NCBI GenBank assembly: GCA_045541035.1
Contig: JAZQII010000057.1
Span: 708-64,707, forward strand
DNA: 64,000 nucleotides
Reading direction: 5' to 3'
Source: Clostridia bacterium
GTDB lineage: Bacteria > Bacillota > Clostridia > Christensenellales > QALW01
Below, piece by piece: positions 1 to 64,000 of this stretch (positions are counted from its first letter, which is position 1; every line of letters begins with the position of its first letter). The notes below the pieces were generated by a model that saw only the letters and a list, made by a program, of their open reading frames with translations, had not been told where the DNA came from and ran no database searches. The position numbers and the translations under genes were made by a program.

Positions 1-447
1 AATTTGGGCATAAGCGGAATACGAAACGAAAACGAAGAATTTAAAAGTAATTATCGTTTTATCAAAAAAATCCACTGTGCGTTTATAGACTACTGTATCG
101 AAATTTACGGAATTGATGAACCGGAAATTTTCTCAACGTTAAAGGATTGGTGTTATCTTTATTTCAAGTACGAAGACAATGGTAAAGAATTCATCAATCA
201 AGAGTTAGGCATAAGTGAATATTCGTGTGCAAAAGATGGCGGCGAATTTCCGTTATATGAGTGTCTCGAGTGCAATGAAGAACAACTTGTTTATGTTGCC
301 GAAGAAGAAAAATTTCATTGTTTCCATTGCGGAGCAGATTTTACAACGTCTGATATATCATTTTGTTCTGAATGTGGCGAAATAATGAGAAATAATGAAT
401 CTTGTATCTGTGATGCCTGCTTTGAACTTAAAATGGATAAAGATTGA
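1..447 (+). CDS. hypothetical protein, 5'-truncated by window edge, with C-terminal tandem zinc-ribbon motifs
   Basis: The frame is open from base 1. There are paired CxxC motifs (CLECN...CFHCG; CSECG...CICDAC). The stop lies 32 nt before the next same-strand gene. Confidence 0.55.
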   Translation, partial: NLGISGIRNENEEFKSNYRFIKKIHCAFIDYCIEIYGIDEPEIFSTLKDWCYLYFKYEDNGKEFINQELGISEYSCAKDGGEFPLYECLECNEEQLVYVAEEEKFHCFHCGADFTTSDISFCSECGEIMRNNESCICDACFELKMDKD

Positions 448-479
448 CATGCAAATGTAATAAAAAGGAGGGTAAATAA

Positions 480-1187
480 TTGAAAATACCATATAAAAAT
501 GAGCTTAATGAGTTGATACGATGGATATCAAATGCAAATGCTATTATTGGATCTTCAAGGCAAATTACCCATCTTGTTCAAGAAGTTCAGCAAGTGACTC
601 GTCTGATTACAGTTGTTTCCAATGGAATTCAAGAAGAGTATCCTTTTTATTCGAAACTGTTGCCCGAAGTAGCGTCTCGATTGTTTATGAATTTTATGGG
701 TTCGCTTAGGTTGAACACAGCAGCATTTGGAGAATTAGCTGTTATAATTAGGCATATTAATGAAGAGCCGGTTGATTTAAAGCTATGGGAAAACATACAC
801 CCAAGAATCCAAAAAATTTCAAAAGGTCTTTATGTTGATTCTTATTATGATTCTGCTGCAGAAAAGGCTATTAAAGAAGTAGAAACCAGATTGAGAGAAA
901 AGTTCAAAGAACTCAAACCAAGTGTTACCGTGCCAACAAAAGTGGGCGATATTATCGGTGCTTTGCTCACGGAAAATGGTGCGTTTAAGTTCTGCGATAC
1001 ATCTACCGCGAGTGGAAAGGATTATAGAAGGGGTGTACAAGCCCTATTTGAAGGAACTATGGCAGCATATCGAAATCCTTCTGCTCACGAAAACCTATCT
1101 CTTACAAAAAGAGAATCACTGGAACAAATTCTGTTGGCAAGTCAATTGATGTACATATTGGACAAGCCACAAATAATAACAAATTAG
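480..1187 (+). CDS. Hypoth_Ymh / TIGR02391-family protein
   Basis: An SD AAAGGAGGG precedes the TTG start. The C-terminal block FEGTMAAYRNPSAHENLSLTKRE matches the R-N-P-x-A-H core of the Ymh family as I remember it. Confidence 0.6.
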   Translation: MKIPYKNELNELIRWISNANAIIGSSRQITHLVQEVQQVTRLITVVSNGIQEEYPFYSKLLPEVASRLFMNFMGSLRLNTAAFGELAVIIRHINEEPVDLKLWENIHPRIQKISKGLYVDSYYDSAAEKAIKEVETRLREKFKELKPSVTVPTKVGDIIGALLTENGAFKFCDTSTASGKDYRRGVQALFEGTMAAYRNPSAHENLSLTKRESLEQILLASQLMYILDKPQIITN

Positions 1188-1205
1188 CCTGAACGAGGTG
1201 ATATA

Positions 1206-2231
1206 GTGGAGAAAAAAATAAACTGTCCAATTTGTAATGACGAGGCATTATCCTATCCGAATTACGATAAAAATACTGTTTTTTACACGTGCCCTGTTTG
1301 TGGCAGATATGAATTAGATGTTTTCCATAAAATAAACCACAATCATCTTGCTGCATATTTGGCACACAATTGTTTCAAGCATGGTATGATTGAATATCGT
1401 TATCATACAACATTGGATAAAGAACATTGTGATAAATATAAAGCTGATTTCGAAAACGGCGATCATACTCACGGACGTCCCGTACATATGGATGCTGACA
1501 TTATTGAAAACTGGTATCCCAAAACTTTCAGCGAACGAGTAGACTATATTCTTCTTTATTTGAATGACAAGATAAAACATATTGGTCAGCAAGTGTCTTT
1601 TGGGTACAACACCTTATTAAGTGCTATGTTTATCGATAGAAAAGATTACGATAAATCCCCTGCATATGATGTTGGAAAATGGGAACTTAGAAATAACGAA
1701 GATTGCGAACACGAGCTGCAATATATGCTTGATTACTTAGTTAAATGTTCCTATATCGAATATACCGAAGGGTCCAGTGAAGATGATTGGGTAGAGATAT
1801 CTATAACACCTGATGGATACTCAAGAATTGATCTGTTACAAAAAAGCACTTCTCACGGTCGTAAAGTTCTCGTTGCCATGAAATTTGGAGATGATACAAA
1901 AAATCTCCGAGAAGCAATTCGGAAAGGTATAAAAGAAGCCGGGTATAATGCTATATTTATTGATGAAGTTCAGCATAACGATTTTATCACTCCGGAATTG
2001 TTAAAACATATTCGTGATAGTAAATTTGTTGTGGTCGACTTAACACATCAAAACAACGGTGCTTATTTTGAGGAAGGATATGCAATGGGACTTGGCAAGT
2101 CTGTTATTCAGCTTTGTCAAAAGGATACATATTTGCATTTTGACATTGCTCAAAAGAATACAATTATGTGGGCTACAGAAGATGAAATTCCCGAAAGACT
2201 TACAAATAGAATTAAGGCAACGATAGATTGA
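1206..2231 (+). CDS. zinc-ribbon / winged-helix-like / nucleoside 2-deoxyribosyltransferase-like (TIR-like) domain protein
   Basis: An SD GAGGTG lies 5 nt before the GTG start. The N-terminus has CPICN...CPVCG. The C-terminus reads KVLVAMKFG...FVVVDLTHQNNGAYFEEGYAMGLGKSVIQLC...HFDIA, which resembles the catalytic-Glu loop of NDT/DNPH1 and COG4271-type TIR-like domains. Confidence 0.55.
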   Translation: MEKKINCPICNDEALSYPNYDKNTVFYTCPVCGRYELDVFHKINHNHLAAYLAHNCFKHGMIEYRYHTTLDKEHCDKYKADFENGDHTHGRPVHMDADIIENWYPKTFSERVDYILLYLNDKIKHIGQQVSFGYNTLLSAMFIDRKDYDKSPAYDVGKWELRNNEDCEHELQYMLDYLVKCSYIEYTEGSSEDDWVEISITPDGYSRIDLLQKSTSHGRKVLVAMKFGDDTKNLREAIRKGIKEAGYNAIFIDEVQHNDFITPELLKHIRDSKFVVVDLTHQNNGAYFEEGYAMGLGKSVIQLCQKDTYLHFDIAQKNTIMWATEDEIPERLTNRIKATID

Positions 2232-2240
2232 GCTACATAC

Positions 2241-2285
2241 ATAACAGGCACGAGAGGTTGACTCCCGTGCCTGTTATCATTTTGT
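2241..2285 (+). terminator. rho-independent terminator closing the three-gene operon
   Basis: 12-bp stem ATAACAGGCACG / CGTGCCTGTTAT (2241-2252 / 2266-2277) followed by a T-rich tail. Confidence 0.8.
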
Positions 2286-2378
2286 ATATTCGATTATAAG
2301 TTCATCGATGCTGTTTGTATACTTGCTTTGCTAATATATCATCATGATAATCTTTGATATTGTTTTCAGTCAAGTGCC

Positions 2379-3290
2379 TTAATATGTTTTCGTTATGAAA
2401 TAGTCTTCATCCAGTGCAGTTGCGCTTTCGAGTTGTTGAAACCCGTAAAACTTTTTACCGATTGCTGTTCTTGATATGTCACAGGTAATATCTACGTTCC
2501 ACCAAACACCGTCAAAATACACACGATTCCAAGTGTGGCGATCTGTGCTGTTTTTACGGGATATTCCGTCAACAGCGTAGCAAGAGATACCTTGACTACG
2601 GCAGAATACGGCGAACAGATGTGCAAAATCAAAGCAAAGTCCTTGCTTGGTTTGCAGTGTCTTGCGAACATCAAAGTATTGGAAGACTGGATAACAGTCG
2701 TAGTCATACTCGAAGTTGGCTATGATCCAATTATAAAAAGCCAGTACCTTTTCTTGATCGGTTTCACAATCGGCACAAATTTCGTCAGCAAGTTCTTCCG
2801 TTTGCGTGTCCCACAGGGTATCTCTACCGTTGGAAAGATAAGGGGCTTCCGGTTTGTAGACGAAATTATATGAGAAGAACAGAAGTACTGCAATAAATGC
2901 TGTTAGAACCAAGACACAAATTTTCGTCAGCAATTTATCCTTGCCGGAACTGTTATCGACTATACCAAAGTACATCATTTCGATAGCCGTTACCACAAAC
3001 GTCAGCATCGGCAGAAGCCTGCGGCAGGAAAAAGCGCTAACAATACTCATTATCATGACGAAAAATAGGACAATCAGCACGACCACCCGCATAGGTGTTG
3101 ACCGTATTTTCAGGACGAAAAATAAGGTCGGCAGTGCTGATAGCAAATACAATGTCACCAGCATCGGTGAAAGTACAAAAAAGTCTTTCAGATATATGCC
3201 CAACAGCAGATTGTATGCTGCCAGGATAAAAAAGAAAATAAAGCCGGATTTCGACTGCAATGTGATTGCAAATAATTTGGATATCTTCAC
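2379..3290 (-). CDS. polytopic membrane protein with C-terminal transglutaminase-like cysteine-protease domain
   Basis: The N-terminal half is hydrophobic and multi-TM. The C-terminal GLCFDFAHLF...DRHTWNRVYFDGVWWNVD has the Cys-His-Asp transglutaminase core pattern. Confidence 0.7.
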   Translation of the reverse strand: MKISKLFAITLQSKSGFIFFFILAAYNLLLGIYLKDFFVLSPMLVTLYLLSALPTLFFVLKIRSTPMRVVVLIVLFFVMIMSIVSAFSCRRLLPMLTFVVTAIEMMYFGIVDNSSGKDKLLTKICVLVLTAFIAVLLFFSYNFVYKPEAPYLSNGRDTLWDTQTEELADEICADCETDQEKVLAFYNWIIANFEYDYDCYPVFQYFDVRKTLQTKQGLCFDFAHLFAVFCRSQGISCYAVDGISRKNSTDRHTWNRVYFDGVWWNVDITCDISRTAIGKKFYGFQQLESATALDEDYFITKTY

Positions 3291-3714
3291 GATAAGTCCT
3301 CAATTCATTTGTAAATTCACATTGCAACAGTTCGTTTCCCAAATCTAAAACATAAGATTTTGATAATTTTTGCCCTTAATTTTGCCCTTATAATCTTTAG
3401 GGACAAGGGTAAAACGGTGTAACACCGTATAGTGGGATGAAATGAGTTGTTTGCGAAAACTCCTTTATTTTCAATGGTTTTAGAGCATTTTACTATGTGT
3501 TATGAACAGCCAATAACATCTCAAAAAATCTTGCTATTCAAATTCCAATTTATCAAATAGATGATATTTGTTTAGAAAAGAGTTTTAGGTTCTCCTAAAG
3601 ATTGGGAAATGTGCCGTACATTTTCCCTGCTTGCTACGGTATGAGACAAATATTAAACGGATGTGTAGAATTTCTGCGCATCCGTTTTACTATCTCAAGA
3701 GAAAATATTTTAAT

Positions 3715-3771
3715 AGTGATATTGTGAGACAGGTCTCATAGTGATATTTTGCCTAACGGCAAAGTGATATT
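3715..3771. repeat. three direct AGTGATATT repeats, the first two followed by a 5-6 bp hairpin
   Basis: AGTGATATT occurs at 3715, 3740 and 3763. The first two copies are followed by the palindromes TGAGAC-ag-GTCTCA and TTGCC-taac-GGCAA; after the third I find no convincing inverted repeat. Confidence 0.6.
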
Positions 3772-3798
3772 AAAACCTTGCGGTTTCAGCGGTTTTAT

Positions 3799-4869
3799 TT
3801 ATTTTATCCAACTTTCCCTATCCTGATAAAGTTCAATGTTTGTTTTTCCGTAAAAAGCCCATTGCATTTTCTGTGCAACAAGGGGATAATCGACTTTCCA
3901 ATACCATATGCCGTCAATGGTGGTACCCACCGCGCTTTCATCATCAGGGAAACTGTATTGCACCATATTATATTCAAGCCAGCCGTTTAAAAGCGCATCT
4001 GTTGCAAGGGACAGTAATTGTTCGGAAGTATATCCTGTGCGGATATATTTCGTTACTTCGCTAACAAGGGAAATAAGTTCGGTTTTACTTTGATTTTTTA
4101 TTTCGTTTAATATGGATTTTATTACTTGCTGCTGTCTGCCAACGCGGGCAGTATCACCGCCGGTCTGATGGCGAATGCGCATAAAGATAAGTGCCGTTGC
4201 GCCGTCAATTACGTTGGTTCCTGCCTTTACCTTCGTTCCCCAATAGGTGTTCATGTAATCGGCTTCGGTTTTAGTGATATTTACTTTTACTCCGCCCATT
4301 TTATCAATGATTTTAGGCAGCGAATAAAAGTTTACAAGAGCATAGTTATCAATTGATATTTTATAATACTTTTCAATAAGTTCTATCTGCATTTTAGGTC
4401 CGCCGTAGTTATTGGCATGGTGCAGTTTTTCAAAGGTCTTTTTGTTTCCGTGCTCCATATAGCAATACTGATCCCGCAGAACAGATGCAAGAGTAATGGT
4501 TTTTGTGTTATGATTTATGGAAACGATAACCATCGCATCTGCCCGCGAGTTTAAATTCATATCGGCTGAATCAACGTCAATCCCCAAAAGCAGAATATTA
4601 GTAACGTTTTCTTCGCTTGCAGGCTGACCGTTTTTCTGCCATGCAACTATTTTATCTTCCAAACTGCCCGTTTCATTTTCTCTTATCGTTCCTTCGTTTA
4701 TATTTACGCTCACGTTGGGATTATATACTTCTCCCGTCATTTCGCCTGTCAGATAAAGCCAGCCGCCGTAAAGAAGACCTATTAAAATTATCGCAACAGC
4801 CAGGGCGATTGCCACAGCCTTAAAAAATACCGTTACACCATCGTATTCTCTCAAAAAAGTCACCTGCAT
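3799..4869 (-). CDS. LCP (LytR-CpsA-Psr) family cell-envelope polymer ligase
   Basis: It has an N-terminal TM anchor. NILLLGIDVDS...SRADAMVIVSINHNTKTITLASVLRD is the typical LCP core. Confidence 0.8.
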   Translation of the reverse strand: MQVTFLREYDGVTVFFKAVAIALAVAIILIGLLYGGWLYLTGEMTGEVYNPNVSVNINEGTIRENETGSLEDKIVAWQKNGQPASEENVTNILLLGIDVDSADMNLNSRADAMVIVSINHNTKTITLASVLRDQYCYMEHGNKKTFEKLHHANNYGGPKMQIELIEKYYKISIDNYALVNFYSLPKIIDKMGGVKVNITKTEADYMNTYWGTKVKAGTNVIDGATALIFMRIRHQTGGDTARVGRQQQVIKSILNEIKNQSKTELISLVSEVTKYIRTGYTSEQLLSLATDALLNGWLEYNMVQYSFPDDESAVGTTIDGIWYWKVDYPLVAQKMQWAFYGKTNIELYQDRESWIK

Positions 4870-4961
4870 AATGGGCGCAAACGCCTCGTTTTATTATGAT
4901 GATTTTATTATAGTCCTTTTCACACAGTTAGTCAAGAAAATGCAATCGACATTTTCTAACC

Positions 4962-4990
4962 TTGACACACCGTTTTTTCGGGAGTATAAT
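4962..4990 (+). promoter_or_regulatory. consensus sigma-A promoter for the glycosyltransferase gene
   Basis: TTGACA (4962-4967), 17-nt spacer, TATAAT (4985-4990). GAGGTG SD, then TTG start at 5008. Confidence 0.7.
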
Positions 4991-5007
4991 ATTTACGAGG
5001 TGATTTT

Positions 5008-6108
5008 TTGAAAATACTTATACTTACTTGTAACACAGGACAAGGACACAACTCCACCGCAAATTCTATCAAGGAGAAGTTTCAGAAATACAATATACAA
5101 TGTGACAGCACCGACGCGCTTTCCTTTGTATCGAAAAATATGTCAGATTTTATCGGCAATATGCACACAAAATTATACCGTTATGCTCCCGTACTTTTTG
5201 ACCGCGGATATGAATTCGCAGAAAAATATCCGTCAGTTTTTGCCGATGATTCTGTTGCCTACAATTTTTTCTGTTTAGGTGTTGATAAATTAAAGTCTTT
5301 CGTTGAAGAAAATCAATACAGCGGTATTATCTGTGTGCACGTTTTTTCCGCGCTTATGGTAACGGAACTTATCAAAAAGCATTCGCTGAACTTAAAAACG
5401 GCATTTGTTGCAACGGACTATACCTGCTCTCCCGGCGTTGCCGAATCAAATATGGACGTCTATTTTATCCCCCACGAAAATCTTATAGGCGAATTTGTTG
5501 CCTGCGGAATAGCAGAAGAAAAACTGATTCCTTCAGGTATTCCGGTAAAAGATGCTTTTTATTATTCCGTTGATAAAAATCTTGCAAGGCGCGAACTTAA
5601 TATCCCCTATGATTCAAAACACATTCTTATGATGTGCGGAAGTATGGGTTGCGGTCCCATGGAAGATATTACCGAAAAACTTAAAGCCATAATGCCCGAT
5701 AACGTACATCTGACCGTTGTTTGCGGAACTAACGATAAACTTAAAAAGCGCATTGAAAAATTCCAATCAAAAAATATTGACGTTCTTGGCTTTGTTGACA
5801 GCGTTCCTCTGCTTATGGACAGCGCCGACCTTTACGTTACAAAAGCAGGCGGTTTAAGCGTAACGGAAGCCGCAACGAAGCGCCTTCCATTAGTGTTTAT
5901 TGATGCCGTTTCAGGTTGTGAAAGTTATAACAGATATTTCTTCCTTACTCACGGCATGGCTCTTGCTTCAAACGATCAGTCAAAACTGCCCCGCCTTATT
6001 TTAAAAAGGCTTCTTGATGAAAATGCATTAAAAAAACAGCAGGATATTATGCGCAAAGAATTTTACAAACACCCCGCCGAAATAATTTGTGATTTCTTTA
6101 TAAGATAA
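5008..6108 (+). CDS. MGDG-synthase / UgtP-like glycolipid glycosyltransferase (GT28 family)
   Basis: The N-terminal MKILILTCNTGQGHNSTA is typical of MGDG_synth-type diacylglycerol glycosyltransferases. The C-terminal half is GT-B-like (KAGGLSVTEA). Confidence 0.7.
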   Translation: MKILILTCNTGQGHNSTANSIKEKFQKYNIQCDSTDALSFVSKNMSDFIGNMHTKLYRYAPVLFDRGYEFAEKYPSVFADDSVAYNFFCLGVDKLKSFVEENQYSGIICVHVFSALMVTELIKKHSLNLKTAFVATDYTCSPGVAESNMDVYFIPHENLIGEFVACGIAEEKLIPSGIPVKDAFYYSVDKNLARRELNIPYDSKHILMMCGSMGCGPMEDITEKLKAIMPDNVHLTVVCGTNDKLKKRIEKFQSKNIDVLGFVDSVPLLMDSADLYVTKAGGLSVTEAATKRLPLVFIDAVSGCESYNRYFFLTHGMALASNDQSKLPRLILKRLLDENALKKQQDIMRKEFYKHPAEIICDFFIR

Positions 6109-6145
6109 AAAACAGTACACCTTTTTTGAAGGTGTACTGTTTTCA
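6107..6145. terminator. bidirectional intrinsic terminator
   Basis: 13-bp stem AACAGTACACCTT / AAGGTGTACTGTT (6111-6123 / 6129-6141), flanked by A and T runs, between convergent genes. Confidence 0.8.
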
Positions 6146-6937
6146 TTCAAACATCGTCGTCTTTTCCGATGGTGTTATGCCAAACATCTTCTTATATTGT
6201 TTATAAAAACCTGAATAATCATTAAATCCGCATTGAAATGCCGCTTCCGTTGCCGATTCGCCGTGCTGAATTTTCTGTTGTGCAAGAATCAGTTTTTTCT
6301 TTAAAATGTACCGATAAACAGATATATTCATATCTTTTTTAAAAGTTTGTGTTAAAGTGGAAACAGATACGTTTAACTTTTTTGAAAGTTCGCAAACGGA
6401 GATTTTGCCGCAAAGTTCTTCGTTGATTAACTCAATGGTTTTTGAGGTTATTTCCGAAGGTTTCCCTCCCTCTTTCACCGCTTGGTTATCCTTAGATACT
6501 TCATTTAACACAAGAGCCAATAAAGCGTGCATAAGAACTTGTTTTTCGTTATCTCCGCTTTTTGAATCAACGATTTCATTCATTTTATAAAACAGTTTTT
6601 TCTGCTCGCTGTCTGCTTCAATTACACGGGTTTCGTGCATACATTTTTTAATAAGATCTTCAAATTCAGGAATATCATAAAAACCGAATACGCATCTGTG
6701 ATATTCTTCATCTTTTTCATTTTTGAATTGGTGATAAGTTTCTTTGGGAATTATTATAGTTTGATAAGGTGAAAGAGGTATATGCTTTTCTTCTGTAAGA
6801 AAAGTCGTCTGACCGCCGACAAATAATAATATCTCATGATAATTATGAAATTCCCTTTCAGGATACGCGCTTGTGCCTTTTGCGTGCTTATAAGTACATT
6901 TTTGCCCATAAATGTGTTTTGAAAACTTTTCTTCCAC
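6143..6937 (-). CDS. AraC family transcriptional regulator (cupin sensor + HTH)
   Basis: The C-terminal dual-HTH pattern (ELSKKLNVSVSTLTQTFKK...GFNDYSGFYKQYKKMFGITPSE) is typical of AraC/XylS. Confidence 0.8.
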   Translation of the reverse strand: MEEKFSKHIYGQKCTYKHAKGTSAYPEREFHNYHEILLFVGGQTTFLTEEKHIPLSPYQTIIIPKETYHQFKNEKDEEYHRCVFGFYDIPEFEDLIKKCMHETRVIEADSEQKKLFYKMNEIVDSKSGDNEKQVLMHALLALVLNEVSKDNQAVKEGGKPSEITSKTIELINEELCGKISVCELSKKLNVSVSTLTQTFKKDMNISVYRYILKKKLILAQQKIQHGESATEAAFQCGFNDYSGFYKQYKKMFGITPSEKTTMFE

Positions 6938-7066
6938 TTATATCATCTCCAAAGTCATAATACACAATTTTTACTGAATTGTCAATATTATTTGTTATTT
7001 TTCCAATATACATTGCTTTTTCGATATGATAAAATATAAAAAAACAATCGAAAGAGGCGAATTTCT

Positions 7067-7828
7067 ATGAACACTTTATTTGACATTTCAGGCAAAAAAG
7101 CCATTGTTACAGGCGGCACCCGCGGACTTGGTTACAGCATGGCAGAAGCTCTTGCAGAAGCAGGTTGCGACGTAGTAATCATCGGTTCTTCTGACCGCGT
7201 TCATCAATCAGCAAAAAAGATGTGCGATAAAGGTCTTTCGTGCAAGGCAGTTCAGGCAGACCTTGCAAAAAAAGAAGAAAACTACCGTGCATTTAATGAA
7301 AGTCTTGAACTTCTTAACGGAGAAGTTGATATTTTGGTGAACTGTGCAGGCGTTATTCACCGTCAGCCTTCAGAAGAGTTCATTTATGACGGTTGGGAAT
7401 CTGTAATGAACGTAAACCTTAATTCCGTTTGGCTTCTTTGTCAGGAAGCAGGCAAAGTAATGCTTAAAAAAGGTTACGGAAAGATCATTAACGTTGCATC
7501 AATGCTTTCTTTCTTCGGCGGACAGACCGTTCCTTCATATGCCGCATCAAAAGGCGGTGTAATGCAACTTACCAAGGCTCTCAGTAACGAATGGGCAGGC
7601 AGAGGCATCAACGTAAACGCCATTGCTCCAGGTTACATGGAAACTGACCTTAACGCCGCGCTTATGGCAAACACCGAAAGATTTACCCAGATCAGCGCCC
7701 GTATTCCTGCAGGCCGTTGGGGCAAAGCTGATGACATGAAAGGTCTTACCGTGTTTTTAGCATCACACGCCAGCGATTACGTTTGCGGTGCCATCATTCC
7801 CGTTGACGGCGGATATCTTGTTAAGTAA
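7067..7828 (+). CDS. kduD: 2-dehydro-3-deoxy-D-gluconate 5-dehydrogenase-like SDR
   Basis: TGGTRGLG Rossmann motif. The long stretch GKIINVASMLSFFGG..VPSYAASKGGV...NVNAIAPGYM...RIPAGRWG...FLAS.ASDYV.G..I.VDGG closely resembles E. coli KduD from memory. Confidence 0.65.
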   Translation: MNTLFDISGKKAIVTGGTRGLGYSMAEALAEAGCDVVIIGSSDRVHQSAKKMCDKGLSCKAVQADLAKKEENYRAFNESLELLNGEVDILVNCAGVIHRQPSEEFIYDGWESVMNVNLNSVWLLCQEAGKVMLKKGYGKIINVASMLSFFGGQTVPSYAASKGGVMQLTKALSNEWAGRGINVNAIAPGYMETDLNAALMANTERFTQISARIPAGRWGKADDMKGLTVFLASHASDYVCGAIIPVDGGYLVK

Positions 7829-7839
7829 GGAGTTTTATT

Positions 7840-8862
7840 ATGAAAGCATTAGTATGGACCGAAAAAGAAAAAGTTGTTATGGAAGAACGTTCCATGCCCG
7901 ATTACAGCGGTAAAGTTTTAATTAAAGTTGCATATGCGGGCATCTGCGGTTCTGACGTAAGCATTTATTTAGGCAAGCACCCCCGCGCAAAAACTCCTCT
8001 TGTTATGGGCCATGAGTTTACGGGCACCGTTCACGCCATTGACGAAAATGTAAACACCACACTTAAAGTCGGTGACAGAGTTGTTGTTAATCCCCTTTAT
8101 TTCTGCGGACGTTGCCGTGCCTGCCTTAACGGAAACACTCACGTTTGCAAGACTTTACGTTTTTACGGCATAGATACCGACGGCGGAATGGCAGAATATG
8201 CCGCTATTCCCGAAAGTTGTTTATTAAAATTACCTGATGATCTTGATTTTAAATTGGCTACTTTAATTGAGCCAACTGCAGTTGTCGTTCACGGTCTTCG
8301 CATGATCAAGAAAATGTTCCATGGCTCTGCCGCAGTTATCGGTCTTGGCCCAATGGGACTTTTAAGCGCATTGATGCTTAAAGACAGCGGTGTAAGCAAA
8401 TTATTCTGTATTGAAACACAGCAAGCACGTATTGAAATGGCAAAATCATTGGGTCTTGACGTTATAAATCCCTTGACTGACGACGTTAAAGAGTATATTT
8501 ATTCTAATACCGATGATGAGGGCGTTGACATTTTAGTTGAAGCAAGCGGCAGTCCCGCGGCAGCGAAAATGATGACGGATATTACCGGTGTCCGCGGCGA
8601 GATTCTTTTGTTAAGCGTATTTAAAGAGCCTTCCGCCGTTGATCTTCGCGCCATCAATTTTAAAGAACAACAAATTATCGGCACTCGTGTTTATACAAGT
8701 CTTGATTATAAAGATGCCATTGACTACTTAAAGTCCTTTGGTGAAAAACTTGCTCCCGTAATCTCCCACGTTTTGCCTTTAGAAGAAGGTCAGGAAGTTT
8801 TCCAGGAAATCATCAGCGGAAAAACAAACACTATGAAAGTTTTACTTAAAGTATCAGATTAG
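7840..8862 (+). CDS. zinc-dependent medium-chain alcohol/polyol dehydrogenase
   Basis: GICGSDV...GHEFTG catalytic-Zn motif, structural-Zn cluster CGRCRACLNGNTHVC, and the GLGPMGL nucleotide loop. Confidence 0.8.
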   Translation: MKALVWTEKEKVVMEERSMPDYSGKVLIKVAYAGICGSDVSIYLGKHPRAKTPLVMGHEFTGTVHAIDENVNTTLKVGDRVVVNPLYFCGRCRACLNGNTHVCKTLRFYGIDTDGGMAEYAAIPESCLLKLPDDLDFKLATLIEPTAVVVHGLRMIKKMFHGSAAVIGLGPMGLLSALMLKDSGVSKLFCIETQQARIEMAKSLGLDVINPLTDDVKEYIYSNTDDEGVDILVEASGSPAAAKMMTDITGVRGEILLLSVFKEPSAVDLRAINFKEQQIIGTRVYTSLDYKDAIDYLKSFGEKLAPVISHVLPLEEGQEVFQEIISGKTNTMKVLLKVSD

Positions 8863-8873
8863 AGGAACTTAAC

Positions 8874-10580
8874 ATGATCAATAAAGATCCCAGATATATA
8901 AACAACGGTTCAGAAATCCCCACCGCAGGCGGATATGCCGATCAGCCAAGCATCGTAGTTTTATCTGACGGCACTTACGTTTGTGCAACCACCACCGGCA
9001 AGGGCGAAGAAGGCGCAAAAGGGCAGATAGTTTCCGTTATGCGCTCTACTGATGGCGGAAAGACCTGGACAGAGGGCGGTCAGCTTGAAGACCCCCAATG
9101 GGAATCAGCCTATGCCGTGCTTGTGAAGGACAGATTTGAAAGAATCTACTGTTTATACAATTACAATCTTGACCACTTCGACATAAAGAATTTCGGTTGT
9201 TATCGCCTTGATATGGGTGGCACCTACTGTATGCGCTACAGCGATGATCAAGGTCTTTCCTGGTCAGATCGAATTATCGTTGACGTAGGTTTTACCGATC
9301 TTGATACCGATTATCCTTACTTCCCCGAAGAGGGAAAGCAATATAGATTTATGTGGAACGTTGCCCGACCGTTTATTGACGGTGATGATCTTTATATAAT
9401 GATCGGCAAGCCGTTTTTGGGTATCAAAAATCTGTATGAATTTGAAACGACACGGGGTGTGCTTCTTATCGCAAGAGGAATCGTAAAAGACCCCCATGCC
9501 CCATTTATAACACTTCCTGAAGGTAAAAAAGAACTTCTGCCCCGTCCAGGTGACAGAATTACAGAAGAGCATTGTTGCGTAAAACTTTCCGACGGTACGC
9601 TTTTTGTTACTTCAAGAACAGAAAACGGTTATCCCCTTGTTTTTGTCAGCCACGATGACGGCAAAAACTTCACCGACGGTTTTATTCCCAAGCACGTAGG
9701 CGGACTTTCGGTAAAACAACCCCGTGCCGCCAACTTCTTGTGGAAATTAGAAAACGGTACATATCTTTATTGGTTCCATAACGTAGGAAACATGGGATAT
9801 GATTTCAGAAACCCCGCCTGGTGTGCGCCTGCTTTTGAAATTGATACCGAAAAAGGCAAAGAACTTGTTTACGGTCAGCCTGAAATTCTTTTCTATCATA
9901 TCGGTGATAGACTTTCCATCAGTTATCCCGATTTTATTGAGCATGACGGAAAACTTTTTATAACCGAAACACAAAAGCAGATTGCCCGCATTCACGAAGT
10001 TGATGAAAAACTTGTAAATGCCTTATGCAATCAGGATACAGTCTGCAAAAAACTTGACGGAATATCCATGGCGGAATTAAAGGAAAAAGGCGTTCCAAGG
10101 CAGGATTATTCCAAGGTAAACCACAGCGATCGCGACGAATGGAAAGAACTTGTTGAAAACGGCGGAACCACTTGGATCTTTGAAGGAATTTTCCAAAAAG
10201 GCGACAAGGTTATTTCAGCATTTAACAAGCAACGGGGCGGTTTTAAAGTTACCGTAAACGATGACGGAACACTTTGTTGTTTTGCCTCCGGTGAAAACGC
10301 AAACTTTACCGTTGAAAGTTCAATAAATGTTTGCGACGGCAAAAAGCATCACGTTGCCTGGATAACGGATACTTGTGCTTCAGTAAGTTATCTTGTTATC
10401 GACGGCATCTTTGATAACGGCGGAGAAGAATATATCTGCGGTTGGCGCTTCGTTCCCCGTCAGTTAAGTTTTATAAACGCCGTTAAAGACGTAACGTTTA
10501 GTGAAAACGTAAGCGTCCGTCTTATCCCCAACACAATTCTCACTTATGACGCAATAGGTGATTGGCGCGCAAGCAACTGA
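8874..10580 (+). CDS. BNR/Asp-box beta-propeller (sialidase-like) glycoside hydrolase with C-terminal LamG-like domain
   Basis: Asp-boxes STDGGKTW, SDDQGLSW and SHDDGKNF. There is no obvious signal peptide. Confidence 0.55.
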   Translation: MINKDPRYINNGSEIPTAGGYADQPSIVVLSDGTYVCATTTGKGEEGAKGQIVSVMRSTDGGKTWTEGGQLEDPQWESAYAVLVKDRFERIYCLYNYNLDHFDIKNFGCYRLDMGGTYCMRYSDDQGLSWSDRIIVDVGFTDLDTDYPYFPEEGKQYRFMWNVARPFIDGDDLYIMIGKPFLGIKNLYEFETTRGVLLIARGIVKDPHAPFITLPEGKKELLPRPGDRITEEHCCVKLSDGTLFVTSRTENGYPLVFVSHDDGKNFTDGFIPKHVGGLSVKQPRAANFLWKLENGTYLYWFHNVGNMGYDFRNPAWCAPAFEIDTEKGKELVYGQPEILFYHIGDRLSISYPDFIEHDGKLFITETQKQIARIHEVDEKLVNALCNQDTVCKKLDGISMAELKEKGVPRQDYSKVNHSDRDEWKELVENGGTTWIFEGIFQKGDKVISAFNKQRGGFKVTVNDDGTLCCFASGENANFTVESSINVCDGKKHHVAWITDTCASVSYLVIDGIFDNGGEEYICGWRFVPRQLSFINAVKDVTFSENVSVRLIPNTILTYDAIGDWRASN

Positions 10581-10641
10581 TGCTAAAAGGTAAATAGCAA
10601 AATACCACTTTCAAAAACCAAATCATTCTCTCTTGAAAGAT

Positions 10642-10747
10642 AAAAAATCCCTCTGTTGAGTACTCAACAGAGGGATAAATTTTGTTTTATAAATCTATTT
10701 ACTTAGATTCTTTAATTGCAGTCTGCGGTGCAGTACGCAAAAGAGGG
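10642..10747. repeat. ~105-bp intergenic element, copy A (contains a terminator hairpin)
   Basis: Nearly identical to 11590-11694. It contains CCCTCTGTTGAG-tac-CTCAACAGAGGG and AATCTA-N6-TAGATT hairpins. Confidence 0.85.
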
Positions 10748-10750
10748 AAA

Positions 10751-11521
10751 TTAAACTCCCGTTTCTTTTTCCCATTCTTTATGTGCCAGATTCCATCTTT
10801 CACTGTGTGCACCCAATGCGCCGATTTGACGAGGATGTGCAAGAGGAAGAACCTTTATATTTTTTCCGCAAATGATTGTTTCGGTAGGATTTCCGTAACC
10901 ATATAAATCAACATATTCACCAAGTGTGGAATATGGAACATCTGCGACTTTTTTTAAATATTGTTCAATCGGAATATCTCCTAAAAGCACCAACAGTTCT
11001 GCTTCCGATTGCATCAATTCTTCAGTAATTTCTTCACTGCGTTTTTTATCACAAAATGTAGATGGACGTGCAGGAATTGTCACGGGATTTAATCCGTATT
11101 CTTTGATAAGAGGGTTGTATTTTTCTCGAAGTGCCTTGGCTTGACTTGGATTGATTCGTGTTTCAGGTAAGCAATCACACAACCAAGCATCTTCACGTGT
11201 AAATCCTAACGGAGCAAGAATGTTCTCATTAAGAACTTTTGCTGAAGGTCCGTTTAACTGACTGCTTGCAGGTTCTAAAACGCCAAGTTCTTTTGGAATA
11301 TTAACGTCAGCAATAATTCTTTTGGCTTCTTCTTTGTTTCCGTCCCAAAATATACGCGGTTCACTGGCAACCGCCAATGCTTGACAGATAACCTTTCCCT
11401 CCTTCTTCCATCGTGCATGAACCGCACTTGCATATACACCTAAAACAAAAACTTTTTTAGGTGATTTATCTTGCTGCACCAAAGGATATAATTCTTGTCC
11501 AAATGGAAAATAATATGGCAT
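10751..11521 (-). CDS. hypothetical protein, possibly a uracil-DNA-glycosylase-superfamily fold
   Basis: Clean 256-aa ORF. The spacing of VFVLGVYAS..., NGPSAKVL, AWLCDCLPE, LLVLLGD and VLPLAHPRQ loosely mimics UDG-fold motifs. The functional call is weak. Confidence 0.3.
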   Translation of the reverse strand: MPYYFPFGQELYPLVQQDKSPKKVFVLGVYASAVHARWKKEGKVICQALAVASEPRIFWDGNKEEAKRIIADVNIPKELGVLEPASSQLNGPSAKVLNENILAPLGFTREDAWLCDCLPETRINPSQAKALREKYNPLIKEYGLNPVTIPARPSTFCDKKRSEEITEELMQSEAELLVLLGDIPIEQYLKKVADVPYSTLGEYVDLYGYGNPTETIICGKNIKVLPLAHPRQIGALGAHSERWNLAHKEWEKETGV

Positions 11522-11589
11522 AATAAATGCCTCCTATTTTATTTATTAAATAAATTATACCATATTTTTGATTTGTTTGCAATATGTAC

Positions 11590-11694
11590 AAAAATCCCTC
11601 TGCCGATTTCTCAACAGAGGGATAAATTTTGTTTTATAAATCTAATTACTTAGATTCTTTAATTGCAGCCTGTGGTGCAGTACGCAAAAGAGGG
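11590..11694. repeat. ~105-bp intergenic element, copy B
   Basis: Direct repeat of 10642-10747. By eye there are 3 mismatches over the last ~80 nt. The first hairpin is degraded. Confidence 0.85.
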
Positions 11695-11728
11695 CGTGCA
11701 AATTTAATAAAACTGAGTCTTTCGTAAT

Positions 11729-12307
11729 TTATCGCTTTATTGTGCTTAAAAAAACCGATGCAGCAACAAGGGAACCCTCGCAGGACGGATGATAATCATC
11801 CTGTGCCAAAAGATTTATGTCAGGTCGATTTTTTGTAATATTATAAAAGGCTCTGCCCACGGGAACTGCGATTGTATTCAACTGTTTTGCTGCAGTTTGA
11901 TAGGCATTTTCAAGTTTTTCGTGCATTTCGTCGTAAGAAAAACCTGTGCTTTTCAGCTTTTCACTTTCGTTTCTATAGGCCCAAGTCTGATAAAAAATCG
12001 GCATTGCTCCTTTTTTACGGATTTCGTTGCAAAGTTTTTGTGCAGCGGTGAAAAAGTCGTCATAATTTCGTACGGGATTGATGCTTTGGTCTTGTATAAC
12101 TACGATATCAAAGTTTTCCTCGTTAATTTTTTTCAAAAAAAGCATACCTCTTTCACTTTCAAAATCTGCATACTGATGGAGATAATGTCCACCAAAAGTC
12201 AATTTATCCACCTGAACGTCTAAAGCGCATGCATTAGCCATATTTTGAAACAGTGTGGGCATATCATTATAATAGGTAAAACTATTTCCGACAAACAACA
12301 TTTTCAT
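11729..12307 (-). CDS. SGNH/GDSL-type hydrolase (possible carbohydrate esterase)
   Basis: MKMLFVGNSFTYYN block I and C-terminal DDYHPS block V. I chose the ATG at 12307, which is preceded by GGTGAGGGG, over the longer ORF start at 12334. Confidence 0.6.
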   Translation of the reverse strand: MKMLFVGNSFTYYNDMPTLFQNMANACALDVQVDKLTFGGHYLHQYADFESERGMLFLKKINEENFDIVVIQDQSINPVRNYDDFFTAAQKLCNEIRKKGAMPIFYQTWAYRNESEKLKSTGFSYDEMHEKLENAYQTAAKQLNTIAVPVGRAFYNITKNRPDINLLAQDDYHPSCEGSLVAASVFLSTIKR

Positions 12308-12383
12308 ATGCGCACCCCTCACCTCATTGCACACTTATTTTCAATGTACTATACCATACTTATGGAAAGATGTCAATAAATGC

Positions 12384-12445
12384 AAAAAATCCGGCCGAAT
12401 TTCTTCCGGCGGATAAATTGTCTTATGAATTTTTAATTATTTCAT
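12384..12445. repeat. degenerate third copy of the intergenic element
   Basis: AAAAAATCC-hairpin-GGATAAATTGTCTTATGAATTTTTAATTATTTCAT parallels AAAAATCCC-hairpin-GGATAAATTTTGTTTTATAAATCTAATTACTTAG. Confidence 0.4.
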
Positions 12446-12520
12446 ATCCTTTATAGTGGTCTGTCCGACAACAAGTCGGGCAATGGGTATTAAAAATTAT
12501 ACTATTCTTAAATCGTACTC

Positions 12521-13294
12521 TTATTTTTTTCTGGGGCTTACGCCAAATGTTTTTATATACTGTCTGTAAAAGGAAGAATAGTTTTGATAGGAATATTTAT
12601 CGGCAACCTCCAACGGTGAAAGACCTTCTTGCATATCGTGATGGGCGGCATATATTTTTTTCTTGTTTATGTAGTGCTTGATACCGATGCCCATCTCCCG
12701 TGAAAACAAATTTTGTATATATGAACTTGTAAAATTAAATTTTTTTGCTATTATCTTTGAATCAAGAGGCTTTTCGATGTTTTCGGCAATATATCGGCCT
12801 ATCTTTGCCACGGTATTTTTCTCGTTTATTTCGCCCTCTTTAGGCTTATACATAGAACAAATAATGATCTGTTCTATAATATTTCTTACAACTAAACTAA
12901 AATCTTCTTCAGAAAGAATCTTTGAAAGGGCTGTATAATTTTCAAAAAACCCCCGCATAACTTCATCCTTACTGATGTTTATTCTGTAAGGCGGTGTGAA
13001 CAACGCCTGAAATCTTTCATCCTCAAGAAACTTCTCTTCAACGCTTATAACGAAGTTTTCATAGGTGCTTTCATCTTCAGGTATAAGGAAGTGATATGTG
13101 TTTGCAGGTATAAAAAGAAGATCGTAATGATTGATTTTAAACTTATGCCCGTCAATACAGTAGCTTACGTTTCCCTTCAATATAAGAAGTATTTCATGTC
13201 TGGAATGCATATGCTCATAACAGCCGATTTTCATAGGGTTAAGATCAATTCCATGATTTGCTGAAAAATCCACACCACTGCAGTCGATACGCAT
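12521..13294 (-). CDS. AraC family transcriptional regulator (cupin + HTH)
   Basis: C-terminal AraC HTH pattern (KKFNFTSSYIQNLFSREMG...YSSFYRQYIKTFGVSPRK). Confidence 0.8.
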   Translation of the reverse strand: MRIDCSGVDFSANHGIDLNPMKIGCYEHMHSRHEILLILKGNVSYCIDGHKFKINHYDLLFIPANTYHFLIPEDESTYENFVISVEEKFLEDERFQALFTPPYRINISKDEVMRGFFENYTALSKILSEEDFSLVVRNIIEQIIICSMYKPKEGEINEKNTVAKIGRYIAENIEKPLDSKIIAKKFNFTSSYIQNLFSREMGIGIKHYINKKKIYAAHHDMQEGLSPLEVADKYSYQNYSSFYRQYIKTFGVSPRKK

Positions 13295-13415
13295 AAAATC
13301 ATCTCCTTCTTTACTAATGTTACCACAAAAAAGTTAAAAATGCAATATATATATTAAAAAATGCAATTTATTTTACCGATTTAATTTGATATAATAATTA
13401 TATAAGGAGGTTTTT

Positions 13416-14804
13416 ATGCAGTATTTTACAGAAAACGATCACAAAAAGCGAATGAATAATATTAAAAATGCGCGAAATGATGTTAAAGAATGTGCTCGTG
13501 AAATGCGCATAAAAGATTATCTTCCGGGACAGATAATATATTATCTGGGTGATTATCCCGATAAAATGAGCATTACCCCCACAGAATACGATTATAATCT
13601 TTTAAAGTCCTACGCCGAAAACGGTGTTGATATGATTCAGGTTCACGAGGAATGGAACGACACCATTGAAAAATACGGCAGCGATAAATGGCACAGCTGC
13701 GATCACGAAGGTATGCTGAAATTTATTGATTTATGCCATCAGTTCAACATAAAAATCATTCCTTACTGTTCTTCTTCATATATTCATTGCAAATCAAAAT
13801 ACTATACCGAGGAATTTTCCCGCTCAACGGGCGGTTGCACCGATATGCACTATTCCTACCGTTTAGGCTGGGCAGGAAGTGAAAAATGGCGCAATTTTAT
13901 TATTCCAAGAACCTTTAATATTATGGATACTTACGGCTTTGACGGTATCTTTAACGATTGGGGTTACGATTGGGATAACAGCGAATATATTGAAATTCCA
14001 GAAAATAAGCGCAACTATGAAAACGAGCCTTTAACTAAATACGATCCCGAAGCAGAGGACCTTATCCATTGCATTTACGAGGGCGTAAAAAAACGGGGCG
14101 GTATTTATAAATTACATATCGGACAAAGCGACCGCGCTCCCGTAAGAGGCAAATATTATGATTATCTTTGGGTTGGCGAATGTGAGTTCGATTCAAAGGC
14201 AGGTGCAGGAAAAATGTATGAGCCTTACCTTGTCCCCTGCCCTGATAAGCCTCGACTTACAAATTGGTTTGAGACACGCTTTGATATGGATGAATACTTT
14301 GCAAAAACCATTCCCTTTGTGCAGTTCCCCTTATTGACCCACGGCAGACCTACAATGGGAAAATGTATTGACGTTCCCGGTGTTGAACAGTATAATACTT
14401 TTCAGGAAGATCATCTGTATCACTTTTTTGAAAAAGTCCGTGATTGGGTAGATTTGCACCCCAACGGTCCTTACGTTTACTCCGAATGGTCCCAAATACC
14501 CGATGACGTTGAGGATTATCCCCGTTGGTGCAGATATCTTAAACTTTACAAGCCTATGGTTTGTGATAACACCATCGTTCATATGGAAATACGAAAGTCT
14601 GATCAAATTCTTTCGCCTATTCCCGAAAACGTATATATATCACAGTTCACAAACCTTGATGACTATTTGGTAATTTCCAATCTGGAAAATACCCCCTACA
14701 CCGTTACTTTGCGCGATAAATGGCAAAACCGCGAAAGTTTAGAGATTTCCCAAACATTCACCGTTTTACCTAAGCGTATGATATTTTTAAAGAAAGAAGG
14801 ATAA
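13416..14804 (+). CDS. hypothetical protein, glycoside-hydrolase-like TIM-barrel features
   Basis: SD AAGGAGG. Motifs such as GFDGIFNDWGYDWD are reminiscent of GH-like (beta/alpha)8 proteins. I do not recognise a family. Confidence 0.35.
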   Translation: MQYFTENDHKKRMNNIKNARNDVKECAREMRIKDYLPGQIIYYLGDYPDKMSITPTEYDYNLLKSYAENGVDMIQVHEEWNDTIEKYGSDKWHSCDHEGMLKFIDLCHQFNIKIIPYCSSSYIHCKSKYYTEEFSRSTGGCTDMHYSYRLGWAGSEKWRNFIIPRTFNIMDTYGFDGIFNDWGYDWDNSEYIEIPENKRNYENEPLTKYDPEAEDLIHCIYEGVKKRGGIYKLHIGQSDRAPVRGKYYDYLWVGECEFDSKAGAGKMYEPYLVPCPDKPRLTNWFETRFDMDEYFAKTIPFVQFPLLTHGRPTMGKCIDVPGVEQYNTFQEDHLYHFFEKVRDWVDLHPNGPYVYSEWSQIPDDVEDYPRWCRYLKLYKPMVCDNTIVHMEIRKSDQILSPIPENVYISQFTNLDDYLVISNLENTPYTVTLRDKWQNRESLEISQTFTVLPKRMIFLKKEG

Positions 14805-14809
14805 ATTTT

Positions 14810-15565
14810 ATGAAGATCGGTGCACAGATGTACACAGTACGCAATGCCACACAAAACCTTGAAGATTTAAGCACAACATTAAAGAGAATTGCCGATATAG
14901 GCTACACCACCGTTCAGGTTTCAGGTGTTTGCCCCTATGAGCCTCAATGGATGCGCGATGAACTTAAAAAAGCAGGACTTCAATGCGTTATCACTCACCC
15001 CAATACAGAAGATTTCTTCGATGCAAAGAAGATCGTTAGCGATCACAAAGTTTACGATTGCAAATACATCGGTTTAGGCTCAATGCCCGGCGGTGCTCAC
15101 GCTTATGATAAGGTTGATGAGTTTATCGAAAAATTCGTTCCCGTAGCAAAGGCTATAAAGGATGAAGGCGCATATATGATGTACCATAACCACCACTATG
15201 AGTTTTCAAAGCTTGGCGGTCAAAGAGTTCTTGATAAAATTATTAACGCTTTCCCCGCAGATACTTTAGGCTTTACCTTGGACACCTATTGGGTTCAGGT
15301 TGGCGGCGGTGATCCTGCCGCATGGCTTGAAAAGTTAAAGGGCCGTGTTCCCTGCATCCACTTAAAGGATCTTGTTATGGAAAAGATCGAGCAGAAAATG
15401 GCTCCCGTTGGTCATGGCAATATGAACTTTGAAAGAATTATTGCCTCTGCCGAAAAAGCAGGCACAGAGTATCTTTTGGTTGAGCAGGATTACTGCTACG
15501 ATGAAGATCCCTTCGTTTGCCTTGAAAAGAGCTATAAATATCTTAAATCATTAGGTTTGAATTAA
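14810..15565 (+). CDS. sugar phosphate isomerase/epimerase (xylose-isomerase-like TIM barrel)
   Basis: Typical AP_endonuc_2/XI-like pattern (GYTTVQVSG..., MMYHNHHYEF, IHLKD, VEQD). Confidence 0.7.
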   Translation: MKIGAQMYTVRNATQNLEDLSTTLKRIADIGYTTVQVSGVCPYEPQWMRDELKKAGLQCVITHPNTEDFFDAKKIVSDHKVYDCKYIGLGSMPGGAHAYDKVDEFIEKFVPVAKAIKDEGAYMMYHNHHYEFSKLGGQRVLDKIINAFPADTLGFTLDTYWVQVGGGDPAAWLEKLKGRVPCIHLKDLVMEKIEQKMAPVGHGNMNFERIIASAEKAGTEYLLVEQDYCYDEDPFVCLEKSYKYLKSLGLN

Positions 15566-15578
15566 GGAGGAAAAGATT

Positions 15579-16622
15579 ATGTCAAGAGTAGTTAAAGTCG
15601 GCGTTGTTGGTTTAGGAAGAATCGGTATGTCCGTTCACCGTTGTTGCTTAAAGGATCGCCCCGATAAGTTCAAGGTTGTTGCGGCTTGCGATCTTATTGA
15701 GGACCGCGTAAAAAGATATGAGGACGAGTTCGGTTGCAAAGGCTATCTTAACATCGAAGATCTTATTAACGATCCTGAAGTTGAGGTTGTTGATATTGCA
15801 ACACGCTCCTGCGATCACTATATTCATTCAAAAATGGCACTTGAAGCAGGCAAAAGCGTTTTAGTTGAAAAGCCTTTCTGTGAAACCTATGAGCAGGCAA
15901 AGGAGCTTATTAAGTTAGGCTCACAGCCCGGCGGACCTAAGATCTACGTTCGCCATAACCGTCGCTTTGAGGAAGGCTTTATTAAAGTTAATGAGATCAT
16001 CAATTCAGGCATTTTAGGCGAAGTTTATGAGATAAAACTTACAAGAAACGAATATCAGAGAAGAAACGACTGGCAGACCATTATGGAGTTTGGCGGCGGT
16101 CAGCTTCTTAACTGGGGCCCCCACATTGTTGACCATTCAATTCAGTTCTGTGGCGGTGCTTACACCGAAATGTTTGCTGATATCAAGCGCGTTGCCGCAG
16201 TTGGTGATGCCGAAGACCATATTAAGCTCGTTTTCAAAGGCATAAACGGCAGAATCGTTGATATGGAAATCTCAGGCGGTGCCGCACTTCCCACTCCCGA
16301 ATACGTTATTTACGGCACAAAGGGTGCCTTGATCGGTGGCAACAACGAGTTTAAGTTAAAATATCTTGATCCCGAGGTTGAACTTCAGGATATTAAGGCT
16401 GATCCCTCCACACCCGGCTCATCATCAGCCTTTGGCAACAGCGAGGTTTTACAGTGGAAAGAAGAAACCATCACCTACGGCCCCTACGATAAGACCGCAG
16501 TTGTTTGGGACTATTTCTACGATGCTTACGTTAATAATAAGCCCTATCCCATTCCCAGCGAGCAAGCCCTTGAAGTTGTTCGCACCATCGAAAACGCCAA
16601 GATCGGCACTATCTTTAAATAA
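15579..16622 (+). CDS. Gfo/Idh/MocA family NAD(P)-dependent oxidoreductase
   Basis: N-terminal VKVGVVGLGRIG Rossmann loop and the EKP motif (VLVEKPF). Confidence 0.8.
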   Translation: MSRVVKVGVVGLGRIGMSVHRCCLKDRPDKFKVVAACDLIEDRVKRYEDEFGCKGYLNIEDLINDPEVEVVDIATRSCDHYIHSKMALEAGKSVLVEKPFCETYEQAKELIKLGSQPGGPKIYVRHNRRFEEGFIKVNEIINSGILGEVYEIKLTRNEYQRRNDWQTIMEFGGGQLLNWGPHIVDHSIQFCGGAYTEMFADIKRVAAVGDAEDHIKLVFKGINGRIVDMEISGGAALPTPEYVIYGTKGALIGGNNEFKLKYLDPEVELQDIKADPSTPGSSSAFGNSEVLQWKEETITYGPYDKTAVVWDYFYDAYVNNKPYPIPSEQALEVVRTIENAKIGTIFK

Positions 16623-16641
16623 TCTACAAAAATACTTATTA

Positions 16642-16673
16642 GGCACCTGCTTTTTGCAGGTGCCAATTTTTTT
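16642..16673 (+). terminator. intrinsic terminator of the sugar operon
   Basis: GGCACCTGC-ttttt-GCAGGTGCC followed by a T run. Confidence 0.8.
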
Positions 16674-16675
16674 AC

Positions 16676-16705
16676 TTTACATTTACTGAAAACCTATGTT
16701 ATAAT
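16676..16705 (+). promoter_or_regulatory. extended -10 promoter of LRR locus 1
   Basis: TTTACA (16676-16681), 18-nt spacer, TGtTATAAT (16697-16705). The same ATGTTATA(A/C)T box sits at the same distance from the leader arm in locus 2. Confidence 0.6.
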
Positions 16706-16711
16706 ACTTAT

Positions 16712-16897
16712 GCTCAACAAATCAATAAAGTTAAAAGGTGTAGTTTATCAACTTACGCTTATTTTTCGTTGTCAATTCACGAATTTGTAAAAATGCAAAT
16801 TCCACAGAATTGGCAATAGTTTACTATACCTTTTTTGATTTGTTGAGCGACAATCGGAGTTTGCGTTTTATGCGCCAACCTCGGTTGGCGCTTTTTT
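16712..16897 (+). promoter_or_regulatory. structured 5' leader with orphan intrinsic terminator (copy 1)
   Basis: Arms GCTCAACAAATCAA (16712-16725) and TTGATTTGTTGAGC (16835-16848). There is a nested helix at 16769-78/16807-16 and a hairpin at 16781-16802. The terminator GCGCCAACC-tcg-GTTGGCGC plus T6 lies at 16872-16897. Confidence 0.6.
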
Positions 16898-17010
16898 ATT
16901 TCAAAAACAAAGAAAATCCACGAAAGATGGATAAAACTCTACGACACGTAGGTTTATTATTTTTGGTATTAGGTTTATAATAAAATAAAAATAAATAAAG
17001 GAGAAGCATA

Positions 17011-20000
17011 ATGAAAAAAATCATTTCTTTAGCAATTTCCATATCAATTGCCATCGGTTTGTTTGCCGGATTGAACTTTAACGTTTCTATTCGGGCAGAA
17101 AGTGACGTTGCTGATCCATCAGTAACACCCATCGCAACATCTACTCCTACTCCTTCAGCTACAGCCATAGCAACTCCCACAGCTACACCTGCAACAAAGA
17201 AAGAAGTTGTAAACGGTAACGTTGAAAACGGCCTTGTAAACTGGGATAAGTTTGCAGCAGCAGGCGGTAAGGTTGAACTTACAACACCCGGTGCTGACGG
17301 CACAGGTCATGCAGCTAAGTTTACTGCTTCAGGTGTATATCATTCAATTGCATTTGACTTAGGTCCTGCAATCATTAACGCTCCTGAACACGGCTATAAC
17401 GGCGGCGGCGCAGGTTTGTACATGATCAGCTTCTGGGTAAAGGCTGATGCTAACGAAACAAACAACAAGTTTATATTCTTTCTTAACAGTCAGGCGCATC
17501 ATAGTCCCAATAATAAAGTGGGTGACTACACCGTTACAATGAACACCTACATCTCATCAGATTCTGTTACAATGACAACTGAGTGGCAGTATTTTGAGAC
17601 AACAATTGCTGTAACACAGGCATTCCTTGATAACCTTAAGGGTATCTATGATGCAGGCAAGCCTTCTGCATATCAGCTTATTCTCCGTCTTGACGGTTCA
17701 GGTTCTGCAAGTGCATTTGCAAACAGTGAGTTTTTCTCATATCATGTAGATGATGTTGCAATTTTAAAGACTTCAGATACAATTCCCACACCTACACCTA
17801 CACCTACACCTGTACCCACACCCACACCTACACCTCATCCGGTGTTACAGCATCTCACATATAGCACTTCCATCGGCAAAGTTACAATCACCGATTGCAA
17901 TACTTCAGTAAGCGGTGCATTGGAAATCCCCGCAACTATTGATGGTTATCCGGTAACAAGCATTGGCGATTCTGCATTCCGTAATTGCAGCAGTTTAACA
18001 AGCGTAACAATACCCGATAGTGTTACAAGTATTGGTGATTGGGCATTCGAAGGTTGCAGTAATTTAACAAGCGTAACAATACCCGACAGCGTAACAAGTA
18101 TTGGTTATGATGCATTCTATAATACTGCATATTATAATAACAGTAACAGATGGTCAAATAATGTTTTATACATAAACAATCATTTGGTTAAAGCAAAAAA
18201 CACAATTTCAGGTGAATATGCAATAAAAACAGGGACAAAAACTATTGCAACTTCTGCATTCGAAGGTTGCAGCGGTTTAACCAGCATAACAATACCCGAT
18301 AGTGTAACAAGTATTGATGGGCATGCATTTGGAGGTTGCAGCAGTTTAACCAGCATAACGATACCCGATAGTGTAACAAGCATTGGTAAATGGGCTTTCG
18401 AATATTGCAGCAGTTTAACAAGCGTAACAATAGGTAATAGCGTAACGAGTATTGGTGTGGCTGCATTCGAAGAATGCAAAAGTTTAACCAGCATAATAAT
18501 ACCCGATAGTGTAACAAGTATTGGTGGTCAGGCATTTGCTTGTTGCAATAGTTTGACAAGCGTAACAATAGGTAATAGCGTAACAAATATTGGTGAAAGG
18601 GCATTCTGCGGTTGTGATGGTTTAACCAGTATAACAATACCCGATAGCGTTATAAGTATTGGTGTTGATGCTTTCTCTGATTGCAGCAGTTTAAGCAGCA
18701 TAACAGTCGATGAAAATAATAAAAAGTATTATTCTGAAAATAATTGCCTTATTGAAAAAGACACAAACACGCTTATTTTAGGATGCAAAAATAGTGTTGT
18801 TCCCGATAGCGTGACAAGTATTGGTGATTCTGCATTCTATGGTTGCAGCAGTTTAACAAGCATAACAATACCCGATAGCGTAACAAGTATTGGTAGGTCT
18901 GCATTCTATGGTTGCAGCAGTTTAACAAGCATAATAATACCCGATAGCGTTACAAGTATTGGTACTTCTGCATTCCGTGATTGCAGCAGTTTAACAAGCG
19001 TAACGATACCCGATAGCGTTACAAGTATTGGTGATTCTGCATTCAATGGTTGCAGCAGTTTAACAAGCGTAACAATCCCCGATAGCGTTACAAGTATTGG
19101 CGCTATGGCATTCGAATATTGCAGCAATTTAACTAGCATAATAATACCCGATAGCGTTACAAGTATTGGTTATGAGGCATTCGCCGGTTGCAGCAGTTTA
19201 ACCAGCATAACAATACCCGATAGTGTAACAAGTATTGGTAGTTCTGCATTCGCCGGTTGCAGCAGTTTAACAAGCGTAACAATAGGTAATAGCGTAACGA
19301 GTATTGGTGTGGCTGCATTCGCCGGTTGCAGCAGTTTAACAAGCGTAACAATTCCCGATAGCGTTACAAGTATTGGTTATGAGGCATTCAATGGTTGCAG
19401 CAGTTTAACCAGCATAACAATCCCTGATAGCGTAACAAGTATTGGTGATGATGCATTCCATGATTGCAGCAGTTTAACCAGCATAACAATACCCGATAGT
19501 GTAACAAGTATTGACCATGGGGCATTCGCCAGTTGCAGCGGTTTAACAAGCATAACTGTTGATGAAAATAATGAAAAGTATTATTCTGAAAATAATTGCC
19601 TTATTGAAAAAGACACAAACACGCTTATTTTAGGATGCAAAAATAGTGTTATCCCAAATTGTATTACAAGTATTGGTGATCTTGCATTCTATAATTGCAG
19701 CAGTATAACAAGCATAACAATCCCCGATAGCGTTACAAGCATTGGCGATTCTGCATTCCGTAATTGCAGCAGTTTAACTAGCATAACAATACCTGATAGC
19801 GTAACAAGTATCGGTGATGATGCATTCAATGGTTGCAGCAGTTTAACAAGCGTAACGATACCCGATAGCGTAACAAGTATTGGTGGTTATGCATTCTCTG
19901 GTTGCAGCAGTTTAACAAGCATAACAATACCCGATAGCGTTACAAGTATTGGTTGGTATTCATTCTCTCGTTGCAGCGGTTTAACCAGCATAACAATACC

Positions 20001-21153
20001 CGATAGCGTAACAAGTATTGGCTATAATGCATTCCGTGATTGCAACAGTTTAAACACAGTATATTATATAGGCACAACAGAACAGTGGAATAATATTGTA
20101 ATTGATAATGGCAATGAGTATCTGACAACCGCAAATATTGTTTACAATTATGTTGTTGCTACACCTACACCTGTAGTTACTCCCACACCCACATCTACGC
20201 CTACACCCACACCTACACCCACACCTACATCTACACCTACACCTACACCAGCACCAATTTTTCAAGGCACAATCACCGGTGCGACCGTTGATATCGGATC
20301 AAGTCTTACCATCAACTATTTTGCTGAAGCACCTGAAGATGCTAAAATGAAATTTACTTCATCAAGCGGCAGAATTACAGAAGTTAATGGCGTTTATGAT
20401 GAAAAGACGGGCTATTATAAGTTTGCATACACGGGCATCAATCCTCAGTGTATGGGTGATACTATTAAGGCTGAACTTATGTGGGGGGATTATGTTCTTG
20501 ACACAAAGGAAAGCTACAGCGTAAAAGCATATTGTGAAAACCAGATATCAAAGTCCGCAAGTGATTTAGGCTTAACCGAAACTCAATATAACGCCCTTAA
20601 AACTCTTCTTGCCGATATGCTCGTTTACGGAAGCGAAGCACAGAAATATAAGGAGTATAATGTTTCCGAACTTCCTGATGTTGGCGAATGGGTAAGCACA
20701 AATAAAAGCACGTTTACTTCACCTACGGGCGTTAAAAAGGTAACGGGCAATGCTGATGCTGAAAACAAGGTAAAGTCCGTTGGCTTAAATATGGCAAACG
20801 TAAACAGAATCTACTTTAAATTGATTCTCAATGATGAAAACGTTGTTATTAAGTTGAATAATAAAGTAATTGACCGTTCAACCCTTATTACAAATGCTGA
20901 CGGAACGTTCTCACTTTATTCTTCCAATATTAAGGCAACGGGATTTGATAACGTTCACACCTTAACTCTCACACAAGGCGAAGAAGTTATTTCAACAGTT
21001 GAATATAACGTTAACGCATATATTCAATCAAAGAATGCTGATGCAACCGTAGGAGATATAGTAAAGGCATTATCTAACTACGGCACATCTGCAAAGCGTT
21101 ATCATAACTTTATTTCAGATGATGATTTTGATCTTGAAGGTGACGATCTTTAA
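17011..21153 (+). CDS. secreted giant BspA-type leucine-rich-repeat surface protein (CBM-like domain, PT linkers, LRR array, conserved C-terminal domain)
   Basis: Signal peptide MKKIISLAISISIAIGLFAG and TPTPTP linkers. There are dozens of 23-aa units of the form SLTS(I/V)[17 protein letters not shown]. The last ~295 aa are shared with 23378..26692. Confidence 0.85.
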   Translation: MKKIISLAISISIAIGLFAGLNFNVSIRAESDVADPSVTPIATSTPTPSATAIATPTATPATKKEVVNGNVENGLVNWDKFAAAGGKVELTTPGADGTGHAAKFTASGVYHSIAFDLGPAIINAPEHGYNGGGAGLYMISFWVKADANETNNKFIFFLNSQAHHSPNNKVGDYTVTMNTYISSDSVTMTTEWQYFETTIAVTQAFLDNLKGIYDAGKPSAYQLILRLDGSGSASAFANSEFFSYHVDDVAILKTSDTIPTPTPTPTPVPTPTPTPHPVLQHLTYSTSIGKVTITDCNTSVSGALEIPATIDGYPVTSIGDSAFRNCSSLTSVTIPDSVTSIGDWAFEGCSNLTSVTIPDSVTSIGYDAFYNTAYYNNSNRWSNNVLYINNHLVKAKNTISGEYAIKTGTKTIATSAFEGCSGLTSITIPDSVTSIDGHAFGGCSSLTSITIPDSVTSIGKWAFEYCSSLTSVTIGNSVTSIGVAAFEECKSLTSIIIPDSVTSIGGQAFACCNSLTSVTIGNSVTNIGERAFCGCDGLTSITIPDSVISIGVDAFSDCSSLSSITVDENNKKYYSENNCLIEKDTNTLILGCKNSVVPDSVTSIGDSAFYGCSSLTSITIPDSVTSIGRSAFYGCSSLTSIIIPDSVTSIGTSAFRDCSSLTSVTIPDSVTSIGDSAFNGCSSLTSVTIPDSVTSIGAMAFEYCSNLTSIIIPDSVTSIGYEAFAGCSSLTSITIPDSVTSIGSSAFAGCSSLTSVTIGNSVTSIGVAAFAGCSSLTSVTIPDSVTSIGYEAFNGCSSLTSITIPDSVTSIGDDAFHDCSSLTSITIPDSVTSIDHGAFASCSGLTSITVDENNEKYYSENNCLIEKDTNTLILGCKNSVIPNCITSIGDLAFYNCSSITSITIPDSVTSIGDSAFRNCSSLTSITIPDSVTSIGDDAFNGCSSLTSVTIPDSVTSIGGYAFSGCSSLTSITIPDSVTSIGWYSFSRCSGLTSITIPDSVTSIGYNAFRDCNSLNTVYYIGTTEQWNNIVIDNGNEYLTTANIVYNYVVATPTPVVTPTPTSTPTPTPTPTPTSTPTPTPAPIFQGTITGATVDIGSSLTINYFAEAPEDAKMKFTSSSGRITEVNGVYDEKTGYYKFAYTGINPQCMGDTIKAELMWGDYVLDTKESYSVKAYCENQISKSASDLGLTETQYNALKTLLADMLVYGSEAQKYKEYNVSELPDVGEWVSTNKSTFTSPTGVKKVTGNADAENKVKSVGLNMANVNRIYFKLILNDENVVIKLNNKVIDRSTLITNADGTFSLYSSNIKATGFDNVHTLTLTQGEEVISTVEYNVNAYIQSKNADATVGDIVKALSNYGTSAKRYHNFISDDDFDLEGDDL
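17850..20100 (+). repeat. in-frame 69-bp tandem coding repeats (LRR array) with an internal ~852-bp segmental duplication
   Basis: Near-identical units repeat throughout. The block GATGAAAATAAT(A/G)AAAAGTATTATTCTGAAAATAATTGCC... occurs at 18709 and again at 19561. Confidence 0.85.
20266..21153 (+). repeat. inner inverted repeat, arm 1 (codes the shared C-terminal domain)
   Basis: Reverse-complement match to 23378-24275. Most positions are identical by eye. Confidence 0.85.
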
Positions 21154-21159
21154 TACACC

Positions 21160-21192
21160 AAACTCCCGAAAATTTTCGGGAGTTTATTTTTC
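21160..21192 (+). terminator. intrinsic terminator
   Basis: AACTCCCGAAA / TTTCGGGAGTT stem followed by a T run. Confidence 0.8.
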
Positions 21193-21276
21193 ACAATAAT
21201 AAGTTTATTTTTAATCTTTAACTTTTAAGAAAAATATGGTAAAATAGATAAAAACAATAAAATAGGGAGAGTTTTT

Positions 21277-23337
21277 ATGGATAATTTTGTTTTTCCTTAT
21301 GATCTTGAAGGGTTAATTGACGTTACAAAACCGCCTTACAATGCCGATAACACGGGCAAGACCGATTGCACTAAGGCATTATGTCAGGCGATAGACGATA
21401 TTTTTCTTGAATATAAGCGTGCCTTTGACAAGACCGTTGAAAAGGTGAACAACACCGAGGGCGACGAAGTGTGGATCGGCTTTGAGATCCGCAGAGTTGA
21501 CGGCGTAAACTGCATTATTTGGCCTGAAAAGTTACCTCCCTCAAAGATAATCTATTTCCCCAACGGCACCTATCTTGTTTCTGACACAATCACTTATTCC
21601 TTAGAGCATTTCAGGAACATTTTCAACAACGTTCCCTATCTTGAAATGAACTGTCGCTTGCGCCTTATCGGGCAGAGTATGGAGGGCGTAACAATAAAAC
21701 TTCAGGATAACTGCAAGGGCTTTGAATATGGTACTGACCGCCCCGTTATCTCCTTTATGCGCGGTGAAGCATCAAACATTGCAATGACCAATATGCTCGA
21801 AAACTTCACCATTGATATCGGCAAGAATAACCCAGGTGCAACGGGTGTGGTTCATTTTGCCAATAATACGGGCGCGGCACGAAATCTTCGCATAATTTCA
21901 TCTGACGATAATTTCCGCGGAAGCGCAGGCTTTGCCATTATTCACGATAAGGCTTCTGCATGCATCGCAGATAATATTGAAGTTATCGGCTTTGATTATG
22001 GCTTCAAGGTAACGCCCCAAACGCACTTTGCATTCTTTGAGCATATTAAGGCAAAGAATCAGAAGCGCGCAGGCTTCTTTGTTGGCGATACCATCGTTTC
22101 CATTCACGATTACGAAAGCGAAAACGCTTGCCCTGCCTTACGTTGCACCGGCTTTGACGGACACACCGTTTGCATTGACGGTCGCTTTAAGGGCACAACG
22201 ATGAATGATTTTGCCGTGCGCCACGAGTTCGGCACACTTTATTTAAGGGATATTTTGGTGGAAAACTATTTCCACTCAATGTTCGGCTACTGTTCAGGCT
22301 ACGTTGACGGCGATTTAAAAGAATATTCATCCCACGGTCACGTTATGGGTCTTGATAAAGGCGAAGCCTTAACACTTAATCTGCCCATTGAAAGCACACC
22401 GAAAATTCCTTGGGAAGAACCTGAAAAGTGGGTTTCGGTAAATTCATTCGGTGCAGTTGGCGACGGCAAAACGCCTTGTTCTGATGCCATTCAAAAGGCT
22501 CTTGATTCAGGGGCATCAACGGTTTATTTTCAGCCGGGCAACTATTTAATTGATAAGCAGATAGTTATTCCCCCAACGGTAAACCGCATTAACTTTATGT
22601 ATTGCGACCTTTGTAACACTGATGAAATGAAAGAGCTTACCCACACGGGCGTATTTAAGGTTACGGGCGAAAGCGAAACTCCCCTTATTATTGAGGATCT
22701 TTTTGCCTTTGAGTATCTTTCGGGAATGAACACCTTAGTCGATCACGCTTCAACGCGAACACTTATTTTATCTGATCTTCACACTCAGGCACTTTCAATG
22801 TACTTTAACTCCGTTGAGGGCGGAAAAGTGTTTATGGAAAACGTAGGCTGTACTTTAGGCGGAATCCCCGGCACGGGCGGTCTTACCGATGAGGGCGAAA
22901 AGGAAAGAGAAAAACAGTTCCACTATTCACGTTCAACGCCCTGCTATCACTTTAAGGGACAAAAGGTTTGGGCTAGACAAATAAACCCCGAACGCAGTAA
23001 AACAGAGATCTTAAACGATCATTCCGACCTGTGGGTTTTGGGCTTTAAGGCTGAGGAAGAAGGCACCGCCTTTGAAACCATCAACGGCGGACGCACCGAG
23101 GTTTTCGGTGGAACACTTTGCATCTGCTACCGCGACCGTTTCCCTGCAATTATAAACCGTGATAGCGCAGTAAGCTTCATTTCCTCTTCCATCACCTATG
23201 CCAAGGACAAAATGTGGTCCCGCATCGTTGAGGAACATAAAGGCAACGAAACCCTCACCTTAACAAAAGACCAATTCCCCATCCGCTTTATGGACGTCAT
23301 CAGCGTTCCCCTTTATAAGGGTGATTTGAGGAAGTAA
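21277..23337 (+). CDS. two-lobed right-handed beta-helix protein (pectate-lyase superfamily / GH55-like)
   Basis: Two copies of the N-cap motif seen in Pectate_lyase_3/GH55 proteins (YNADNTGKTDCTKALCQAI; FGAVGDGKTPCSDAIQKALDSG). No signal peptide. Confidence 0.5.
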   Translation: MDNFVFPYDLEGLIDVTKPPYNADNTGKTDCTKALCQAIDDIFLEYKRAFDKTVEKVNNTEGDEVWIGFEIRRVDGVNCIIWPEKLPPSKIIYFPNGTYLVSDTITYSLEHFRNIFNNVPYLEMNCRLRLIGQSMEGVTIKLQDNCKGFEYGTDRPVISFMRGEASNIAMTNMLENFTIDIGKNNPGATGVVHFANNTGAARNLRIISSDDNFRGSAGFAIIHDKASACIADNIEVIGFDYGFKVTPQTHFAFFEHIKAKNQKRAGFFVGDTIVSIHDYESENACPALRCTGFDGHTVCIDGRFKGTTMNDFAVRHEFGTLYLRDILVENYFHSMFGYCSGYVDGDLKEYSSHGHVMGLDKGEALTLNLPIESTPKIPWEEPEKWVSVNSFGAVGDGKTPCSDAIQKALDSGASTVYFQPGNYLIDKQIVIPPTVNRINFMYCDLCNTDEMKELTHTGVFKVTGESETPLIIEDLFAFEYLSGMNTLVDHASTRTLILSDLHTQALSMYFNSVEGGKVFMENVGCTLGGIPGTGGLTDEGEKEREKQFHYSRSTPCYHFKGQKVWARQINPERSKTEILNDHSDLWVLGFKAEEEGTAFETINGGRTEVFGGTLCICYRDRFPAIINRDSAVSFISSSITYAKDKMWSRIVEEHKGNETLTLTKDQFPIRFMDVISVPLYKGDLRK

Positions 23338-23342
23338 TAGAA

Positions 23343-23375
23343 AAGACAGAAGTTTTAAAACTTCTGTCTTTTTTG
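23343..23375. terminator. bidirectional intrinsic terminator
   Basis: AAGACAGAAGTT-ttaa-AACTTCTGTCTT flanked by A and T runs, between convergent genes. Confidence 0.8.
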
Positions 23376-23377
23376 TG

Positions 23378-24275
23378 TTAAAGGATATCATCCTCAAGCT
23401 CGAACTGATTATCGCCAATTGGTTTAAATGAATCTGCATAATCAGCTGCCGACTTACCGTAGTTCGATAATGCTTTTACTATATTGCCAACCTTGGCATC
23501 AGCGTTCTTTGACTGAATATATGCGTTTACGTTATATTCAACTGTTGAAATAACATCTTCGCCTTGTGTAAGAGTTAAGGTATAAACATCATCAAAGCCC
23601 GTTGCATAGATATCCGAGGAATACAACATATATGTTCCGTCAGTATTTTTTATTAACTCTGCGCGGTCAATTACTTTATTATTCAACTTAATAACGACGT
23701 TTTCATCATTGAGAATCATTTTAAAGTAGATTCTGTTTACGTTCGCCATATTAAGACCAACAGATTTTACCTTGTTTTCAGCATCGGCATTGCCCGTTAC
23801 CTTTTTAACACCATCAGGAGTTTTAAAGGTGCTCTTATATTCGCTTACCCATTCACTTGCATCAGGAAGCTCGGAAACATTATAATCTTTATATTTTTGC
23901 GCTTCGCTTCCGTAAACAAGCATATCGGCAAGAAGAGTTTTAAGGGCGTTATATTGAGTTTCGGTTAAGCCTAAATCACTTGCAGATTTTGAGATCTGAT
24001 TTTCGCAATATGATTTTATGCTGTAGCTTTCCTTGGTGTCAAGAACATAATCCCCCCACATAAGTTCAGCCTTAATAGTATCACCCATACACTGAGGATT
24101 GATGCCCGTATATGCAAACTTATAATAGCCCGTCTTTTCATCAAGAACGCCATTAACTTCTGTAATTCTGCCGCTTGATGAAGTGAACTTCATTTTAGCA
24201 TCTTCAGGTGCTTCAGCAAAATAGTTGATGGTAAGAGTTGAGCCTACGTCAACGGTCGCACCGGTGACTGTGCCT
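23378..24275 (-). repeat. inner inverted repeat, arm 2
   Basis: Reverse complement of 20266-21153. It codes [42 protein letters not shown]... Confidence 0.85.
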
Positions 24276-26692
24276 TGGGGCTCTAATGTTTTAACTATAA
24301 GTGAAGCACTTAATGAACTTGCATAATATTTATCAGATTCAGCCTTTCGCTGATAGAAGAGATAGTTTGTTTCAGGATCAAGGTCAGTAAACACATTGCT
24401 TTCCTGCCAAGATACAGTATCCATCGAATACTCATAGCCATCAAATTTATTAAGGGTTATAGTATTATGAGTTTTATTTAAAAGCGTTGGTGTGTTAGGT
24501 GCTGTTTGTGTCCCTTTATCGGTTTTAAGTGTTGCGCCTGAACTTGATTTGCCAGCGTAATGGGTTTCACTTTCAGCATAACGTTGATAAAAAGTATGTT
24601 CTGTTCCACAATCGAGACCGTTAAATACGTTGCTTGCTTGCCATGTTTTGCCGTCAAGCGAATATTCACAGCCGTTAACAATATTAAGTGTTATGCTGTT
24701 TGCGGTAAAACTTTTTGCAGTTGGTGCCTCGGGAACAAGCATTTGCTTTGCCTTTTCCGTCTTAAATGTAATGCTTGCGCTTACGTTGCTAGCCTCGTGA
24801 GTTTCGTTTTCCTTGTAACGCTGATAGAAGGTATATTCTGTTCCGCTTAACAGATTACTGAACACATTGCTATCCTGCCAAGTAATGCCATCAAGAGAAT
24901 ATTCGCCATCTGTAAGATTCATAAGTGTTACGGAAGTATCGGTGAAATTTAACACTACGGGTGCCGATGGAGTGTTTTGTGCTGATTTAAAGGTAACAGA
25001 TACGCTTTCACTTATTTCACTTACCAATGCAATGCTTGATGCCTTTACCCTTTGATAAAATGTATAAGTTGTATCAGGTGAAAGATTTGCAAAAATATTG
25101 CTATTCTGCCATGTTATACCATCCTTTGAATATTCAAAACCTTCAAGTTTTACCAAAGTAACACTACTGTTAGTTTTACTTTCAACAATAGGCTTTTCAG
25201 GTGCTTTGCTATATTTACAAATATCGCAGGTGTGATTATTATTAAGCGTATAATTATGGTCAGGCACTGTGCGAATATCTTTACAAATATTGCATTCTGT
25301 ATCGCAAGCGTTGTCATAAGTATGAGTAATTGTTCTTATAAACTTACAAATATTACATTCTGTGTCACAGGTATTATCGTAAGTATGAGTAATTGTTCTT
25401 ACAAATTGACAAACGTTACATTCTGTATCGCAAACGTTGTCGAATGTATGTTCTGCTCTTTGAATACAACTGTTATAATAACGTGTTGCGTTTATTAAAT
25501 AACTATTACTATCGCCTTCTATTGAAATACTATTCCATTGCGCCTGTGTGCCGGTGTAATATACTGTCTTTAATTTGCTGCAACCATAGAATGCATGACC
25601 ACCAATACTTGTTACACTATCAGGTATCGTTACGCTTGTTAAACTACTGCAACCTTCGAATGCCATAGCACTAATACTTGTTACGCTATCAGGTATCGTT
25701 ACGCTTGTTAAACTGCTGCAATCACGGAATGCAGAATAACCAATACTTGTTACGCTATCACCTATTGTTACGCTTGTTAAACCGCTGCAACCATAGAATG
25801 CAGAATCGCCAATACTTGTTACGCTGTCGGGGATCGTTATACTTGTTAAACCGCTGCAATTAGCGAATGCAAAATCGCCAATATTTGTAACGCCATCAGG
25901 TATTGTTACGCTTGTTAAACTGCTGCAACCATAGAATGCACCACTACCAATACTTGTTACGGGATAGCCTTCAATCGTTGCGGGAATTTCCAATGTGCCA
26001 ATTGTCGAAGTGTTACAATCTATAATTGAAACTTTGCTGTTGTTGGAAATGCTATAACTATATGTAAGATACTGTAATATTGCATTAACGTAACCACAAT
26101 TCCATGTAGTGAACATTGTACCAACCAAATCGCCTTCTTCTGCTTCAATAACGAATGCAGTGCCAGAAGGTGCCGCTATGCCATCAACAGTATTGATATT
26201 TATGCGCATAAATAACTTTGAAACATCAACATACTGAATACCATTTAAAATATTGTCATTAACAATAATTACCTTGCCTGTTTCTGAGTCAATGGGAACT
26301 TCAATTACAAATGTATGCTTTTCACCGGGATGAATTACAGCAGTCTGGTCATAACCATACCAGCCCATTCCTCCTTCAGCGTTAACTGCAACTGTAGACT
26401 GAACGCAGTAGGAAAGGCTAATAGCATAACTGTTAAGGTTATAGAATGTTTGTGTCGAAGTAATATAGCCATTCTTTACGTCATCAGCAGTAAATACGTT
26501 TGCGCTTGAGGTAACATAATAATTGCTTGTTGTTTTTTTAAAGAAATAACCTGCTACGGTTTCCGTCTCTTTTGTTGATATAGAGGATGTAAGAGGTGTA
26601 TTTTTTTCTTCAGCACTAACAGTAAACATTACCATACTTACACAAGAAATTGCAAGTGTAAGTATAAGGATAAAAGATAATAATTTTTTCAT
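23378..26692 (-). CDS. secreted BspA-type LRR / Cys-rich repeat / FN3-like repeat surface protein with the shared C-terminal domain
   Basis: Signal peptide [21 protein letters not shown]. It has ~6 LRR units, three 21-aa HT(F/Y)DNxCDTECN(V/I)C repeats and four ~95-aa FN3-like repeats (..Y(S/E).DG.TWQ.SN.F..L...T.Y.FYQR). The C-terminal domain is shared with 17011..21153. Confidence 0.85.
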
Positions 26693-26705
26693 ATTTTCCT
26701 CCTAT

Positions 26706-27419
26706 TTATGCCTTGTTGCTAAAAATTTTAATTAAATCGTTTATAACCCAGCCACCCGGAATGGTTTTTTCAATTGCTTCCAAGCCAAGACTGATACCAG
26801 CCTTTTTTAACTTCGTTAAAAAAGATTTTTCAGTAAATTTCTCATTAAGCTCTGAATCTTTTTGCGAACGCTCATTAAGATTTTTTATAAAGTCTTTTTT
26901 GAGCGTTTTCATTTCTTTTTCGTTAAGTTTTTTCTCTAACTGATAGATATGAAGCAATAACTCAATAAAATATCCCGGTGGAATTTTTAATAGCTTTGAG
27001 TTAAGCTGAACCTCCACAAAGCCGCCAAGTGCTTCTATTGCCTGTTGCAATTCAAGGTAGACATTAGGATCGGGAATGCTTATAACAATCCTATCAGCGT
27101 TATCAAATACGGCGTTTTTGCTATATTCAATAAATGCATCATACCATTTATACTCACGCGGATAAATTAACTGTTTTTTTACTTTTAGTTGCCTTACCGT
27201 TGCTTGAGTGATCCCCAATTTTTTGCTCATTTCATAATCATCAAAGTTTTGTCCCGATTCTATCAGCTTGTCTAAATAAATCGAAAACATCAACAAGTCT
27301 ATTTGTGATTTATTAAAGCTGCCGAAATTTACGTTGTAGTAATTTTCTGCAATTTTGTCAAACAGCTTTGCCTTTTCTTGAGCTGATAATGACTTCATAA
27401 GCTCTATTCCCTTGCTCAT
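26706..27419 (-). CDS. hypothetical protein with a putative HTH segment, co-transcribed with the LRR gene
   Basis: SD GAAGGGAG. The stop lies 13 nt before the LRR gene start. MSKKLGITQATVRQLK looks HTH-like. I do not recognise a family. Confidence 0.5.
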   Translation of the reverse strand: MSKGIELMKSLSAQEKAKLFDKIAENYYNVNFGSFNKSQIDLLMFSIYLDKLIESGQNFDDYEMSKKLGITQATVRQLKVKKQLIYPREYKWYDAFIEYSKNAVFDNADRIVISIPDPNVYLELQQAIEALGGFVEVQLNSKLLKIPPGYFIELLLHIYQLEKKLNEKEMKTLKKDFIKNLNERSQKDSELNEKFTEKSFLTKLKKAGISLGLEAIEKTIPGGWVINDLIKIFSNKA

Positions 27420-27449
27420 TTTTTCTCCCTTCGCCTAATTTTTAAAAAT

Positions 27450-27647
27450 AAAAAAGCGCCAACCGAGGCTGGCGCATAAAACGCAAACTCCGATTGTCGC
27501 GAAACAAAATTAAAAAACAGGTATATTAAATTACACACGCTTTCGTTGGAATTTGCATTTTTTCAAATTCGTTAAAAGCGTATGACAAAATAGAATATTA
27601 CCCAAAAATAGAAATATCCCTGTTTATCTTCTTTAATTTTGTTTCGC
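27450..27647 (-). promoter_or_regulatory. structured 5' leader with orphan intrinsic terminator (copy 2)
   Basis: Arms GCGAAACAAAATTAAA / TTTAATTTTGTTTCGC (27632-27647 / 27499-27514 on the minus strand). The helix ACGCTTT/AAAGCGT surrounds the same GAATTTG-N8-CAAATTC hairpin. The 3' 52 nt including the terminator differ from copy 1 at one position. Confidence 0.6.
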
Positions 27648-27653
27648 AAGGTT

Positions 27654-27682
27654 AGTATAACATAAAACAAAGGCTATCGCAA
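27654..27682 (-). promoter_or_regulatory. extended -10 promoter of LRR locus 2
   Basis: On the minus strand: TTGCGA (27677-27682), 17-nt spacer, TGtTATACT (27654-27662), then 6 nt to the leader arm. Confidence 0.55.
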
Positions 27683-27693
27683 GTATTTTTTTG

Positions 27694-27722
27694 TTGCCCA
27701 AAATTCCTTTTAAGAGTATAAT
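27694..27722 (+). promoter_or_regulatory. promoter of the MFS/GRE operon
   Basis: TTGCCC, 17-nt spacer, TATAAT (27717-27722). Confidence 0.55.
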
Positions 27723-27750
27723 ATACAAAAATTTCCCAAGGACTTTTAAT

Positions 27751-28929
27751 ATGAAACGTTTAAGCTTTAATCACACTATTTATGCCTCGTACATTGCGTA
27801 TATTGTGCAGGCATTGGTAAATAATTTCAGTCCCCTTTTGTTCGTAACTTTTTCCATTACTTACGGAATCAGTCTTGACAAGATCGGTTTAATTGTATCT
27901 TTAAACTTTATTCTTCAACTTATCGTTGACTTTATTGCCGCAAAGATGGTTGATAAGATCGGATATCGGGCATCTATGCTTTTTGCCCACGTTTCGGCAG
28001 GAGTGGGATTTATTCTTCTTGCAATTCTGCCCGAAATCATCGATCCCTATATAGGCATACTTATTTCAACGGTGTTTACCGCAATAGGCGGCGGACTAAT
28101 TGAAGTTACCGTCTCCCCCGTTGTTGAAGCAACTCCGTCAACGGGCGCGAAAGAAGCGGCAATGAGCCTTTTACACTCCTTTTACTGTTGGGGACAGTTG
28201 TTCACCGTTCTTATTTCCACCGTATTTTTCCTTGTTTTCGGCATTGAAAATTGGAAGATAATGTCCCTTTTATGGGCGATCCTTCCCCTCTCAAACAGTA
28301 TTTACTGTATATTCATTCCCATAAATCAACTGACGGAAAAAGGTCAGGCTTTGCCCTTTAAAAAACTTTTTTCCAAAAAGATTTTTTGGTTATTCTTATT
28401 CATTATGCTCTGTGCAGGCGCAACAGAATTGACCGTTGCACAATGGGCATCGGCTTTAGCGGAAACAAGTCTTAACGTTTCAAAGGCAATGGGCGACCTT
28501 TTAGGACCTTGTATGTTTGCTTTATTCATGGGAATCGTCCGTGCCCTTTACGCTAAAATTTCAAATAAGATAGTTATTGAAAATGCATTGATGCTTTCAG
28601 GAGTTATCGGCGTTATCGGATATCTTATGATCGCCCTTTTTGATAACCCCGTAATATGCCTTACAGGTTGCACCCTTTGCGGTATTGCATCTGCCCTTTT
28701 ATGGCCAGGCACACTTTCCCTTTCGGCAAAAACAATATACGGCGGCGGAACTGCAATGTTTGCATTTTTAGCATTGGGCGGTGATATGGGTTGCAGCGTC
28801 GGCCCCGGACTTGCAGGCTGGGTATCTGAAATATTTGGCGGAAGTTTACAAATAGGCGTTCTTTCGGGAATAATCTTCCCCATCGGAATAATCGTTGGCG
28901 CACTTATTTATAAGAAAGTTAAGGACTGA
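27751..28929 (+). CDS. MFS transporter
   Basis: About 12 hydrophobic segments. I chose the ATG at 27751 (MKRLSFNHTIYASY) because the TTG at 27691 overlaps the predicted promoter. Confidence 0.7.
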   Translation: MKRLSFNHTIYASYIAYIVQALVNNFSPLLFVTFSITYGISLDKIGLIVSLNFILQLIVDFIAAKMVDKIGYRASMLFAHVSAGVGFILLAILPEIIDPYIGILISTVFTAIGGGLIEVTVSPVVEATPSTGAKEAAMSLLHSFYCWGQLFTVLISTVFFLVFGIENWKIMSLLWAILPLSNSIYCIFIPINQLTEKGQALPFKKLFSKKIFWLFLFIMLCAGATELTVAQWASALAETSLNVSKAMGDLLGPCMFALFMGIVRALYAKISNKIVIENALMLSGVIGVIGYLMIALFDNPVICLTGCTLCGIASALLWPGTLSLSAKTIYGGGTAMFAFLALGGDMGCSVGPGLAGWVSEIFGGSLQIGVLSGIIFPIGIIVGALIYKKVKD

Positions 28930-29086
28930 TTCTTTCAGTCCTTCTTTTTTGTGCAAAAAATATTGAGATTTTTAATAATATTTGATATAATCTGAATAAA
29001 TATAGTTCCTTTTTACACAAATTATAGATTTTATCCATTCAAAAACAATATATTTAAACCTATAATATATTATGAGGTGAATCTAT

Positions 29087-31201
29087 ATGTGGAATGATTT
29101 TGAAAAAGATCTTGAAATATTAAACGCGCCAAAGAAACATTTTGTTGACGGTCTTTCTACTGACGAAATTAAAAAGAACGTTCTTGCCATTCATGAAAAA
29201 GCACCCTATTCACACAAAACCCGCGGTGAAATTATAAAATATATTCTTTCAAACGTTAAGATAGGCTTATGTTCCGAAAACTTTTTTCAGGATATCTTTG
29301 ATGATAATATAGGCATCATCGGAAACGATATTCGTATAAAGGAACAAAAAAAACACGAAGCCGAGTTTTTAGATGATTATATCTTGCCTACAAGCCTTTG
29401 CTATTTTTCGGGCGGTCCCGACTATTCGCACACCGCGCCTGATTGGAAAAACGTGATCTCTTTAGGTCTTCCCGGCTTAAAAAAGCGTGCAGAAAACAAA
29501 AGTGATGACTTTTATAAAGGCATTGTCCTTGCATACGAAGGTGCAGAAACTTTCTTAAAGCGTCTTGAAAAAATCGCAAGAGAAGAAAACGCTCCCCGCA
29601 CAGATTTTCTTGCCGATGCCCTTATAAACTTAACAACAAGCGCACCTAAAAATATTTATGAAGCACTTTTGCTTATGTATCTGTTTTTCATTTTTCAAAA
29701 CAACGTTGAATGTACTTACGTGCGCACATTTGGAAGTTTAGATATGCTTTTATATCCAATATATAAGCACGATATTGAGTCAGGCACTTTCACAAAAGAT
29801 CAGGTAAAAACTTTAATAAGATATTTTATAAAAACTCTTGATGCGCGAAAAGTGTGGGCAAACCAACCTTTCGCCTTGTGCGGAACGGAAGGTCAGGATG
29901 CGGTAAACGAACTTTCTTATATTATTCTCGAAGAATTTATAAAGTTAAAACCCGTATATACAAAAGTTCACATAAGATACTCAAAAAATATTCCTGCCGA
30001 CTTTATTCTGAAAATCTGCGAAAGCATTAAGGAAAACGGCAACTCTTTCGTTTTTTTAAACAACGAAATTGCAACGGAAGCACTTATAAAAAACGGTCAA
30101 GAAAAAAGCGATGCCCTTGATTACGGCATTGTAGGTTGTTACGAGATCTTCTCCCAAGGCAAAGAGATTCCTTGTTCCCTAAACGGTTTTATCAATCTTC
30201 CCAAGGCAGTTGAAGCAGTGATTTTTGAAGGCAAAGATGCTTTAACCGATAAACAGGTCTTTAAAAAATCGCCTTTACCTGAAACTTTTGATGAATTTAA
30301 AAAGGCTACGAAAGATTATATTCTTCAGTTTATAGATCAATCCATCGCCCTTACCGTTAAGCAAGAGGAAGGTTATAAAAAAACACAGTTCACGCCCTTT
30401 ATTTCCTCAACCTACGACAGTTCAATTGAAAAAGGTCTTGATATCTATCAGGGCGGTGCAAAATATAATTCTTCATCCTTAACGCTTATCGGAACTGCAA
30501 ACGTTGCCGATAGTCTTTACGCGGTAAAAAAGATAGTTTTTGATGAAAAGAAAGTAACGTTAAAAGAATTTAAAGATATTCTGAAAAACAACTGGCAAGG
30601 ATATGAAGAATTAAGGCACTACGCTCTTTCATTGCCTAAATACGGCAATAATATTGATGAGGTCGATGCTCTTGCCCGCGAAATAACCGATTTTGCATTA
30701 AAAAATATCAACGGCCGCAAAAACGGACATGGCGGAGTTTTCCGCGGCGGCACATGGTCCATAGATTACCGTATGGGATTTGGTGAAAAAACAGGTGCAA
30801 CCCCTGATGGCAGACGTGCAAAGGAGCCTCTTTCTAAAAATGTTTGCGCAGCTAATGCCCTCGACAAAAAGGGAGCGACCGCCCATATTCTTTCAGCATC
30901 AAAACTTGATTATACTCTTGTTCCCAACGGAACGGTACTTGATATTTCATTAAGTCATACTCAAGTTTCAGGCAAAGATGGCGCAAAGATACTTAAATCC
31001 ACGCTCGATACGTTTATGCAAAAGGGCGGTTTCGCCATTCAATATAACGTTTTAAATCCCGAAACGTTAAAAAATGCCCAAATAGCTCCCGAAAATTATA
31101 AAACGCTTCAGGTACGCTTATGCGGTTGGAACGTTTTATTCAATGATTTAACAAAAAAGGAGCAGGACGAATTTATCCTGCAAAGTGAAAATTTATGTTA
31201 G
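29087..31201 (+). CDS. glycyl radical enzyme (PFL-like, Cys-x-Glu eliminase/dehydratase-type), unusually short
   Basis: C-terminal glycyl-radical fingerprint LQVRLCGWNVLFNDL (Gly codon at 31124-31126) and thiyl loop GIVGCYE. Length 704 aa. Confidence 0.75.
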   Translation: MWNDFEKDLEILNAPKKHFVDGLSTDEIKKNVLAIHEKAPYSHKTRGEIIKYILSNVKIGLCSENFFQDIFDDNIGIIGNDIRIKEQKKHEAEFLDDYILPTSLCYFSGGPDYSHTAPDWKNVISLGLPGLKKRAENKSDDFYKGIVLAYEGAETFLKRLEKIAREENAPRTDFLADALINLTTSAPKNIYEALLLMYLFFIFQNNVECTYVRTFGSLDMLLYPIYKHDIESGTFTKDQVKTLIRYFIKTLDARKVWANQPFALCGTEGQDAVNELSYIILEEFIKLKPVYTKVHIRYSKNIPADFILKICESIKENGNSFVFLNNEIATEALIKNGQEKSDALDYGIVGCYEIFSQGKEIPCSLNGFINLPKAVEAVIFEGKDALTDKQVFKKSPLPETFDEFKKATKDYILQFIDQSIALTVKQEEGYKKTQFTPFISSTYDSSIEKGLDIYQGGAKYNSSSLTLIGTANVADSLYAVKKIVFDEKKVTLKEFKDILKNNWQGYEELRHYALSLPKYGNNIDEVDALAREITDFALKNINGRKNGHGGVFRGGTWSIDYRMGFGEKTGATPDGRRAKEPLSKNVCAANALDKKGATAHILSASKLDYTLVPNGTVLDISLSHTQVSGKDGAKILKSTLDTFMQKGGFAIQYNVLNPETLKNAQIAPENYKTLQVRLCGWNVLFNDLTKKEQDEFILQSENLC

Positions 31202-32079
31202 GAAACGTTTTTGCCGTAAAAAAATTTGCCGTTCATGACGGACCGGGTATTCGCACCACTCTTTTTATGAAAGGTTGTCCCCTTTCCTGCCTTTGGTGTC
31301 ATAATCCAGAAGGCATATCATATAAAAAAGAGATCGCGCTATACGCCCACAAATGTATTTCTTGTAAAAGGTGCGAAAGTGTTTGCAACAATTCTGCTCA
31401 ACTTTTTGGTGATAGAAAAATCAACCGTGATAAATGCATTCTTTGCGGAAAATGTGCAGAAGTCTGCTTTAACGATGCCATTACCCTTTTCGGTAACGAA
31501 ATGACTGTAGATGAAGCCTTCAATGTTCTTATAGAAGACAAGGATTTTTACGAAACCTCAGGTGGCGGTGTGACAATTTCAGGTGGCGAATGTATGATGC
31601 AGGCATATTTTGTAAAAGAACTTCTCAAAAAATTAAAAGCAGAAAATATTCATACTGCCGTTGATACTTGCGGGTATGCACCGCAAAGTGCATTTTCTTT
31701 AGTTTCCCCTTATACCGACCTTTTTCTTTACGATATAAAAGCATTTTCAGAGGAAACCCACATTAAATGCACAGGGAAATCAAATAAACTTATCTGGGAA
31801 AACCTTGAATTTTTAGATAAAAATAACAAGAAATGCATTATCCGCTACCCCGTAATCCCCACTTATAACGATTTTGAAGCAGAACAGATTGCCGAAAAAT
31901 TATCGAGATTTAACAATGTTGAAAGTGTTGATATTTTGTCTTACCACAATTTTTCAGGCTCAAAATATGAGGCTCTTTCACTAAAAAACACTATGCCCAA
32001 AGTCGATCCGCCCACAAATGAGCAGATTGCATTTATAAAAAACATCTTTTCTTCAAAAGGATTAAAGGTAAATGACTAA
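31195..32079 (+). CDS. glycyl-radical enzyme activating protein (radical SAM)
   Basis: VHDGPGIRTTLFMKGCPLSCLWCHNPE (CX3CX2C) plus two ferredoxin-like clusters, CISCKRCESVC and CILCGKCAEVC. The start overlaps the GRE stop. Confidence 0.85.
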   Translation: MLGNVFAVKKFAVHDGPGIRTTLFMKGCPLSCLWCHNPEGISYKKEIALYAHKCISCKRCESVCNNSAQLFGDRKINRDKCILCGKCAEVCFNDAITLFGNEMTVDEAFNVLIEDKDFYETSGGGVTISGGECMMQAYFVKELLKKLKAENIHTAVDTCGYAPQSAFSLVSPYTDLFLYDIKAFSEETHIKCTGKSNKLIWENLEFLDKNNKKCIIRYPVIPTYNDFEAEQIAEKLSRFNNVESVDILSYHNFSGSKYEALSLKNTMPKVDPPTNEQIAFIKNIFSSKGLKVND

Positions 32080-32839
32080 AATATTTAAAGATGCCACAGT
32101 AGAAGATTTAGGTGCCATCGGTAAGGCTGTGCTTTTTGAGAATAACGGCAAGCACGTGCATTTCCCCGTTCGCACCCACAATGCCTTTGTATATTTTTTA
32201 TCGGGCAAAATTGATTTTATTTACGATGGCAACGTAATTTCCGCACAAAAAGACAGTTTTGTTTTTCTGCCCCAAGGCAAAGCATATAAGACTCTGCCCT
32301 ATGAAAAAGGCGAGTTTCTTATAATAAACTTTTCATCTTCAAATACTTTTTGCAAAAACGCTTTCAGTTTTTCGCCCAATGATAAGGAGAACTTTATTTT
32401 CGAGCTAAAAAATGCCGTAAAAGCACAAAAATATAAAAAAGCAGGCTATGAGTTTACAATAAAGGCTTCGATTTATTCTTTGTGTGCACTTATTGAAAAG
32501 GAACAACAAGATTCAATCCACCCTGCATATATAAAGAAAATTCAGCCTTGCCTTGATTTTTTAAAGGAAAATCCCGATGCAACAGTTTTAGAACTTGCAA
32601 AAATAATCAACGTAAGCACAAAATATTTTACCCGTTTGTTTCTTGAAACCATGCACACAACGCCAAAGCAGTATATTATTTCTCTGCGCATGGAAAATGC
32701 CTTAAAACTTCTAAAGGAAAATATTCCCGTAAGCATCGTTGCCGAAAATTGCGGTTTCTGCGACGTTTATTACTTCTCCCGCCTTTTTAAAAAGCATACG
32801 GGCATGACACCAACAGAATATAAAAACAGTTTTTTATAA
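32072..32839 (+). CDS. AraC family transcriptional regulator
   Basis: Cupin-like N-terminus with a C-terminal AraC HTH (NCGFCDVYYFSRLFKKHTGMTPTEY). Confidence 0.8.
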   Translation: MTKIFKDATVEDLGAIGKAVLFENNGKHVHFPVRTHNAFVYFLSGKIDFIYDGNVISAQKDSFVFLPQGKAYKTLPYEKGEFLIINFSSSNTFCKNAFSFSPNDKENFIFELKNAVKAQKYKKAGYEFTIKASIYSLCALIEKEQQDSIHPAYIKKIQPCLDFLKENPDATVLELAKIINVSTKYFTRLFLETMHTTPKQYIISLRMENALKLLKENIPVSIVAENCGFCDVYYFSRLFKKHTGMTPTEYKNSFL

Positions 32840-32842
32840 AAG

Positions 32843-33354
32843 AAAAACCCCTGCAAATGCAAGGGTCTTATTTTACATTAAGCAGTGCAAAAAAACTTGA
32901 AAATCAGGTGAATAAGTGATTAAAGCCGAAGTTTTCTCACGCTCGCCAAAGTGCGACAAACCGCACAACTCAAGAGTGCGAGAAAACCCGAAATTCAAGG
33001 CACGGAAAAACCTCTTGCAAATGCAAGGGGGTTGATTTCATACTAAGCAGTGCAAAAAAGCTTGGAAATCAGGTGAATAAGCGATTAAAGCCGAAGTTTT
33101 CTCACGCTCGCCAAAGTGCGACAAACCGCACAACTCAAGAGTGCGAGAAAACCCGAAATTCAAGGCACGGATGGGTAAAAGCGAGGGAGTTTACAAACAC
33201 GTAAATGACCGAGTTTTTATCCCGTCCGTAACACAGAAAAACCCCTACAAATGCAAGGGGTTTTATTTTACATTAAGCAGTGCAAAAAAGCTTGGAAATC
33301 AGGTGAATAAGCGATTAAAGCCGAAGGAGTTTACAAAACGGTAAATGACTGAGG
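32843..33354. repeat. mosaic tandem repeat block (modules A-B-A-B-x-C-y-A-C)
   Basis: Units start at 32843, 33006 and 33237 (period 163-165 bp). Module B is a long hairpin with GTTTTCTCACGC/GTGCGAGAAAAC ends (32931-32987 and 33096-33152). Module C is GAGTTTACAAA.ACGGTAAATGAC.GAG at 33187 and 33327. Confidence 0.85.
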
Positions 33355-33403
33355 CTTTATATTGCTTATGAACCGCAGTTTCAAGAGTTTTTTGTGCTGC
33401 GCT

Positions 33404-34786
33404 TTAGAATTCGGCGGAGTTAGGAGTCCTAGGATAAGGAATAACATCTCTAATATTTTCCATGCCGGTAATGTAGCGCATCATACGCTCAACGCCCATA
33501 CCGAAACCTGAGTGCTGACATGAACCGTACTTACGAAGATCCATATACCAGGAGTAATCGTCGGGGTTAAGGCCAAGTTCATCAATACGCTTCATTAAAA
33601 CGTCATAACGTTCTTCTCGCTGTGATGAACCAACGATTTCGCCAAGACCGGGGAAAAGAAGGTCAGTTGCGGCAACGGTTTCGTTGTCATCATTCAGGCG
33701 CATATAGAAACTCTTGCACTCCTTGGGATAGTCGGTAACGAAAACGGGACGTTTGAAAACAACGTCAGCAAGATATTTTTCATGCTCGGTCTGAATACCT
33801 GTGCCCCACTCTGCAGGAATATCGAAATGTTCACCGGACTCGTTAAGGATCTTCAATGCTTCACGATAAGTGATGCGTGCAAAATCGCTTTCAACGGTGT
33901 GGTTAAGTTTTTCGATAAGACCTTTTTCCATAAACTTATCAAAGAAGTTAAGTTCATCGGGACAATGCTCAAGAACGTATTTAATAACGTACTTTGAAAG
34001 TGCTTCAATGGTATCCATAAGATCGTTAAGATCGGCAAATGCCATTTCAGGTTCAACCTGCCAGAACTCTGCGGCATGACGGGGAGTGTTACTGTTTTCA
34101 GCACGGAAGCAAGGACCGAAAGTATAAACTTTTCTAAAGCCCCAACAGAAAGGCTCAACGTTAAGCTGACCCGAAACAGTCATAAATGCCTGCTTGCCAA
34201 AGAAATCCTTTGACCAATCAACTGCGCCGTCTTCTGTACGGGGAGGATTATCAACATCCATAGTAGAAATGCGGAAAACTTCACCTGCACCTTCGCAATC
34301 GCTTGCCGTTACACAAGGTGTTGCAACGTAAACGAAGCCGTTTTCCTGCAAGAACTGATGGATTGCAAAGGTTAAAACGGAACGAACGCGGAATACTGCG
34401 GTAAAGGTATTTGTTCTGGGACGAAGGTGAGCAACCGTTCTTAAATATTCAAAAGAATGTTTTTTCTTCTGAATGGGAAAATCAGGCTCACTTGTGCCGT
34501 GAATATCAATTTTTGTTGCATGAATTTCAAGGGGCTGACGTGCTTCAGGAGTGAGAACAACATCACCCTCAATAATAAGGCATGCTGAAACGTTCTGCTT
34601 TTCAACTATATCAAAGTTATCTATTTTGCGGTCGAACACGATCTGAATATTTTTCTGTGTTGTACCGTCATTAAGTTCAATAAATCCGAAATCCTTACTT
34701 GCTCTTATGGTGCGCACCCAACCTGCAACTGTGACGTGCTTTGCTTCCATAGAGGCGTATATGTCTTTTACAAGATCAGTTTTCAT
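33404..34786 (-). CDS. asnS: asparagine--tRNA ligase
   Basis: [24 protein letters not shown] and the class-II motif [22 protein letters not shown] chose the ATG at 34786 behind AAGGAGG rather than the ORF start at 34858. Confidence 0.85.
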
Positions 34787-34904
34787 AGAAAAAACCTCCT
34801 TAACAAAATTTTTCCAATATAATATGATATTATACTTTGAAACATACAACTTTGTCAAATGATTTAGCGTTTTTTAATTTATCAAGGAAATCTTTTGCAA
34901 TTAA

Positions 34905-34927
34905 GTTTGTCAAATGATTTGACAAAC
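34905..34927. promoter_or_regulatory. perfect 23-bp palindromic operator candidate
   Basis: GTTTGTCAAAT-G-ATTTGACAAAC overlaps the -35 box. A half-site copy CTTTGTCAAATGATTT lies at 34850-34866. Confidence 0.6.
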
Positions 34928-34947
34928 TCTCCTGTTTTATATATACT
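34919..34947 (+). promoter_or_regulatory. promoter of the kinase/ROK/HAD operon
   Basis: TTGACA (34919-34924), 17-nt spacer, TATACT (34942-34947). Confidence 0.65.
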
Positions 34948-34968
34948 ATTTGTAAAGGATGTGTTTAA

Positions 34969-35997
34969 ATGAAAACTTTTAACGGACTTACAGAAAAAAG
35001 ACTCGTTGAGATTCTTGATAAAATGAAAAATTCAAGGGCGGTTTTACTGGGGGATATGTGCCTTGACGTTTATTGGTCATGCGATATGACAAAAAGCGTG
35101 CTTTCCCGTGAAACTCCCCACTTTCCCTTGCCCGTTGTTGAAGAACGAATGGCTCCCGGTGCAGGCGGAAACGCTTTAAACAACATGGCAACTTTATCGG
35201 ATAAAGTTTCTGCAATCGGTATAATAGGCGACGATTGGCGCGGTTTCTGCCTTAAAAACTGTTTTAAAAAAGCAGGAATCAATACGGAATATATCACCGA
35301 AGTAAAAGGCAGAATTACCAATGCTTATTGCAAGCCTATGCGCAAAGGATATCTTGGTTTTGAAGTTGAAGATCCCCGCATTGACTTTGAAAGTTTTGAT
35401 AAAATTGACGAAAAAACCGAAGATATTTTAATTGAAAATCTTAAAAAAGCAACTGAAAACGCCGACGTTTTATGTGTAAGTGATCAGTTTGAGTTCGGTT
35501 GTGTAACTGATAAAGTTCGAAAAGCGGTAAATGAGATCGCAAAAAATATTCTTACGGTAGTTGACAGCCGTTCAAGAATCGCTTTATTTGAAAACGCGAT
35601 TTTAAAACCCAACGAAATTGAATGTGCCCGTGCCATAGGTGTTGAAAGTTCCGATCTTGTAAACGGTGAAAACAACCTTGAACTTTTAAAGTCATTTTCC
35701 GAAAAAACTAATTCTAACGTATGTTTAACTTTAGGTGCAAAGGGCGTGCAGGTTTATAAAGACGGTGTTCTTACTGTTTCCGAAGGTGTAAAAGTTTCAC
35801 CGCCTATAGATACTTGCGGTGCAGGTGATTGCTTCCTTTCAGCCTTTTCACTTGCCCTTTCGGCAGGCGCGGAAGTTTTTGAAGCGGCTGCACTTGGCAA
35901 TCTTGCATCAAGCATATGCGTAAAGAAAATAAACACAACGGGAAGCGCCTCAAAAGAAGAAATTATCGAATCATTTGAGAGAGCAGTCAATGACTAA
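34969..35997 (+). CDS. PfkB-family carbohydrate kinase (RfaE domain-I-like)
   Basis: N-terminal VLLGDMCLDVYW resembles heptose-7-P kinase RfaE. The C-terminal DTCGAGDCF is the PfkB anion-hole motif. Confidence 0.7.
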   Translation: MKTFNGLTEKRLVEILDKMKNSRAVLLGDMCLDVYWSCDMTKSVLSRETPHFPLPVVEERMAPGAGGNALNNMATLSDKVSAIGIIGDDWRGFCLKNCFKKAGINTEYITEVKGRITNAYCKPMRKGYLGFEVEDPRIDFESFDKIDEKTEDILIENLKKATENADVLCVSDQFEFGCVTDKVRKAVNEIAKNILTVVDSRSRIALFENAILKPNEIECARAIGVESSDLVNGENNLELLKSFSEKTNSNVCLTLGAKGVQVYKDGVLTVSEGVKVSPPIDTCGAGDCFLSAFSLALSAGAEVFEAAALGNLASSICVKKINTTGSASKEEIIESFERAVND

Positions 35998-37096
35998 AGC
36001 CAATAACTCATTTTTAATGAAAGAGCAAAACAGTTCACACGTTTTGCGCCTGATAAGAAAAGAGCCTATATCACGAGCCGAAATTGCCCGACAGACGGGA
36101 CTTACAAGATCGGCAGTTTCGGTAATCGTTGACAGACTTTTAGAAGAAAATCTGATTTTTGAGGGAACGGCGGTAAAATCTTCTAACGGCAGACGGCCTA
36201 CTTTACTCCACCTTAACGTTGAATCTTTTTACGCTTACGGAATAGATATCACCCGTGACGGCTGTACTTTGTGCGTCTGTGATTTTTCGGGAAAACTTAT
36301 AGAAAAAGAATTTATAAACTTTTTATCGACAGAAGAGGAAACTCTCAATCTTATAGAAAACAGTTTTCAAAAAATCAAAAAAGAAAACGTTTTAGGCGTG
36401 GGAATTTCCGCGCCCGGACCTATAGATAAGGAAAAAGGCTTGATCCTTGATCCGCCCAACCTTAAACTTTTTAAAAATTTCAACATAAAAGAGAAAATAG
36501 AAAAAAGGCTTGGTCTTCCCGTATTTTTTGAAAAAGATACCAATGCCCTTGCTCTACTTGAAAAAAGCAAAAGTGAAAACGATAATTTTTTGTACTTGCT
36601 TGCCGACCATGGGCTTGGCGGTGCCCTTATTAAAAACGGTGCATTATTTAAAGGTCATAACGGCGCAGGCTGTGAGATCGGTCACGTTTCGTTAAGTTTT
36701 CAAGGGGAAAAATGTTCCTGCGGAAACGTAGGTTGTGCCAGCCTTTATACCTCCATCGGCCGCACGCTGAAATCAGCAGGAAAAAGCGACTATAAAGATC
36801 TGTGTTTTTGGGCAAGTCAAGGTGAAACGGCTTCACTTAATGCAATAAAATATCAAGGTGAAATGTTATCCCACGCTTTAATTACCTTCGTAAATCTAAT
36901 GGAGCCTGAAAAAATAATTTTAGGCGGTCAATTAAAAGAGGGCATTGCTTTTTTGAAACCGATAATCGAAGAAAATTTAAAAAAACATGCTTTTACCCGT
37001 TCAACGCACAGTATTTCTGTTGAAGAATCTTTCATTGACGACCGAGCATGTGCTCCTGCAAACATGGTGCTTGAAGACTATTTTATGAAAGGATAA
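35990..37096 (+). CDS. ROK family transcriptional regulator
   Basis: The N-terminal wHTH (ISRAEIARQTGLTRSAVSVIVDRL) is followed by a ROK sugar-kinase fold with the Zn motif GHVS...CSCGNVGC. The start could also be at 35975. Confidence 0.75.
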   Translation: MTKANNSFLMKEQNSSHVLRLIRKEPISRAEIARQTGLTRSAVSVIVDRLLEENLIFEGTAVKSSNGRRPTLLHLNVESFYAYGIDITRDGCTLCVCDFSGKLIEKEFINFLSTEEETLNLIENSFQKIKKENVLGVGISAPGPIDKEKGLILDPPNLKLFKNFNIKEKIEKRLGLPVFFEKDTNALALLEKSKSENDNFLYLLADHGLGGALIKNGALFKGHNGAGCEIGHVSLSFQGEKCSCGNVGCASLYTSIGRTLKSAGKSDYKDLCFWASQGETASLNAIKYQGEMLSHALITFVNLMEPEKIILGGQLKEGIAFLKPIIEENLKKHAFTRSTHSISVEESFIDDRACAPANMVLEDYFMKG

Positions 37097-37101
37097 TCTG
37101 T

Positions 37102-37860
37102 ATGAAAATTTTAAAAGACCACTCAAAAAGAAAAATTACCGCCGCCATTTTTGATTTTGACGGCACGATCTCCACTTTAAGGTGCGGTTGGGAAACCGTT
37201 ATGGGGCCCATGATGGAAGAATATCTTTCAAAAACCGAAAACGTTAAAGAAAAAGTTGCAAAATTCATTGATCAATCAACGGGTATACAAACTATTCTTC
37301 AAATGAAATGGCTTAGTGAGCAGGTTGCTTTGCAAGGTGATACTCCGCTTGATCCCTGGGAATATAAGGCAGAATATAACCGCCGACTTATGGAAAGCGT
37401 TATGAAAAAACGAGAACTTGCCTTAAACGGCGAAAGAGAAAAGTTTTTAATAAAGGGTGCTGAAGATTTTCTTAAAGCACTTAAAGAAAAAGGTATAAAA
37501 CTTTATGCCGCCAGCGGTACCGATGATTCTGACGTTAAAAAAGAAGCCGAAGTTTTAGGCGTTAAACACTACTTTGATTCCATTGAAGGTGCAAAACCCT
37601 TTTCCGAAGATTGTTCAAAGGAAGCAACCATAAAAGAACTTATGAAAAATTACAAAGGTGATGAACTTTTGGTTGTTGGCGACGGGCCCGTTGAAATTCG
37701 CCTTGGTAACGTTGCAGGCGCACTTACATTGGGCATCTGCGCCAGCGAAAAAAATCTTTGCGGATGGGATGAAACAAAGGTTGCGCGTCTTACAAAAGCC
37801 GATGCTCACGCGCTTGTTGATGAATTTAACAAAGAAATCTTTTCTTGGATGGAGGAATAA
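37102..37860 (+). CDS. HAD-superfamily hydrolase (phosphatase)
   Basis: Motif I AAIFDFDGT and motif IV VVGDGPVE. Confidence 0.7.
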   Translation: MKILKDHSKRKITAAIFDFDGTISTLRCGWETVMGPMMEEYLSKTENVKEKVAKFIDQSTGIQTILQMKWLSEQVALQGDTPLDPWEYKAEYNRRLMESVMKKRELALNGEREKFLIKGAEDFLKALKEKGIKLYAASGTDDSDVKKEAEVLGVKHYFDSIEGAKPFSEDCSKEATIKELMKNYKGDELLVVGDGPVEIRLGNVAGALTLGICASEKNLCGWDETKVARLTKADAHALVDEFNKEIFSWMEE

Positions 37861-37862
37861 AA

Positions 37863-38843
37863 ATGGATAACAGATTTTCAGGTGAAGGCAGAAGCCTTCA
37901 ATTAGATTTTTCTCAGATCAAAACTTACGATGCAAATATCAGAACCAACCTTGTTACTATTGAAAATCTTATGGTGCCCGGTGTAACACCCCACGAAGAA
38001 TTTTCTGAAGACGGTTTTTCTGAACTTATTGAACGCATTAAAGAGGCACGAAAAAACGGACGCCCCGTAATATGGTCAATGGGCGCCCACGTTATAAAAA
38101 ACAGACTTTCCCGTTATATTATTGAACTTATCAAAATGGGTATTATAACCCACGTTGCTTCCAACGGTGCAGGAAGTATTCACGATTTTGAACTTGCCTA
38201 TTTGGGCGGAACAAGTGAAGACGTGCCTACCGCCATTGAAGACGGCTCTTTCGGTATGTGGGAGCAGACGGGGGCTTGGATGAACGAAGCATTAAAACTT
38301 GGTGCAAAAGAAAATTTAGGCTACGGAGAATCTTTAGGAAAATATATTTTTGAAAATCCCGAAAAATTCCCCTATCGCGAAGACTGCATACTTTATCAGT
38401 GCTATATAAACAACATTCCCTGCTCCTATCACATTGCATTGGGCACGGATATTATCCATCAGCACCCCACCTGCGATATGTCGGTAATCGGAAAATGTTC
38501 AGGTATTGATTTTAAGAAGATGTGCGCTTCAGTTGCTCAACTTGACGGCGGTGTTTTCCTGAATTTCGGCTCTGCCGTTATCGGTGCAGAAGTTTTCCTT
38601 AAGGCGCTTTCCATTGCAAGAAATTTAGGTTATCCTACCTTTAAGATAACGACTGCTAACTTTGATCTTATAAATTTAGGTGATTACCGCTGCAAAATCG
38701 GCTACGAAGATCCCAATTATTACTACCGTCCAAGAAAAAATATTGTAAACCGTCCCACAAGCCAAGGCGGAAAAGGCTGGCACTTTAATGGGGATCATCA
38801 GATAACCATTCCTACTTTATATGCCAAAATAAAGGGAGAATAA
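37863..38843 (+). CDS. deoxyhypusine-synthase-like family protein (low-confidence family call)
   Basis: SD GGAGGA precedes the ATG at 37863. WSMGAHVIKNRLSRYIIELIKMGIITHVASNGAGSIHDFELA parallels the DHS segment ...G.R..I.YLV....VDVLVTTAGG.EED.... Confidence 0.35.
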   Translation: MDNRFSGEGRSLQLDFSQIKTYDANIRTNLVTIENLMVPGVTPHEEFSEDGFSELIERIKEARKNGRPVIWSMGAHVIKNRLSRYIIELIKMGIITHVASNGAGSIHDFELAYLGGTSEDVPTAIEDGSFGMWEQTGAWMNEALKLGAKENLGYGESLGKYIFENPEKFPYREDCILYQCYINNIPCSYHIALGTDIIHQHPTCDMSVIGKCSGIDFKKMCASVAQLDGGVFLNFGSAVIGAEVFLKALSIARNLGYPTFKITTANFDLINLGDYRCKIGYEDPNYYYRPRKNIVNRPTSQGGKGWHFNGDHQITIPTLYAKIKGE

Positions 38844-38845
38844 AC

Positions 38846-39370
38846 ATGACTAATCTTAAAAAACTTGTTTTATCGGCAATGTTTATTGCAATAGGAATCG
38901 TTCTTCCCTTTTTTACGGGGCAGATTCCCGAAATAGGAAACATGCTTCTTCCTATGCACATTCCCGTTTTTCTGTGCGGACTTATCTGCTCCTGGCAATA
39001 CGGCGCATTGGTTGGATTTATTTTGCCCCTGTTACGCTCAATGATTTTTACCATGCCGCCTATGTACCCCAAAGCAATTGCCATGGCTTTTGAACTTTGT
39101 GCTTACGGTTTTATAGTGGGACTTATTTATTCAAAATCAAAAAAGCAGAATCTTTTATGGCTTTATATAAGTATGATTTCAGCAATGGTCGGCGGAAGAA
39201 TTATCTGGGGAATCGTTCAGACTGTTCTTTTAGGTTTTGGCAAAAATCCTTTTACTTTTACCGCATTTATTACGTCAGGATTTATTGAGGCTATTCCCGG
39301 AATAATACTTCAACTTCTACTTATTCCGTCAATAATGCTTTTAATAAAGAAAACTAAATTAAAAGTATAA
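38846..39370 (+). CDS. ECF-transporter S (substrate-capture) component-like membrane protein
   Basis: About 6 TM segments in 174 aa. The N-terminal LVLSAMFIAIGIVLPFF is typical of ECF S components. No EcfA or EcfT is adjacent. Confidence 0.5.
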   Translation: MTNLKKLVLSAMFIAIGIVLPFFTGQIPEIGNMLLPMHIPVFLCGLICSWQYGALVGFILPLLRSMIFTMPPMYPKAIAMAFELCAYGFIVGLIYSKSKKQNLLWLYISMISAMVGGRIIWGIVQTVLLGFGKNPFTFTAFITSGFIEAIPGIILQLLLIPSIMLLIKKTKLKV

Positions 39371-39374
39371 AAAA

Positions 39375-39405
39375 AGCGCACTTGAAAAATCAAGTGCGCT
39401 TTTTG
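39375..39405. terminator. bidirectional intrinsic terminator
   Basis: AGCGCACTTGA-aaaa-TCAAGTGCGCT flanked by A and T runs. Confidence 0.8.
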
Positions 39406-39408
39406 TTA

Positions 39409-42400
39409 TTACTTATTCTCGTTTTTCTTTCTTAACTTAACTGTGAAAACGATTCCGCCCGAAACGAACAGAAGTGCTGTCCACATAAGAAGTGTTCCGC
39501 CATCGCCGGTAGGTTTAGGTTCATCATAGCCGGGGGTGGGTGTAGGCTTCGGTGTGGGAGTTGGAGTGGGTGTAGGCGCTACGGGAGTAGGTGTGGGCGT
39601 AGGCTTAGTATATTTATTGGTAAATACTACGCTTGTATCTGCTGCACCGTTAATGAGAACATCAGCCTTAAGCGCGCCATCCTCATCAGTTACCGTGATC
39701 TCAACTGTATATTCAGTTGTATCATAGGTGATCTGTGCATCTGTGCCCTTCTTTTCCTTAATTACGTAATTGAAGGTGCCTTCTTCATCAAAGGTAAGTT
39801 CAAACTTAAATGCTTTGTCTTCGTTTCTTACAGTTTGTTTAAGTTCAGGAGTTCCGTTGATTACCTGATAAAGTTCAAATTCAAATACGTCCTCAGAAGT
39901 GATATCTCTGTTTTCAAGTTTCTTTTCGCCTTCAATAACAACTGTTGCATCAAGAGCATCATAAACGTTATTGAAAACTATATCGTCATCTGTTCCGTTA
40001 ACTATTTCCTCACCGTCTTTATAGATAGTGCGTGAAACTTCTTTAAGTTTACCGGTTGTATGATCATCCTCAACAACGATAGTTACGCCGTAAACAGTTT
40101 CATCATAATTCATACCGCCAAGTTTAGTATTTTCTTCAACGATATGATAATGATATGTGCCTGCAGCAAAGATCTTATCGGTCTTGAAGGTAAGTTTTTC
40201 GCCCATTGCGCCATCAACAGTATTGGAAATTTCCTTATATCCGTGGTTAACGTCAATTAAGCGGAACTTGAACTCGCCTGCCTTCATTTCTCTGCCAACA
40301 ATGCTCTTGAAAAGACTTATTTCAAGTTCAATGGGATCTGCCGCATAACTGTTATTAAAGATGATTGCCGCCTGCTGACCGTTCTGTGTGATTTCATAGG
40401 ATGCGTGAAGCTGACCGACTTTATCATCAACAACCGTTACGGTAATATCGTAAACTGCGCTGTCATAGGTAACGCCGTTAATGGTTGCGCCGCCGTTCTT
40501 TTCTCTTATGGTGTACTTATAAATACCTGCCTCATCATAAGTAAAGGTGTGGCTGATCTTGTTACCGCGGTTAAATACCGAAGTTTCATTTCTGTCCTCA
40601 TCAGTGATGATGAATTCAAAATCACCTGTTTGAAGATCCTTGCCACCTGCAAGATTCTTTATGCCTTCAATGGTAACAGAAACCTCTTCTGCCTCATAGG
40701 TATTGTTGAACACGATATTATCGTTGCCCGTAAGGCCGGTTATCTGAAGTTCACCTGAAACGTCTTCAACAGTAACGTCAACGTAATGTACGGTTCTATC
40801 AAAGGTTACACCCTTTTCAACGGGATAAACGTGGTGTTCAACAACCGCGTAACGACGAACACCGGGCTGAACGTAAGCGATTGGATCAAAGGTGAATGCA
40901 CCGCCTGCAAGGTTAGTTGTGCTCATAAGCCATTTATCGTTTTCAGGGTTAAACTGATTACCCTGAACAAGATAAAGATCAAAAGTGAACTCGCCTGCTT
41001 TCAGTTCTCTGCCCTGAAGATTCTTGACGCCGTTAATGACAAGCTGTGTACTTGTGGGTTTATAAACATTTACAAATTCAGGTGTTGTAACGTTTTGACC
41101 GTTTGCATCTTCCATTGCAACCGTTGCATCAATGGTGCCTTCTGTGGTATCAAAGAGTGTTATCTTAACCTTATAGGTTTTCGTATCGTATTCCATACCT
41201 CTGATACCGGTATCTATTTCTGCCAATACGTATTCATATTCTGCTTTACCCTCGATAAAATCAAGAGCTGAGAATTTAATTGTGATTTCAGCATTACCGT
41301 TTGCATCAGTTGCAGTTGACTCAACAATAGGATCGGTAAGCTCGGAGGGATCGTAAAGTGCAAACTCAAAACCGCGTGAAGTAAAGGAATTGCCTAAATT
41401 GCTGATAAGCTTCTTAACGGGAATTTCAACCGTTACGCTGCCCGTAGGTGCATAAGCGTTATCAAAGGTCATGCTTACTGTGTAAACATCATCGGGATTT
41501 TCCGTTACAACTGTTCTTAAAACATTCTCAACGTTTGCGATCTCAAGATATCCGTCCATATCAGTATCGGTTACCGTTACGCTGAAACGACGTGCATAAA
41601 CGTCATAAGTGATACCCTTATCAGAGGGGCCCTTAACCTCAGTTATATAATAGTTATAAGTGCCAACCTCATTAAACACTTCGTTTGTAAGATCGAAAAT
41701 TTCATAATAACCGTTATTTGAGGAAGCATCCTTATTTGTTACGGTTACCTGACCGATCTTATTATAATCAATGGTTGCACCGTTAACGTCCATACGGAAT
41801 ATCTCAAAAGAGAATGCGTCGGTATCTTTCCATGCTCTGCCTGAGAGAGCCTTGATAATCTGAACGTTTACCTGACCGTCTTCAGGACTTACGGGCTGTG
41901 CGGTATACTCGTTAACAAGTATTGCGTGTGCATTTACATTTGCATCAATTACACCGGTAAGTGCTCTGCTTACGTTTTCGTTAAGATCAAAGCCTGCAGG
42001 AAGATTTATTTCCGTTACCTTATAAGTGGTATCTTCGGGAATATCTCTTACAGTTACCGTTTCATCCTTTTTAAGTTCAACGGTAAATGCGCCGTTTCCA
42101 TCGGTAGTAACAGTTGAAAGACCGTTATTTTTAACGATAGTAAAGGTCTTGTTATTTACAAGGTCGCTCTTTACGTTTGCAAGTTCAACCTTCGCAGTAA
42201 ATGTAATATTATCGGGAACCTGATAATTTGTGCCGTAGGGATGATTTACGTTCTTTGTGATAAGAAGATTTCCTGATACTCTTGCAGTATTAAGGAAGTC
42301 AACATCCTCTAAAGCAAAACCTTTTACCGTGCCTGCTGCGGCAACTACTGCCTGACCGTTAATATGAACTGTCTTTACTTTATAATCTTCACTGTCAACT

Positions 42401-45138
42401 TCCGTAACGGTATAAGCCATACCGTCGGAAAGACCTGTAATATAAAGAGTTTTGCCACCGGGAACAGTTACGGTTGCCTTGCCGTCATTAAAGGTTACGG
42501 TGCCTTCTTCGCCTAAAGTTTCATCAATGTTTGCAAGAACCGTATTAAAGGTTCCGTTTACGTTAGCGCCCGTTGCATCCTTAAGAGTTAAGGTGAACCG
42601 GAAGTTATTGCTTGCGCCCGTAACAACATCATCAACAAGTTTTGTAATCTTGATGCCCGTTGCGGGAACAAGAGTAATTCTGCCGTTATTACCAAGCTTG
42701 ATATCAACGTTGATAGTGTCGTTTTCGGCAACAACGAAGGGATATGCATAGTAGCCTAATGATTCTGTTAAATTCTGTGCTTTTTCAACGTGATATTCAT
42801 CATAATATCTGTAAACGGTGCCCATTGGGATAACCCACATATTTGCAACGTCATCATAAACTGCTTTCTGCAAAGATTCCTTTGAGATCTGCTCATAATA
42901 TTCTTCAACGCCATTGGGGGTAAAAATATATCTCCCGTGATAATAAGTGCCGTTTACGTTGATTGTTGCATTTCTGTCAGTAATCTTTGTGTCAAGACTT
43001 CTTGAGGTAAGTATGGGAGTGTTTTCTGTGTAATAGTATTTTTCGTTCTGTGCTGAGGGTGAGAACTCAACAAGTGTGCCGTAATGCTTGGAGTGATCGG
43101 ACATATCAGGTGTGGTATCTGTTGACATATCGAACCAGTTGGTCCAGAAAACTCTTGAGCCGTCAGCCTGAACGTGTTTCTGATTAAGAATACTTGATAC
43201 GCTCAATTCATTAACGCTATCCCTGAGACCAACCTCATAAAGAAGACGAACGGGCTGAACAGTTCTGTCTGCAACGTCAAGACGAACGTTTGTGGCATCG
43301 GGAATGCTTGCACCGTCAAACTCAACCTCATAGGTAAGCATAGGAATAAGTGCTGCGGGGATCTTCCAGATAAGTGCTGATTCACCGTTCTGAATATTGG
43401 TGTGAACCTGAATGGACATATACATCATATCGCTATCCTTGATGCTGCCCGTGGTTTCGCCTAAAAGACCGTAGGATTTATTCTTATAAACTGCATTTGC
43501 AGGAGCCTGTGTTGTTCCTTCATTATAGAAGCCTAAAAATCTATCGTTGGCATCAGCATACCAGCCGATATAGTTTGAGAATTCGCCGGTTGCACTGTCA
43601 TAAGCCTTAAGCTGACCTGCATCAAATGCCTTGCGGATAAGATCGATAGCCGTCTGAAGATCGTTAATTCCAAGACGTTTCATAACCGCACCGATAAACT
43701 GATCGCCTAAATCAGAGGGATTCTCAATGCTTCCTAAACCACCCTGACTGTTTGTATTAAGCTTTGATGCAAACATATGACCGTCAAAAAGGGTCTCGTG
43801 CAAAAGGATACCTTTAATATCCTTAACTTCCATATATTCGCCGATCTTATCGGTAAAGGTTATGTAGCCGCCGATTTCGGGGTTATTGGTTTCAACGTGT
43901 GTTGCGTAGTATTTTGACTGAAGAATAATTCTTGCAACAATGCTTTCAAAGGCATCCTGAAGACCTTGTTCGCCCGTTGCGGCAAAATATTCGTTTACAT
44001 ATTCAAGACTTGTAACCTCGTTCTTACCTGATAAACGCGTTACTGAGAATGAACCTAAATTAAACGTATCGCCTTTATCTCTTGAAAGATAGGTATTTGC
44101 GTAACCGCGGAAGGTTGCGTTCATATTTGAAGGATCAAGAAGATTCTGTGCAAGGGACTGATTTGAGTTTCCGTTAAGATTATAACCAAGGGTATAGAAA
44201 AGCATCTCGTTTTCATAGTGAGTTGTTACCATTGCCTTGGTGTATGCCGCAGTAAGCATAGTGCGGAAAGTGTTCTTTTCGTTCTCTCTCAGATCGTTAT
44301 TTCTGCCGTTCTGAGTGGGTGCGGTATAACTTGTGTTATGTGAATATGAAGGTGCACCGTCAGACATAAGAACCATAATGGGAATTCTGTTTGTTCCGCC
44401 CTGGATCTGACCGCTGGAAATCTCCGGTTCAGCATTTAAAAGTTCCTGACCGCCAAGATAGATACCGCCCTGAGTGTAAGTACCTTGAGCCTGAGCAACG
44501 TATCTTTGGTTTACGCTATCACCGTCAGCATCCTTAACGCCATCGGCAATATAGATTCTGTTTGTGCTGCTTACTCTTCTGTAAGTAAGGAAATCACCGT
44601 TTGCATTGGTGGCTTCATATCTGCCAAGAGGAAGAAGCACGCTTGAAGTGCCTGAATATACGATAACGCCGACACGGTTATGGTTGTTAAGACCGATAAG
44701 GGTTTTAATAGCGTTATTTGCACCTGATACCATATCATCAATCGACGTGCCCGTTCCGCTTCCCGTACCCATACTTGTGGAAGCATCAAGAACAATGATT
44801 GTATCTGTGGGAATATATGAGTATCCAACAATTTCTTTATTTGCCGCCATTGCAGAAAGAGCAACAATAAAGTTCTTATCGCCATCCTTCATCGTAACGT
44901 TTGAGGGGAAATTGCTTGTGTTTGTGAACACTGATTTATCAGCCCATACACCGCCTGCATTAACAGTTGAAAGATTGGTTAAATCAAAAACGTTCTTCCA
45001 ACCGTCAAGCTTATGTGCATCAACAACTCTGTCATAACTTGATGCCGCTGCAACGCTTGAAAAAGCAAGTGGCACAAGTGAAAGAACAAGTGCGATACAA
45101 AGCATCAAACTAACTAATTTTTTGCCGTATTTTTTCAT
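39409..45138 (-). CDS. giant cell-surface adhesin: signal peptide, vWA domain, many pilin-isopeptide/Cna-B-like repeats, PT linker, sorting-signal-like C-terminus
   Basis: MIDAS-like VLDASTSMG. Recurrent GxFxFxL ... GxYxYxIxE domain motifs (GEFTFDLYL, YKYTIREKNG, YHYHIVEENT, FNYVIKEKKG). The C-terminus is PKPTGDGG plus a hydrophobic span plus RKKNENK. Confidence 0.8.
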   Translation of the reverse strand: MKKYGKKLVSLMLCIALVLSLVPLAFSSVAAASSYDRVVDAHKLDGWKNVFDLTNLSTVNAGGVWADKSVFTNTSNFPSNVTMKDGDKNFIVALSAMAANKEIVGYSYIPTDTIIVLDASTSMGTGSGTGTSIDDMVSGANNAIKTLIGLNNHNRVGVIVYSGTSSVLLPLGRYEATNANGDFLTYRRVSSTNRIYIADGVKDADGDSVNQRYVAQAQGTYTQGGIYLGGQELLNAEPEISSGQIQGGTNRIPIMVLMSDGAPSYSHNTSYTAPTQNGRNNDLRENEKNTFRTMLTAAYTKAMVTTHYENEMLFYTLGYNLNGNSNQSLAQNLLDPSNMNATFRGYANTYLSRDKGDTFNLGSFSVTRLSGKNEVTSLEYVNEYFAATGEQGLQDAFESIVARIILQSKYYATHVETNNPEIGGYITFTDKIGEYMEVKDIKGILLHETLFDGHMFASKLNTNSQGGLGSIENPSDLGDQFIGAVMKRLGINDLQTAIDLIRKAFDAGQLKAYDSATGEFSNYIGWYADANDRFLGFYNEGTTQAPANAVYKNKSYGLLGETTGSIKDSDMMYMSIQVHTNIQNGESALIWKIPAALIPMLTYEVEFDGASIPDATNVRLDVADRTVQPVRLLYEVGLRDSVNELSVSSILNQKHVQADGSRVFWTNWFDMSTDTTPDMSDHSKHYGTLVEFSPSAQNEKYYYTENTPILTSRSLDTKITDRNATINVNGTYYHGRYIFTPNGVEEYYEQISKESLQKAVYDDVANMWVIPMGTVYRYYDEYHVEKAQNLTESLGYYAYPFVVAENDTINVDIKLGNNGRITLVPATGIKITKLVDDVVTGASNNFRFTLTLKDATGANVNGTFNTVLANIDETLGEEGTVTFNDGKATVTVPGGKTLYITGLSDGMAYTVTEVDSEDYKVKTVHINGQAVVAAAGTVKGFALEDVDFLNTARVSGNLLITKNVNHPYGTNYQVPDNITFTAKVELANVKSDLVNNKTFTIVKNNGLSTVTTDGNGAFTVELKKDETVTVRDIPEDTTYKVTEINLPAGFDLNENVSRALTGVIDANVNAHAILVNEYTAQPVSPEDGQVNVQIIKALSGRAWKDTDAFSFEIFRMDVNGATIDYNKIGQVTVTNKDASSNNGYYEIFDLTNEVFNEVGTYNYYITEVKGPSDKGITYDVYARRFSVTVTDTDMDGYLEIANVENVLRTVVTENPDDVYTVSMTFDNAYAPTGSVTVEIPVKKLISNLGNSFTSRGFEFALYDPSELTDPIVESTATDANGNAEITIKFSALDFIEGKAEYEYVLAEIDTGIRGMEYDTKTYKVKITLFDTTEGTIDATVAMEDANGQNVTTPEFVNVYKPTSTQLVINGVKNLQGRELKAGEFTFDLYLVQGNQFNPENDKWLMSTTNLAGGAFTFDPIAYVQPGVRRYAVVEHHVYPVEKGVTFDRTVHYVDVTVEDVSGELQITGLTGNDNIVFNNTYEAEEVSVTIEGIKNLAGGKDLQTGDFEFIITDEDRNETSVFNRGNKISHTFTYDEAGIYKYTIREKNGGATINGVTYDSAVYDITVTVVDDKVGQLHASYEITQNGQQAAIIFNNSYAADPIELEISLFKSIVGREMKAGEFKFRLIDVNHGYKEISNTVDGAMGEKLTFKTDKIFAAGTYHYHIVEENTKLGGMNYDETVYGVTIVVEDDHTTGKLKEVSRTIYKDGEEIVNGTDDDIVFNNVYDALDATVVIEGEKKLENRDITSEDVFEFELYQVINGTPELKQTVRNEDKAFKFELTFDEEGTFNYVIKEKKGTDAQITYDTTEYTVEITVTDEDGALKADVLINGAADTSVVFTNKYTKPTPTPTPVAPTPTPTPTPKPTPTPGYDEPKPTGDGGTLLMWTALLFVSGGIVFTVKLRKKNENK

Positions 45139-45219
45139 AAAACGACCTCCTTTAAAGAAAAATACGTATATATAAAGCTCCTATTAACCTGATAATACGG
45201 GGCAGTATTACACACTAAT

Positions 45220-45249
45220 ATTATAAACGTTTTTTGTCCTAATTGTCAA
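45220..45249 (-). promoter_or_regulatory. promoter of the adhesin gene
   Basis: On the minus strand: TTGACA (45244-45249), 18-nt spacer, TATAAT (45220-45225). Confidence 0.5.
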
Positions 45250-45306
45250 CACTTATGTTATATATAATATAAAAAATTTTTATATATCGAAATTTCACAA
45301 AATCAG

Positions 45307-45335
45307 TTGCAAATTAAATAATTTTATCTTATAAT
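45307..45335 (+). promoter_or_regulatory. fba promoter
   Basis: TTGCAA, 17-nt spacer, TATAAT. Confidence 0.6.
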
Positions 45336-45371
45336 ATAGGCAGAAAATAAATCTTCGGAGGTAAATATATT

Positions 45372-46235
45372 ATGTTAGTTTCTGCAAAAGAAATGCTGAA
45401 CAAGGCTAAAGCAGGCAAGTATGCAGTTGGTCAGTTCAACATCAACAATCTTGAATGGACAAAGGCTATTCTTCTTACTGCACAGGAAAACAATTCACCT
45501 GTTATTTTAGGTGTTTCCGAGGGTGCAGGCAAGTATATGTGCGGCTACAACACAGTAGTTGGTATGGTTAAGGGTATGATCGAAACTCTTAACATCACCG
45601 TTCCCGTTGCGCTTCACCTTGATCACGGTAGTTACGAAGGTGCTTACAAGGCAATGGAAGCAGGTTTTTCTTCAGTAATGTTTGACGGTTCACACTACGA
45701 TATTGAAGAAAATATCGAGAAAACAAAGCAGATCATCAAAGATGCCAACGCTAAGGGCATTTCCGTTGAAGCAGAAGTTGGCGCTATCGGCGGCGAAGAA
45801 GACGGCGTTGTTGGCGGCGGCGAGGTTGCTGATCCCAACGAATGCAAAATGATCGCTGATCTCGGTGTTACAATGCTTGCAGCAGGTATCGGTAACATTC
45901 ACGGCAAATATCCCGCAAATTGGGCAGGCTTAAGTTTTGATACTTTAGATGCTATCCAGGCTTTAACAGGTGATATGCCCCTCGTTCTTCACGGTGGCAC
46001 GGGAATTCCTGCCGATATGATCAAAAAGGCAATCTCCCTTGGCGTTTCAAAGATCAACGTTAACACAGAATGTCAGCTTGCTTTCCAGGAAGCAACAAGA
46101 AAATACATCGAAGCAGGCAAAGACCTTGAAGGCAAGGGCTTCGATCCCAGAAAGCTTCTTGCTCCCGGCGTTGAAGCAATTAAGGCAACAGTTAAAGAAA
46201 AGATGGAACTTTTCGGTTCAATCAACAAAGCATAA
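45372..46235 (+). CDS. fba: class II fructose-1,6-bisphosphate aldolase
   Basis: MLVSAKEMLNKAKAGKYAVGQFNINNLEW..., LHLDHG and the HG..G motifs are typical of class II FBA. Confidence 0.9.
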   Translation: MLVSAKEMLNKAKAGKYAVGQFNINNLEWTKAILLTAQENNSPVILGVSEGAGKYMCGYNTVVGMVKGMIETLNITVPVALHLDHGSYEGAYKAMEAGFSSVMFDGSHYDIEENIEKTKQIIKDANAKGISVEAEVGAIGGEEDGVVGGGEVADPNECKMIADLGVTMLAAGIGNIHGKYPANWAGLSFDTLDAIQALTGDMPLVLHGGTGIPADMIKKAISLGVSKINVNTECQLAFQEATRKYIEAGKDLEGKGFDPRKLLAPGVEAIKATVKEKMELFGSINKA

Positions 46236-46241
46236 AAAATT

Positions 46242-46276
46242 AAGATCCGATGCCTTTGACATCGGATCTTTTTTTA
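46242..46276 (+). terminator. intrinsic terminator
   Basis: AAGATCCGAT-N9-ATCGGATCTT followed by T6. Confidence 0.8.
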
Positions 46277-46306
46277 TATAAAATTTCTTATTTTAATATG
46301 CCGTTT

Positions 46307-47734
46307 TTATTGTACATACATTACTCCGGCGCTTTGATATAAGGCGTAATAAATGATAAGCGAAAGCAACACAAATACTGCACTGCCCCAGAATCGCCAT
46401 GAGATAGGTTCAAGAGTCTTGCCCTTAAACTTATTCTTTATAGTGGTTACTGTTTCATTAAGATAAGGCGATACGGCAAACACACCGTAAATAAAGCATC
46501 TTGCCGTAAAGAAATATCTGTTTTCAACATGGCCAAAGGATGGTACAAGTGCAGAAAACAACAGTCCCAGATAAATCGCCATATCTACGGAAATTATATC
46601 CTTATACTTTACAAAGCGTGCTTTAAATCTGTCGTAAAGAGAATATACTATCACCGCCATGCTCACGATCATTACCGAAGGATATCTTACCGTTTTAGCA
46701 ATTAAGTTTTGCGGGTCGTTCATTATACCAAGGAACAACCGTTCACTCCAGCGCACAAGAAATCTTATGGGATGATGCAAAATCAGGTTTATGTAATCAC
46801 CGTAACTTAATATTGCTCCACCGGCCTTCACTTGTTCAAGCTGTTCAGCGTTAAGGAAGCCCATACTCAGATTATCGGGTACTTGGGAAGGATACGTAAT
46901 ATGTAAAAGATTCTGTGATAATCCGTTTATTATCCAGTCTCCGCCGCTCGGTATCCATTCTCCCGCCGCCTTTGCAGGAGCAACGACTGTTGCCATATAG
47001 ATCTGATTGGGAAGTTTTGCAATATAATAGCAAGCAAAGATAATTAACAAAGAACAGGCTAACGGGACATATTTTTTGATCTGCCTGAAGCCATGCTTCT
47101 TAAAGTGCTTATAGATAGTATTTATAACAAGTGCAATTGCCACGATTACGGTAGAAATTGCGAACTGACCGCTTAAGCACATATTCAAGCCAAACCAAAT
47201 TCCAAACCAAACAAAATCGGCAATCTTTTTTTCTTCGCTTTTTGCTATTTTCATAGCGCTGTTGCAAAGGGCAAAGAACATGGCGCAACTCATCATATCA
47301 ACGCTGACTATAAAAATAATATTGCTTTCAAAAAAGATCAAAAGTGCAGCAAGAAGATACCTTTGCCATACAGACACTTTTTCGTTTTTGTGAATATAGT
47401 CTACAAGTTTTGGAATTCCGTATGCGGCAACGTAGCCAAAGCACAAAGCGTTAAACAATTTAAAAATCAAAACTTGGGGAATGTTCAAAAGGCCCGATAT
47501 AAATATATCCAGCACACAAGGTAAAAAGGCATATACGCCTTTATACATAACGTAAGAATAATATTTATCTTCACTGAAAAACGTTTCTGCAACCTTCCAC
47601 GTTTCCTGAGCATCGCCTGATATAGCCAGCAAGTCAATGGAATACGTCATCAAAAACATGATGATCGTCGTTAAGAAAAAAATAAACACTTTTGAACTGA
47701 TTACTTTTTTTATAACTTCTAATGCTTTTTTCAT
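46307..47734 (-). CDS. polytopic membrane protein (possible glycan polymerase / membrane glycosyltransferase)
   Basis: More than 10 hydrophobic segments. It is divergent from the glycosyltransferase cluster. No motif recognised. Confidence 0.4.
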   Translation of the reverse strand: MKKALEVIKKVISSKVFIFFLTTIIMFLMTYSIDLLAISGDAQETWKVAETFFSEDKYYSYVMYKGVYAFLPCVLDIFISGLLNIPQVLIFKLFNALCFGYVAAYGIPKLVDYIHKNEKVSVWQRYLLAALLIFFESNIIFIVSVDMMSCAMFFALCNSAMKIAKSEEKKIADFVWFGIWFGLNMCLSGQFAISTVIVAIALVINTIYKHFKKHGFRQIKKYVPLACSLLIIFACYYIAKLPNQIYMATVVAPAKAAGEWIPSGGDWIINGLSQNLLHITYPSQVPDNLSMGFLNAEQLEQVKAGGAILSYGDYINLILHHPIRFLVRWSERLFLGIMNDPQNLIAKTVRYPSVMIVSMAVIVYSLYDRFKARFVKYKDIISVDMAIYLGLLFSALVPSFGHVENRYFFTARCFIYGVFAVSPYLNETVTTIKNKFKGKTLEPISWRFWGSAVFVLLSLIIYYALYQSAGVMYVQ

Positions 47735-47892
47735 TCTTTTTTCCTATCCTTGATTTTTTCTAAATTATATACCTGCCTTCCGTATTTGTCAAGGATATCG
47801 AAATATTTATAAGTTGACAATGACTTTGTTAAGTTGTATAATTTAATAAAATATTATAATGCGAAAATTATGCAATATTGAAGGAGTTAATA

Positions 47893-49032
47893 ATGCAGCC
47901 AAAGGTCAGCGTGCTTATTCCTGCTTATAATCACGAAAACTACATAGGTCTTGCCATTGAGAGCGTGCTTAACCAAACGTTTTGCGACTTTGAGCTTTTA
48001 ATTTCCGATGACTGCTCTCCCGATAACACAAAGGAGAAAATCAGCGGCTACGATGATAATCGTATAAAGACCGTTTTTTTTGATGAGAACCAGGGAACTG
48101 TTCCCTGCCTGAATCATTTGTTGAACATGGCACAAGGCGAATATATTGCCGTTTTAGGTTCAGATGATATTTGGGAAAAGGATAAATTAGAAAAGCAGTT
48201 GCAGGTGCTTGAAAGAGACCCTTCTCTTGCAGCTTGCTTCTCTTTTGCCCGTATAATCGGCAAAGATTCCGAAGAGATCAATGCCAGCAACGTTTTTAAC
48301 GTATCGATCTTCAAATACGATGCTCCTGATCGCGAAAAAATGCTTTGTGATTTTTTTGTCGGCGGCAACCGTTTATGCCATTCCAGCGCATTGATAAGGA
48401 CTTCCGTTCACAGAGAGATCGGCGAATATTTGCCTCAGTTACGCCAATTACACGATTTTGACTTATGGGTAAGAATTTTGCTGAAATATCCCGTTTATGT
48501 ATTAAACGAAGATCTTGTCGCTTACAGATTTATTGAAAGTGCCAACAACGTAAGCCATTCAAGTTTAGAAAACGATCTCCGCCTTTATAACGAAGCAAAA
48601 TTCGTTATAGAAAATATGTTTCACAATATTTCCGATGAAGATTTTATAAAGGGATTCGGTGATCTTTTTATCAACGTCAACGCTTCTTCACCGGAACAGA
48701 TAAAATGCGAAAAATTCTTTATTCTGTGGAATAAGAGTCTGTGGAATTCAACCGTAAAAACTCTTGGGCTTGACTTTTTAATGGAAAATCTTTCAAACAA
48801 GGCTTTTTGCCAATGCATGAAAAAAGATTACGGATATTCTCTTAAGGATCTATATGCTTTCACGAGCAATTTTGCATCAAACTACGATTCGGATATGTAT
48901 GAAAGTTTTCTTGCTTGCAGGGAAGAGAACAATGCTATGAAAGGTGAACTTGCAAGCATCTACGGTTCAAAGGCATGGAAGATAGCAAGTATAATAAAAA
49001 AAATCTACAATATTTTCAGGAGAAACCGTTAA
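47893..49032 (+). CDS. family 2 glycosyltransferase
   Basis: VSVLIPAYNHENYIGLAIESVLNQT...SDDCS.D and the GSDD motif. The ATG at 47893 follows GAAGGAG. Confidence 0.8.
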   Translation: MQPKVSVLIPAYNHENYIGLAIESVLNQTFCDFELLISDDCSPDNTKEKISGYDDNRIKTVFFDENQGTVPCLNHLLNMAQGEYIAVLGSDDIWEKDKLEKQLQVLERDPSLAACFSFARIIGKDSEEINASNVFNVSIFKYDAPDREKMLCDFFVGGNRLCHSSALIRTSVHREIGEYLPQLRQLHDFDLWVRILLKYPVYVLNEDLVAYRFIESANNVSHSSLENDLRLYNEAKFVIENMFHNISDEDFIKGFGDLFINVNASSPEQIKCEKFFILWNKSLWNSTVKTLGLDFLMENLSNKAFCQCMKKDYGYSLKDLYAFTSNFASNYDSDMYESFLACREENNAMKGELASIYGSKAWKIASIIKKIYNIFRRNR

Positions 49033-50201
49033 TGACAAAAGATCTTTTTACCGTTATTTTATTGCATTACAATCAGCCGCGTTACGTTTTAAGCGCCATT
49101 GATTCCGTTTTAAAACAAAATTATGATAATTTAGAGATCATTCTGGCTGACGATGCTTCATCAGATATTGATCTTGATATGATAAAAAATTATATCGAGG
49201 CAAACAAAAAAGATAACGTAACCTCCGTGCAGTATTGCATTAATGAAGTTAATCAGGGTACGGTTAAGACCATCAACCGTGCAGTAAAGGCTGCAAAGGG
49301 CAAATATATTTTATTTTTTGCCGCTGACGATGCTTTATATGATGAAAACGTCATTGCGAATTTTGAAAGATCCTTTGAAAAGGCCGATGAGAACGTTTAT
49401 ATGATCTCTTCTCAATGCCACATGATGGATATTGAAATGAAAGAAGAATTGGACCTTTTCGTAAGCCCCACAAAAGGAGCAAGTTTTAATAAGATGTCTT
49501 CTTCTGAACAGTACTACACGTTCTGTCTGACTTGCTTTCTTGCTATCGGCGCAACTGCGATGCGCAATGATATGTTTAAAAAATTCGGATATTTCAACGA
49601 ATCATATAAGTTTATAGAGGACTGGGCTTATTTCTTGCATCTCACCCGTTCCGGCGGACTTATCCGCTACGTTGATTTCAACGGTCTTCTTCACCGTGAC
49701 GGCGGCATCAGCCATTATGAAGAAAATGAAGTTTTACCCAAGCACGTTCTTCAGTATAAGCTTGATATGATCCATATTTTTGAAAATGAGATCATGCCGT
49801 ATTTCAAGAATTTCAAGACCAAAGAACGTTCTTTGATCTTCCAAAGATATTATTATGAAAAGAAAGCCTATTACGATGGCGGCGGAACCGAAAAAGTTTT
49901 ATCAAAATTCAAACTTTTCAAAATGTTTCCTTCTCACTTTATTCGCTGTATGTTACTTCCTTTTATGGAGAGTTGGGCACCCGTTATGGAATCAGCCAAA
50001 TTCACCTCATATTTAGTGATAATTTATTTTGGCTTTTCCATTGCTTCATTAAAATTCCTGACTTTACCGGTTTTAGACGTGTTGCTTCGCGTGCTTGAAT
50101 TTGGTATTATAATCAGCACTGTATTATTCTTGTTTATTCTTGTTTTATCATTCGGACTTAAATTTTTAAGAGCACTTAAGCGCTTTACAAAGAGGAGTTA
50201 A
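49032..50201 (+). CDS. family 2 glycosyltransferase with C-terminal membrane segments
   Basis: FTVILLHYNQPRYVLSAIDSVLKQNY...ADDASSD and AADD. The ATG overlaps the previous stop (TAATG). Confidence 0.8.
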   Translation: MTKDLFTVILLHYNQPRYVLSAIDSVLKQNYDNLEIILADDASSDIDLDMIKNYIEANKKDNVTSVQYCINEVNQGTVKTINRAVKAAKGKYILFFAADDALYDENVIANFERSFEKADENVYMISSQCHMMDIEMKEELDLFVSPTKGASFNKMSSSEQYYTFCLTCFLAIGATAMRNDMFKKFGYFNESYKFIEDWAYFLHLTRSGGLIRYVDFNGLLHRDGGISHYEENEVLPKHVLQYKLDMIHIFENEIMPYFKNFKTKERSLIFQRYYYEKKAYYDGGGTEKVLSKFKLFKMFPSHFIRCMLLPFMESWAPVMESAKFTSYLVIIYFGFSIASLKFLTLPVLDVLLRVLEFGIIISTVLFLFILVLSFGLKFLRALKRFTKRS

Positions 50202-50204
50202 TTT

Positions 50205-50630
50205 ATGTTTAATGTTGCCCATTACGAATTTGGAAGTTTTTTTGACGCCACATACGGAAGCCTGACTGCATTGGAAGCAGAACAAAGTTTTCCCTTCGGC
50301 GTCAAACGCGTTTACTATATTTATGATGTACCTGACGGTACTCGCAGAGGTTTCCATTCACACCGTAACCTTCATCAGATGCTTATATGTGTCAGCGGCA
50401 GTGTAAAAGTTCTTACAAAAACACCGTATGAAGAGGAAATAACCGAACTTTCAAGTCCTGACCAAGGGCTCTATATCGGGCCTATGGTTTGGCGTGAAAT
50501 GTATGATTTCACACCCGGTTCCGTTCTTCTTGTTCTTGCAAGTGAGCACTATACCGTCAGCGATTACATAAGAGATTACAATGAATACGAAAAAATCGCT
50601 GTGGATTTTTTCAAAAGCGAGGCGAAATAA
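50205..50630 (+). CDS. FdtA/WxcM-like dTDP-4-keto-6-deoxyhexose 3,4-ketoisomerase
   Basis: Cupin with [51 protein letters not shown]. Confidence 0.7.
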
Positions 50631-50631
50631 T

Positions 50632-51720
50632 ATGAATATACCTTTTTCTACATTTGACAGAATGCATGCGGATATCCGTTCCGAAATGCTTGATAAATTT
50701 ACTGAAATATACGACCGCGGTTGGTTCATTCAAGGTCGTGAATACGATGCCTTTGAAAAAGAATTTGCCGCATATTGCGGTGCAAAACACTGCATCGGTG
50801 TAGGCAACGGTCTTGATGCAATCTATCTTGTGCTTCTTGCTTTAGGTATCGGTAAGGGTGATGAAGTTATTATTCCTTCCAACACCTTTATTGCTACCGC
50901 ACTTGCCGTTTCGTATGCAGGCGCAACGCCCGTACTTGTTGATCCTGATGAAGTTACATATAATATGTGCGGAAAAGGTCTTGAGGCCGCTTTAACCGAT
51001 AAAACAAAAGCCATCATTCCCGTTCATCTTTACGGTCAGGCCGCCGAAATGGACGAAATTATGGATTTTGCAAACAAAAACAACTTATTTGTTGTTGAAG
51101 ACTGTGCTCAGGCACACGGTGCATTATATAAAGGTCAAAAAGTCGGTACTTTCGGTGTTGCAGGTTGTTTCAGTTTCTATCCCGGCAAAAACCTTGGCGC
51201 TTTAGGTGACGGCGGTGCAGTTGTTTCAGATTCCGACGAAATTGCAGATAAAGTACGCGCCATTGCAAACTACGGCTCAAAGGAAAAATATAACCATATT
51301 TACATGGGTACAAACAGCCGTCTTGACGAAGTTCAGGCAGGTCTTTTAAGAATCAAACTTCAACATCTTGACGAATATAATGCTGATCGCAACCGCATCG
51401 CAAACAGATATCTTGAAAATATCAATAATCCCAAGATCAAACTTCCCGTTATCGGCAAAGACAGAACTCATATATGGCACATTTTTGCAATTATGACTTC
51501 ACAGCGCGATGAACTTGAAAAATATTTGATTGATAAGGGAATCGGTGTTACAAAGCACTATCCCATTGCAATCCCCGATCAAAAAGCGTACGAATCCCTT
51601 AATTTACCCCATATGCCCCTTGCATCAGAAATTGCCGCAACGGAATTATCATTACCTCTGTTTGTCGGCATGACAGATGAAGAAATCGACTTCGTTATTG
51701 ATGCCATCAACAAATTTTGA
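50632..51720 (+). CDS. DegT/DnrJ/EryC1/StrS-family PLP aminotransferase (FdtB/QdtB-like)
   Basis: [24 protein letters not shown]..., [16 protein letters not shown] (PLP Lys region). Confidence 0.8.
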
Positions 51721-51728
51721 GGTGTATT

Positions 51729-52232
51729 ATGAAATTAAGAGAACCCCAATTAAAGGATAAAGAAAGAATGCTCGGTTGGATGAAAGATCCCCGCACAAAA
51801 GAGATTTTTGCCACCGATTTTGCAAGTTTTACAGATGAAAAGGTTGAAAATTTCATCAAAAATGCCAATAGCGATTCAAAAAACGTGAATTTCGTTTGCG
51901 TTGATGACGAGGATAAATATTTAGGCACGGTAAGCCTTAAAAACATTGATCCCGTTACAAAGAATGCCGAGTATGCAATTAGTTTTTGCTACGATGCACA
52001 AGGCACAGGCGCTTCCGCTTTTGCAACAAAGGAAATTTTAAAATACGCTTTTAACGTTTTAAACCTTGAGAGAGTTTACCTTAACGTTATTCCCCAAAAT
52101 ACACGAGCAAACAGTTTCTATAAAAAAATGGGCTTTGTTTTTGAGGGCGAATTCAGAAAACACATAATTGTAAACGGTCAATTCAGTAATCTTTGCTGGT
52201 ACAGCATTTTAAAAGACGAATTTAGTGAATAA
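51729..52232 (+). CDS. GNAT family N-acetyltransferase
   Basis: RimJ/RimL-like pattern (RVYLNVIPQNTRANSFYKKMGFVFEGEFR). The ATG follows GAGGTG. Confidence 0.7.
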   Translation: MKLREPQLKDKERMLGWMKDPRTKEIFATDFASFTDEKVENFIKNANSDSKNVNFVCVDDEDKYLGTVSLKNIDPVTKNAEYAISFCYDAQGTGASAFATKEILKYAFNVLNLERVYLNVIPQNTRANSFYKKMGFVFEGEFRKHIIVNGQFSNLCWYSILKDEFSE

Positions 52233-52237
52233 GCAAA

Positions 52238-52264
52238 AACCACGCGTAATTACTACGCGTGGTT
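52238..52264. terminator. bidirectional terminator hairpin
   Basis: AACCACGCGTA-attac-TACGCGTGGTT between convergent genes. Confidence 0.7.
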
Positions 52265-52271
52265 CTTTGTG

Positions 52272-53255
52272 CTATTTCCATGGATTATTTGGGTCGGGGT
52301 CAGTAGGATCCCAGCCACACCGAGGATCGGAAAGATCTATTTTTGGAACGGGTTCATAGGCGGGGCCCGTTTCGTCCTTTTCATAGATATATACGAAAGT
52401 ACCTTTGGCGCAATTATCATAAAGCCATTTTGCATCGCGAACCGCCATTCGGATACAGCCTTGAGATGCGGCAACGCCTAATTTATTAAATTCAGCACTC
52501 TTTAGTGCATCAGGTCTTTGGGCGGTGTACGGAACAGAGTGGAACAGATATGTTCCGTGGATTCTCGTTGCATATCTGCCAAAGGTTCCGCCAAACAACG
52601 AGCGCCACTGATATTTATCTGTAGTATAAAAACTTCCCGTAGGCGTGAAATCATCATCAGGTCCCGTTCCAACGGAACAGATAAACGCCTTAACAAGATC
52701 AGAATATTTGCCTTCCGAATCACGCTGAAAAACGTAGATTCGATTTGTGCGCAAATTTACTTTTATCACAAATTTTCCCGAATAACTTTTAGGAATATCA
52801 CCCGTTATACTGATTTCAGGAGTTGGGGTAATCTTTGGCGTAGGTGACGGAGTGGGTGTTGCTACGGGCGTTTCGGAAAGAAGATCCTTGCGGATATAGC
52901 CAAACTCCCCTTTTTCATAGCCAACGTAATACCAGCCGTCCTTTTCCCCATAACATTTAACAGTTGCATTCCTTGAAAAGGAAGTAAGAATTTCGCCTTT
53001 TGTTGAGGGAATATCTCTGACGTTTACGCCGTCACCGCCGACGTACATAAGCGTAAACTTATTTTCATCAAAGGGTGTGGGCGTCGGCGTGGGAACTTCC
53101 GTTGGCAAGGGTGTTGCCGTTTCCGTTACAGTTGCCGTTTCCGTTGGTTTTACGGAAATCGTAGGCAACGGTTCTTCCGCCTGAACACAACCTGCAAGAA
53201 AAAGTATTATTAAAATGTTTAGAACACATATTATACGCTTCATATTTTTCCTCAA
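52272..53255 (-). CDS. L,D-transpeptidase lipoprotein with SH3b-like domain
   Basis: Lipobox LFLAGC, PT linkers, an SH3-like segment (VNVRDIPSTKGEIL...GWYYV), and the YkuD catalytic motif HGTYLFHSVPY...SQGCIRM. Confidence 0.8.
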   Translation of the reverse strand: MRKNMKRIICVLNILIILFLAGCVQAEEPLPTISVKPTETATVTETATPLPTEVPTPTPTPFDENKFTLMYVGGDGVNVRDIPSTKGEILTSFSRNATVKCYGEKDGWYYVGYEKGEFGYIRKDLLSETPVATPTPSPTPKITPTPEISITGDIPKSYSGKFVIKVNLRTNRIYVFQRDSEGKYSDLVKAFICSVGTGPDDDFTPTGSFYTTDKYQWRSLFGGTFGRYATRIHGTYLFHSVPYTAQRPDALKSAEFNKLGVAASQGCIRMAVRDAKWLYDNCAKGTFVYIYEKDETGPAYEPVPKIDLSDPRCGWDPTDPDPNNPWK

Positions 53256-53352
53256 ATAAAGTTTTTATATAAGGAATTTTAGCATATCTTCAAAAATAAT
53301 GCAAGAAAATAAAACATCCTTTCCGTTAAAGAAAGGATGTTTACGTTTTTTA

Positions 53353-53712
53353 TTATTCTTCGCAACCGCAGGAGCAATGATGTTCTCCGGGGAATTCCAT
53401 ATCTTCCTCATCGAAATCTTCTTCATCACCGTGGCAGCCGTGGCATGAACAGCAATCACCGCTGCAACCGCCCTGATGCTCAAGTTTTTCCATAAGGAAA
53501 GGAGTGAGTTTTTCCATTTCGTCATCATCGGGCATATGGAATGAAAGCTCGCCATTCTTATCTTCCATGCGCATAACGTAGATTCCGCCGTCTTCTGCAT
53601 CGTGGGGTGTTGCAAGAAGTGCATAGTTCTTACCGTCGAACTCAAAATTATCGATCATGATAAGACCGATCTCATTACCTGCATCGTCCTGAAAATATAA
53701 AATATCTTCCAT
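53353..53712 (-). CDS. DUF1292-family protein with Cys/His-rich C-terminal tail
   Basis: DDAGNEIGLIMIDNFEFDGKNYALL core. The tail is GGCSGDCCSCHGCHGDEE...HHCSCGCEE. The ATG at 53712 follows GGAGGA. Confidence 0.65.
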   Translation of the reverse strand: MEDILYFQDDAGNEIGLIMIDNFEFDGKNYALLATPHDAEDGGIYVMRMEDKNGELSFHMPDDDEMEKLTPFLMEKLEHQGGCSGDCCSCHGCHGDEEDFDEEDMEFPGEHHCSCGCEE

Positions 53713-53851
53713 TTTTAATTCCTCCAATGTTTTTTTATATTATAACTTGTATTACTATTCTTGGCAAGTTAAATATTTTTCATTCTTTCTTCACTTGCTA
53801 AATACTTGATTTTAATATATAATAGTGTCAATACTAAAATGGGGTGTTTTT

Positions 53852-54877
53852 ATGAAATACGTTTCAATAGGCGGTCAGGCGGTTATGGAAGGGGTTATGA
53901 TGAAGTCATCAACCTCCCTTGTTATGTCCGTTCGCCGTGCTGACGGCACTATCGCTATAGAAAAAAGAAAATTAGAACAAAAGAAATGGCGCAAAGTAAT
54001 TGCTAAAATTCCCATCGTGCGCGGTGTTGTTGCTTTTGTTGAATCTTTAATTATGGGTATGAATTTAACAAGCCAATCTGCAGAAATGTACGGGGAAGAT
54101 CTTTTAGAAGGTGAAGAACCTTCAAAATTTGAAAAATGGCTTTCAAAAACCTTTAACATGAAACTTGAAACAGTTGCCATAATCCTTGGTATCGTTTTAG
54201 GTCTCGGTCTTTCATTTTTCCTGTTTATGTTTTTACCATCAACAGTTTCAACGCTTGTATGCAAAATCTTTTCGATAACAAAAGAAACTGCTACTGTGGG
54301 AACGAAACTTCTGTTAAACGTTATAGAAGGTCTTGTTAAAATTCTCATTTTCTTCGGATACCTTTTATCGGTTGGATTTATGAAAGATATTAAGCGTATT
54401 TTCATGTATCACGGTGCTGAACACAAAGTTATTTCATGCTACGAGCACGGCGATGAACTTACGGTGGAAAACGCAAGAAAATATTCAACCTCGCACCCAA
54501 GATGCGGAACTTCATTTATGTTTATCATTATGGTTGTCGGAATTCTTATTGCTTCTGTTGCAGATAATCTTTTCGGTCTTTCAACCGCAACCTTTGGTTC
54601 ATCACTTATCCGCCTTGCGGTAAAAATTCTTCTTCTGCCCCTTGTTGCAGGCACTTCCTACGAAATTTTAAAACTTTTAGCAATAAACAACAACATCGTT
54701 TTGCGCATTTTACGCGCACCGGGAATGCTTTTACAAAAACTTTCCACCCGTGAACCTGATGACAGCATGCTTGAAGTTTCCCTTACAAGTTTTAAGAACG
54801 TTCTTTACATGGACGGACTTATGGAAGAACCCAAAGAACCTGAAGAAGTTAAAGAAGAAACTGACGAGGAAGCATAA
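53852..54877 (+). CDS. DUF1385 (YqhQ-like) membrane protein
   Basis: MKYVSIGGQAVMEGVMM and the YHGAEHK motif. It sits in the conserved position upstream of prmC-prfA. Confidence 0.8.
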   Translation: MKYVSIGGQAVMEGVMMKSSTSLVMSVRRADGTIAIEKRKLEQKKWRKVIAKIPIVRGVVAFVESLIMGMNLTSQSAEMYGEDLLEGEEPSKFEKWLSKTFNMKLETVAIILGIVLGLGLSFFLFMFLPSTVSTLVCKIFSITKETATVGTKLLLNVIEGLVKILIFFGYLLSVGFMKDIKRIFMYHGAEHKVISCYEHGDELTVENARKYSTSHPRCGTSFMFIIMVVGILIASVADNLFGLSTATFGSSLIRLAVKILLLPLVAGTSYEILKLLAINNNIVLRILRAPGMLLQKLSTREPDDSMLEVSLTSFKNVLYMDGLMEEPKEPEEVKEETDEEA

Positions 54878-55705
54878 ATGACTGTAAAAGATGCCCTGAA
54901 AAAGGCTAAAGAGGAACTGAAAAACGTTCCCGACCGCGACGTTGATGCTTCGTGGATAGTCTGTGCCGTTTCGGGACTTACCAGAAATCAACTTCACTTT
55001 GATTCTGATAAGGTTTTATCCCAAAAGCAGGAACAGATTTTAGATAATATTTTATCGCGCAGAAAAACAAGAGAACCGCTTCAGCACATTTTCGGTTTTG
55101 TGCCCTTTTATAATATTGAATTAAAAACCGATAAACGTGCCCTTATTCCAAGAGACGAAACGGCAATTTTAGTTGAAAAGGCTCTTGAATTTATAAATGC
55201 AAAAAATTACAGATCCGTTCTTGATATAGGTACAGGCTCAGGCGCTATTGCCATCAGCATAAAAAAGAATGCTGACGTTTCCGTTTCTGCCGTCGATATA
55301 AGTGAAGATGCCCTTTCTTTGGCAAAAGAAAATGCAAAAATGAACGAAGCAGAAATCTCTTTTATCAAAAGTGATCTGTTTGAAAACGTTTCGGAAAAAT
55401 TTGACGTGATACTTTCAAATCCCCCTTATATTCCCACAAAGGATATTGAAAAACTTGAAAAAGAATTATCCTTTGAGCCTGAATGTGCTCTTGACGGCGG
55501 ATCTGACGGACTTGATTTTTATCGCGATATAATTCTCGAAGCAAAAGATCACTTAAACAAAAACGGTCTTTTAATGTTTGAGATCGGCTTTGACCAAGGC
55601 GATGCAGTAAGAACTCTTTTATCAAAAAGCGGTTTTACCGAAAACTTTCTTTTAAAAGATTATTCGGGACTTGACCGCATAGTTTATACGTTTTATGAGG
55701 ATTAA
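54878..55705 (+). CDS. prmC: peptide chain release factor N5-glutamine methyltransferase
   Basis: SAM motif [10 protein letters not shown] and the NPPY motif (ILSNPPYIP). Adjacent to prfA. Confidence 0.85.
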
Positions 55706-55707
55706 AT

Positions 55708-56775
55708 ATGTTAGAAAAACTTGAAGAAATGTCAATACGCTTTCAGGAATTAAATCAGAAATTATCTGAGCCTGACGTTATTGCTGACCGCGCCCAATGG
55801 CAGGAACTTGCAAAAGAACATTCCCGTCTTTCAGAAATAATGGAGAAATATGAAGAATATTCTGCCGTTTTAAAGGGCATTGAAGATGCTAACGAACTTA
55901 TCTCAATGGGCGATGAAGAAATGAAAGAACTTGCCCAAGCCGAACTTGAGGATTTAAACCCCCGTGAAGAAGTTTTAGAGCAGGAATTAAAGGAACTTCT
56001 TGCTCCCCGCGATCCTGATGATGATAAGAACGTTGTTCTTGAAATCCGCGCAGGCACGGGCGGTGAAGAAGCGGCACTTTTTGGCTCGGACTTATTGAAA
56101 ATGTACATGAAGTATGCCGAGAAAAAGGGTTGGAGTTTTGAGATCACAAGCCTTTCGGAAACAGAGATCGGCGGTGTTAAGGAAGCAGTTTGTCTTGTTT
56201 CGGGAAAAGAAGTTTTCCGCCACATGAAATATGAAAGCGGTGCTCACCGCGTACAGCGCGTTCCCGTTACCGAGTCAGGCGGAAGAATCCATACTTCTGC
56301 CGCAACCGTTGCAGTTCTTCCCGAGGCTGACGATATTGATATTACCATAAACCAGGAAGATCTTTTAATTGAAACTCACCGTTCATCAGGCGCAGGCGGT
56401 CAGCACGTAAACAAGACCGAATCTGCCGTAAGAATGGTCCATTTGCCTACGGGTATCGAAGTTGACTGTCAGGATGAGCGTTCACAGATCAAAAACCGCG
56501 AAAAGGCAATGAAAGTTTTAAAAAGCCGTGTATATGACTATTATAAGAGCATTGCCGACAAGGAATATAGCGGTATAAGAAAAAATCAGGTTGGCTCAGG
56601 TGACAGAAGCGAAAGAATCCGCACCTACAACTTCCCCCAAGGCAGAGTTACCGACCACCGCGTAGGCGTTACGCTTTATAAACTTGAATCTTTCCTTCAA
56701 GGTGATATTGACGAAATAGTTTCCGCACTTATCTTGGCAGGAAGCACAGGTGAGCTTGAAATAACCGAAGATTAA
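55708..56775 (+). CDS. prfA: peptide chain release factor 1
   Basis: GGQ motif [16 protein letters not shown] and a PxT-type decoding region ([10 protein letters not shown]). No frameshift site. Confidence 0.9.
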
Positions 56776-56794
56776 ATTCTTCATATTCTTACTT

Positions 56795-57619
56795 ATGAAA
56801 AATGTAAAAAGAGGTGGTTTTTTGCATTTCTTTGGTAAAATTCTAAATATTCTTGATGCTAAAATGGAAACTCCTGCATTATACGGCTGGTTTCATCTGC
56901 TATTTTTTGCATTGGCAATTATTTTAGGCGTTATTCTTATTAAAAAATTTAAAAATCCCGATAAAAAAACGGTGCAAAAAATTCTCTTGACGGTGGGCAT
57001 TGTTACCATTGTTCTTGAAATATACAAACAGATAAATTACACTTTTGAGTATGACGGCAACAAAATTACAGCCGATTATCAGTGGTACGCTTTTCCGTTC
57101 CAATTCTGTTCGACACCAATGTATGTTTCCTTGCTGGCAGGGTTAATTAAAAACGATAAAATACACAGTTCCTTGTGCTCATATCTTGCAACTTTTTCTG
57201 CTTTTGCAGGATTATGTGTAATGTTCTATCCCGGCGACGTTTTTATTAAAACCATCGGAATAAATATTCAAACGATGATTCATCACGGCACAATGGTTAC
57301 AATGGGTATTTTCCTTTTAGGTTCAGGCTATGTAAAAACTGAATTCAAGACTCTTTTAAAAGGTGCTTGTGTTTTTGCTCTTTGCGTTATTCTTGCAATG
57401 ACAATGAACGAGATCGCTCATTTTTCAGGTCTTGAAGAAACATTTAATATGTTCTTTATCAGCCCCCACGAAGAGCCATCGTTGCCGGTATATTCCATTG
57501 TTCAAAATATCGTTCCCTATCCCCTTTGCACGATAATTTATATTGTTGCATTTACTTTAGCATCATACATAATTCTTTTGATTTCAAAACTTATAAGAAA
57601 AATAGCAAAAGCGGCTTAA
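56795..57619 (+). CDS. integral membrane protein (YwaF/TIGR02206-like, low confidence)
   Basis: About 7 hydrophobic segments. No catalytic motif recognised. Confidence 0.4.
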   Translation: MKNVKRGGFLHFFGKILNILDAKMETPALYGWFHLLFFALAIILGVILIKKFKNPDKKTVQKILLTVGIVTIVLEIYKQINYTFEYDGNKITADYQWYAFPFQFCSTPMYVSLLAGLIKNDKIHSSLCSYLATFSAFAGLCVMFYPGDVFIKTIGINIQTMIHHGTMVTMGIFLLGSGYVKTEFKTLLKGACVFALCVILAMTMNEIAHFSGLEETFNMFFISPHEEPSLPVYSIVQNIVPYPLCTIIYIVAFTLASYIILLISKLIRKIAKAA

Positions 57620-57630
57620 TAAGCCGCTTT
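57608..57630. terminator. bidirectional terminator hairpin
   Basis: AAAGCGGCTT-aat-AAGCCGCTTT between convergent genes. Confidence 0.65.
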
Positions 57631-58769
57631 TACTTTTTTAGGAATTTCAATAGTTCATCTTTTTCATTTTTTACTTTTTTTTCGATAACGCTTACAAGGG
57701 CATAATTTAACGCTTCTTTGATTTTATAACTTTTATAGCCTGCTTCTTTTAATATATTGCCGTCAATATTAAGTTCCTTTATGCTTGTTATGCCTTTTGA
57801 TGCTTTTTTGGCATTTTTAGAAAAATCTTCGTTATTTATTACGGAGAGATAATCGCATAAAAACAGAACCAATTCCTTATTATTTATGCTCATAAGTTTT
57901 TGAATGGCTATTTCATCATTTATGACGCTTTCATTTTTCACAAAAAGAATTTTTCGTTTTAATTTGTTTTCCACTTTTAACCGAGAAAGTTCTTCTTCGG
58001 TTTCAGCATTATTTAAAATAAGAGCAAGTCTTATTTCGGGATCCTGAGTTTTTTTAATATCTCTGCAAATCTCCTGCCATTTTTCTTCCCTTAAAGTGGG
58101 AAATACTGCTTTAAAAACAGGCAAAGTTTTTTTCATTATATAAGGTGCATTTTTAAAGGCAAGCATTTTTTTAAGTTCGGTGTAAATGCGCTCATAAGCA
58201 ATATTTTTTAAATTGGGCGCAAGTTTATTTGCTGCCAAAAGAGTTTTTTCTTCCAAAGAAAAACCGTCCTTTGATGCAAAGCGCAGACCGCGCATGATTC
58301 TTAATGCATCTTCATTAAAACGTTTTTCGGCATCGCCCACACAACGGATAAGTTTTTTATCTAAATCTTCTTTTCCGAAAAACTCATCAATAATATTTTC
58401 GTTTATATCCATTGCCATGGCGTTTACGGTGAAATCGCGTCGGGCAAGATCTTCCTTTAAAGACGGTGTAAAGGTAACGGAATCGGGACGGCGAGAATCG
58501 GTATAATCACCGTCAACACGAAAAGTTGTTACTTCAAGCATTGCGCCATGATAGATAACGCCGACTGTTCCGTGTTTTAATCCCTTTAAGTTAAGGCGGA
58601 GATCGGAAAAAGTTTCCTGAATTTGTTGGGGAAGCGCGGAAGTGGTAATATCCCAATCATCAGGCTCAATACCTAAAAGACGGTCACGAACACAGCCGCC
58701 TACAGCGTAAGCAGAAAAACCTTTTTTATTTAATTTTTTAAGCACAAACCGAACATTTTCAGGTAACAC
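57630..58769 (-). CDS. cca: CCA tRNA nucleotidyltransferase (poly(A) polymerase family)
   Basis: AYAVGGCVRDRLLG...DWDITT head-domain motifs and RRDFTVNAMA. Confidence 0.8.
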   Translation of the reverse strand: MLPENVRFVLKKLNKKGFSAYAVGGCVRDRLLGIEPDDWDITTSALPQQIQETFSDLRLNLKGLKHGTVGVIYHGAMLEVTTFRVDGDYTDSRRPDSVTFTPSLKEDLARRDFTVNAMAMDINENIIDEFFGKEDLDKKLIRCVGDAEKRFNEDALRIMRGLRFASKDGFSLEEKTLLAANKLAPNLKNIAYERIYTELKKMLAFKNAPYIMKKTLPVFKAVFPTLREEKWQEICRDIKKTQDPEIRLALILNNAETEEELSRLKVENKLKRKILFVKNESVINDEIAIQKLMSINNKELVLFLCDYLSVINNEDFSKNAKKASKGITSIKELNIDGNILKEAGYKSYKIKEALNYALVSVIEKKVKNEKDELLKFLKK

Positions 58770-58895
58770 CTTTTCGCCCCCTTTCCTATTTAATTATATA
58801 CGAAAAAATTTTTTCGTCAATATTCATTTATGGTCTTGAAATCCTAATTCATTTGTGGTATATTACTCTAAAGACCTTTTTTAGGAGGCATTTTT

Positions 58896-60047
58896 ATGTA
58901 TTTTAACAGAAAATTTGTTGATTACGTACCCACCCCTGAACCTGTTTCATCGGATTATTACATCGCCTGCCATTATTATCCCGGCTGGGGTGTAAAGCCA
59001 AACGGTGCATCAGGCTTTTCAAAAATAGTTGATTTTCCCGAAAGAACTCCACTTATGGGATATTATGACGAAGCCGATCCCGAAGTTATTGACTGGGAAA
59101 TAAAATGGGCGGTGGAGCATGGCATAAACTGTTTTATTTATTGTTGGTACCGCCGTTGGGATAATATGGGTAAACCGTTGACCCATGACGGGATAAGCCT
59201 TGCCCATCAGCTGAATGCGCTTTCTAAAGCAAGATATAAAAACATGATTGATTTTGCCATTATGTGGGAATGCGATAATGCCGCAAGCGCTCAGGATACT
59301 GACGATCTTCTAAACAATCTTCTGCCTTTCTGGGTTGAAAACTATTTTTCTCTTCCCAATTATCAAAAAATTGATAACAAGCCCGTTCTTTACGTTTACG
59401 ATTGGTCTTTTAAGGTGGTAAAACAGTTTGGCGGTGCTAAAAAATTAAAAACTGCACTTAACGCATTAAGAAAAGAAATCAAGAAATACGGCTTTGACGG
59501 CATAATTCTTCAGGTTGAATACCGTTATGACGATAAAGAAGTTTTGCAAATGTATAAAGATGCAGGCTTTGATAACACCTTTGCATATTGCTGGCACACA
59601 GAGGAAAGATTGCCCTCTCAGGAAGAAGTTATTGCACGTCAGGAATATTTAATGAATAATCATCTTGAGTTTGATCCTGATTTTACTATTCTTACTTGCT
59701 CGCAATCCTGGGATCCATACCCTTGGCACAGAACGAATCCCGATCGCATAAAGAAGATCATTCGTTGGAAACTTACCCCCAATAATTGGCGCAAGCTTTT
59801 GGAAAAGGTTAAAGGTATGGCTGAAAGTATGCCTGATTCCGCGTTGGGCAAACGCTTTATCATGATGGATAACTGGAATGAATGGGGCGAGGGACATTAC
59901 ATTGCACCTCACCTTTCAGGAGGTTTTAAGTATCTTCAGGCAATCCGCGAAGTATTTACAAAGCGTGATAATCTTCCCGATTACCGCCTTCCCGAAACAT
60001 TAGGTCTTGGACCTTACGATAAAAATATTGATTTAGAGGCTGAATAA
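58896..60047 (+). CDS. GH99-like / WbsX-like glycosyl hydrolase-fold protein
   Basis: YYIACHYYPGW..., GINCFIYCWY and NWNEWGEGHYI resemble the WbsX/GH99-like family. This is a memory-based call. Confidence 0.35.
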   Translation: MYFNRKFVDYVPTPEPVSSDYYIACHYYPGWGVKPNGASGFSKIVDFPERTPLMGYYDEADPEVIDWEIKWAVEHGINCFIYCWYRRWDNMGKPLTHDGISLAHQLNALSKARYKNMIDFAIMWECDNAASAQDTDDLLNNLLPFWVENYFSLPNYQKIDNKPVLYVYDWSFKVVKQFGGAKKLKTALNALRKEIKKYGFDGIILQVEYRYDDKEVLQMYKDAGFDNTFAYCWHTEERLPSQEEVIARQEYLMNNHLEFDPDFTILTCSQSWDPYPWHRTNPDRIKKIIRWKLTPNNWRKLLEKVKGMAESMPDSALGKRFIMMDNWNEWGEGHYIAPHLSGGFKYLQAIREVFTKRDNLPDYRLPETLGLGPYDKNIDLEAE

Positions 60048-60049
60048 AA

Positions 60050-60574
60050 ATGAAAACAGTAAAAGATTATATCACAACTATCCCCGATTTCCCCGAAGAA
60101 GGCATTCTGTTCCGCGATATTACAACGGTTCTTCAGGACGCGGAAGGCTTTAAACTTGCCATTGACGAATATATAAAACTTTTAGACGGTGTCGATTTTG
60201 ACGTTATCTGCGGTGCAGAATCACGCGGTTTTATCTTTGGTGCGCCTATCGCCTACAAGTTAAATAAACCCTTTGTTCCCATCAGAAAAAAAGGCAAACT
60301 TCCGAGAGAAACCGTTTCTGCAAGTTATGCTTTAGAATACGGCACAGCCGAAATTGAAATGCACGTTGATTCCATAAAGCCCGGTCAAAAAGTTGTTATT
60401 ATTGACGACTTAATTGCAACGGGCGGTACGGTAAAGGCTTGTTGCGAACTTGTTGAAAAACTTGGCGGAACAGTTGAAAAAATTCTTTTCTTACTTGAAC
60501 TTAAAGGTCTTAACGGAAGAGAAGTTCTAAAGGGATATGACGTTGGAACAGTGGTGCAGTACGAGGGAAAATAA
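60050..60574 (+). CDS. apt: adenine phosphoribosyltransferase
   Basis: IPDFPEEGILFRDIT and the PRPP loop VVIIDDLIATGGT. Confidence 0.9.
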   Translation: MKTVKDYITTIPDFPEEGILFRDITTVLQDAEGFKLAIDEYIKLLDGVDFDVICGAESRGFIFGAPIAYKLNKPFVPIRKKGKLPRETVSASYALEYGTAEIEMHVDSIKPGQKVVIIDDLIATGGTVKACCELVEKLGGTVEKILFLLELKGLNGREVLKGYDVGTVVQYEGK

Positions 60575-60580
60575 ATCAAA

Positions 60581-60610
60581 AGACGAAAGCAAATTGCTTT
60601 CGTCTTTTTT
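60581..60610. terminator. bidirectional intrinsic terminator
   Basis: AGACGAAAGC-aaatt-GCTTTCGTCT followed by a T run. Confidence 0.8.
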
Positions 60611-60611
60611 T

Positions 60612-60959
60612 CTATAACTCAACAAAACCAAGTGAAACGCGCAGGGCATCTTCAACTTTAGTCATTGTAATATCATTTAAGCCGCCTAACTTTTCCTTTA
60701 AGCGTTTTTTATCAATGGTGCGTATCTGTTCAAGAAGAATCACCGAATTTTTTTGAAGACCGTGTCTTTCGCCCTGGAGGGCTATATGGGTGGGCAATTT
60801 TGCCTTATCTGTTTTTGAGGTTATTGCCGCCACGATTATAGTGGGACTGTAACGATTGCCGATATCGTTTTGTAATATGAGAACAGGTCTTATTCCGCCC
60901 TGCTCACTACCCACTACGGGCGAAAGGTCGGCGTAATATATTTCGCCCCTTTTTATCAA
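60612..60959 (-). CDS. mazF: type II toxin MazF/PemK (EndoA-like mRNA interferase)
   Basis: [32 protein letters not shown]...[10 protein letters not shown] is nearly the canonical EndoA N-terminus. TTG start behind GGAAGGGTG. Confidence 0.85.
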
Positions 60960-60991
60960 TATGGTTCACCCTTCCTAAATTTCAGAATGCT

Positions 60992-61204
60992 TTAAAAGGA
61001 AGCGTCCTCCGCAAGCACGCGAGATAAGCGCAAGTTTACTTTTGCGAAGGTTTTATAGCCTCTTTTTAAAAGCATTCTTACTTTTATTTTATGATTCTTC
61101 TCAAAAAATTGTTTAAGGGCAAGATTAACTATTTTATCTGCCTTTGACGCTTTTTTAAGTTTTTCAAAATTCTTGTTTGAAATTTTTACCGTAATTTCTC
61201 TCAC
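60992..61204 (-). CDS. cognate antitoxin (ribbon-helix-helix-like)
   Basis: Small ORF directly upstream of mazF. I prefer the GTG at 61204, preceded by AAGGAG, over the ATG at 61222, which lacks an SD. Confidence 0.6.
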   Translation of the reverse strand: MREITVKISNKNFEKLKKASKADKIVNLALKQFFEKNHKIKVRMLLKRGYKTFAKVNLRLSRVLAEDASF

Positions 61205-61361
61205 GGTTTTTTCTCCTTTCATATTATTGTTCTTTTATTTTTCCTTCATTCATTTAATTTAATCTGACGTATTTTTTCTTTAATTTCATGGAATTTACTT
61301 GTTGGATTTTGTATATTTTGTGATAATTTGAAAACAATTAAATTAAATCGAACTAAATCTG

Positions 61362-61390
61362 TTGACAAATTAAAGGTATGGTAATATAAT
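61362..61390 (+). promoter_or_regulatory. consensus sigma-A promoter of the hrcA operon
   Basis: TTGACA, 17-nt spacer, TATAAT. Confidence 0.8.
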
Positions 61391-61400
61391 GAAACTGTAA

Positions 61401-61427
61401 TTAGCACTCAATGACTTCGAGTGCTAA
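61401..61427. promoter_or_regulatory. CIRCE operator (HrcA binding site)
   Basis: TTAGCACTC-N9-GAGTGCTAA, a perfect match to the CIRCE consensus, lying between the promoter and hrcA. Confidence 0.95.
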
Positions 61428-61454
61428 CAAAAAAATAAATGAGGGGGTTTTAAG

Positions 61455-62498
61455 TTGGACGAATTAAGTCAAAGACAAAAAGAGATCCTGCAGGCAATAA
61501 TTGAAGATTATATTTCAAATGCCATGCCGGTAGGTTCAAGAACGATCTCAAAAAACTTTGCCCTTTCATCGGCGACCATTCGTAACGAGATGAGCGATCT
61601 TGAAGATCTTGGATACTTGGAACAGCCTCATACCTCGGCAGGCAGAGTTCCAAGTGAGAAGGCTTACCGCTTTTACGTTGACAATCTTTTAAAACTTTCA
61701 ACTCTTTCCTTAAACGAGATCGAGTACATACAAAAATACTACGATAAGAGAATCGGTCAGACGGGTGAAGTTTTATCAGATGCGGCAAGAGTAATTAGTG
61801 ATCTTACCCAATACGTTTCAATCGTTACTCCGCCAAAGGTAAGAAACGTAAACGTTTCAAGCATTCAGCTTATGCCGGTAAATCCCATGACTGCAATGGT
61901 TGTGCTTTTAACAGATACGGGAATGGTACAGAACACGCCGATAACCCTGCCACGAAGCGTAACGCCTCAGGAACTTGAAAGTATGTCCCGTCTTTTAAAT
62001 AAGATGTTTGCAGGCAAAAGCGTAAACGAAATTCACCCCGGCGCACAGTTTATCGTTGAAAACGAAATTGCCGATCAAAAGCAGATCTTTGATGCAATAT
62101 GCACCGTTCTTGCCGCCCGCCTTGAAGCAGGCGAAAGCAGAGTGGTTATAGAAGGCGCAAGCAAGATGCTTTCACATCAGGAGTTTACTGACGTTGATAA
62201 GGCAAGAGGTTTCTTGCAGTTATTGGAAGAAAACAAAAAACTTACCGATATAGTCAACGACGAAAATTCAGGCGTAAGCGTTCGAATCGGTCATGAAACG
62301 GGATTGGGTGACGTAAGTATAGTAACGGCAACCTATTCTTCGGGCGGTCGCGATCTGGGAAAGATCGGTGTTATCGGTCCGACGCGAATGCAATATGATA
62401 AAGTTCTTTCGGTGCTTGATCAAGTTGGAAAAACTCTTACCGATATTTTTACCGAAACACATTTAATGGAGGACGATTCCGATGAGCAAAAAAGATAA
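61455..62498 (+). CDS. hrcA: heat-inducible transcription repressor HrcA
   Basis: LSQRQKEILQAIIEDYISNAMPVGSRTISK is the typical HrcA N-terminus. TTG start behind GAGGGGG. Gene order is hrcA-grpE-dnaK. Confidence 0.9.
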   Translation: MDELSQRQKEILQAIIEDYISNAMPVGSRTISKNFALSSATIRNEMSDLEDLGYLEQPHTSAGRVPSEKAYRFYVDNLLKLSTLSLNEIEYIQKYYDKRIGQTGEVLSDAARVISDLTQYVSIVTPPKVRNVNVSSIQLMPVNPMTAMVVLLTDTGMVQNTPITLPRSVTPQELESMSRLLNKMFAGKSVNEIHPGAQFIVENEIADQKQIFDAICTVLAARLEAGESRVVIEGASKMLSHQEFTDVDKARGFLQLLEENKKLTDIVNDENSGVSVRIGHETGLGDVSIVTATYSSGGRDLGKIGVIGPTRMQYDKVLSVLDQVGKTLTDIFTETHLMEDDSDEQKR

Positions 62499-63042
62499 AG
62501 AAATAAAAGAAGAAATTAAAGAAGAAATTAAAGAAGAAGTTATTGAAGAAACCGAAGATGCAACAAGCGATTATGCACAGCCTGAAGAAACGGTTGAAGC
62601 AGAAGAAGTTCCTTCAAAAGAAGAAGAATACTTAATGCTTGCGCAAAGAATTCAGGCAGATTTTGATAACTACCGCAAGCGCAACGTTTCTCTTCGCGCA
62701 GACGCTCTTTCTGACGGCAAAATCGAAGCAATAAAGGCTTTCTTGCCCGTTGTGGATAATTTGGAGCGTGCACTTGAAACAGAACGTAAAAACGGCACTA
62801 CAGGTTCTTTAATGGAAGGTCTTGAAATAGTTTTAAAGCAGATGGCACAAACTCTTTCATCATTAGGCGTTGAAGAGATAGAAGCATTAAACAAACCTTT
62901 CGATCCTGCTTGCCACAATGCAATGATGCAGATTCCCGCCCAGGAAGGTCAAGATAAAGGCATCGTAGCCGCAGTTTTTGAAAAAGGCTACAAAATGGGC
63001 GACAAAGTTATTCGCTATTCAATGGTACAGGTAACCATTTAA
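62482..63042 (+). CDS. grpE: nucleotide exchange factor GrpE
   Basis: Acidic N-terminus, DFDNYRKR motif, and C-terminal beta domain (V.KGY....KVIR...V.V). Confidence 0.9.
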
Positions 63043-63077
63043 TAAATATTGAAAATTTTTCAGGAGGATTATATATT

Positions 63078-64000
63078 ATGAGCAAAATTATTGGTATTGA
63101 CTTAGGTACAACAAATTCATGTGTAGCAGTTATGGAAGGCGGCGAACCCGTTGTTATTCCTAACTCCGAAGGTGCAAGAACAACTCCTTCAGTAGTAGCA
63201 TTTAAAGACGGCGAGCGTTTAGTTGGCGCTATTGCAAAGCGTCAGGCTGTTGCTAACCCCGATAATACAGTTATGTCCATTAAGCGCGACATGGGTACCA
63301 ACAACAAGAGAAATATTGAGGGCAAATCATACTCACCCCAGGAAATTTCAGCAATGATCTTAGCAAAGTTAAAATCAGATGCAGAGGCTTATCTTGGCGA
63401 AACAGTTACTCAGGCTGTTATTACCGTTCCTGCTTACTTTAACGACTCACAGCGTCAGGCAACAAAGGATGCAGGTAAGATCGCAGGTTTGGAAGTTCTT
63501 CGTATAATCAACGAGCCTACTGCCGCATCACTTTCATACGGTCTTGATAAAGAAGACAACCAGAAGATACTTATCTATGACTTAGGCGGCGGTACTTTCG
63601 ACGTTTCAATTCTTGAGATCGGTGACGGTGTTTTCGAAGTTCTTGCAACCAACGGTGATACCCGTTTAGGCGGTGACGACTTTGACGAAGCCATCATGAA
63701 CTGGATGGTAAACGAATTCAAGATGTCAAGCGGTGTTGACTTAAAGGCTGACAAGATGGCTATGCAGAGATTGAAAGAAGCCGCTGAAAAGGCAAAGATC
63801 GACCTTTCAGGCACACTTTCAGCAAGCATCAATCTTCCCTATATCACAATGGGCGCCGCAGGTCCTTTACACCTTGATATGACACTTACCCGTGCAAAAT
63901 TTGATGATCTTACAAGTGATCTTGTAAAGAGAACAATGGATCCCGTTAAAAAGGCCATGAGTGATGCAGGTCTTTCTATGAGTGATATCAACCGTGTTGT
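63078..64000 (+). CDS. dnaK: molecular chaperone DnaK (3'-truncated by window edge)
   Basis: [22 protein letters not shown]..., [20 protein letters not shown]. The frame is open to the window end. Confidence 0.95.

Follow-up and report, generated by a model that had tools for sequence, protein, structure and literature searches.

A candidate transcription attenuator with a loop-to-tail pseudoknot upstream of surface-protein genes in gut and rumen Clostridia

Results

A structured leader precedes a two-gene surface-protein set

The window (the whole 64,000-nucleotide stretch of clostridial DNA analysed here) carries on its forward strand, at 17011..23337, a set of two genes encoding a 1380-aa BspA-type LRR protein (17011-21153; Pfam LRR_5, E = 1e-231) and a 686-aa pectate-lyase-like protein (21277-23337; Pect-lyase_RHGA_epim, E = 2e-28). 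These genes are presumed to be under the control of a leader on the same strand, which we call copy A. A sequence check found all of the features listed in a preliminary description of this region in their reported places. The promoter, described there as TTTACA-N18-TGtTATAAT, spans 16676..16705 and consists of the -35 box TTTACA (16676-81), an 18-nt spacer with a TG extension and the -10 box TATAAT (16700-05); it matches 11/12 consensus positions in addition to the TG. The position of this promoter would set the transcription start at G16712. The operon that precedes the leader has a terminator of its own (16642-64, followed by a T-run), as had been recognized.

Downstream of the promoter, the leader is predicted to fold as a near-continuous rod with a large bulge on its 5' side, followed by an unpaired linker and a terminator. 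The rod (16712..16848), a putative sensor or anti-antiterminator domain, contains the inverted repeats I2 and I6. Its outer helix, P1, is made of two 14-nt arms (16712-25/16835-48) that are perfect complements, as first described, and that lengthen to 22 nt at 91% in a repeat finder. P2 (16733-44/16823-34) is followed by the 5'-side bulge (16745-68), and the inner helix P3 pairs TTGTCAATTC (16769-78) with GAATTGGCAA (16807-16) in 10 bp with one G.U, around an apical hairpin formed by GAATTTG (16781-87), 8 nt and CAAATTC (16796-802). The apical loop and 3' strand together make up region 2, AAAAATGCAAATTCC (16789..16803). The linker is 23 nt long (16849..16871) and comprises a conserved 17-mer, GACAATCGGAGTTTGCG (16849-65), and then a U-run; its bases 16856-69 can pair with region 2, and its bases 16851-65 can pair with 16873-87. 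The G+C-rich intrinsic terminator (16872..16897; GCGCCAACC-tc-GGTTGGCGC plus T6), also present in the preliminary description, has a stem at 16872-79/16884-91, the loop CTCG and its T6 at 16892-97. The stretch 16873-87 therefore contains the 5' arm of the terminator, its loop and the first bases of its 3' arm. The ATG of the LRR gene lies at 17011, 113 nt past the T-run, a spacer that is unusually long for this leader family.

The 189-nt RNA from 16712 to 16900 has a predicted folding energy of -66.5 kcal/mol, compared to -33.7 +/- 3.2 kcal/mol in 200 dinucleotide shuffles, none of which folded as well (z = -10.3). The 14-mer arm by itself is statistically unremarkable, with 29/100 shuffles yielding at least two matches when up to 2 mismatches are allowed. 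What is remarkable is the fold as a whole and, above all, its conservation in a second copy in the window and in about 170 homologues.

The window contains a second, compensated copy

A self-BLAST of the window revealed a second complete leader, copy B, on the reverse strand at 27450..27682. Its promoter has the -35 box TTGCGA (27682-77), a 17-nt spacer and the sequence TGtTATACT, with the -10 box at 27659-54. P1 lies at 27647-32/27514-499, the apical GAATTTG at 27570-64, region 2 at about 27562-48, a 17-mer of the same sequence as that of copy A at 27498-82, and the terminator at 27475-56 with its T6 at 27455-50. Behind it, at 23378..27419 on the reverse strand, is an operon that converges on that of copy A and encodes a 237-aa protein without a Pfam match (26706-27419) and a second BspA-type LRR protein of 1104 aa (23378-26692; LRR_5, E = 3e-46).

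The two copies have near-identical linkers and terminators and divergent yet compensated rods. Their 3' 55 nt are 98% identical, and the sole difference, G/A, leaves a wobble at the affected pair of the terminator. The two copies agree fully in the apical 3' strand, and their promoters are equivalent. The outer helices differ in a compensatory manner, with GCTCAACAAATCAA/TTGATTTGTTGAGC in one copy set against GCGAAACAAAATTAAA/TTTAATTTTGTTTCGC in the other. A covariance model of the family (R1) scored copy B at 96.8 bits and copy A at 91.9 bits, and detected no further copy in the window.

The leader belongs to a widespread family without an Rfam match

The exact 17-mer occurs at at least 118 loci in GTDB contigs sampled at one genome per species, and among the matches listed about 109/118 genome loci share the same layout. 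Carriers among the matches listed include Christensenellaceae, Oscillospiraceae, Acutalibacteraceae, Lachnospiraceae, Ruminococcus, Faecalibacterium-labelled and other Clostridia MAGs, which came from human, ruminant, rabbit and other guts. Metagenomes added at least 120 further loci with many linker variants, most of them with the same layout. After filtering, the family set held 174 distinct copies with 42 linker types. Genomes were sampled by exact matches to the 17-mer, and metagenomes by exact matches to the P1 3' arm plus GACAAT; the conservation of these anchors is therefore partly by construction and the taxonomic range is biased. The common layout is a sigma-A promoter, a long co-varying rod, the conserved 17-mer linker, a terminator and a co-oriented gene, which often encodes a secreted protein, a lipoprotein or a membrane protein.

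The preliminary description had called for known RNA families to be excluded by an Rfam search, and this was borne out: at the gathering threshold, Rfam 15 gave no match in the whole window, including to T-box, PyrR site, c-di-GMP-I/II, ydaO and Clostridiales-1 models. A permissive scan of 16550-17100 (E up to 10) returned only sub-threshold noise, and 12 other loci of the family had no match at the elements. Text searches of the literature for the conserved strings and for keywords found no relevant description, and the motif strings are absent from the first 200 supplementary files of a catalogue of structured RNAs from the human microbiome (PMC8040213). Judged by these searches, the leader family appears to be widespread in gut and rumen Clostridia and apparently undescribed. 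A phage origin was considered and rejected, as the 17-mer had only 4 matches in viral contigs, all of them to one same unrelated sequence.

The promoter is fixed relative to a co-varying rod

Of 115 copies compared, 108 have a -10 box, and in 92 exactly 6 nt lie between its end and the first G of P1; the TG extension is present in 93 copies and the -35 box in 83. With the promoter fixed 6 nt from P1, the RNA most likely begins with P1. This agrees with the start near 16712 that had been proposed for copy A, since the family-wide position of the promoter puts the predicted 5' end on the first base of this helix.

Related leaders had been proposed as a source of covariation evidence, and compensatory changes are indeed present in the rod as well as in the pseudoknot and antiterminator described below. 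Within P1, several types of base pair occur at positions 3, 5 and 10-14, with positions 1-10 partly selected for when the family was filtered. A global MAFFT alignment of the full-length copies did not recover the inner helices, so we tested covariation of the inner rod by folding chimeras in which the 5' half of one copy was joined to the 3' half of another. Native inner rods averaged -38.6 kcal/mol and chimeric halves -25.0 kcal/mol, with less than 1% of the chimeras reaching the native mean. The inner helices are thus divergent in sequence yet paired throughout the family. The 5' half of the rod invariably exceeds the 3' half by about 55 nt, and the large bulge is on the 5' side in 99/99 copies from different species. 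In many canonical members the extra 5' stretch carries GGGAUA.UUAUACCC and then U6, and there is also an AAUAA internal loop. Both window copies have only a degenerate form of this junction region, and subtypes with a short rod lack it while keeping the same switching logic.

The preliminary description had viewed the leader as either a ligand- or protein-responsive RNA, with a P1-like closing helix, a core and an expression platform, or an invertible DNA segment. The RNA architecture stands, in that the rod co-varies and is followed by a terminator/antiterminator pair, and the rod and pseudoknot together constitute a structured sensor domain with covariation. The part that did not hold is a P1 closing around a compact core: instead, the domain is a near-continuous rod with a large 5' bulge and an apical 3' strand that complements the linker.

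The second proposal, a switch of the cwpV type, would make the 14-nt arms recombinase sites and let a flip of 16726-16834 decide termination. The arrangement invites it, with perfect 14-nt inverted repeats placed between a promoter and a surface-protein gene and followed by an orphan terminator. The arms, however, simply form the outer end of a rod with covariation along its full length, and the terminator (16872-97) lies outside the interval that they delimit (16712-16848). All 99 of 99 copies, from different species, have the long strand on the 5' side and thus a single orientation, which the interior must keep for its conserved pseudoknot with the linker. No recombinase is encoded within about 10 kb of the window leaders, although a recombinase encoded at a distant site could also act on the repeats. 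We regard DNA inversion at this locus as barely credible.

The linker pairs with the tip of the rod

In copy A, AAAAUGCAAAUUCC in the rod tip (16790-16803) is complementary to GGAGUUUGCGUUUU in the linker (16856-69), with a predicted duplex energy of -18.4 kcal/mol. The preliminary description does not mention this pairing, in which the apical 3' strand is a second partner for the linker. We assessed the resulting pseudoknot in an alignment of 112 sequences that runs from the apical hairpin to the terminator (A3), in which the placement of indels by MAFFT is approximate for the linker subtypes. Across the 15 pairs, 93.8% of cells were paired and double substitutions occurred at 8 pairs, whereas sliding the register dropped pairing to at most 66%. 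There were 67 double-change cells, compared to 18.2 +/- 4.1 in shuffles (0/500 as high), a statistic that is inflated by the kinship of the sequences. Indels match across the two strands as well: where the linker reads GGAG-UUGCG the tip reads CGCA(A/G)CUCC, and a GUG linker is accompanied by a CAC tip. The duplex between linker and region 2 was more stable for cognate than for non-cognate combinations (-17.3 and -12.9 kcal/mol; 0/10000 permutations). No other pairing is conserved as well as the pseudoknot, and the local apical hairpin, which shares the 3' strand with it, is only 76% paired.

The linker also pairs with the terminator

An imperfect pairing of GGAGTTTGCG with the 5' half of the terminator had been put forward as a possible antiterminator. 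The pairing is real and longer than proposed (CAATCGGAGTTTGCG/CGCCAACCTCGGTTG in copy A): CAAUCGGAGUUUGCG (16851-65) faces CGCCAACCUCGGUUG (16873-87), and 13/15 positions pair. RNAalifold proposed the same helix unprompted from a seed of 22 sequences. Family-wide, 92.7% of its cells are paired, falling to at most 54% in slid registers, and compensatory changes are present; in one family member, L144, UGGAGCUAUGU/GUAUAGCUUCG pair at 11/11 positions. Double-change cells numbered 17, compared to 9.6 in shuffles that ignore phylogeny, 12/500 of which reached this value, and the covariation score was reached by 5/500 shuffles of the same kind. The support from double substitutions is modest and leans largely on G.U-tolerant changes. 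A test free of alignment gave the same picture for both partners: over 42 linker types, cognate duplexes were about 4 kcal/mol better than non-cognate ones, for the rod and the terminator alike (0/10000 permutations). The terminator itself is 94-97% paired in the family, with covariation. The parts of the leader are conserved, and every one of its pairings co-varies.

These triple constraints account for three patterns of conservation, namely a 17-mer that is identical across families of Clostridia, a terminator loop and 3' arm that are conserved in sequence, and an apical 3' strand that is better conserved than its local partner. In copy A the terminator alone is predicted at -16.4 kcal/mol, and the antiterminator at -14.5 kcal/mol in the nascent RNA to -20.5 kcal/mol in the tail alone, such that the isolated tails of the window copies would prefer the antiterminator (-20.5 kcal/mol) over the terminator (-16.4 kcal/mol). 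The apical hairpin is predicted at -7.6 kcal/mol in copy A and -5.2 kcal/mol in copy B, and the pseudoknot would bring a net gain of about 11-13 kcal/mol over the hairpin that it displaces. From these predicted energies, 'pseudoknot plus terminator' and 'apical hairpin plus antiterminator' are close to one another. The leader has an intrinsic terminator upstream of and co-oriented with a gene, as in transcriptional attenuators, together with a conserved alternative pairing that excludes this terminator.

Other functions for these segments were tried and rejected. A leader peptide is not supported by inspection of the sequences, as the AUG or GUG after the linker is not kept as an open reading frame and a common variant reads GUG-CGU-UAA. 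Cross-pairing between the P1 5' arm and the terminator 3' arm, and a UUGU/ACAA mini-hairpin, showed no covariation in variants with an altered P1. Mimicry of a CsrA site or a Shine-Dalgarno sequence by the GGAG of the linker fails in common variants such as CGGGGU and UAAAGU, which have lost the GGA.

The same data bear on two further accounts, a MITE-like palindromic mobile repeat and a 5' hairpin that merely stabilizes the mRNA without switching. The element is a multi-copy palindrome of about 140 nt with inverted repeats at its ends, and a 5'-terminal stem can stabilize mRNA. Its copies, however, diverge by compensatory changes rather than being near-identical, its promoter, orientation and terminator are fixed relative to the genes, and neither account explains the covariation of two alternative linker pairings. 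Both seem very improbable to us.

The leader is linked to a heterogeneous, envelope-centred set of genes

The longest downstream open frame is co-oriented with the leader in 142/161 cases (88%), compared to 58/141 (41%) upstream, and a ribosome-binding site and start codon frequently follow 15-30 nt past the T-tract. Among 99 downstream proteins searched against Pfam, the majority had no match. LRR_5 was found in 15/99, and the remainder included zinc-ribbon/SHOCT, Listeria-Bacteroides repeat, collagen-like, WG-repeat and DUF6809 proteins. An N-terminal signal or anchor was predicted in 53/99, with a lipobox in 26 of the 53, and 64/99 contain a TM-like segment. The proteins under presumed control thus appear heterogeneous but envelope-centred. 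The upstream neighbours are unrelated housekeeping or miscellaneous genes. We found no recurrent upstream partner, with 111 upstream genes matching 110 different Pfam families, the commonest of which, HTH_3, occurred in only 5; a locally encoded regulator was rejected for lack of a recurrent partner among these neighbours.

The strength of both the promoter and the terminator, the conserved unpaired stretch that separates the hairpins and the occurrence of several copies per genome region would also suit an independent gene for a small RNA of about 185 nt, in which the 17-mer would be a seed acting in trans and the downstream genes would be incidental. We consider this improbable. The bias toward downstream co-orientation and the ribosome-binding sites that often lie directly behind the terminator speak against it, and the 17-mer co-varies with partners in its own leader, including the terminator. 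Different linker types also share one contig (L127, L216), so neither a shared trans target nor cross-talk in trans between copies is required. Moreover, a small RNA gene would leave both the antiterminator and the gene linkage unexplained. The terminated product of an attenuator may additionally act as a small RNA.

Discussion

We propose that the region is probably a self-contained cassette of promoter and leader that controls its downstream genes by conditional transcription termination. A sigma-A promoter of constitutive appearance would start the RNA at the first base of the rod, P1-P2-P3-apical hairpin. The linker, ACAAUCGGAGUUUGCG plus the U-run, would emerge right behind the rod and have a choice of two mutually exclusive partners. 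With the first, the A-rich apical loop and 3' strand, it would form a long-range pseudoknot of about 15 bp that acts as an anti-antiterminator. With the second, made up of the terminator 5' arm, the loop and the start of the 3' arm, it would form the antiterminator. In the OFF state, the linker would be locked in the pseudoknot, allowing the terminator hairpin to form and an RNA of about 185 nt to be released. In the ON state, a free linker would form the antiterminator and block the terminator, and RNA polymerase would read into the LRR or other surface-protein genes. A weak local apical hairpin, between strand 1 and strand 2, would compete and keep the first partner unavailable. In all, four pairings would be linked in the leader, namely the apical hairpin (1:2), the pseudoknot (2:3), the antiterminator (3:4) and the terminator (4:5). 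Both termination at the leader terminator and read-through past it are what we infer from these pairings.

Helix lengths suggest that formation of the pseudoknot requires the rod tip to come near the base of P1, either by a sharp bend at the 5'-side bulge or by opening of P1. Such bending or opening could be a natural point of action for an effector or for folding kinetics, with pausing at the U-run behind the linker as one kinetic possibility. Our best guess is that the balance is shifted by a trans-acting effector or by folding kinetics acting on the bent rod or apical loop, rather than through a classical small-molecule pocket, because conservation is stronger in the expression platform than in the junction.

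The classical alternative is a riboswitch in which rod and junction form the ligand pocket, the ligand either stabilizes the pseudoknot (OFF) or prevents it (ON), and a metabolite or second messenger thereby controls a surface-protein regulon. The architecture is riboswitch-like, with a structured domain, a pseudoknot to the 3' tail and a terminator/antiterminator pair, and the junction motifs common to many canonical members (the GGGAUA-to-U6 stretch and the AAUAA internal loop) would fit a pocket. The downstream genes, moreover, form a coherent envelope or surface class of the kind seen for cyclic-dinucleotide riboswitches. Still, conservation is highest in the expression platform and the pseudoknot rather than in the junction, which is degenerate in both window copies and missing from the short-rod subtypes. 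The gene context points to no ligand, and a 15-bp pseudoknot is predicted to be stable without any. We therefore doubt the metabolite pocket and rank it below a protein- or chaperone-assisted or kinetic switch, because the platform is better conserved than the junction, the short-rod subtypes keep the logic and different linker types coexist on one contig.

Conditional termination as proposed here has relatives among several known systems. The three-tier attenuators of the Bacillus pyr leader and PyrR, and likewise the logic of trp leaders, also use three mutually exclusive structures to decide termination in a 5' leader, and in these systems, too, the anti-antiterminator ties up the strand that would otherwise serve as the 5' side of the antiterminator. 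There, the anti-antiterminator is a local hairpin, whereas here it would be a long-range pseudoknot between the tip of a rod of about 137 nt and the linker; the window, furthermore, has no PyrR-type site or Rfam match, and the genes encode surface or secreted proteins. The ZTP/pfl, fluoride, preQ1 and AdoCbl kissing loop riboswitches similarly pair a loop of the sensor with the 3' tail of the expression platform to set the choice between terminator and antiterminator. The leaders described here differ in the unusual length of their pseudoknot (about 15 bp), which is conserved more strongly than any other element, in the variability of the junction where a ligand would bind, and in the lack of any match to an Rfam model. 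The cwpV switch of Clostridioides difficile has in common with our leaders the position between promoter and surface gene, the inverted repeats and the role of leader termination in deciding expression. It differs in that our copies all have one orientation, a terminator outside the repeats, and repeats that form an RNA helix with compensatory changes. Finally, the leaders served by RfaH (ops/JUMPstart), LoaP and the UpxY proteins of Bacteroides also place a conserved element and an early terminator before accessory genes for surface or secreted products, at many loci per genome. Unlike in those systems, two RNA partners explain the conservation of the 17-mer here, and no linked NusG-paralogue gene was found by Pfam among the 111 upstream genes.

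The proposed design, in which a loop-to-tail pseudoknot of about 15 bp would serve as the anti-antiterminator and the promoter is locked to the RNA's first base, is unusual among terminator switches. We tentatively raise the possibility, to which we give somewhat less than an even chance, that gut and rumen Clostridia have in this family a regulatory RNA of a new class, either an orphan riboswitch for an unrecognized signal or an effector-assisted three-state switch. Through its long-range pseudoknot anti-antiterminator, it would jointly gate BspA-type LRR adhesins, lipoproteins and small membrane proteins whose genes make up a dispersed regulon. Surface or secreted proteins, those of the BspA-type LRR kind among them, shape the encounters of gut Clostridia such as Christensenellaceae, Oscillospiraceae and Acutalibacteraceae with the host and with each other. 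To our knowledge, almost nothing is known about how these surface proteins are regulated, because gut Clostridia are mostly uncultured. With one easily recognizable leader in front of many surface genes, a regulon can be defined from the sequence by itself. The leader also offers a direct experimental handle, and the effector of such an orphan switch could reveal a new signal.

Leader variants retain predicted loop-to-downstream pairing

Loci (L-numbers) recovered by exact 17-mer scans of genomes and viral contigs and by the anchored metagenome scan include a second leader subtype (L123, L127, L132, L134, L140-L144, L151, L153, L162, L164, L170, L196, L214, L231 and L241; example tip UAAAAAUACAGAUGCUCU, example linker GGAGCUAUGU). 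Its rods are shorter and the GGGAUA...UACCC junction is missing, while the A-run/U-run is preserved together with both alternative linker pairings, with the rod tip and with the terminator. At L127, a second-subtype copy and a canonical-like copy are encoded with about 270 nt between them.

Six loci (L133, L148, L160, L203, L222 and L232) encode short relatives that lack the long rod and keep the promoter, P1 (GCCAAAGAAAGTT.../...AACTTTGTTTGGC) and GACAAT, as in the minus-strand element around the L133 scan match. Downstream lies a terminator-like stem, CCTCA...TGAGG followed by T7, and a segment in its loop has 16 nt of perfect complementarity to the P1 loop, ATGTCTAAGCAGTTAT. On sequence grounds, we predict that the loop-to-downstream logic of the short relatives is the same as that of the long leaders, with other sequence used.

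Remnant, chance matches and neighboring RNAs

Around position 2345 of L107, an ordinary terminator is followed by the P1 3' arm and the exact 17-mer, without a rod or leader terminator, which suggests a former leader copy that has decayed or recombined. In viral contigs (L119-L122), the only 17-mer matches are chance ones, to an unrelated, G-rich sequence present in four copies. L012 encodes a Gut-1 RNA (RF01706, 74 bits; 2890-2967, minus strand) and several tRNA genes within a few kb of its leader.

Genomic context of leaders in the window

The operons of copy A and copy B, the two leaders in the window, are convergent and separated by a gap of about 40 nt (23337-23378). The gap contains a palindromic hairpin at 23341-23372 that scored on each of the two strands and is probably a bidirectional terminator common to both leader-controlled operons. 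In the copy A operon, 113 nt (16898-17010) separate the leader terminator from the ATG of the LRR gene, longer than usual. A small hairpin resembling a terminator lies within this spacer (16938-52). An AT-rich segment of the spacer includes a TATAAT-like box (around 16974-79) and could act as a second promoter, serving the LRR gene independently of the leader. A window scan found no leader copy for the gene of a further large surface protein, a 1909-aa pilin/adhesin-like protein (39409-45138, minus strand) with FctA isopeptide domains, VWA and DUF7601.

Tandem and neighboring leaders

Elsewhere, leaders occur in tandem or near each other (L049, L106, L094, L115, L064 and L216). The copies are spaced by 256 nt in L049, which has two, and by 284 nt in L106, and the two copies of L216 are divergent, on opposite strands. 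Some closely spaced leaders lie in series upstream of a single gene, an arrangement that would be like tandem riboswitches.

Follow-up and report, generated by a model that had tools for sequence, protein, structure and literature searches.

We report here a family of structured RNA leaders carried by at least 31 species of gut Clostridia, two copies of which lie in the window, i.e., the whole 64-kb stretch of DNA analysed: copy 1 on the plus strand (16712-16897) and copy 2 on the minus strand. The element is real: it is a structured, strand-specific RNA of about 200 nt, preceded by a strong promoter and followed by a terminator. The family is absent from Rfam 15 and was not found in the searchable literature. 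We consider that it probably serves as a 5' mRNA leader acting in cis as a transcription attenuator. The main clue to the mechanism is a pair of alternative pairings of the 3' linker, which an initial annotation of this DNA had missed.

Briefly, in the model that we prefer, a strong promoter of the sigma-70 type, with its -10 box extended, would drive transcription from the very first base of helix P1, which together with its inner extensions forms a long rod. The rod carries an optional side hairpin, P2, and a long helix, P3, capped by hairpin P4; past the rod come a conserved single-stranded linker and then an intrinsic terminator. The linker would have two mutually exclusive partners, the 3' half of P4 or the terminator. 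If the 3' half of P4 captures the linker (14 bp, P4 open), the terminator would form, transcription would stop and an RNA of about 200 nt would be released; if P4 is closed, the linker would be free for an 11-bp pairing that covers the terminator loop and the beginning of the 3' arm, the terminator hairpin would be prevented and RNA polymerase would read into the downstream gene. The outcome would be set by whatever stabilises or opens P4, possibly a protein, another RNA or folding kinetics.

Two copies of the leader in the window

The initial annotation had described copy 2 as the second copy of a leader with compensatory changes in both helices, and the covariance-model alignment of the two copies supports this: nine still-paired base pairs are altered on both sides, four in the outer helix and five in the inner one. 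The other details of that description hold as well. On the minus strand the copy 2 promoter is followed after 6 nt by perfectly complementary 16-nt arms around a 117-nt core (Table 1); the GAATTTG-N8-CAAATTC hairpin is conserved between both copies, and the helix around it is ACGCTTTT/GAAAGCGT in copy 2 vs TTGTCAATTC/GAATTGGCAA in copy 1; linker and terminator show a single A/G difference between the copies, located in the 5' arm of the terminator; and the ATG of the 237-aa ORF, at 27419, lies 30 nt beyond the copy 2 T-run. Judging from the sequence, transcription of copy 2 is predicted to start about 6 nt past the -10 box, at the first base of helix P1. The MFE z-scores of the two copies are -6.4 and -7.6, with none of 200 shuffles folding as well, and exactly two occurrences of the 28-nt tail were counted in the window vs zero expected.

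Table 1. Coordinates of the two leader copies and the genes that follow them in the window
Feature	Position	Strand	Remarks
Copy 1 promoter	16676..16705	+	TTTACA, 18 nt, TGtTATAAT
Copy 1 sensor	16712..16848	+	fold, covariance-model alignment
Copy 1 helix P1	16712-16725 with 16835-16848	+	GCTCAACAAATCAA with TTGATTTGTTGAGC
Copy 1 helix P3	16769-16778 with 16807-16816	+	TTGTCAATTC with GAATTGGCAA
Copy 1 hairpin P4	16781-16802	+	P4 3' segment 16790-16803
Copy 1 linker	16849-16871	+	
Copy 1 terminator	16872-16891; T6 16892-16897	+	predicted; GCGCCAAC-CTCG-GTTGGCGC
Gene after copy 1	17011..21153	+	1380-aa BspA-type LRR_5 protein, signal peptide; start 113 nt past T-run
Copy 2 promoter	27654..27682	-	-35 TTGCGA 27682-27677, 17-nt spacer, extended -10 TGtTATACT 27662-27654; layout recurs in family
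Copy 2 helix P1, 5' strand	27632..27647	-	GCGAAACAAAATTAAA; fold, covariation
Copy 2 helix P1, 3' strand	27499..27514	-	TTTAATTTTGTTTCGC; fold, covariation
Copy 2 sensor core, 117 nt	27515..27631	-	rod inner extensions AAACAGGGATA / TATACCTGTTT, P2, P3, P4
Copy 2 hairpin P2	about 27620-27592	-	U-rich loop, U·G pairs
Copy 2 helix P3	27581-27574 with 27544-27537	-	ACGCTTTT with GAAAGCGT; fold, covariation
Copy 2 hairpin P4	27549..27570	-	GAATTTG-AAAAAATG-CAAATTC; most sequence-conserved part of the sensor
Copy 2 P4 3' segment	27548..27561	-	AAAATGCAAATTCC; 3' half of P4 loop, P4 3' strand and one C; 14-nt complement of linker
Copy 2 linker	27476..27498	-	GACAATCGGAGTTTGCGTTTTAT; alternative partners P4 3' half and terminator
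Copy 2 linker part	27491-27478	-	GGAGTTTGCGTTTT; can pair with P4 3' half
Copy 2 linker part	27496-27486	-	CAATCGGAGTT; can pair with terminator loop and 3' arm
Copy 2 intrinsic terminator	27450..27475	-	predicted; GCGCCAGC-CTCG-GTTGGCGC and T6
Copy 2 terminator part	27470-27460	-	AGCCTCGGTTG; linker's partner in the alternative antiterminator pairing
First gene after copy 2	26706..27419	-	237-aa protein, no Pfam family; start 30 nt past T-run
Second gene of copy 2 operon	23378..26692	-	1104-aa BspA-type LRR_5 surface protein

A strand-specific structured RNA family

The family set comprises 38 distinct members drawn from the window, about 31 species-level MAGs of Acutalibacteraceae and unclassified Clostridia, and metagenomes. 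Please note that the genome scan needed an exact 22-nt match to the linker, so that linker invariance in 32 of the 38 members is by construction. With these further homologues and a covariance model, both of which the initial annotation had proposed as a check, its observation that structure is kept as sequence changes extends to 38 aligned sequences: 95.9% of the pair cells are paired vs 33-49% when the partners are slid, 39 of 52 pairs are altered on both sides, and the covariation score is 0.46 vs 0.06-0.08 in the slid controls, with none of 500 shuffles reaching the observed values. The internal hairpins covary as well. The 6-nt distance from the -10 box to the first paired base, seen before in the two window copies, is kept in nearly all members.

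G·U and U·G combinations outnumber A·C and C·A by 177 to 21 in the family alignment, i.e., an excess of about eightfold, and the covariance model scores 50-202 bits on the sense strand and at most 32 bits on the antisense strand. Because of this excess and these scores, we take the element to be a strand-specific RNA and not a DNA inverted repeat. A functional RNA or functional inverted repeats had both been offered in the initial annotation; the data favour the former over the latter, given also the covarying internal hairpins and the fact that no inverted core was seen among 41 members, all having the same orientation relative to promoter and terminator. A DNA-level element, either an invertible segment of the cwpV type (phase variation) or a miniature transposon, would indeed present perfect 14-16-bp inverted repeats around a core of about 120 bp upstream of surface-protein genes, and in other species a resolvase gene and inverted repeats lie upstream of homologues of the 237-aa gene. 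Those resolvase-linked loci, however, lack the leader, and neither window copy adjoins a recombinase gene. Moreover, conservation would be expected of a recombinase site or transposon end, whereas the repeats differ between copies and species; one core orientation is shared by 41/41 members; the G·U excess is sensible only for an RNA of this strand; and covariation extends to the internal hairpins. We regard a DNA-level element as already largely refuted and extremely unlikely. A MITE was rejected on similar grounds, as the arms differ between copies, the element has one orientation and always lies between promoter and terminator, and there are two copies in 64 kb.

The closing helix measures 12-19 bp and extends further, the sensor rod is about 165 nt long and the linker 23 nt, and every member has a terminator, i.e., a G+C-rich hairpin followed by a T-run. 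Invariant positions in the family alignment occur only in the base of P1, P4, the linker and the terminator; apart from P4, junctions and loops show no sequence conservation, and the P3 sequence varies freely. In one divergent subfamily, L060, both P2 and the inner junction are missing and the sensor is reduced to a plain rod.

The linker and its two alternative partners

The linker and the 3' half of P4 can form 14 contiguous pairs, with 529 of 532 cells paired (99.4% vs 22-57% when slid), and every P4 variant is a transition that keeps the linker pairing, even at loop positions without a partner inside P4. Alternatively, the linker can pair over 11 bp with the loop and 3' arm of the terminator in every member (96.2% of cells paired vs 10-62% slid), and this comes out as the consensus fold predicted for the majority class. 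In the main family neither alternative pairing has double-sided changes, the support coming from one-sided changes and from three subfamilies. The divergent subfamilies L004 and L060 keep both alternatives with different sequences: their P4 segments are ..AAAAAUGUAGGCUUA and ..GGCUC, their linkers UAAGCCUCGUUUUU and GAGCCGUGCAUUUUU, respectively, and their terminator loops still hold CUUC..UUGUU. The corresponding duplex energies are -17.7 and -20.4 kcal/mol with the sensor, and -17.3 and -13.9 kcal/mol with the terminator.

Antiterminator and terminator are close in energy in all members, typically -18.2 vs -16.0 kcal/mol; in the window copies the values are -11.2 vs -16.4 kcal/mol. The terminator tetraloop is variable at its second base (UUCG, UACG, UGCG, CUCG) and the linker does not compensate, which breaks one antiterminator pair in 10 of the 38 members, both window copies included. 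Selection for a stable UNCG-type loop would account for this pattern no less well than selection on the antiterminator. The pairing of the linker with P4 would need the P3/P4 arm to be folded back along the rod, which seems plausible.

Other readings of this region were rejected or set aside. Two further contacts, one between linker and junction GGCUUGGAUUG and the other a kissing of the P2 and P4 loops, are class-specific or geometrically unlikely. The linker of the main family can be read as a ribosome-binding site with a leader peptide (GGAG-N10-AUG/GUG), but a 2-nt indel between the classes shifts the frame, so that the peptides are unrelated, and L004 and L060 do not share the spacing. 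A small ORF inside the sensor is ruled out by indels between close relatives that are not multiples of three.

The rod might instead be a 5'-terminal stabiliser against 5'-end-dependent decay, or an RNase III processing site, with no sensing involved. It is known that 5' stem-loops stabilise Firmicute mRNAs, and this rod is long and very stable, has a sequence free to vary as long as pairing holds, begins with P1 at the predicted +1 in nearly all members, and makes up the whole sensor of L060 in plain form. The strong terminator inside the leader, the conserved P4 sequence and the two conserved alternative pairings of the linker would, however, all be left unexplained, and we consider a stabiliser or processing site improbable.

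Downstream genes and action in cis

The next gene, equipped with a ribosome-binding site, starts at most 35 nt past the terminator T-run in 17 of the 38 loci, copy 2 among them (30 nt). Such a gap leaves no room for a separate promoter, so the gene must be transcribed by the predicted read-through; the 237-aa gene, with its start 30 nt past the copy 2 T-run, is transcribable in this way only. In majority-class loci, a second conserved helix is located between the terminator and the start codon, indicating that transcripts continue beyond the terminator. At some loci the next ORF is 200-340 nt away.

These arrangements bear on whether the leader is a free-standing, trans-acting small RNA, whose linker would be the seed for target mRNAs and whose downstream genes would be mere neighbours. 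Such an RNA would be expected to look much like this one in several respects, i.e., its own strong promoter and strong terminator, one or two copies in most genomes, a highly conserved linker and P4 in a remainder that drifts, the 200-340 nt before some of the next ORFs, and a locus often adjoining tRNA genes. We nevertheless find it unlikely, since the ribosome-binding site of the next gene, within 35 nt of the T-run in the 17 loci, depends on read-through, the second helix of the majority class implies continuing transcripts, the downstream gene class is coherent, and the linker finds complementary stretches at two places in its own transcript. In the cis-acting attenuator that we prefer, the terminated product could also act in trans, i.e., the leader could have a dual function.

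The initial annotation had placed the leader upstream of LRR operons and proposed to examine the downstream gene classes for LRR or surface proteins. In the window the first statement is right; a general tie to LRR operons falls, as the downstream exported proteins are heterogeneous, and the class that does appear is that of exported and surface proteins: the first downstream ORF has a signal peptide, lipobox or membrane segment in 29 of 38 loci. The products are varied and include lipoproteins, secreted proteins, membrane proteins and a cohesin/dockerin protein. In three further loci the first ORF is the 237-aa gene and an LRR surface protein is encoded behind it, and orthologous loci in related species have unrelated secreted proteins in place of the LRR genes. 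The leader is thus not specific to LRR genes.

The 237-aa protein was considered as the leader's dedicated partner and rejected, because most leaders lack the gene and many homologues of the gene lack the leader; being so often separate, the two are not obligately linked. Structurally, the protein resembles only the Legionella effector SidN/Lpg1083, a likeness that does not suggest a regulatory role.

Possible role at genes for exported proteins

The Acutalibacteraceae, a GTDB family that includes relatives of Ruminococcus bromii, are abundant and mostly uncultured gut and rumen bacteria, and very little is known about how their surface is controlled; the leader is a candidate regulator. In at least 31 species it is found in front of genes for LRR proteins resembling adhesins, for a cohesin/dockerin protein and for many lipoproteins. 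It would be a compact and testable switch, made of promoter, sensor of about 165 nt, 23-nt linker and terminator, and its design is unusual in that the terminator decision appears to depend on capture of the linker by the rod tip, not by the closing helix, with no evident ligand pocket. Finding the leader's input could therefore reveal a new way of sensing, and the covariance model could mark leaders, and thus the exported-protein regulon, in metagenome-assembled genomes.

More tentatively, the family might be an RNA sensor of a new class, acting in gut Clostridia as the gate of "expression sites" from which variable surface and exported proteins are made. Under this possible but speculative reading, the leader would be bistable, P4 would read a cellular signal (e.g., an envelope or secretion-status protein or RNA, or a second messenger), the linker would invade P4 in a toehold-like manner via the A-rich loop, and the cargo gene would be exchanged between species.

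Comparison with known RNA families

The initial annotation recognised no Rfam family, and searches of Rfam 15 agree: the whole window gave no match at gathering thresholds, and at permissive thresholds the two copies reached at best 27-29 bits vs thresholds of 60-141, mostly via the terminator. A majority-class member likewise gave no match. In related loci the same tool found tRNAs, T-box, FMN riboswitch and Gut-1, which served as the positive control. Nothing relevant was found in full-text literature on riboswitches of the taxon, small RNAs of R. bromii or the linker sequence.

Firmicutes leaders that work by terminator and antiterminator include riboswitch expression platforms, T-box leaders and the protein-controlled trp and pyr attenuators. 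The family resembles them in its order of parts (promoter, structured sensor, linker with putative exclusive pairings, intrinsic terminator, gene) and in its predicted competing folds, which are near-isoenergetic. It has two features of an attenuator, a covarying structured domain at the transcript 5' end (95.9% of cells, 39/52 pairs) and an intrinsic terminator before an ORF without its own promoter (terminators in all members, 17/38 loci with a gap of at most 35 nt). It differs in its proposed anti-antiterminator partner, a hairpin at the tip of the long rod and not the closing helix. The closing helix is far longer than the P1 of a typical riboswitch, and there is no conserved junction pocket: among the 38 members the junctions vary, and conserved junction or loop nucleotides of a metabolite-riboswitch pocket were not found. 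The absence of any conserved junction or loop apart from P4, together with an L060 that has no P2, argues against a pocket for a small molecule. The T-box model did not match the leader, and a true T-box was detected in L021.

Surface proteins of Clostridioides difficile are controlled by c-di-GMP riboswitches before adhesin and pilus genes and by the invertible cwpV leader. Like these, the family would offer 5' leader control through a terminator at cell-surface genes in a member of the Clostridia. However, the Rfam models of the c-di-GMP-I and -II riboswitches do not match it, and unlike cwpV it shows no inversion and its pairing is RNA-specific. Processive antitermination leaders, i.e., LoaP-dependent leaders, the EAR RNA and the phage put RNA, are also structured promoter-proximal RNAs, with terminators in the leader and long surface or exopolymer operons behind it. 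Here, in contrast, no NusG-family gene is associated among the neighbours, the EAR model of Rfam has no match, and the RNA has a local alternative pairing with its own terminator.

The size and the rod-like fold, with the 5' end paired to a 3'-proximal segment, recall 6S RNA, and a divergent 6S-like RNA would bind RNA polymerase through a central bubble in the rod. The rod, of about 165 nt, has an asymmetric internal region between its closing helices and a terminal helix, which, like the one or two copies in most genomes, would be in keeping with this. Yet no 6S model was hit even at E<=10 with either copy or a majority-class member, L060 has no bubble, and the conserved 3' linker and terminator with tight cis coupling to the downstream ORF are foreign to 6S, making such an RNA very improbable. 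A retron msr-msd was rejected as well, for inverted repeats are present but a reverse transcriptase is absent among the neighbours. The same applies to integron attC-like sites: the GCCAAAC / GTTTGGC arms resemble integron core sites, but neither cassette arrays nor an integrase are present, and the pairing is specific to RNA.

Distribution of the leader

A metagenome scan with the P4 hairpin returned 10 loci, of which seven were chance matches and only L014, L016 and L017 were members. Viral contigs and PLSDB plasmids gave no match, and an origin from a phage or plasmid was rejected. Most genomes have one or two copies, and the leader locus often adjoins tRNA genes.

Conservation of the leader RNA

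On the minus strand (27682-27400), the leader before the 237-aa ORF (copy 2) has the promoter, arms, core, linker, terminator and start-codon spacing that the initial annotation gave it. Its last 52 nt differ from those of the plus-strand sister leader (copy 1) at a single base and the remainder has diverged, again as described, with identical stems of the GAATTTG-N8-CAAATTC hairpin. The proposed compensatory changes are borne out: in the covariance-model alignment, nine base pairs are changed on both sides between the copies and still paired, four in the outer helix and five in the helix beneath the conserved hairpin. Both copies fold far better than their shuffles (z-scores -6.4 and -7.6), and the covariance model detects no third copy in the window.

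Coordinates of the leader copies, nearby genes and related loci
Feature	Position	Strand	Remark
Copy 1	16712-16897	+	
LRR_5 protein	17011-21153	+	
Pectate-lyase-like gene	21277-23337		
LRR_5 protein	23378-26692	-	
237-aa ORF	26706-27419	-	ATG 30 nt past copy 2 terminator
Copy 2 promoter	27682-27654	-	TTGCGA-N17-TGtTATACT
Copy 2 5' arm	27647-27632	-	16 nt, 6 nt past promoter
Copy 2 3' arm	27514-27499	-	after 117-nt core; perfect complement of 5' arm
Copy 2 linker		-	23 nt, between 3' arm and terminator
Copy 2 terminator	27475-27450	-	GCGCCAGC-CTCG-GTTGGCGC + T6
L033, copy 1-orthologous	2383-4470		unrelated 623+-aa secreted protein
L037, copy 1-orthologous	2026-4553		cohesin/dockerin protein
L035, copy 2-orthologous	1-691		secreted protein directly after leader
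L029, partial element	5070-5185		
Second UTR helix, L045	~6850-6935		
Second UTR helix, L018	~330-420		
Second UTR helix, L021	~2769-2860		
Resolvase gene, L002	1241-2035		
Resolvase gene, L003	657-1451		
Resolvase gene, L052	3291-4001		

Briefly, one genome per species was scanned with 22 nt of the linker, yielding 33 loci in 31 assemblies, all of them MAGs from the guts of ruminants and other animals, labelled Acutalibacteraceae, Clostridia, Ruminococcus sp. or Candidatus Fimenecus. Scanning metagenomes with the hairpin brought in three more members besides seven chance matches, and one close relative was reached through homologues of the 237-aa protein. The resulting alignment holds 38 distinct sequences; linker invariance in 32 of them is by construction, as they were found by exact linker match. 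The common layout is a near-consensus extended -10 promoter, 6 nt to the first paired base, rod, conserved hairpin, linker, terminator and T-run. L029, one of the members, retains only the 3' two-thirds of the element, with unrelated sequence in place of the 5' part; possible causes are rearrangement, insertion and a join made in assembly.

A covariance model built from nine sequences of the majority class (the commonest group) recovers all 38 members at 50-202 bits. Its consensus comprises a closing helix P1 of 12 bp continued inward by two rod extensions of 9 and 7 bp, a side hairpin P2 whose loop is U-rich and whose U·G pairs are conserved, a helix P3 of at least 10 bp whose sequence is almost free, and the conserved hairpin P4. 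Structure is kept while sequence changes: standard pairs fill 95.9% of pair cells (33-49% with the 3' partners slid 1-3 columns), both-sided changes occur in 39 of 52 pairs, and the covariation score is 0.46 against 0.06-0.08 in slid controls, with no shuffle matching the observed values, all figures being somewhat inflated because the model alignment was fitted to the structure. An independent MAFFT alignment already displays covariation in P1 and the terminator.

The initial annotation had allowed either a functional RNA or functional inverted repeats. G·U/U·G pairs number 177 against 21 A·C/C·A pairs, an asymmetry that a DNA inverted repeat would not give, and the antisense strand reaches 32 bits at most; what has been selected is therefore pairing in the RNA transcribed from the promoter toward the downstream gene. 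No family member carries an inverted core, and no recombinase or reverse transcriptase adjoins copy 1 or copy 2. The data thus favor the RNA alternative over the DNA one; the structured leader is real and well supported, with a conserved fold and a terminator on this strand. As a T-box, 6S RNA, retron RNA, inverton or MITE it was considered and rejected. In agreement with the initial annotation, no part of the window matches an Rfam 15 family, and sub-threshold matches on the two copies are not meaningful either. Literature searches found no paper describing the leader, which may figure in motif lists outside Rfam or the searchable literature.

Two mutually exclusive partners of the linker

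In majority-class single-sequence and consensus folds the terminator is not predicted; the linker (CAAUCGGAGUU) is instead paired with GGCUUCGGUUG, i.e., the end of the terminator 5' arm, the loop and the start of the 3' arm. Forced folds place this antiterminator close in energy to the terminator in every member, typically -18.2 vs -16.0 kcal/mol. The window copies, at -11.2 vs -16.4 kcal/mol, have a weaker antiterminator because their loop CCUCGG gives an A·C mismatch, and they should lean to termination. In the unfitted alignment the linker:terminator helix is paired in 96.2% of cells (10-62% when slid) and has no both-sided changes. The second base of the terminator tetraloop varies uncompensated, a pattern that selection for a stable UNCG-type loop would explain equally well.

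The linker has a second partner. Its segment GGAGUUUGCGUUUU can form 14 uninterrupted pairs with AAAAUGCAAAUUCC, a stretch made up of the P4 loop's 3' half, the P4 3' strand and the C that follows, and 529 of 532 linker:P4 cells (99.4%) are paired against 22-57% when slid. All variants in the P4 segment are transitions that keep the linker pairing, even at loop positions without a partner inside P4, where U/C faces G and A/G faces U. Duplex energies range from -12 to -18 kcal/mol. The P4 5' strand (GAAUUUG, or GAGUUUG in some members) resembles the linker (GGAGUUUG), as expected of two strands competing for one partner. Both conserved linker pairings overlap at GGAGUU and are thus mutually exclusive.

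Two divergent subfamilies, L004 (with matching contigs L005 and L006) and L060, have the same architecture in different sequence upstream of 237-aa-gene homologues. L004 scores only 19 bits with the covariance model, and L060 is a plain rod without P2. Their linkers are complementary to the 3' half of the tip hairpin (UAAGCCUCGUUUUU with AAAAAUGUAGGCUUA, -17.7 kcal/mol, in L004; GAGCC-G-UGCAUUUUU with AAAAAUGUAGGCUC, -20.4 kcal/mol, in L060) and likewise to the terminator loop, CUUC..UUGUU being kept despite unrelated stems (-17.3 in L004 and -13.9 in L060 vs terminators of -20.4 and -15.1). Both alternative pairings covary at the subfamily level, which is the strongest argument for a function of both.

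A probable cis-acting attenuator

In 17 of the 38 loci, copy 2 among them, a good ribosome-binding site and start codon lie within 35 nt of the T-run, so transcription of these genes has to start at the leader promoter and pass the terminator. Where the spacer is longer, majority-class loci have a second conserved helix between terminator and start codon (UUUUGCGGA...UCCGCAAAA, covarying with UUUUGUGGG...CCACAAAA), which implies transcripts continuing past the terminator. Many downstream genes thus depend on read-through, and a cis-acting attenuator is favored; the terminated ~200-nt product might have its own role.

We consider the leader a new family of transcription attenuators on an unusual platform; in its working it resembles the terminator/antiterminator leaders of Firmicutes, and it belongs to no Rfam family. 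With P4 closed, the linker would be free to pair with the emerging terminator loop and 3' arm, and polymerase would read through; capture of the P4 3' half by the linker, probably beginning at the A-rich loop, would instead let the terminator form. The long rod may set geometry and timing, with the input acting on P4. A small-molecule pocket is unlikely, given that junctions are not conserved and that L060 does without P2; a protein, an RNA or folding kinetics is the more likely input.

The second helix, absent from both window copies, starts in the terminator U-tract (AUUUUGCGGAG ... UCCGCAAAAU, covarying with AUUUUGUGGGA ... CCACAAAAU in other species; e.g., L045, L018 and L021), and a GGUGUUCAUAA box is conserved in the first group. 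L018, L020, L024, L025, L026, L031, L043, L046 and L050 have a further conserved hairpin with a U-tract (CCCACTATGACAC...TGTCAAGTGGGATTTTTT), located between a tRNA gene and the leader at some 40-110 nt before the leader promoter. A terminator-like hairpin, GAGTATTCA...TGAATACTC, precedes this one, which might represent a small RNA or else a tandem terminator. A tRNA gene often lies 150-600 nt from the leader (L018, L019, L020, L021, L024, L027, L031, L032, L038, L039, L043, L047), usually on the same strand and of varying identity (Pro-CGG, Leu-TAA, Leu-CAG, Val-GAC, Met, Thr-CGT). Partial tRNA-like 3' ends occur in L023, L036 and L041; in L036 only a tRNA-Pro-like 3' fragment lies just upstream, as left by mobile-element integration.

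Downstream genes

In the window, copy 2 precedes the 237-aa ORF, to which neither Pfam nor NCBIfam assigns a family, and a 1104-aa BspA-type LRR_5 protein, copy 1 lies 113 nt upstream of a 1380-aa LRR_5 protein, and the neighbors are ordinary metabolic genes (MFS transporter, glycyl-radical enzyme, oxidoreductases). The initial annotation tied the leader to LRR operons, which proved too narrow, as the downstream link is with exported proteins in general. Judged by simple sequence criteria, the first ORF encodes a lipobox, a signal peptide or membrane segments in 29 of 38 loci. Another three loci have the 237-aa gene with an LRR protein behind it, and among the rest at least one ORF was mis-called upstream of a lipoprotein. 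Most downstream proteins have no Pfam family; one is a cohesin/dockerin protein. Cargo differs even at loci orthologous to copy 1, with the same upstream oxidoreductase gene and a near-identical leader (L033, L037), and L035 is a copy 2 counterpart. Each species has a different, unrelated secreted protein there, so that the leader resembles a fixed expression site in which one cargo is swapped for another. The otherwise unrelated downstream proteins of L021, L030, L031 and L036 end in the same short motif, …ELKKYKELLDMGAITQEEFDEKKKQLL, which by eye resembles a SHOCT-type C-terminal domain.

The two LRR_5 proteins of the window are paralogues (C-terminal ~300 residues 86% identical, LRR blocks 56-77%), convergently transcribed with the pectate-lyase-like gene between them. 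The 237-aa family (window, L002-L007, L051-L061) has no obligate tie to the leader RNA and always comes first, ahead of genes for large surface proteins (LRR_5, cohesin/dockerin, Big_2/SLH). Among relatives of the 237-aa protein only the Legionella effector SidN/Lpg1083 has a solved structure (7yji; sequence E = 7e-14, Foldseek E = 1e-5), and the 237-aa protein contains an HTH-like stretch, LGITQATVRQL. In other species (L002, L003, L052) a small serine recombinase (Resolvase) gene precedes the homologue; L002 also has inverted repeats GTACACCTTTT / AAAAGGTGTAC ~120 bp apart, and this arrangement may be an invertible promoter serving surface-protein operons of the same kind.
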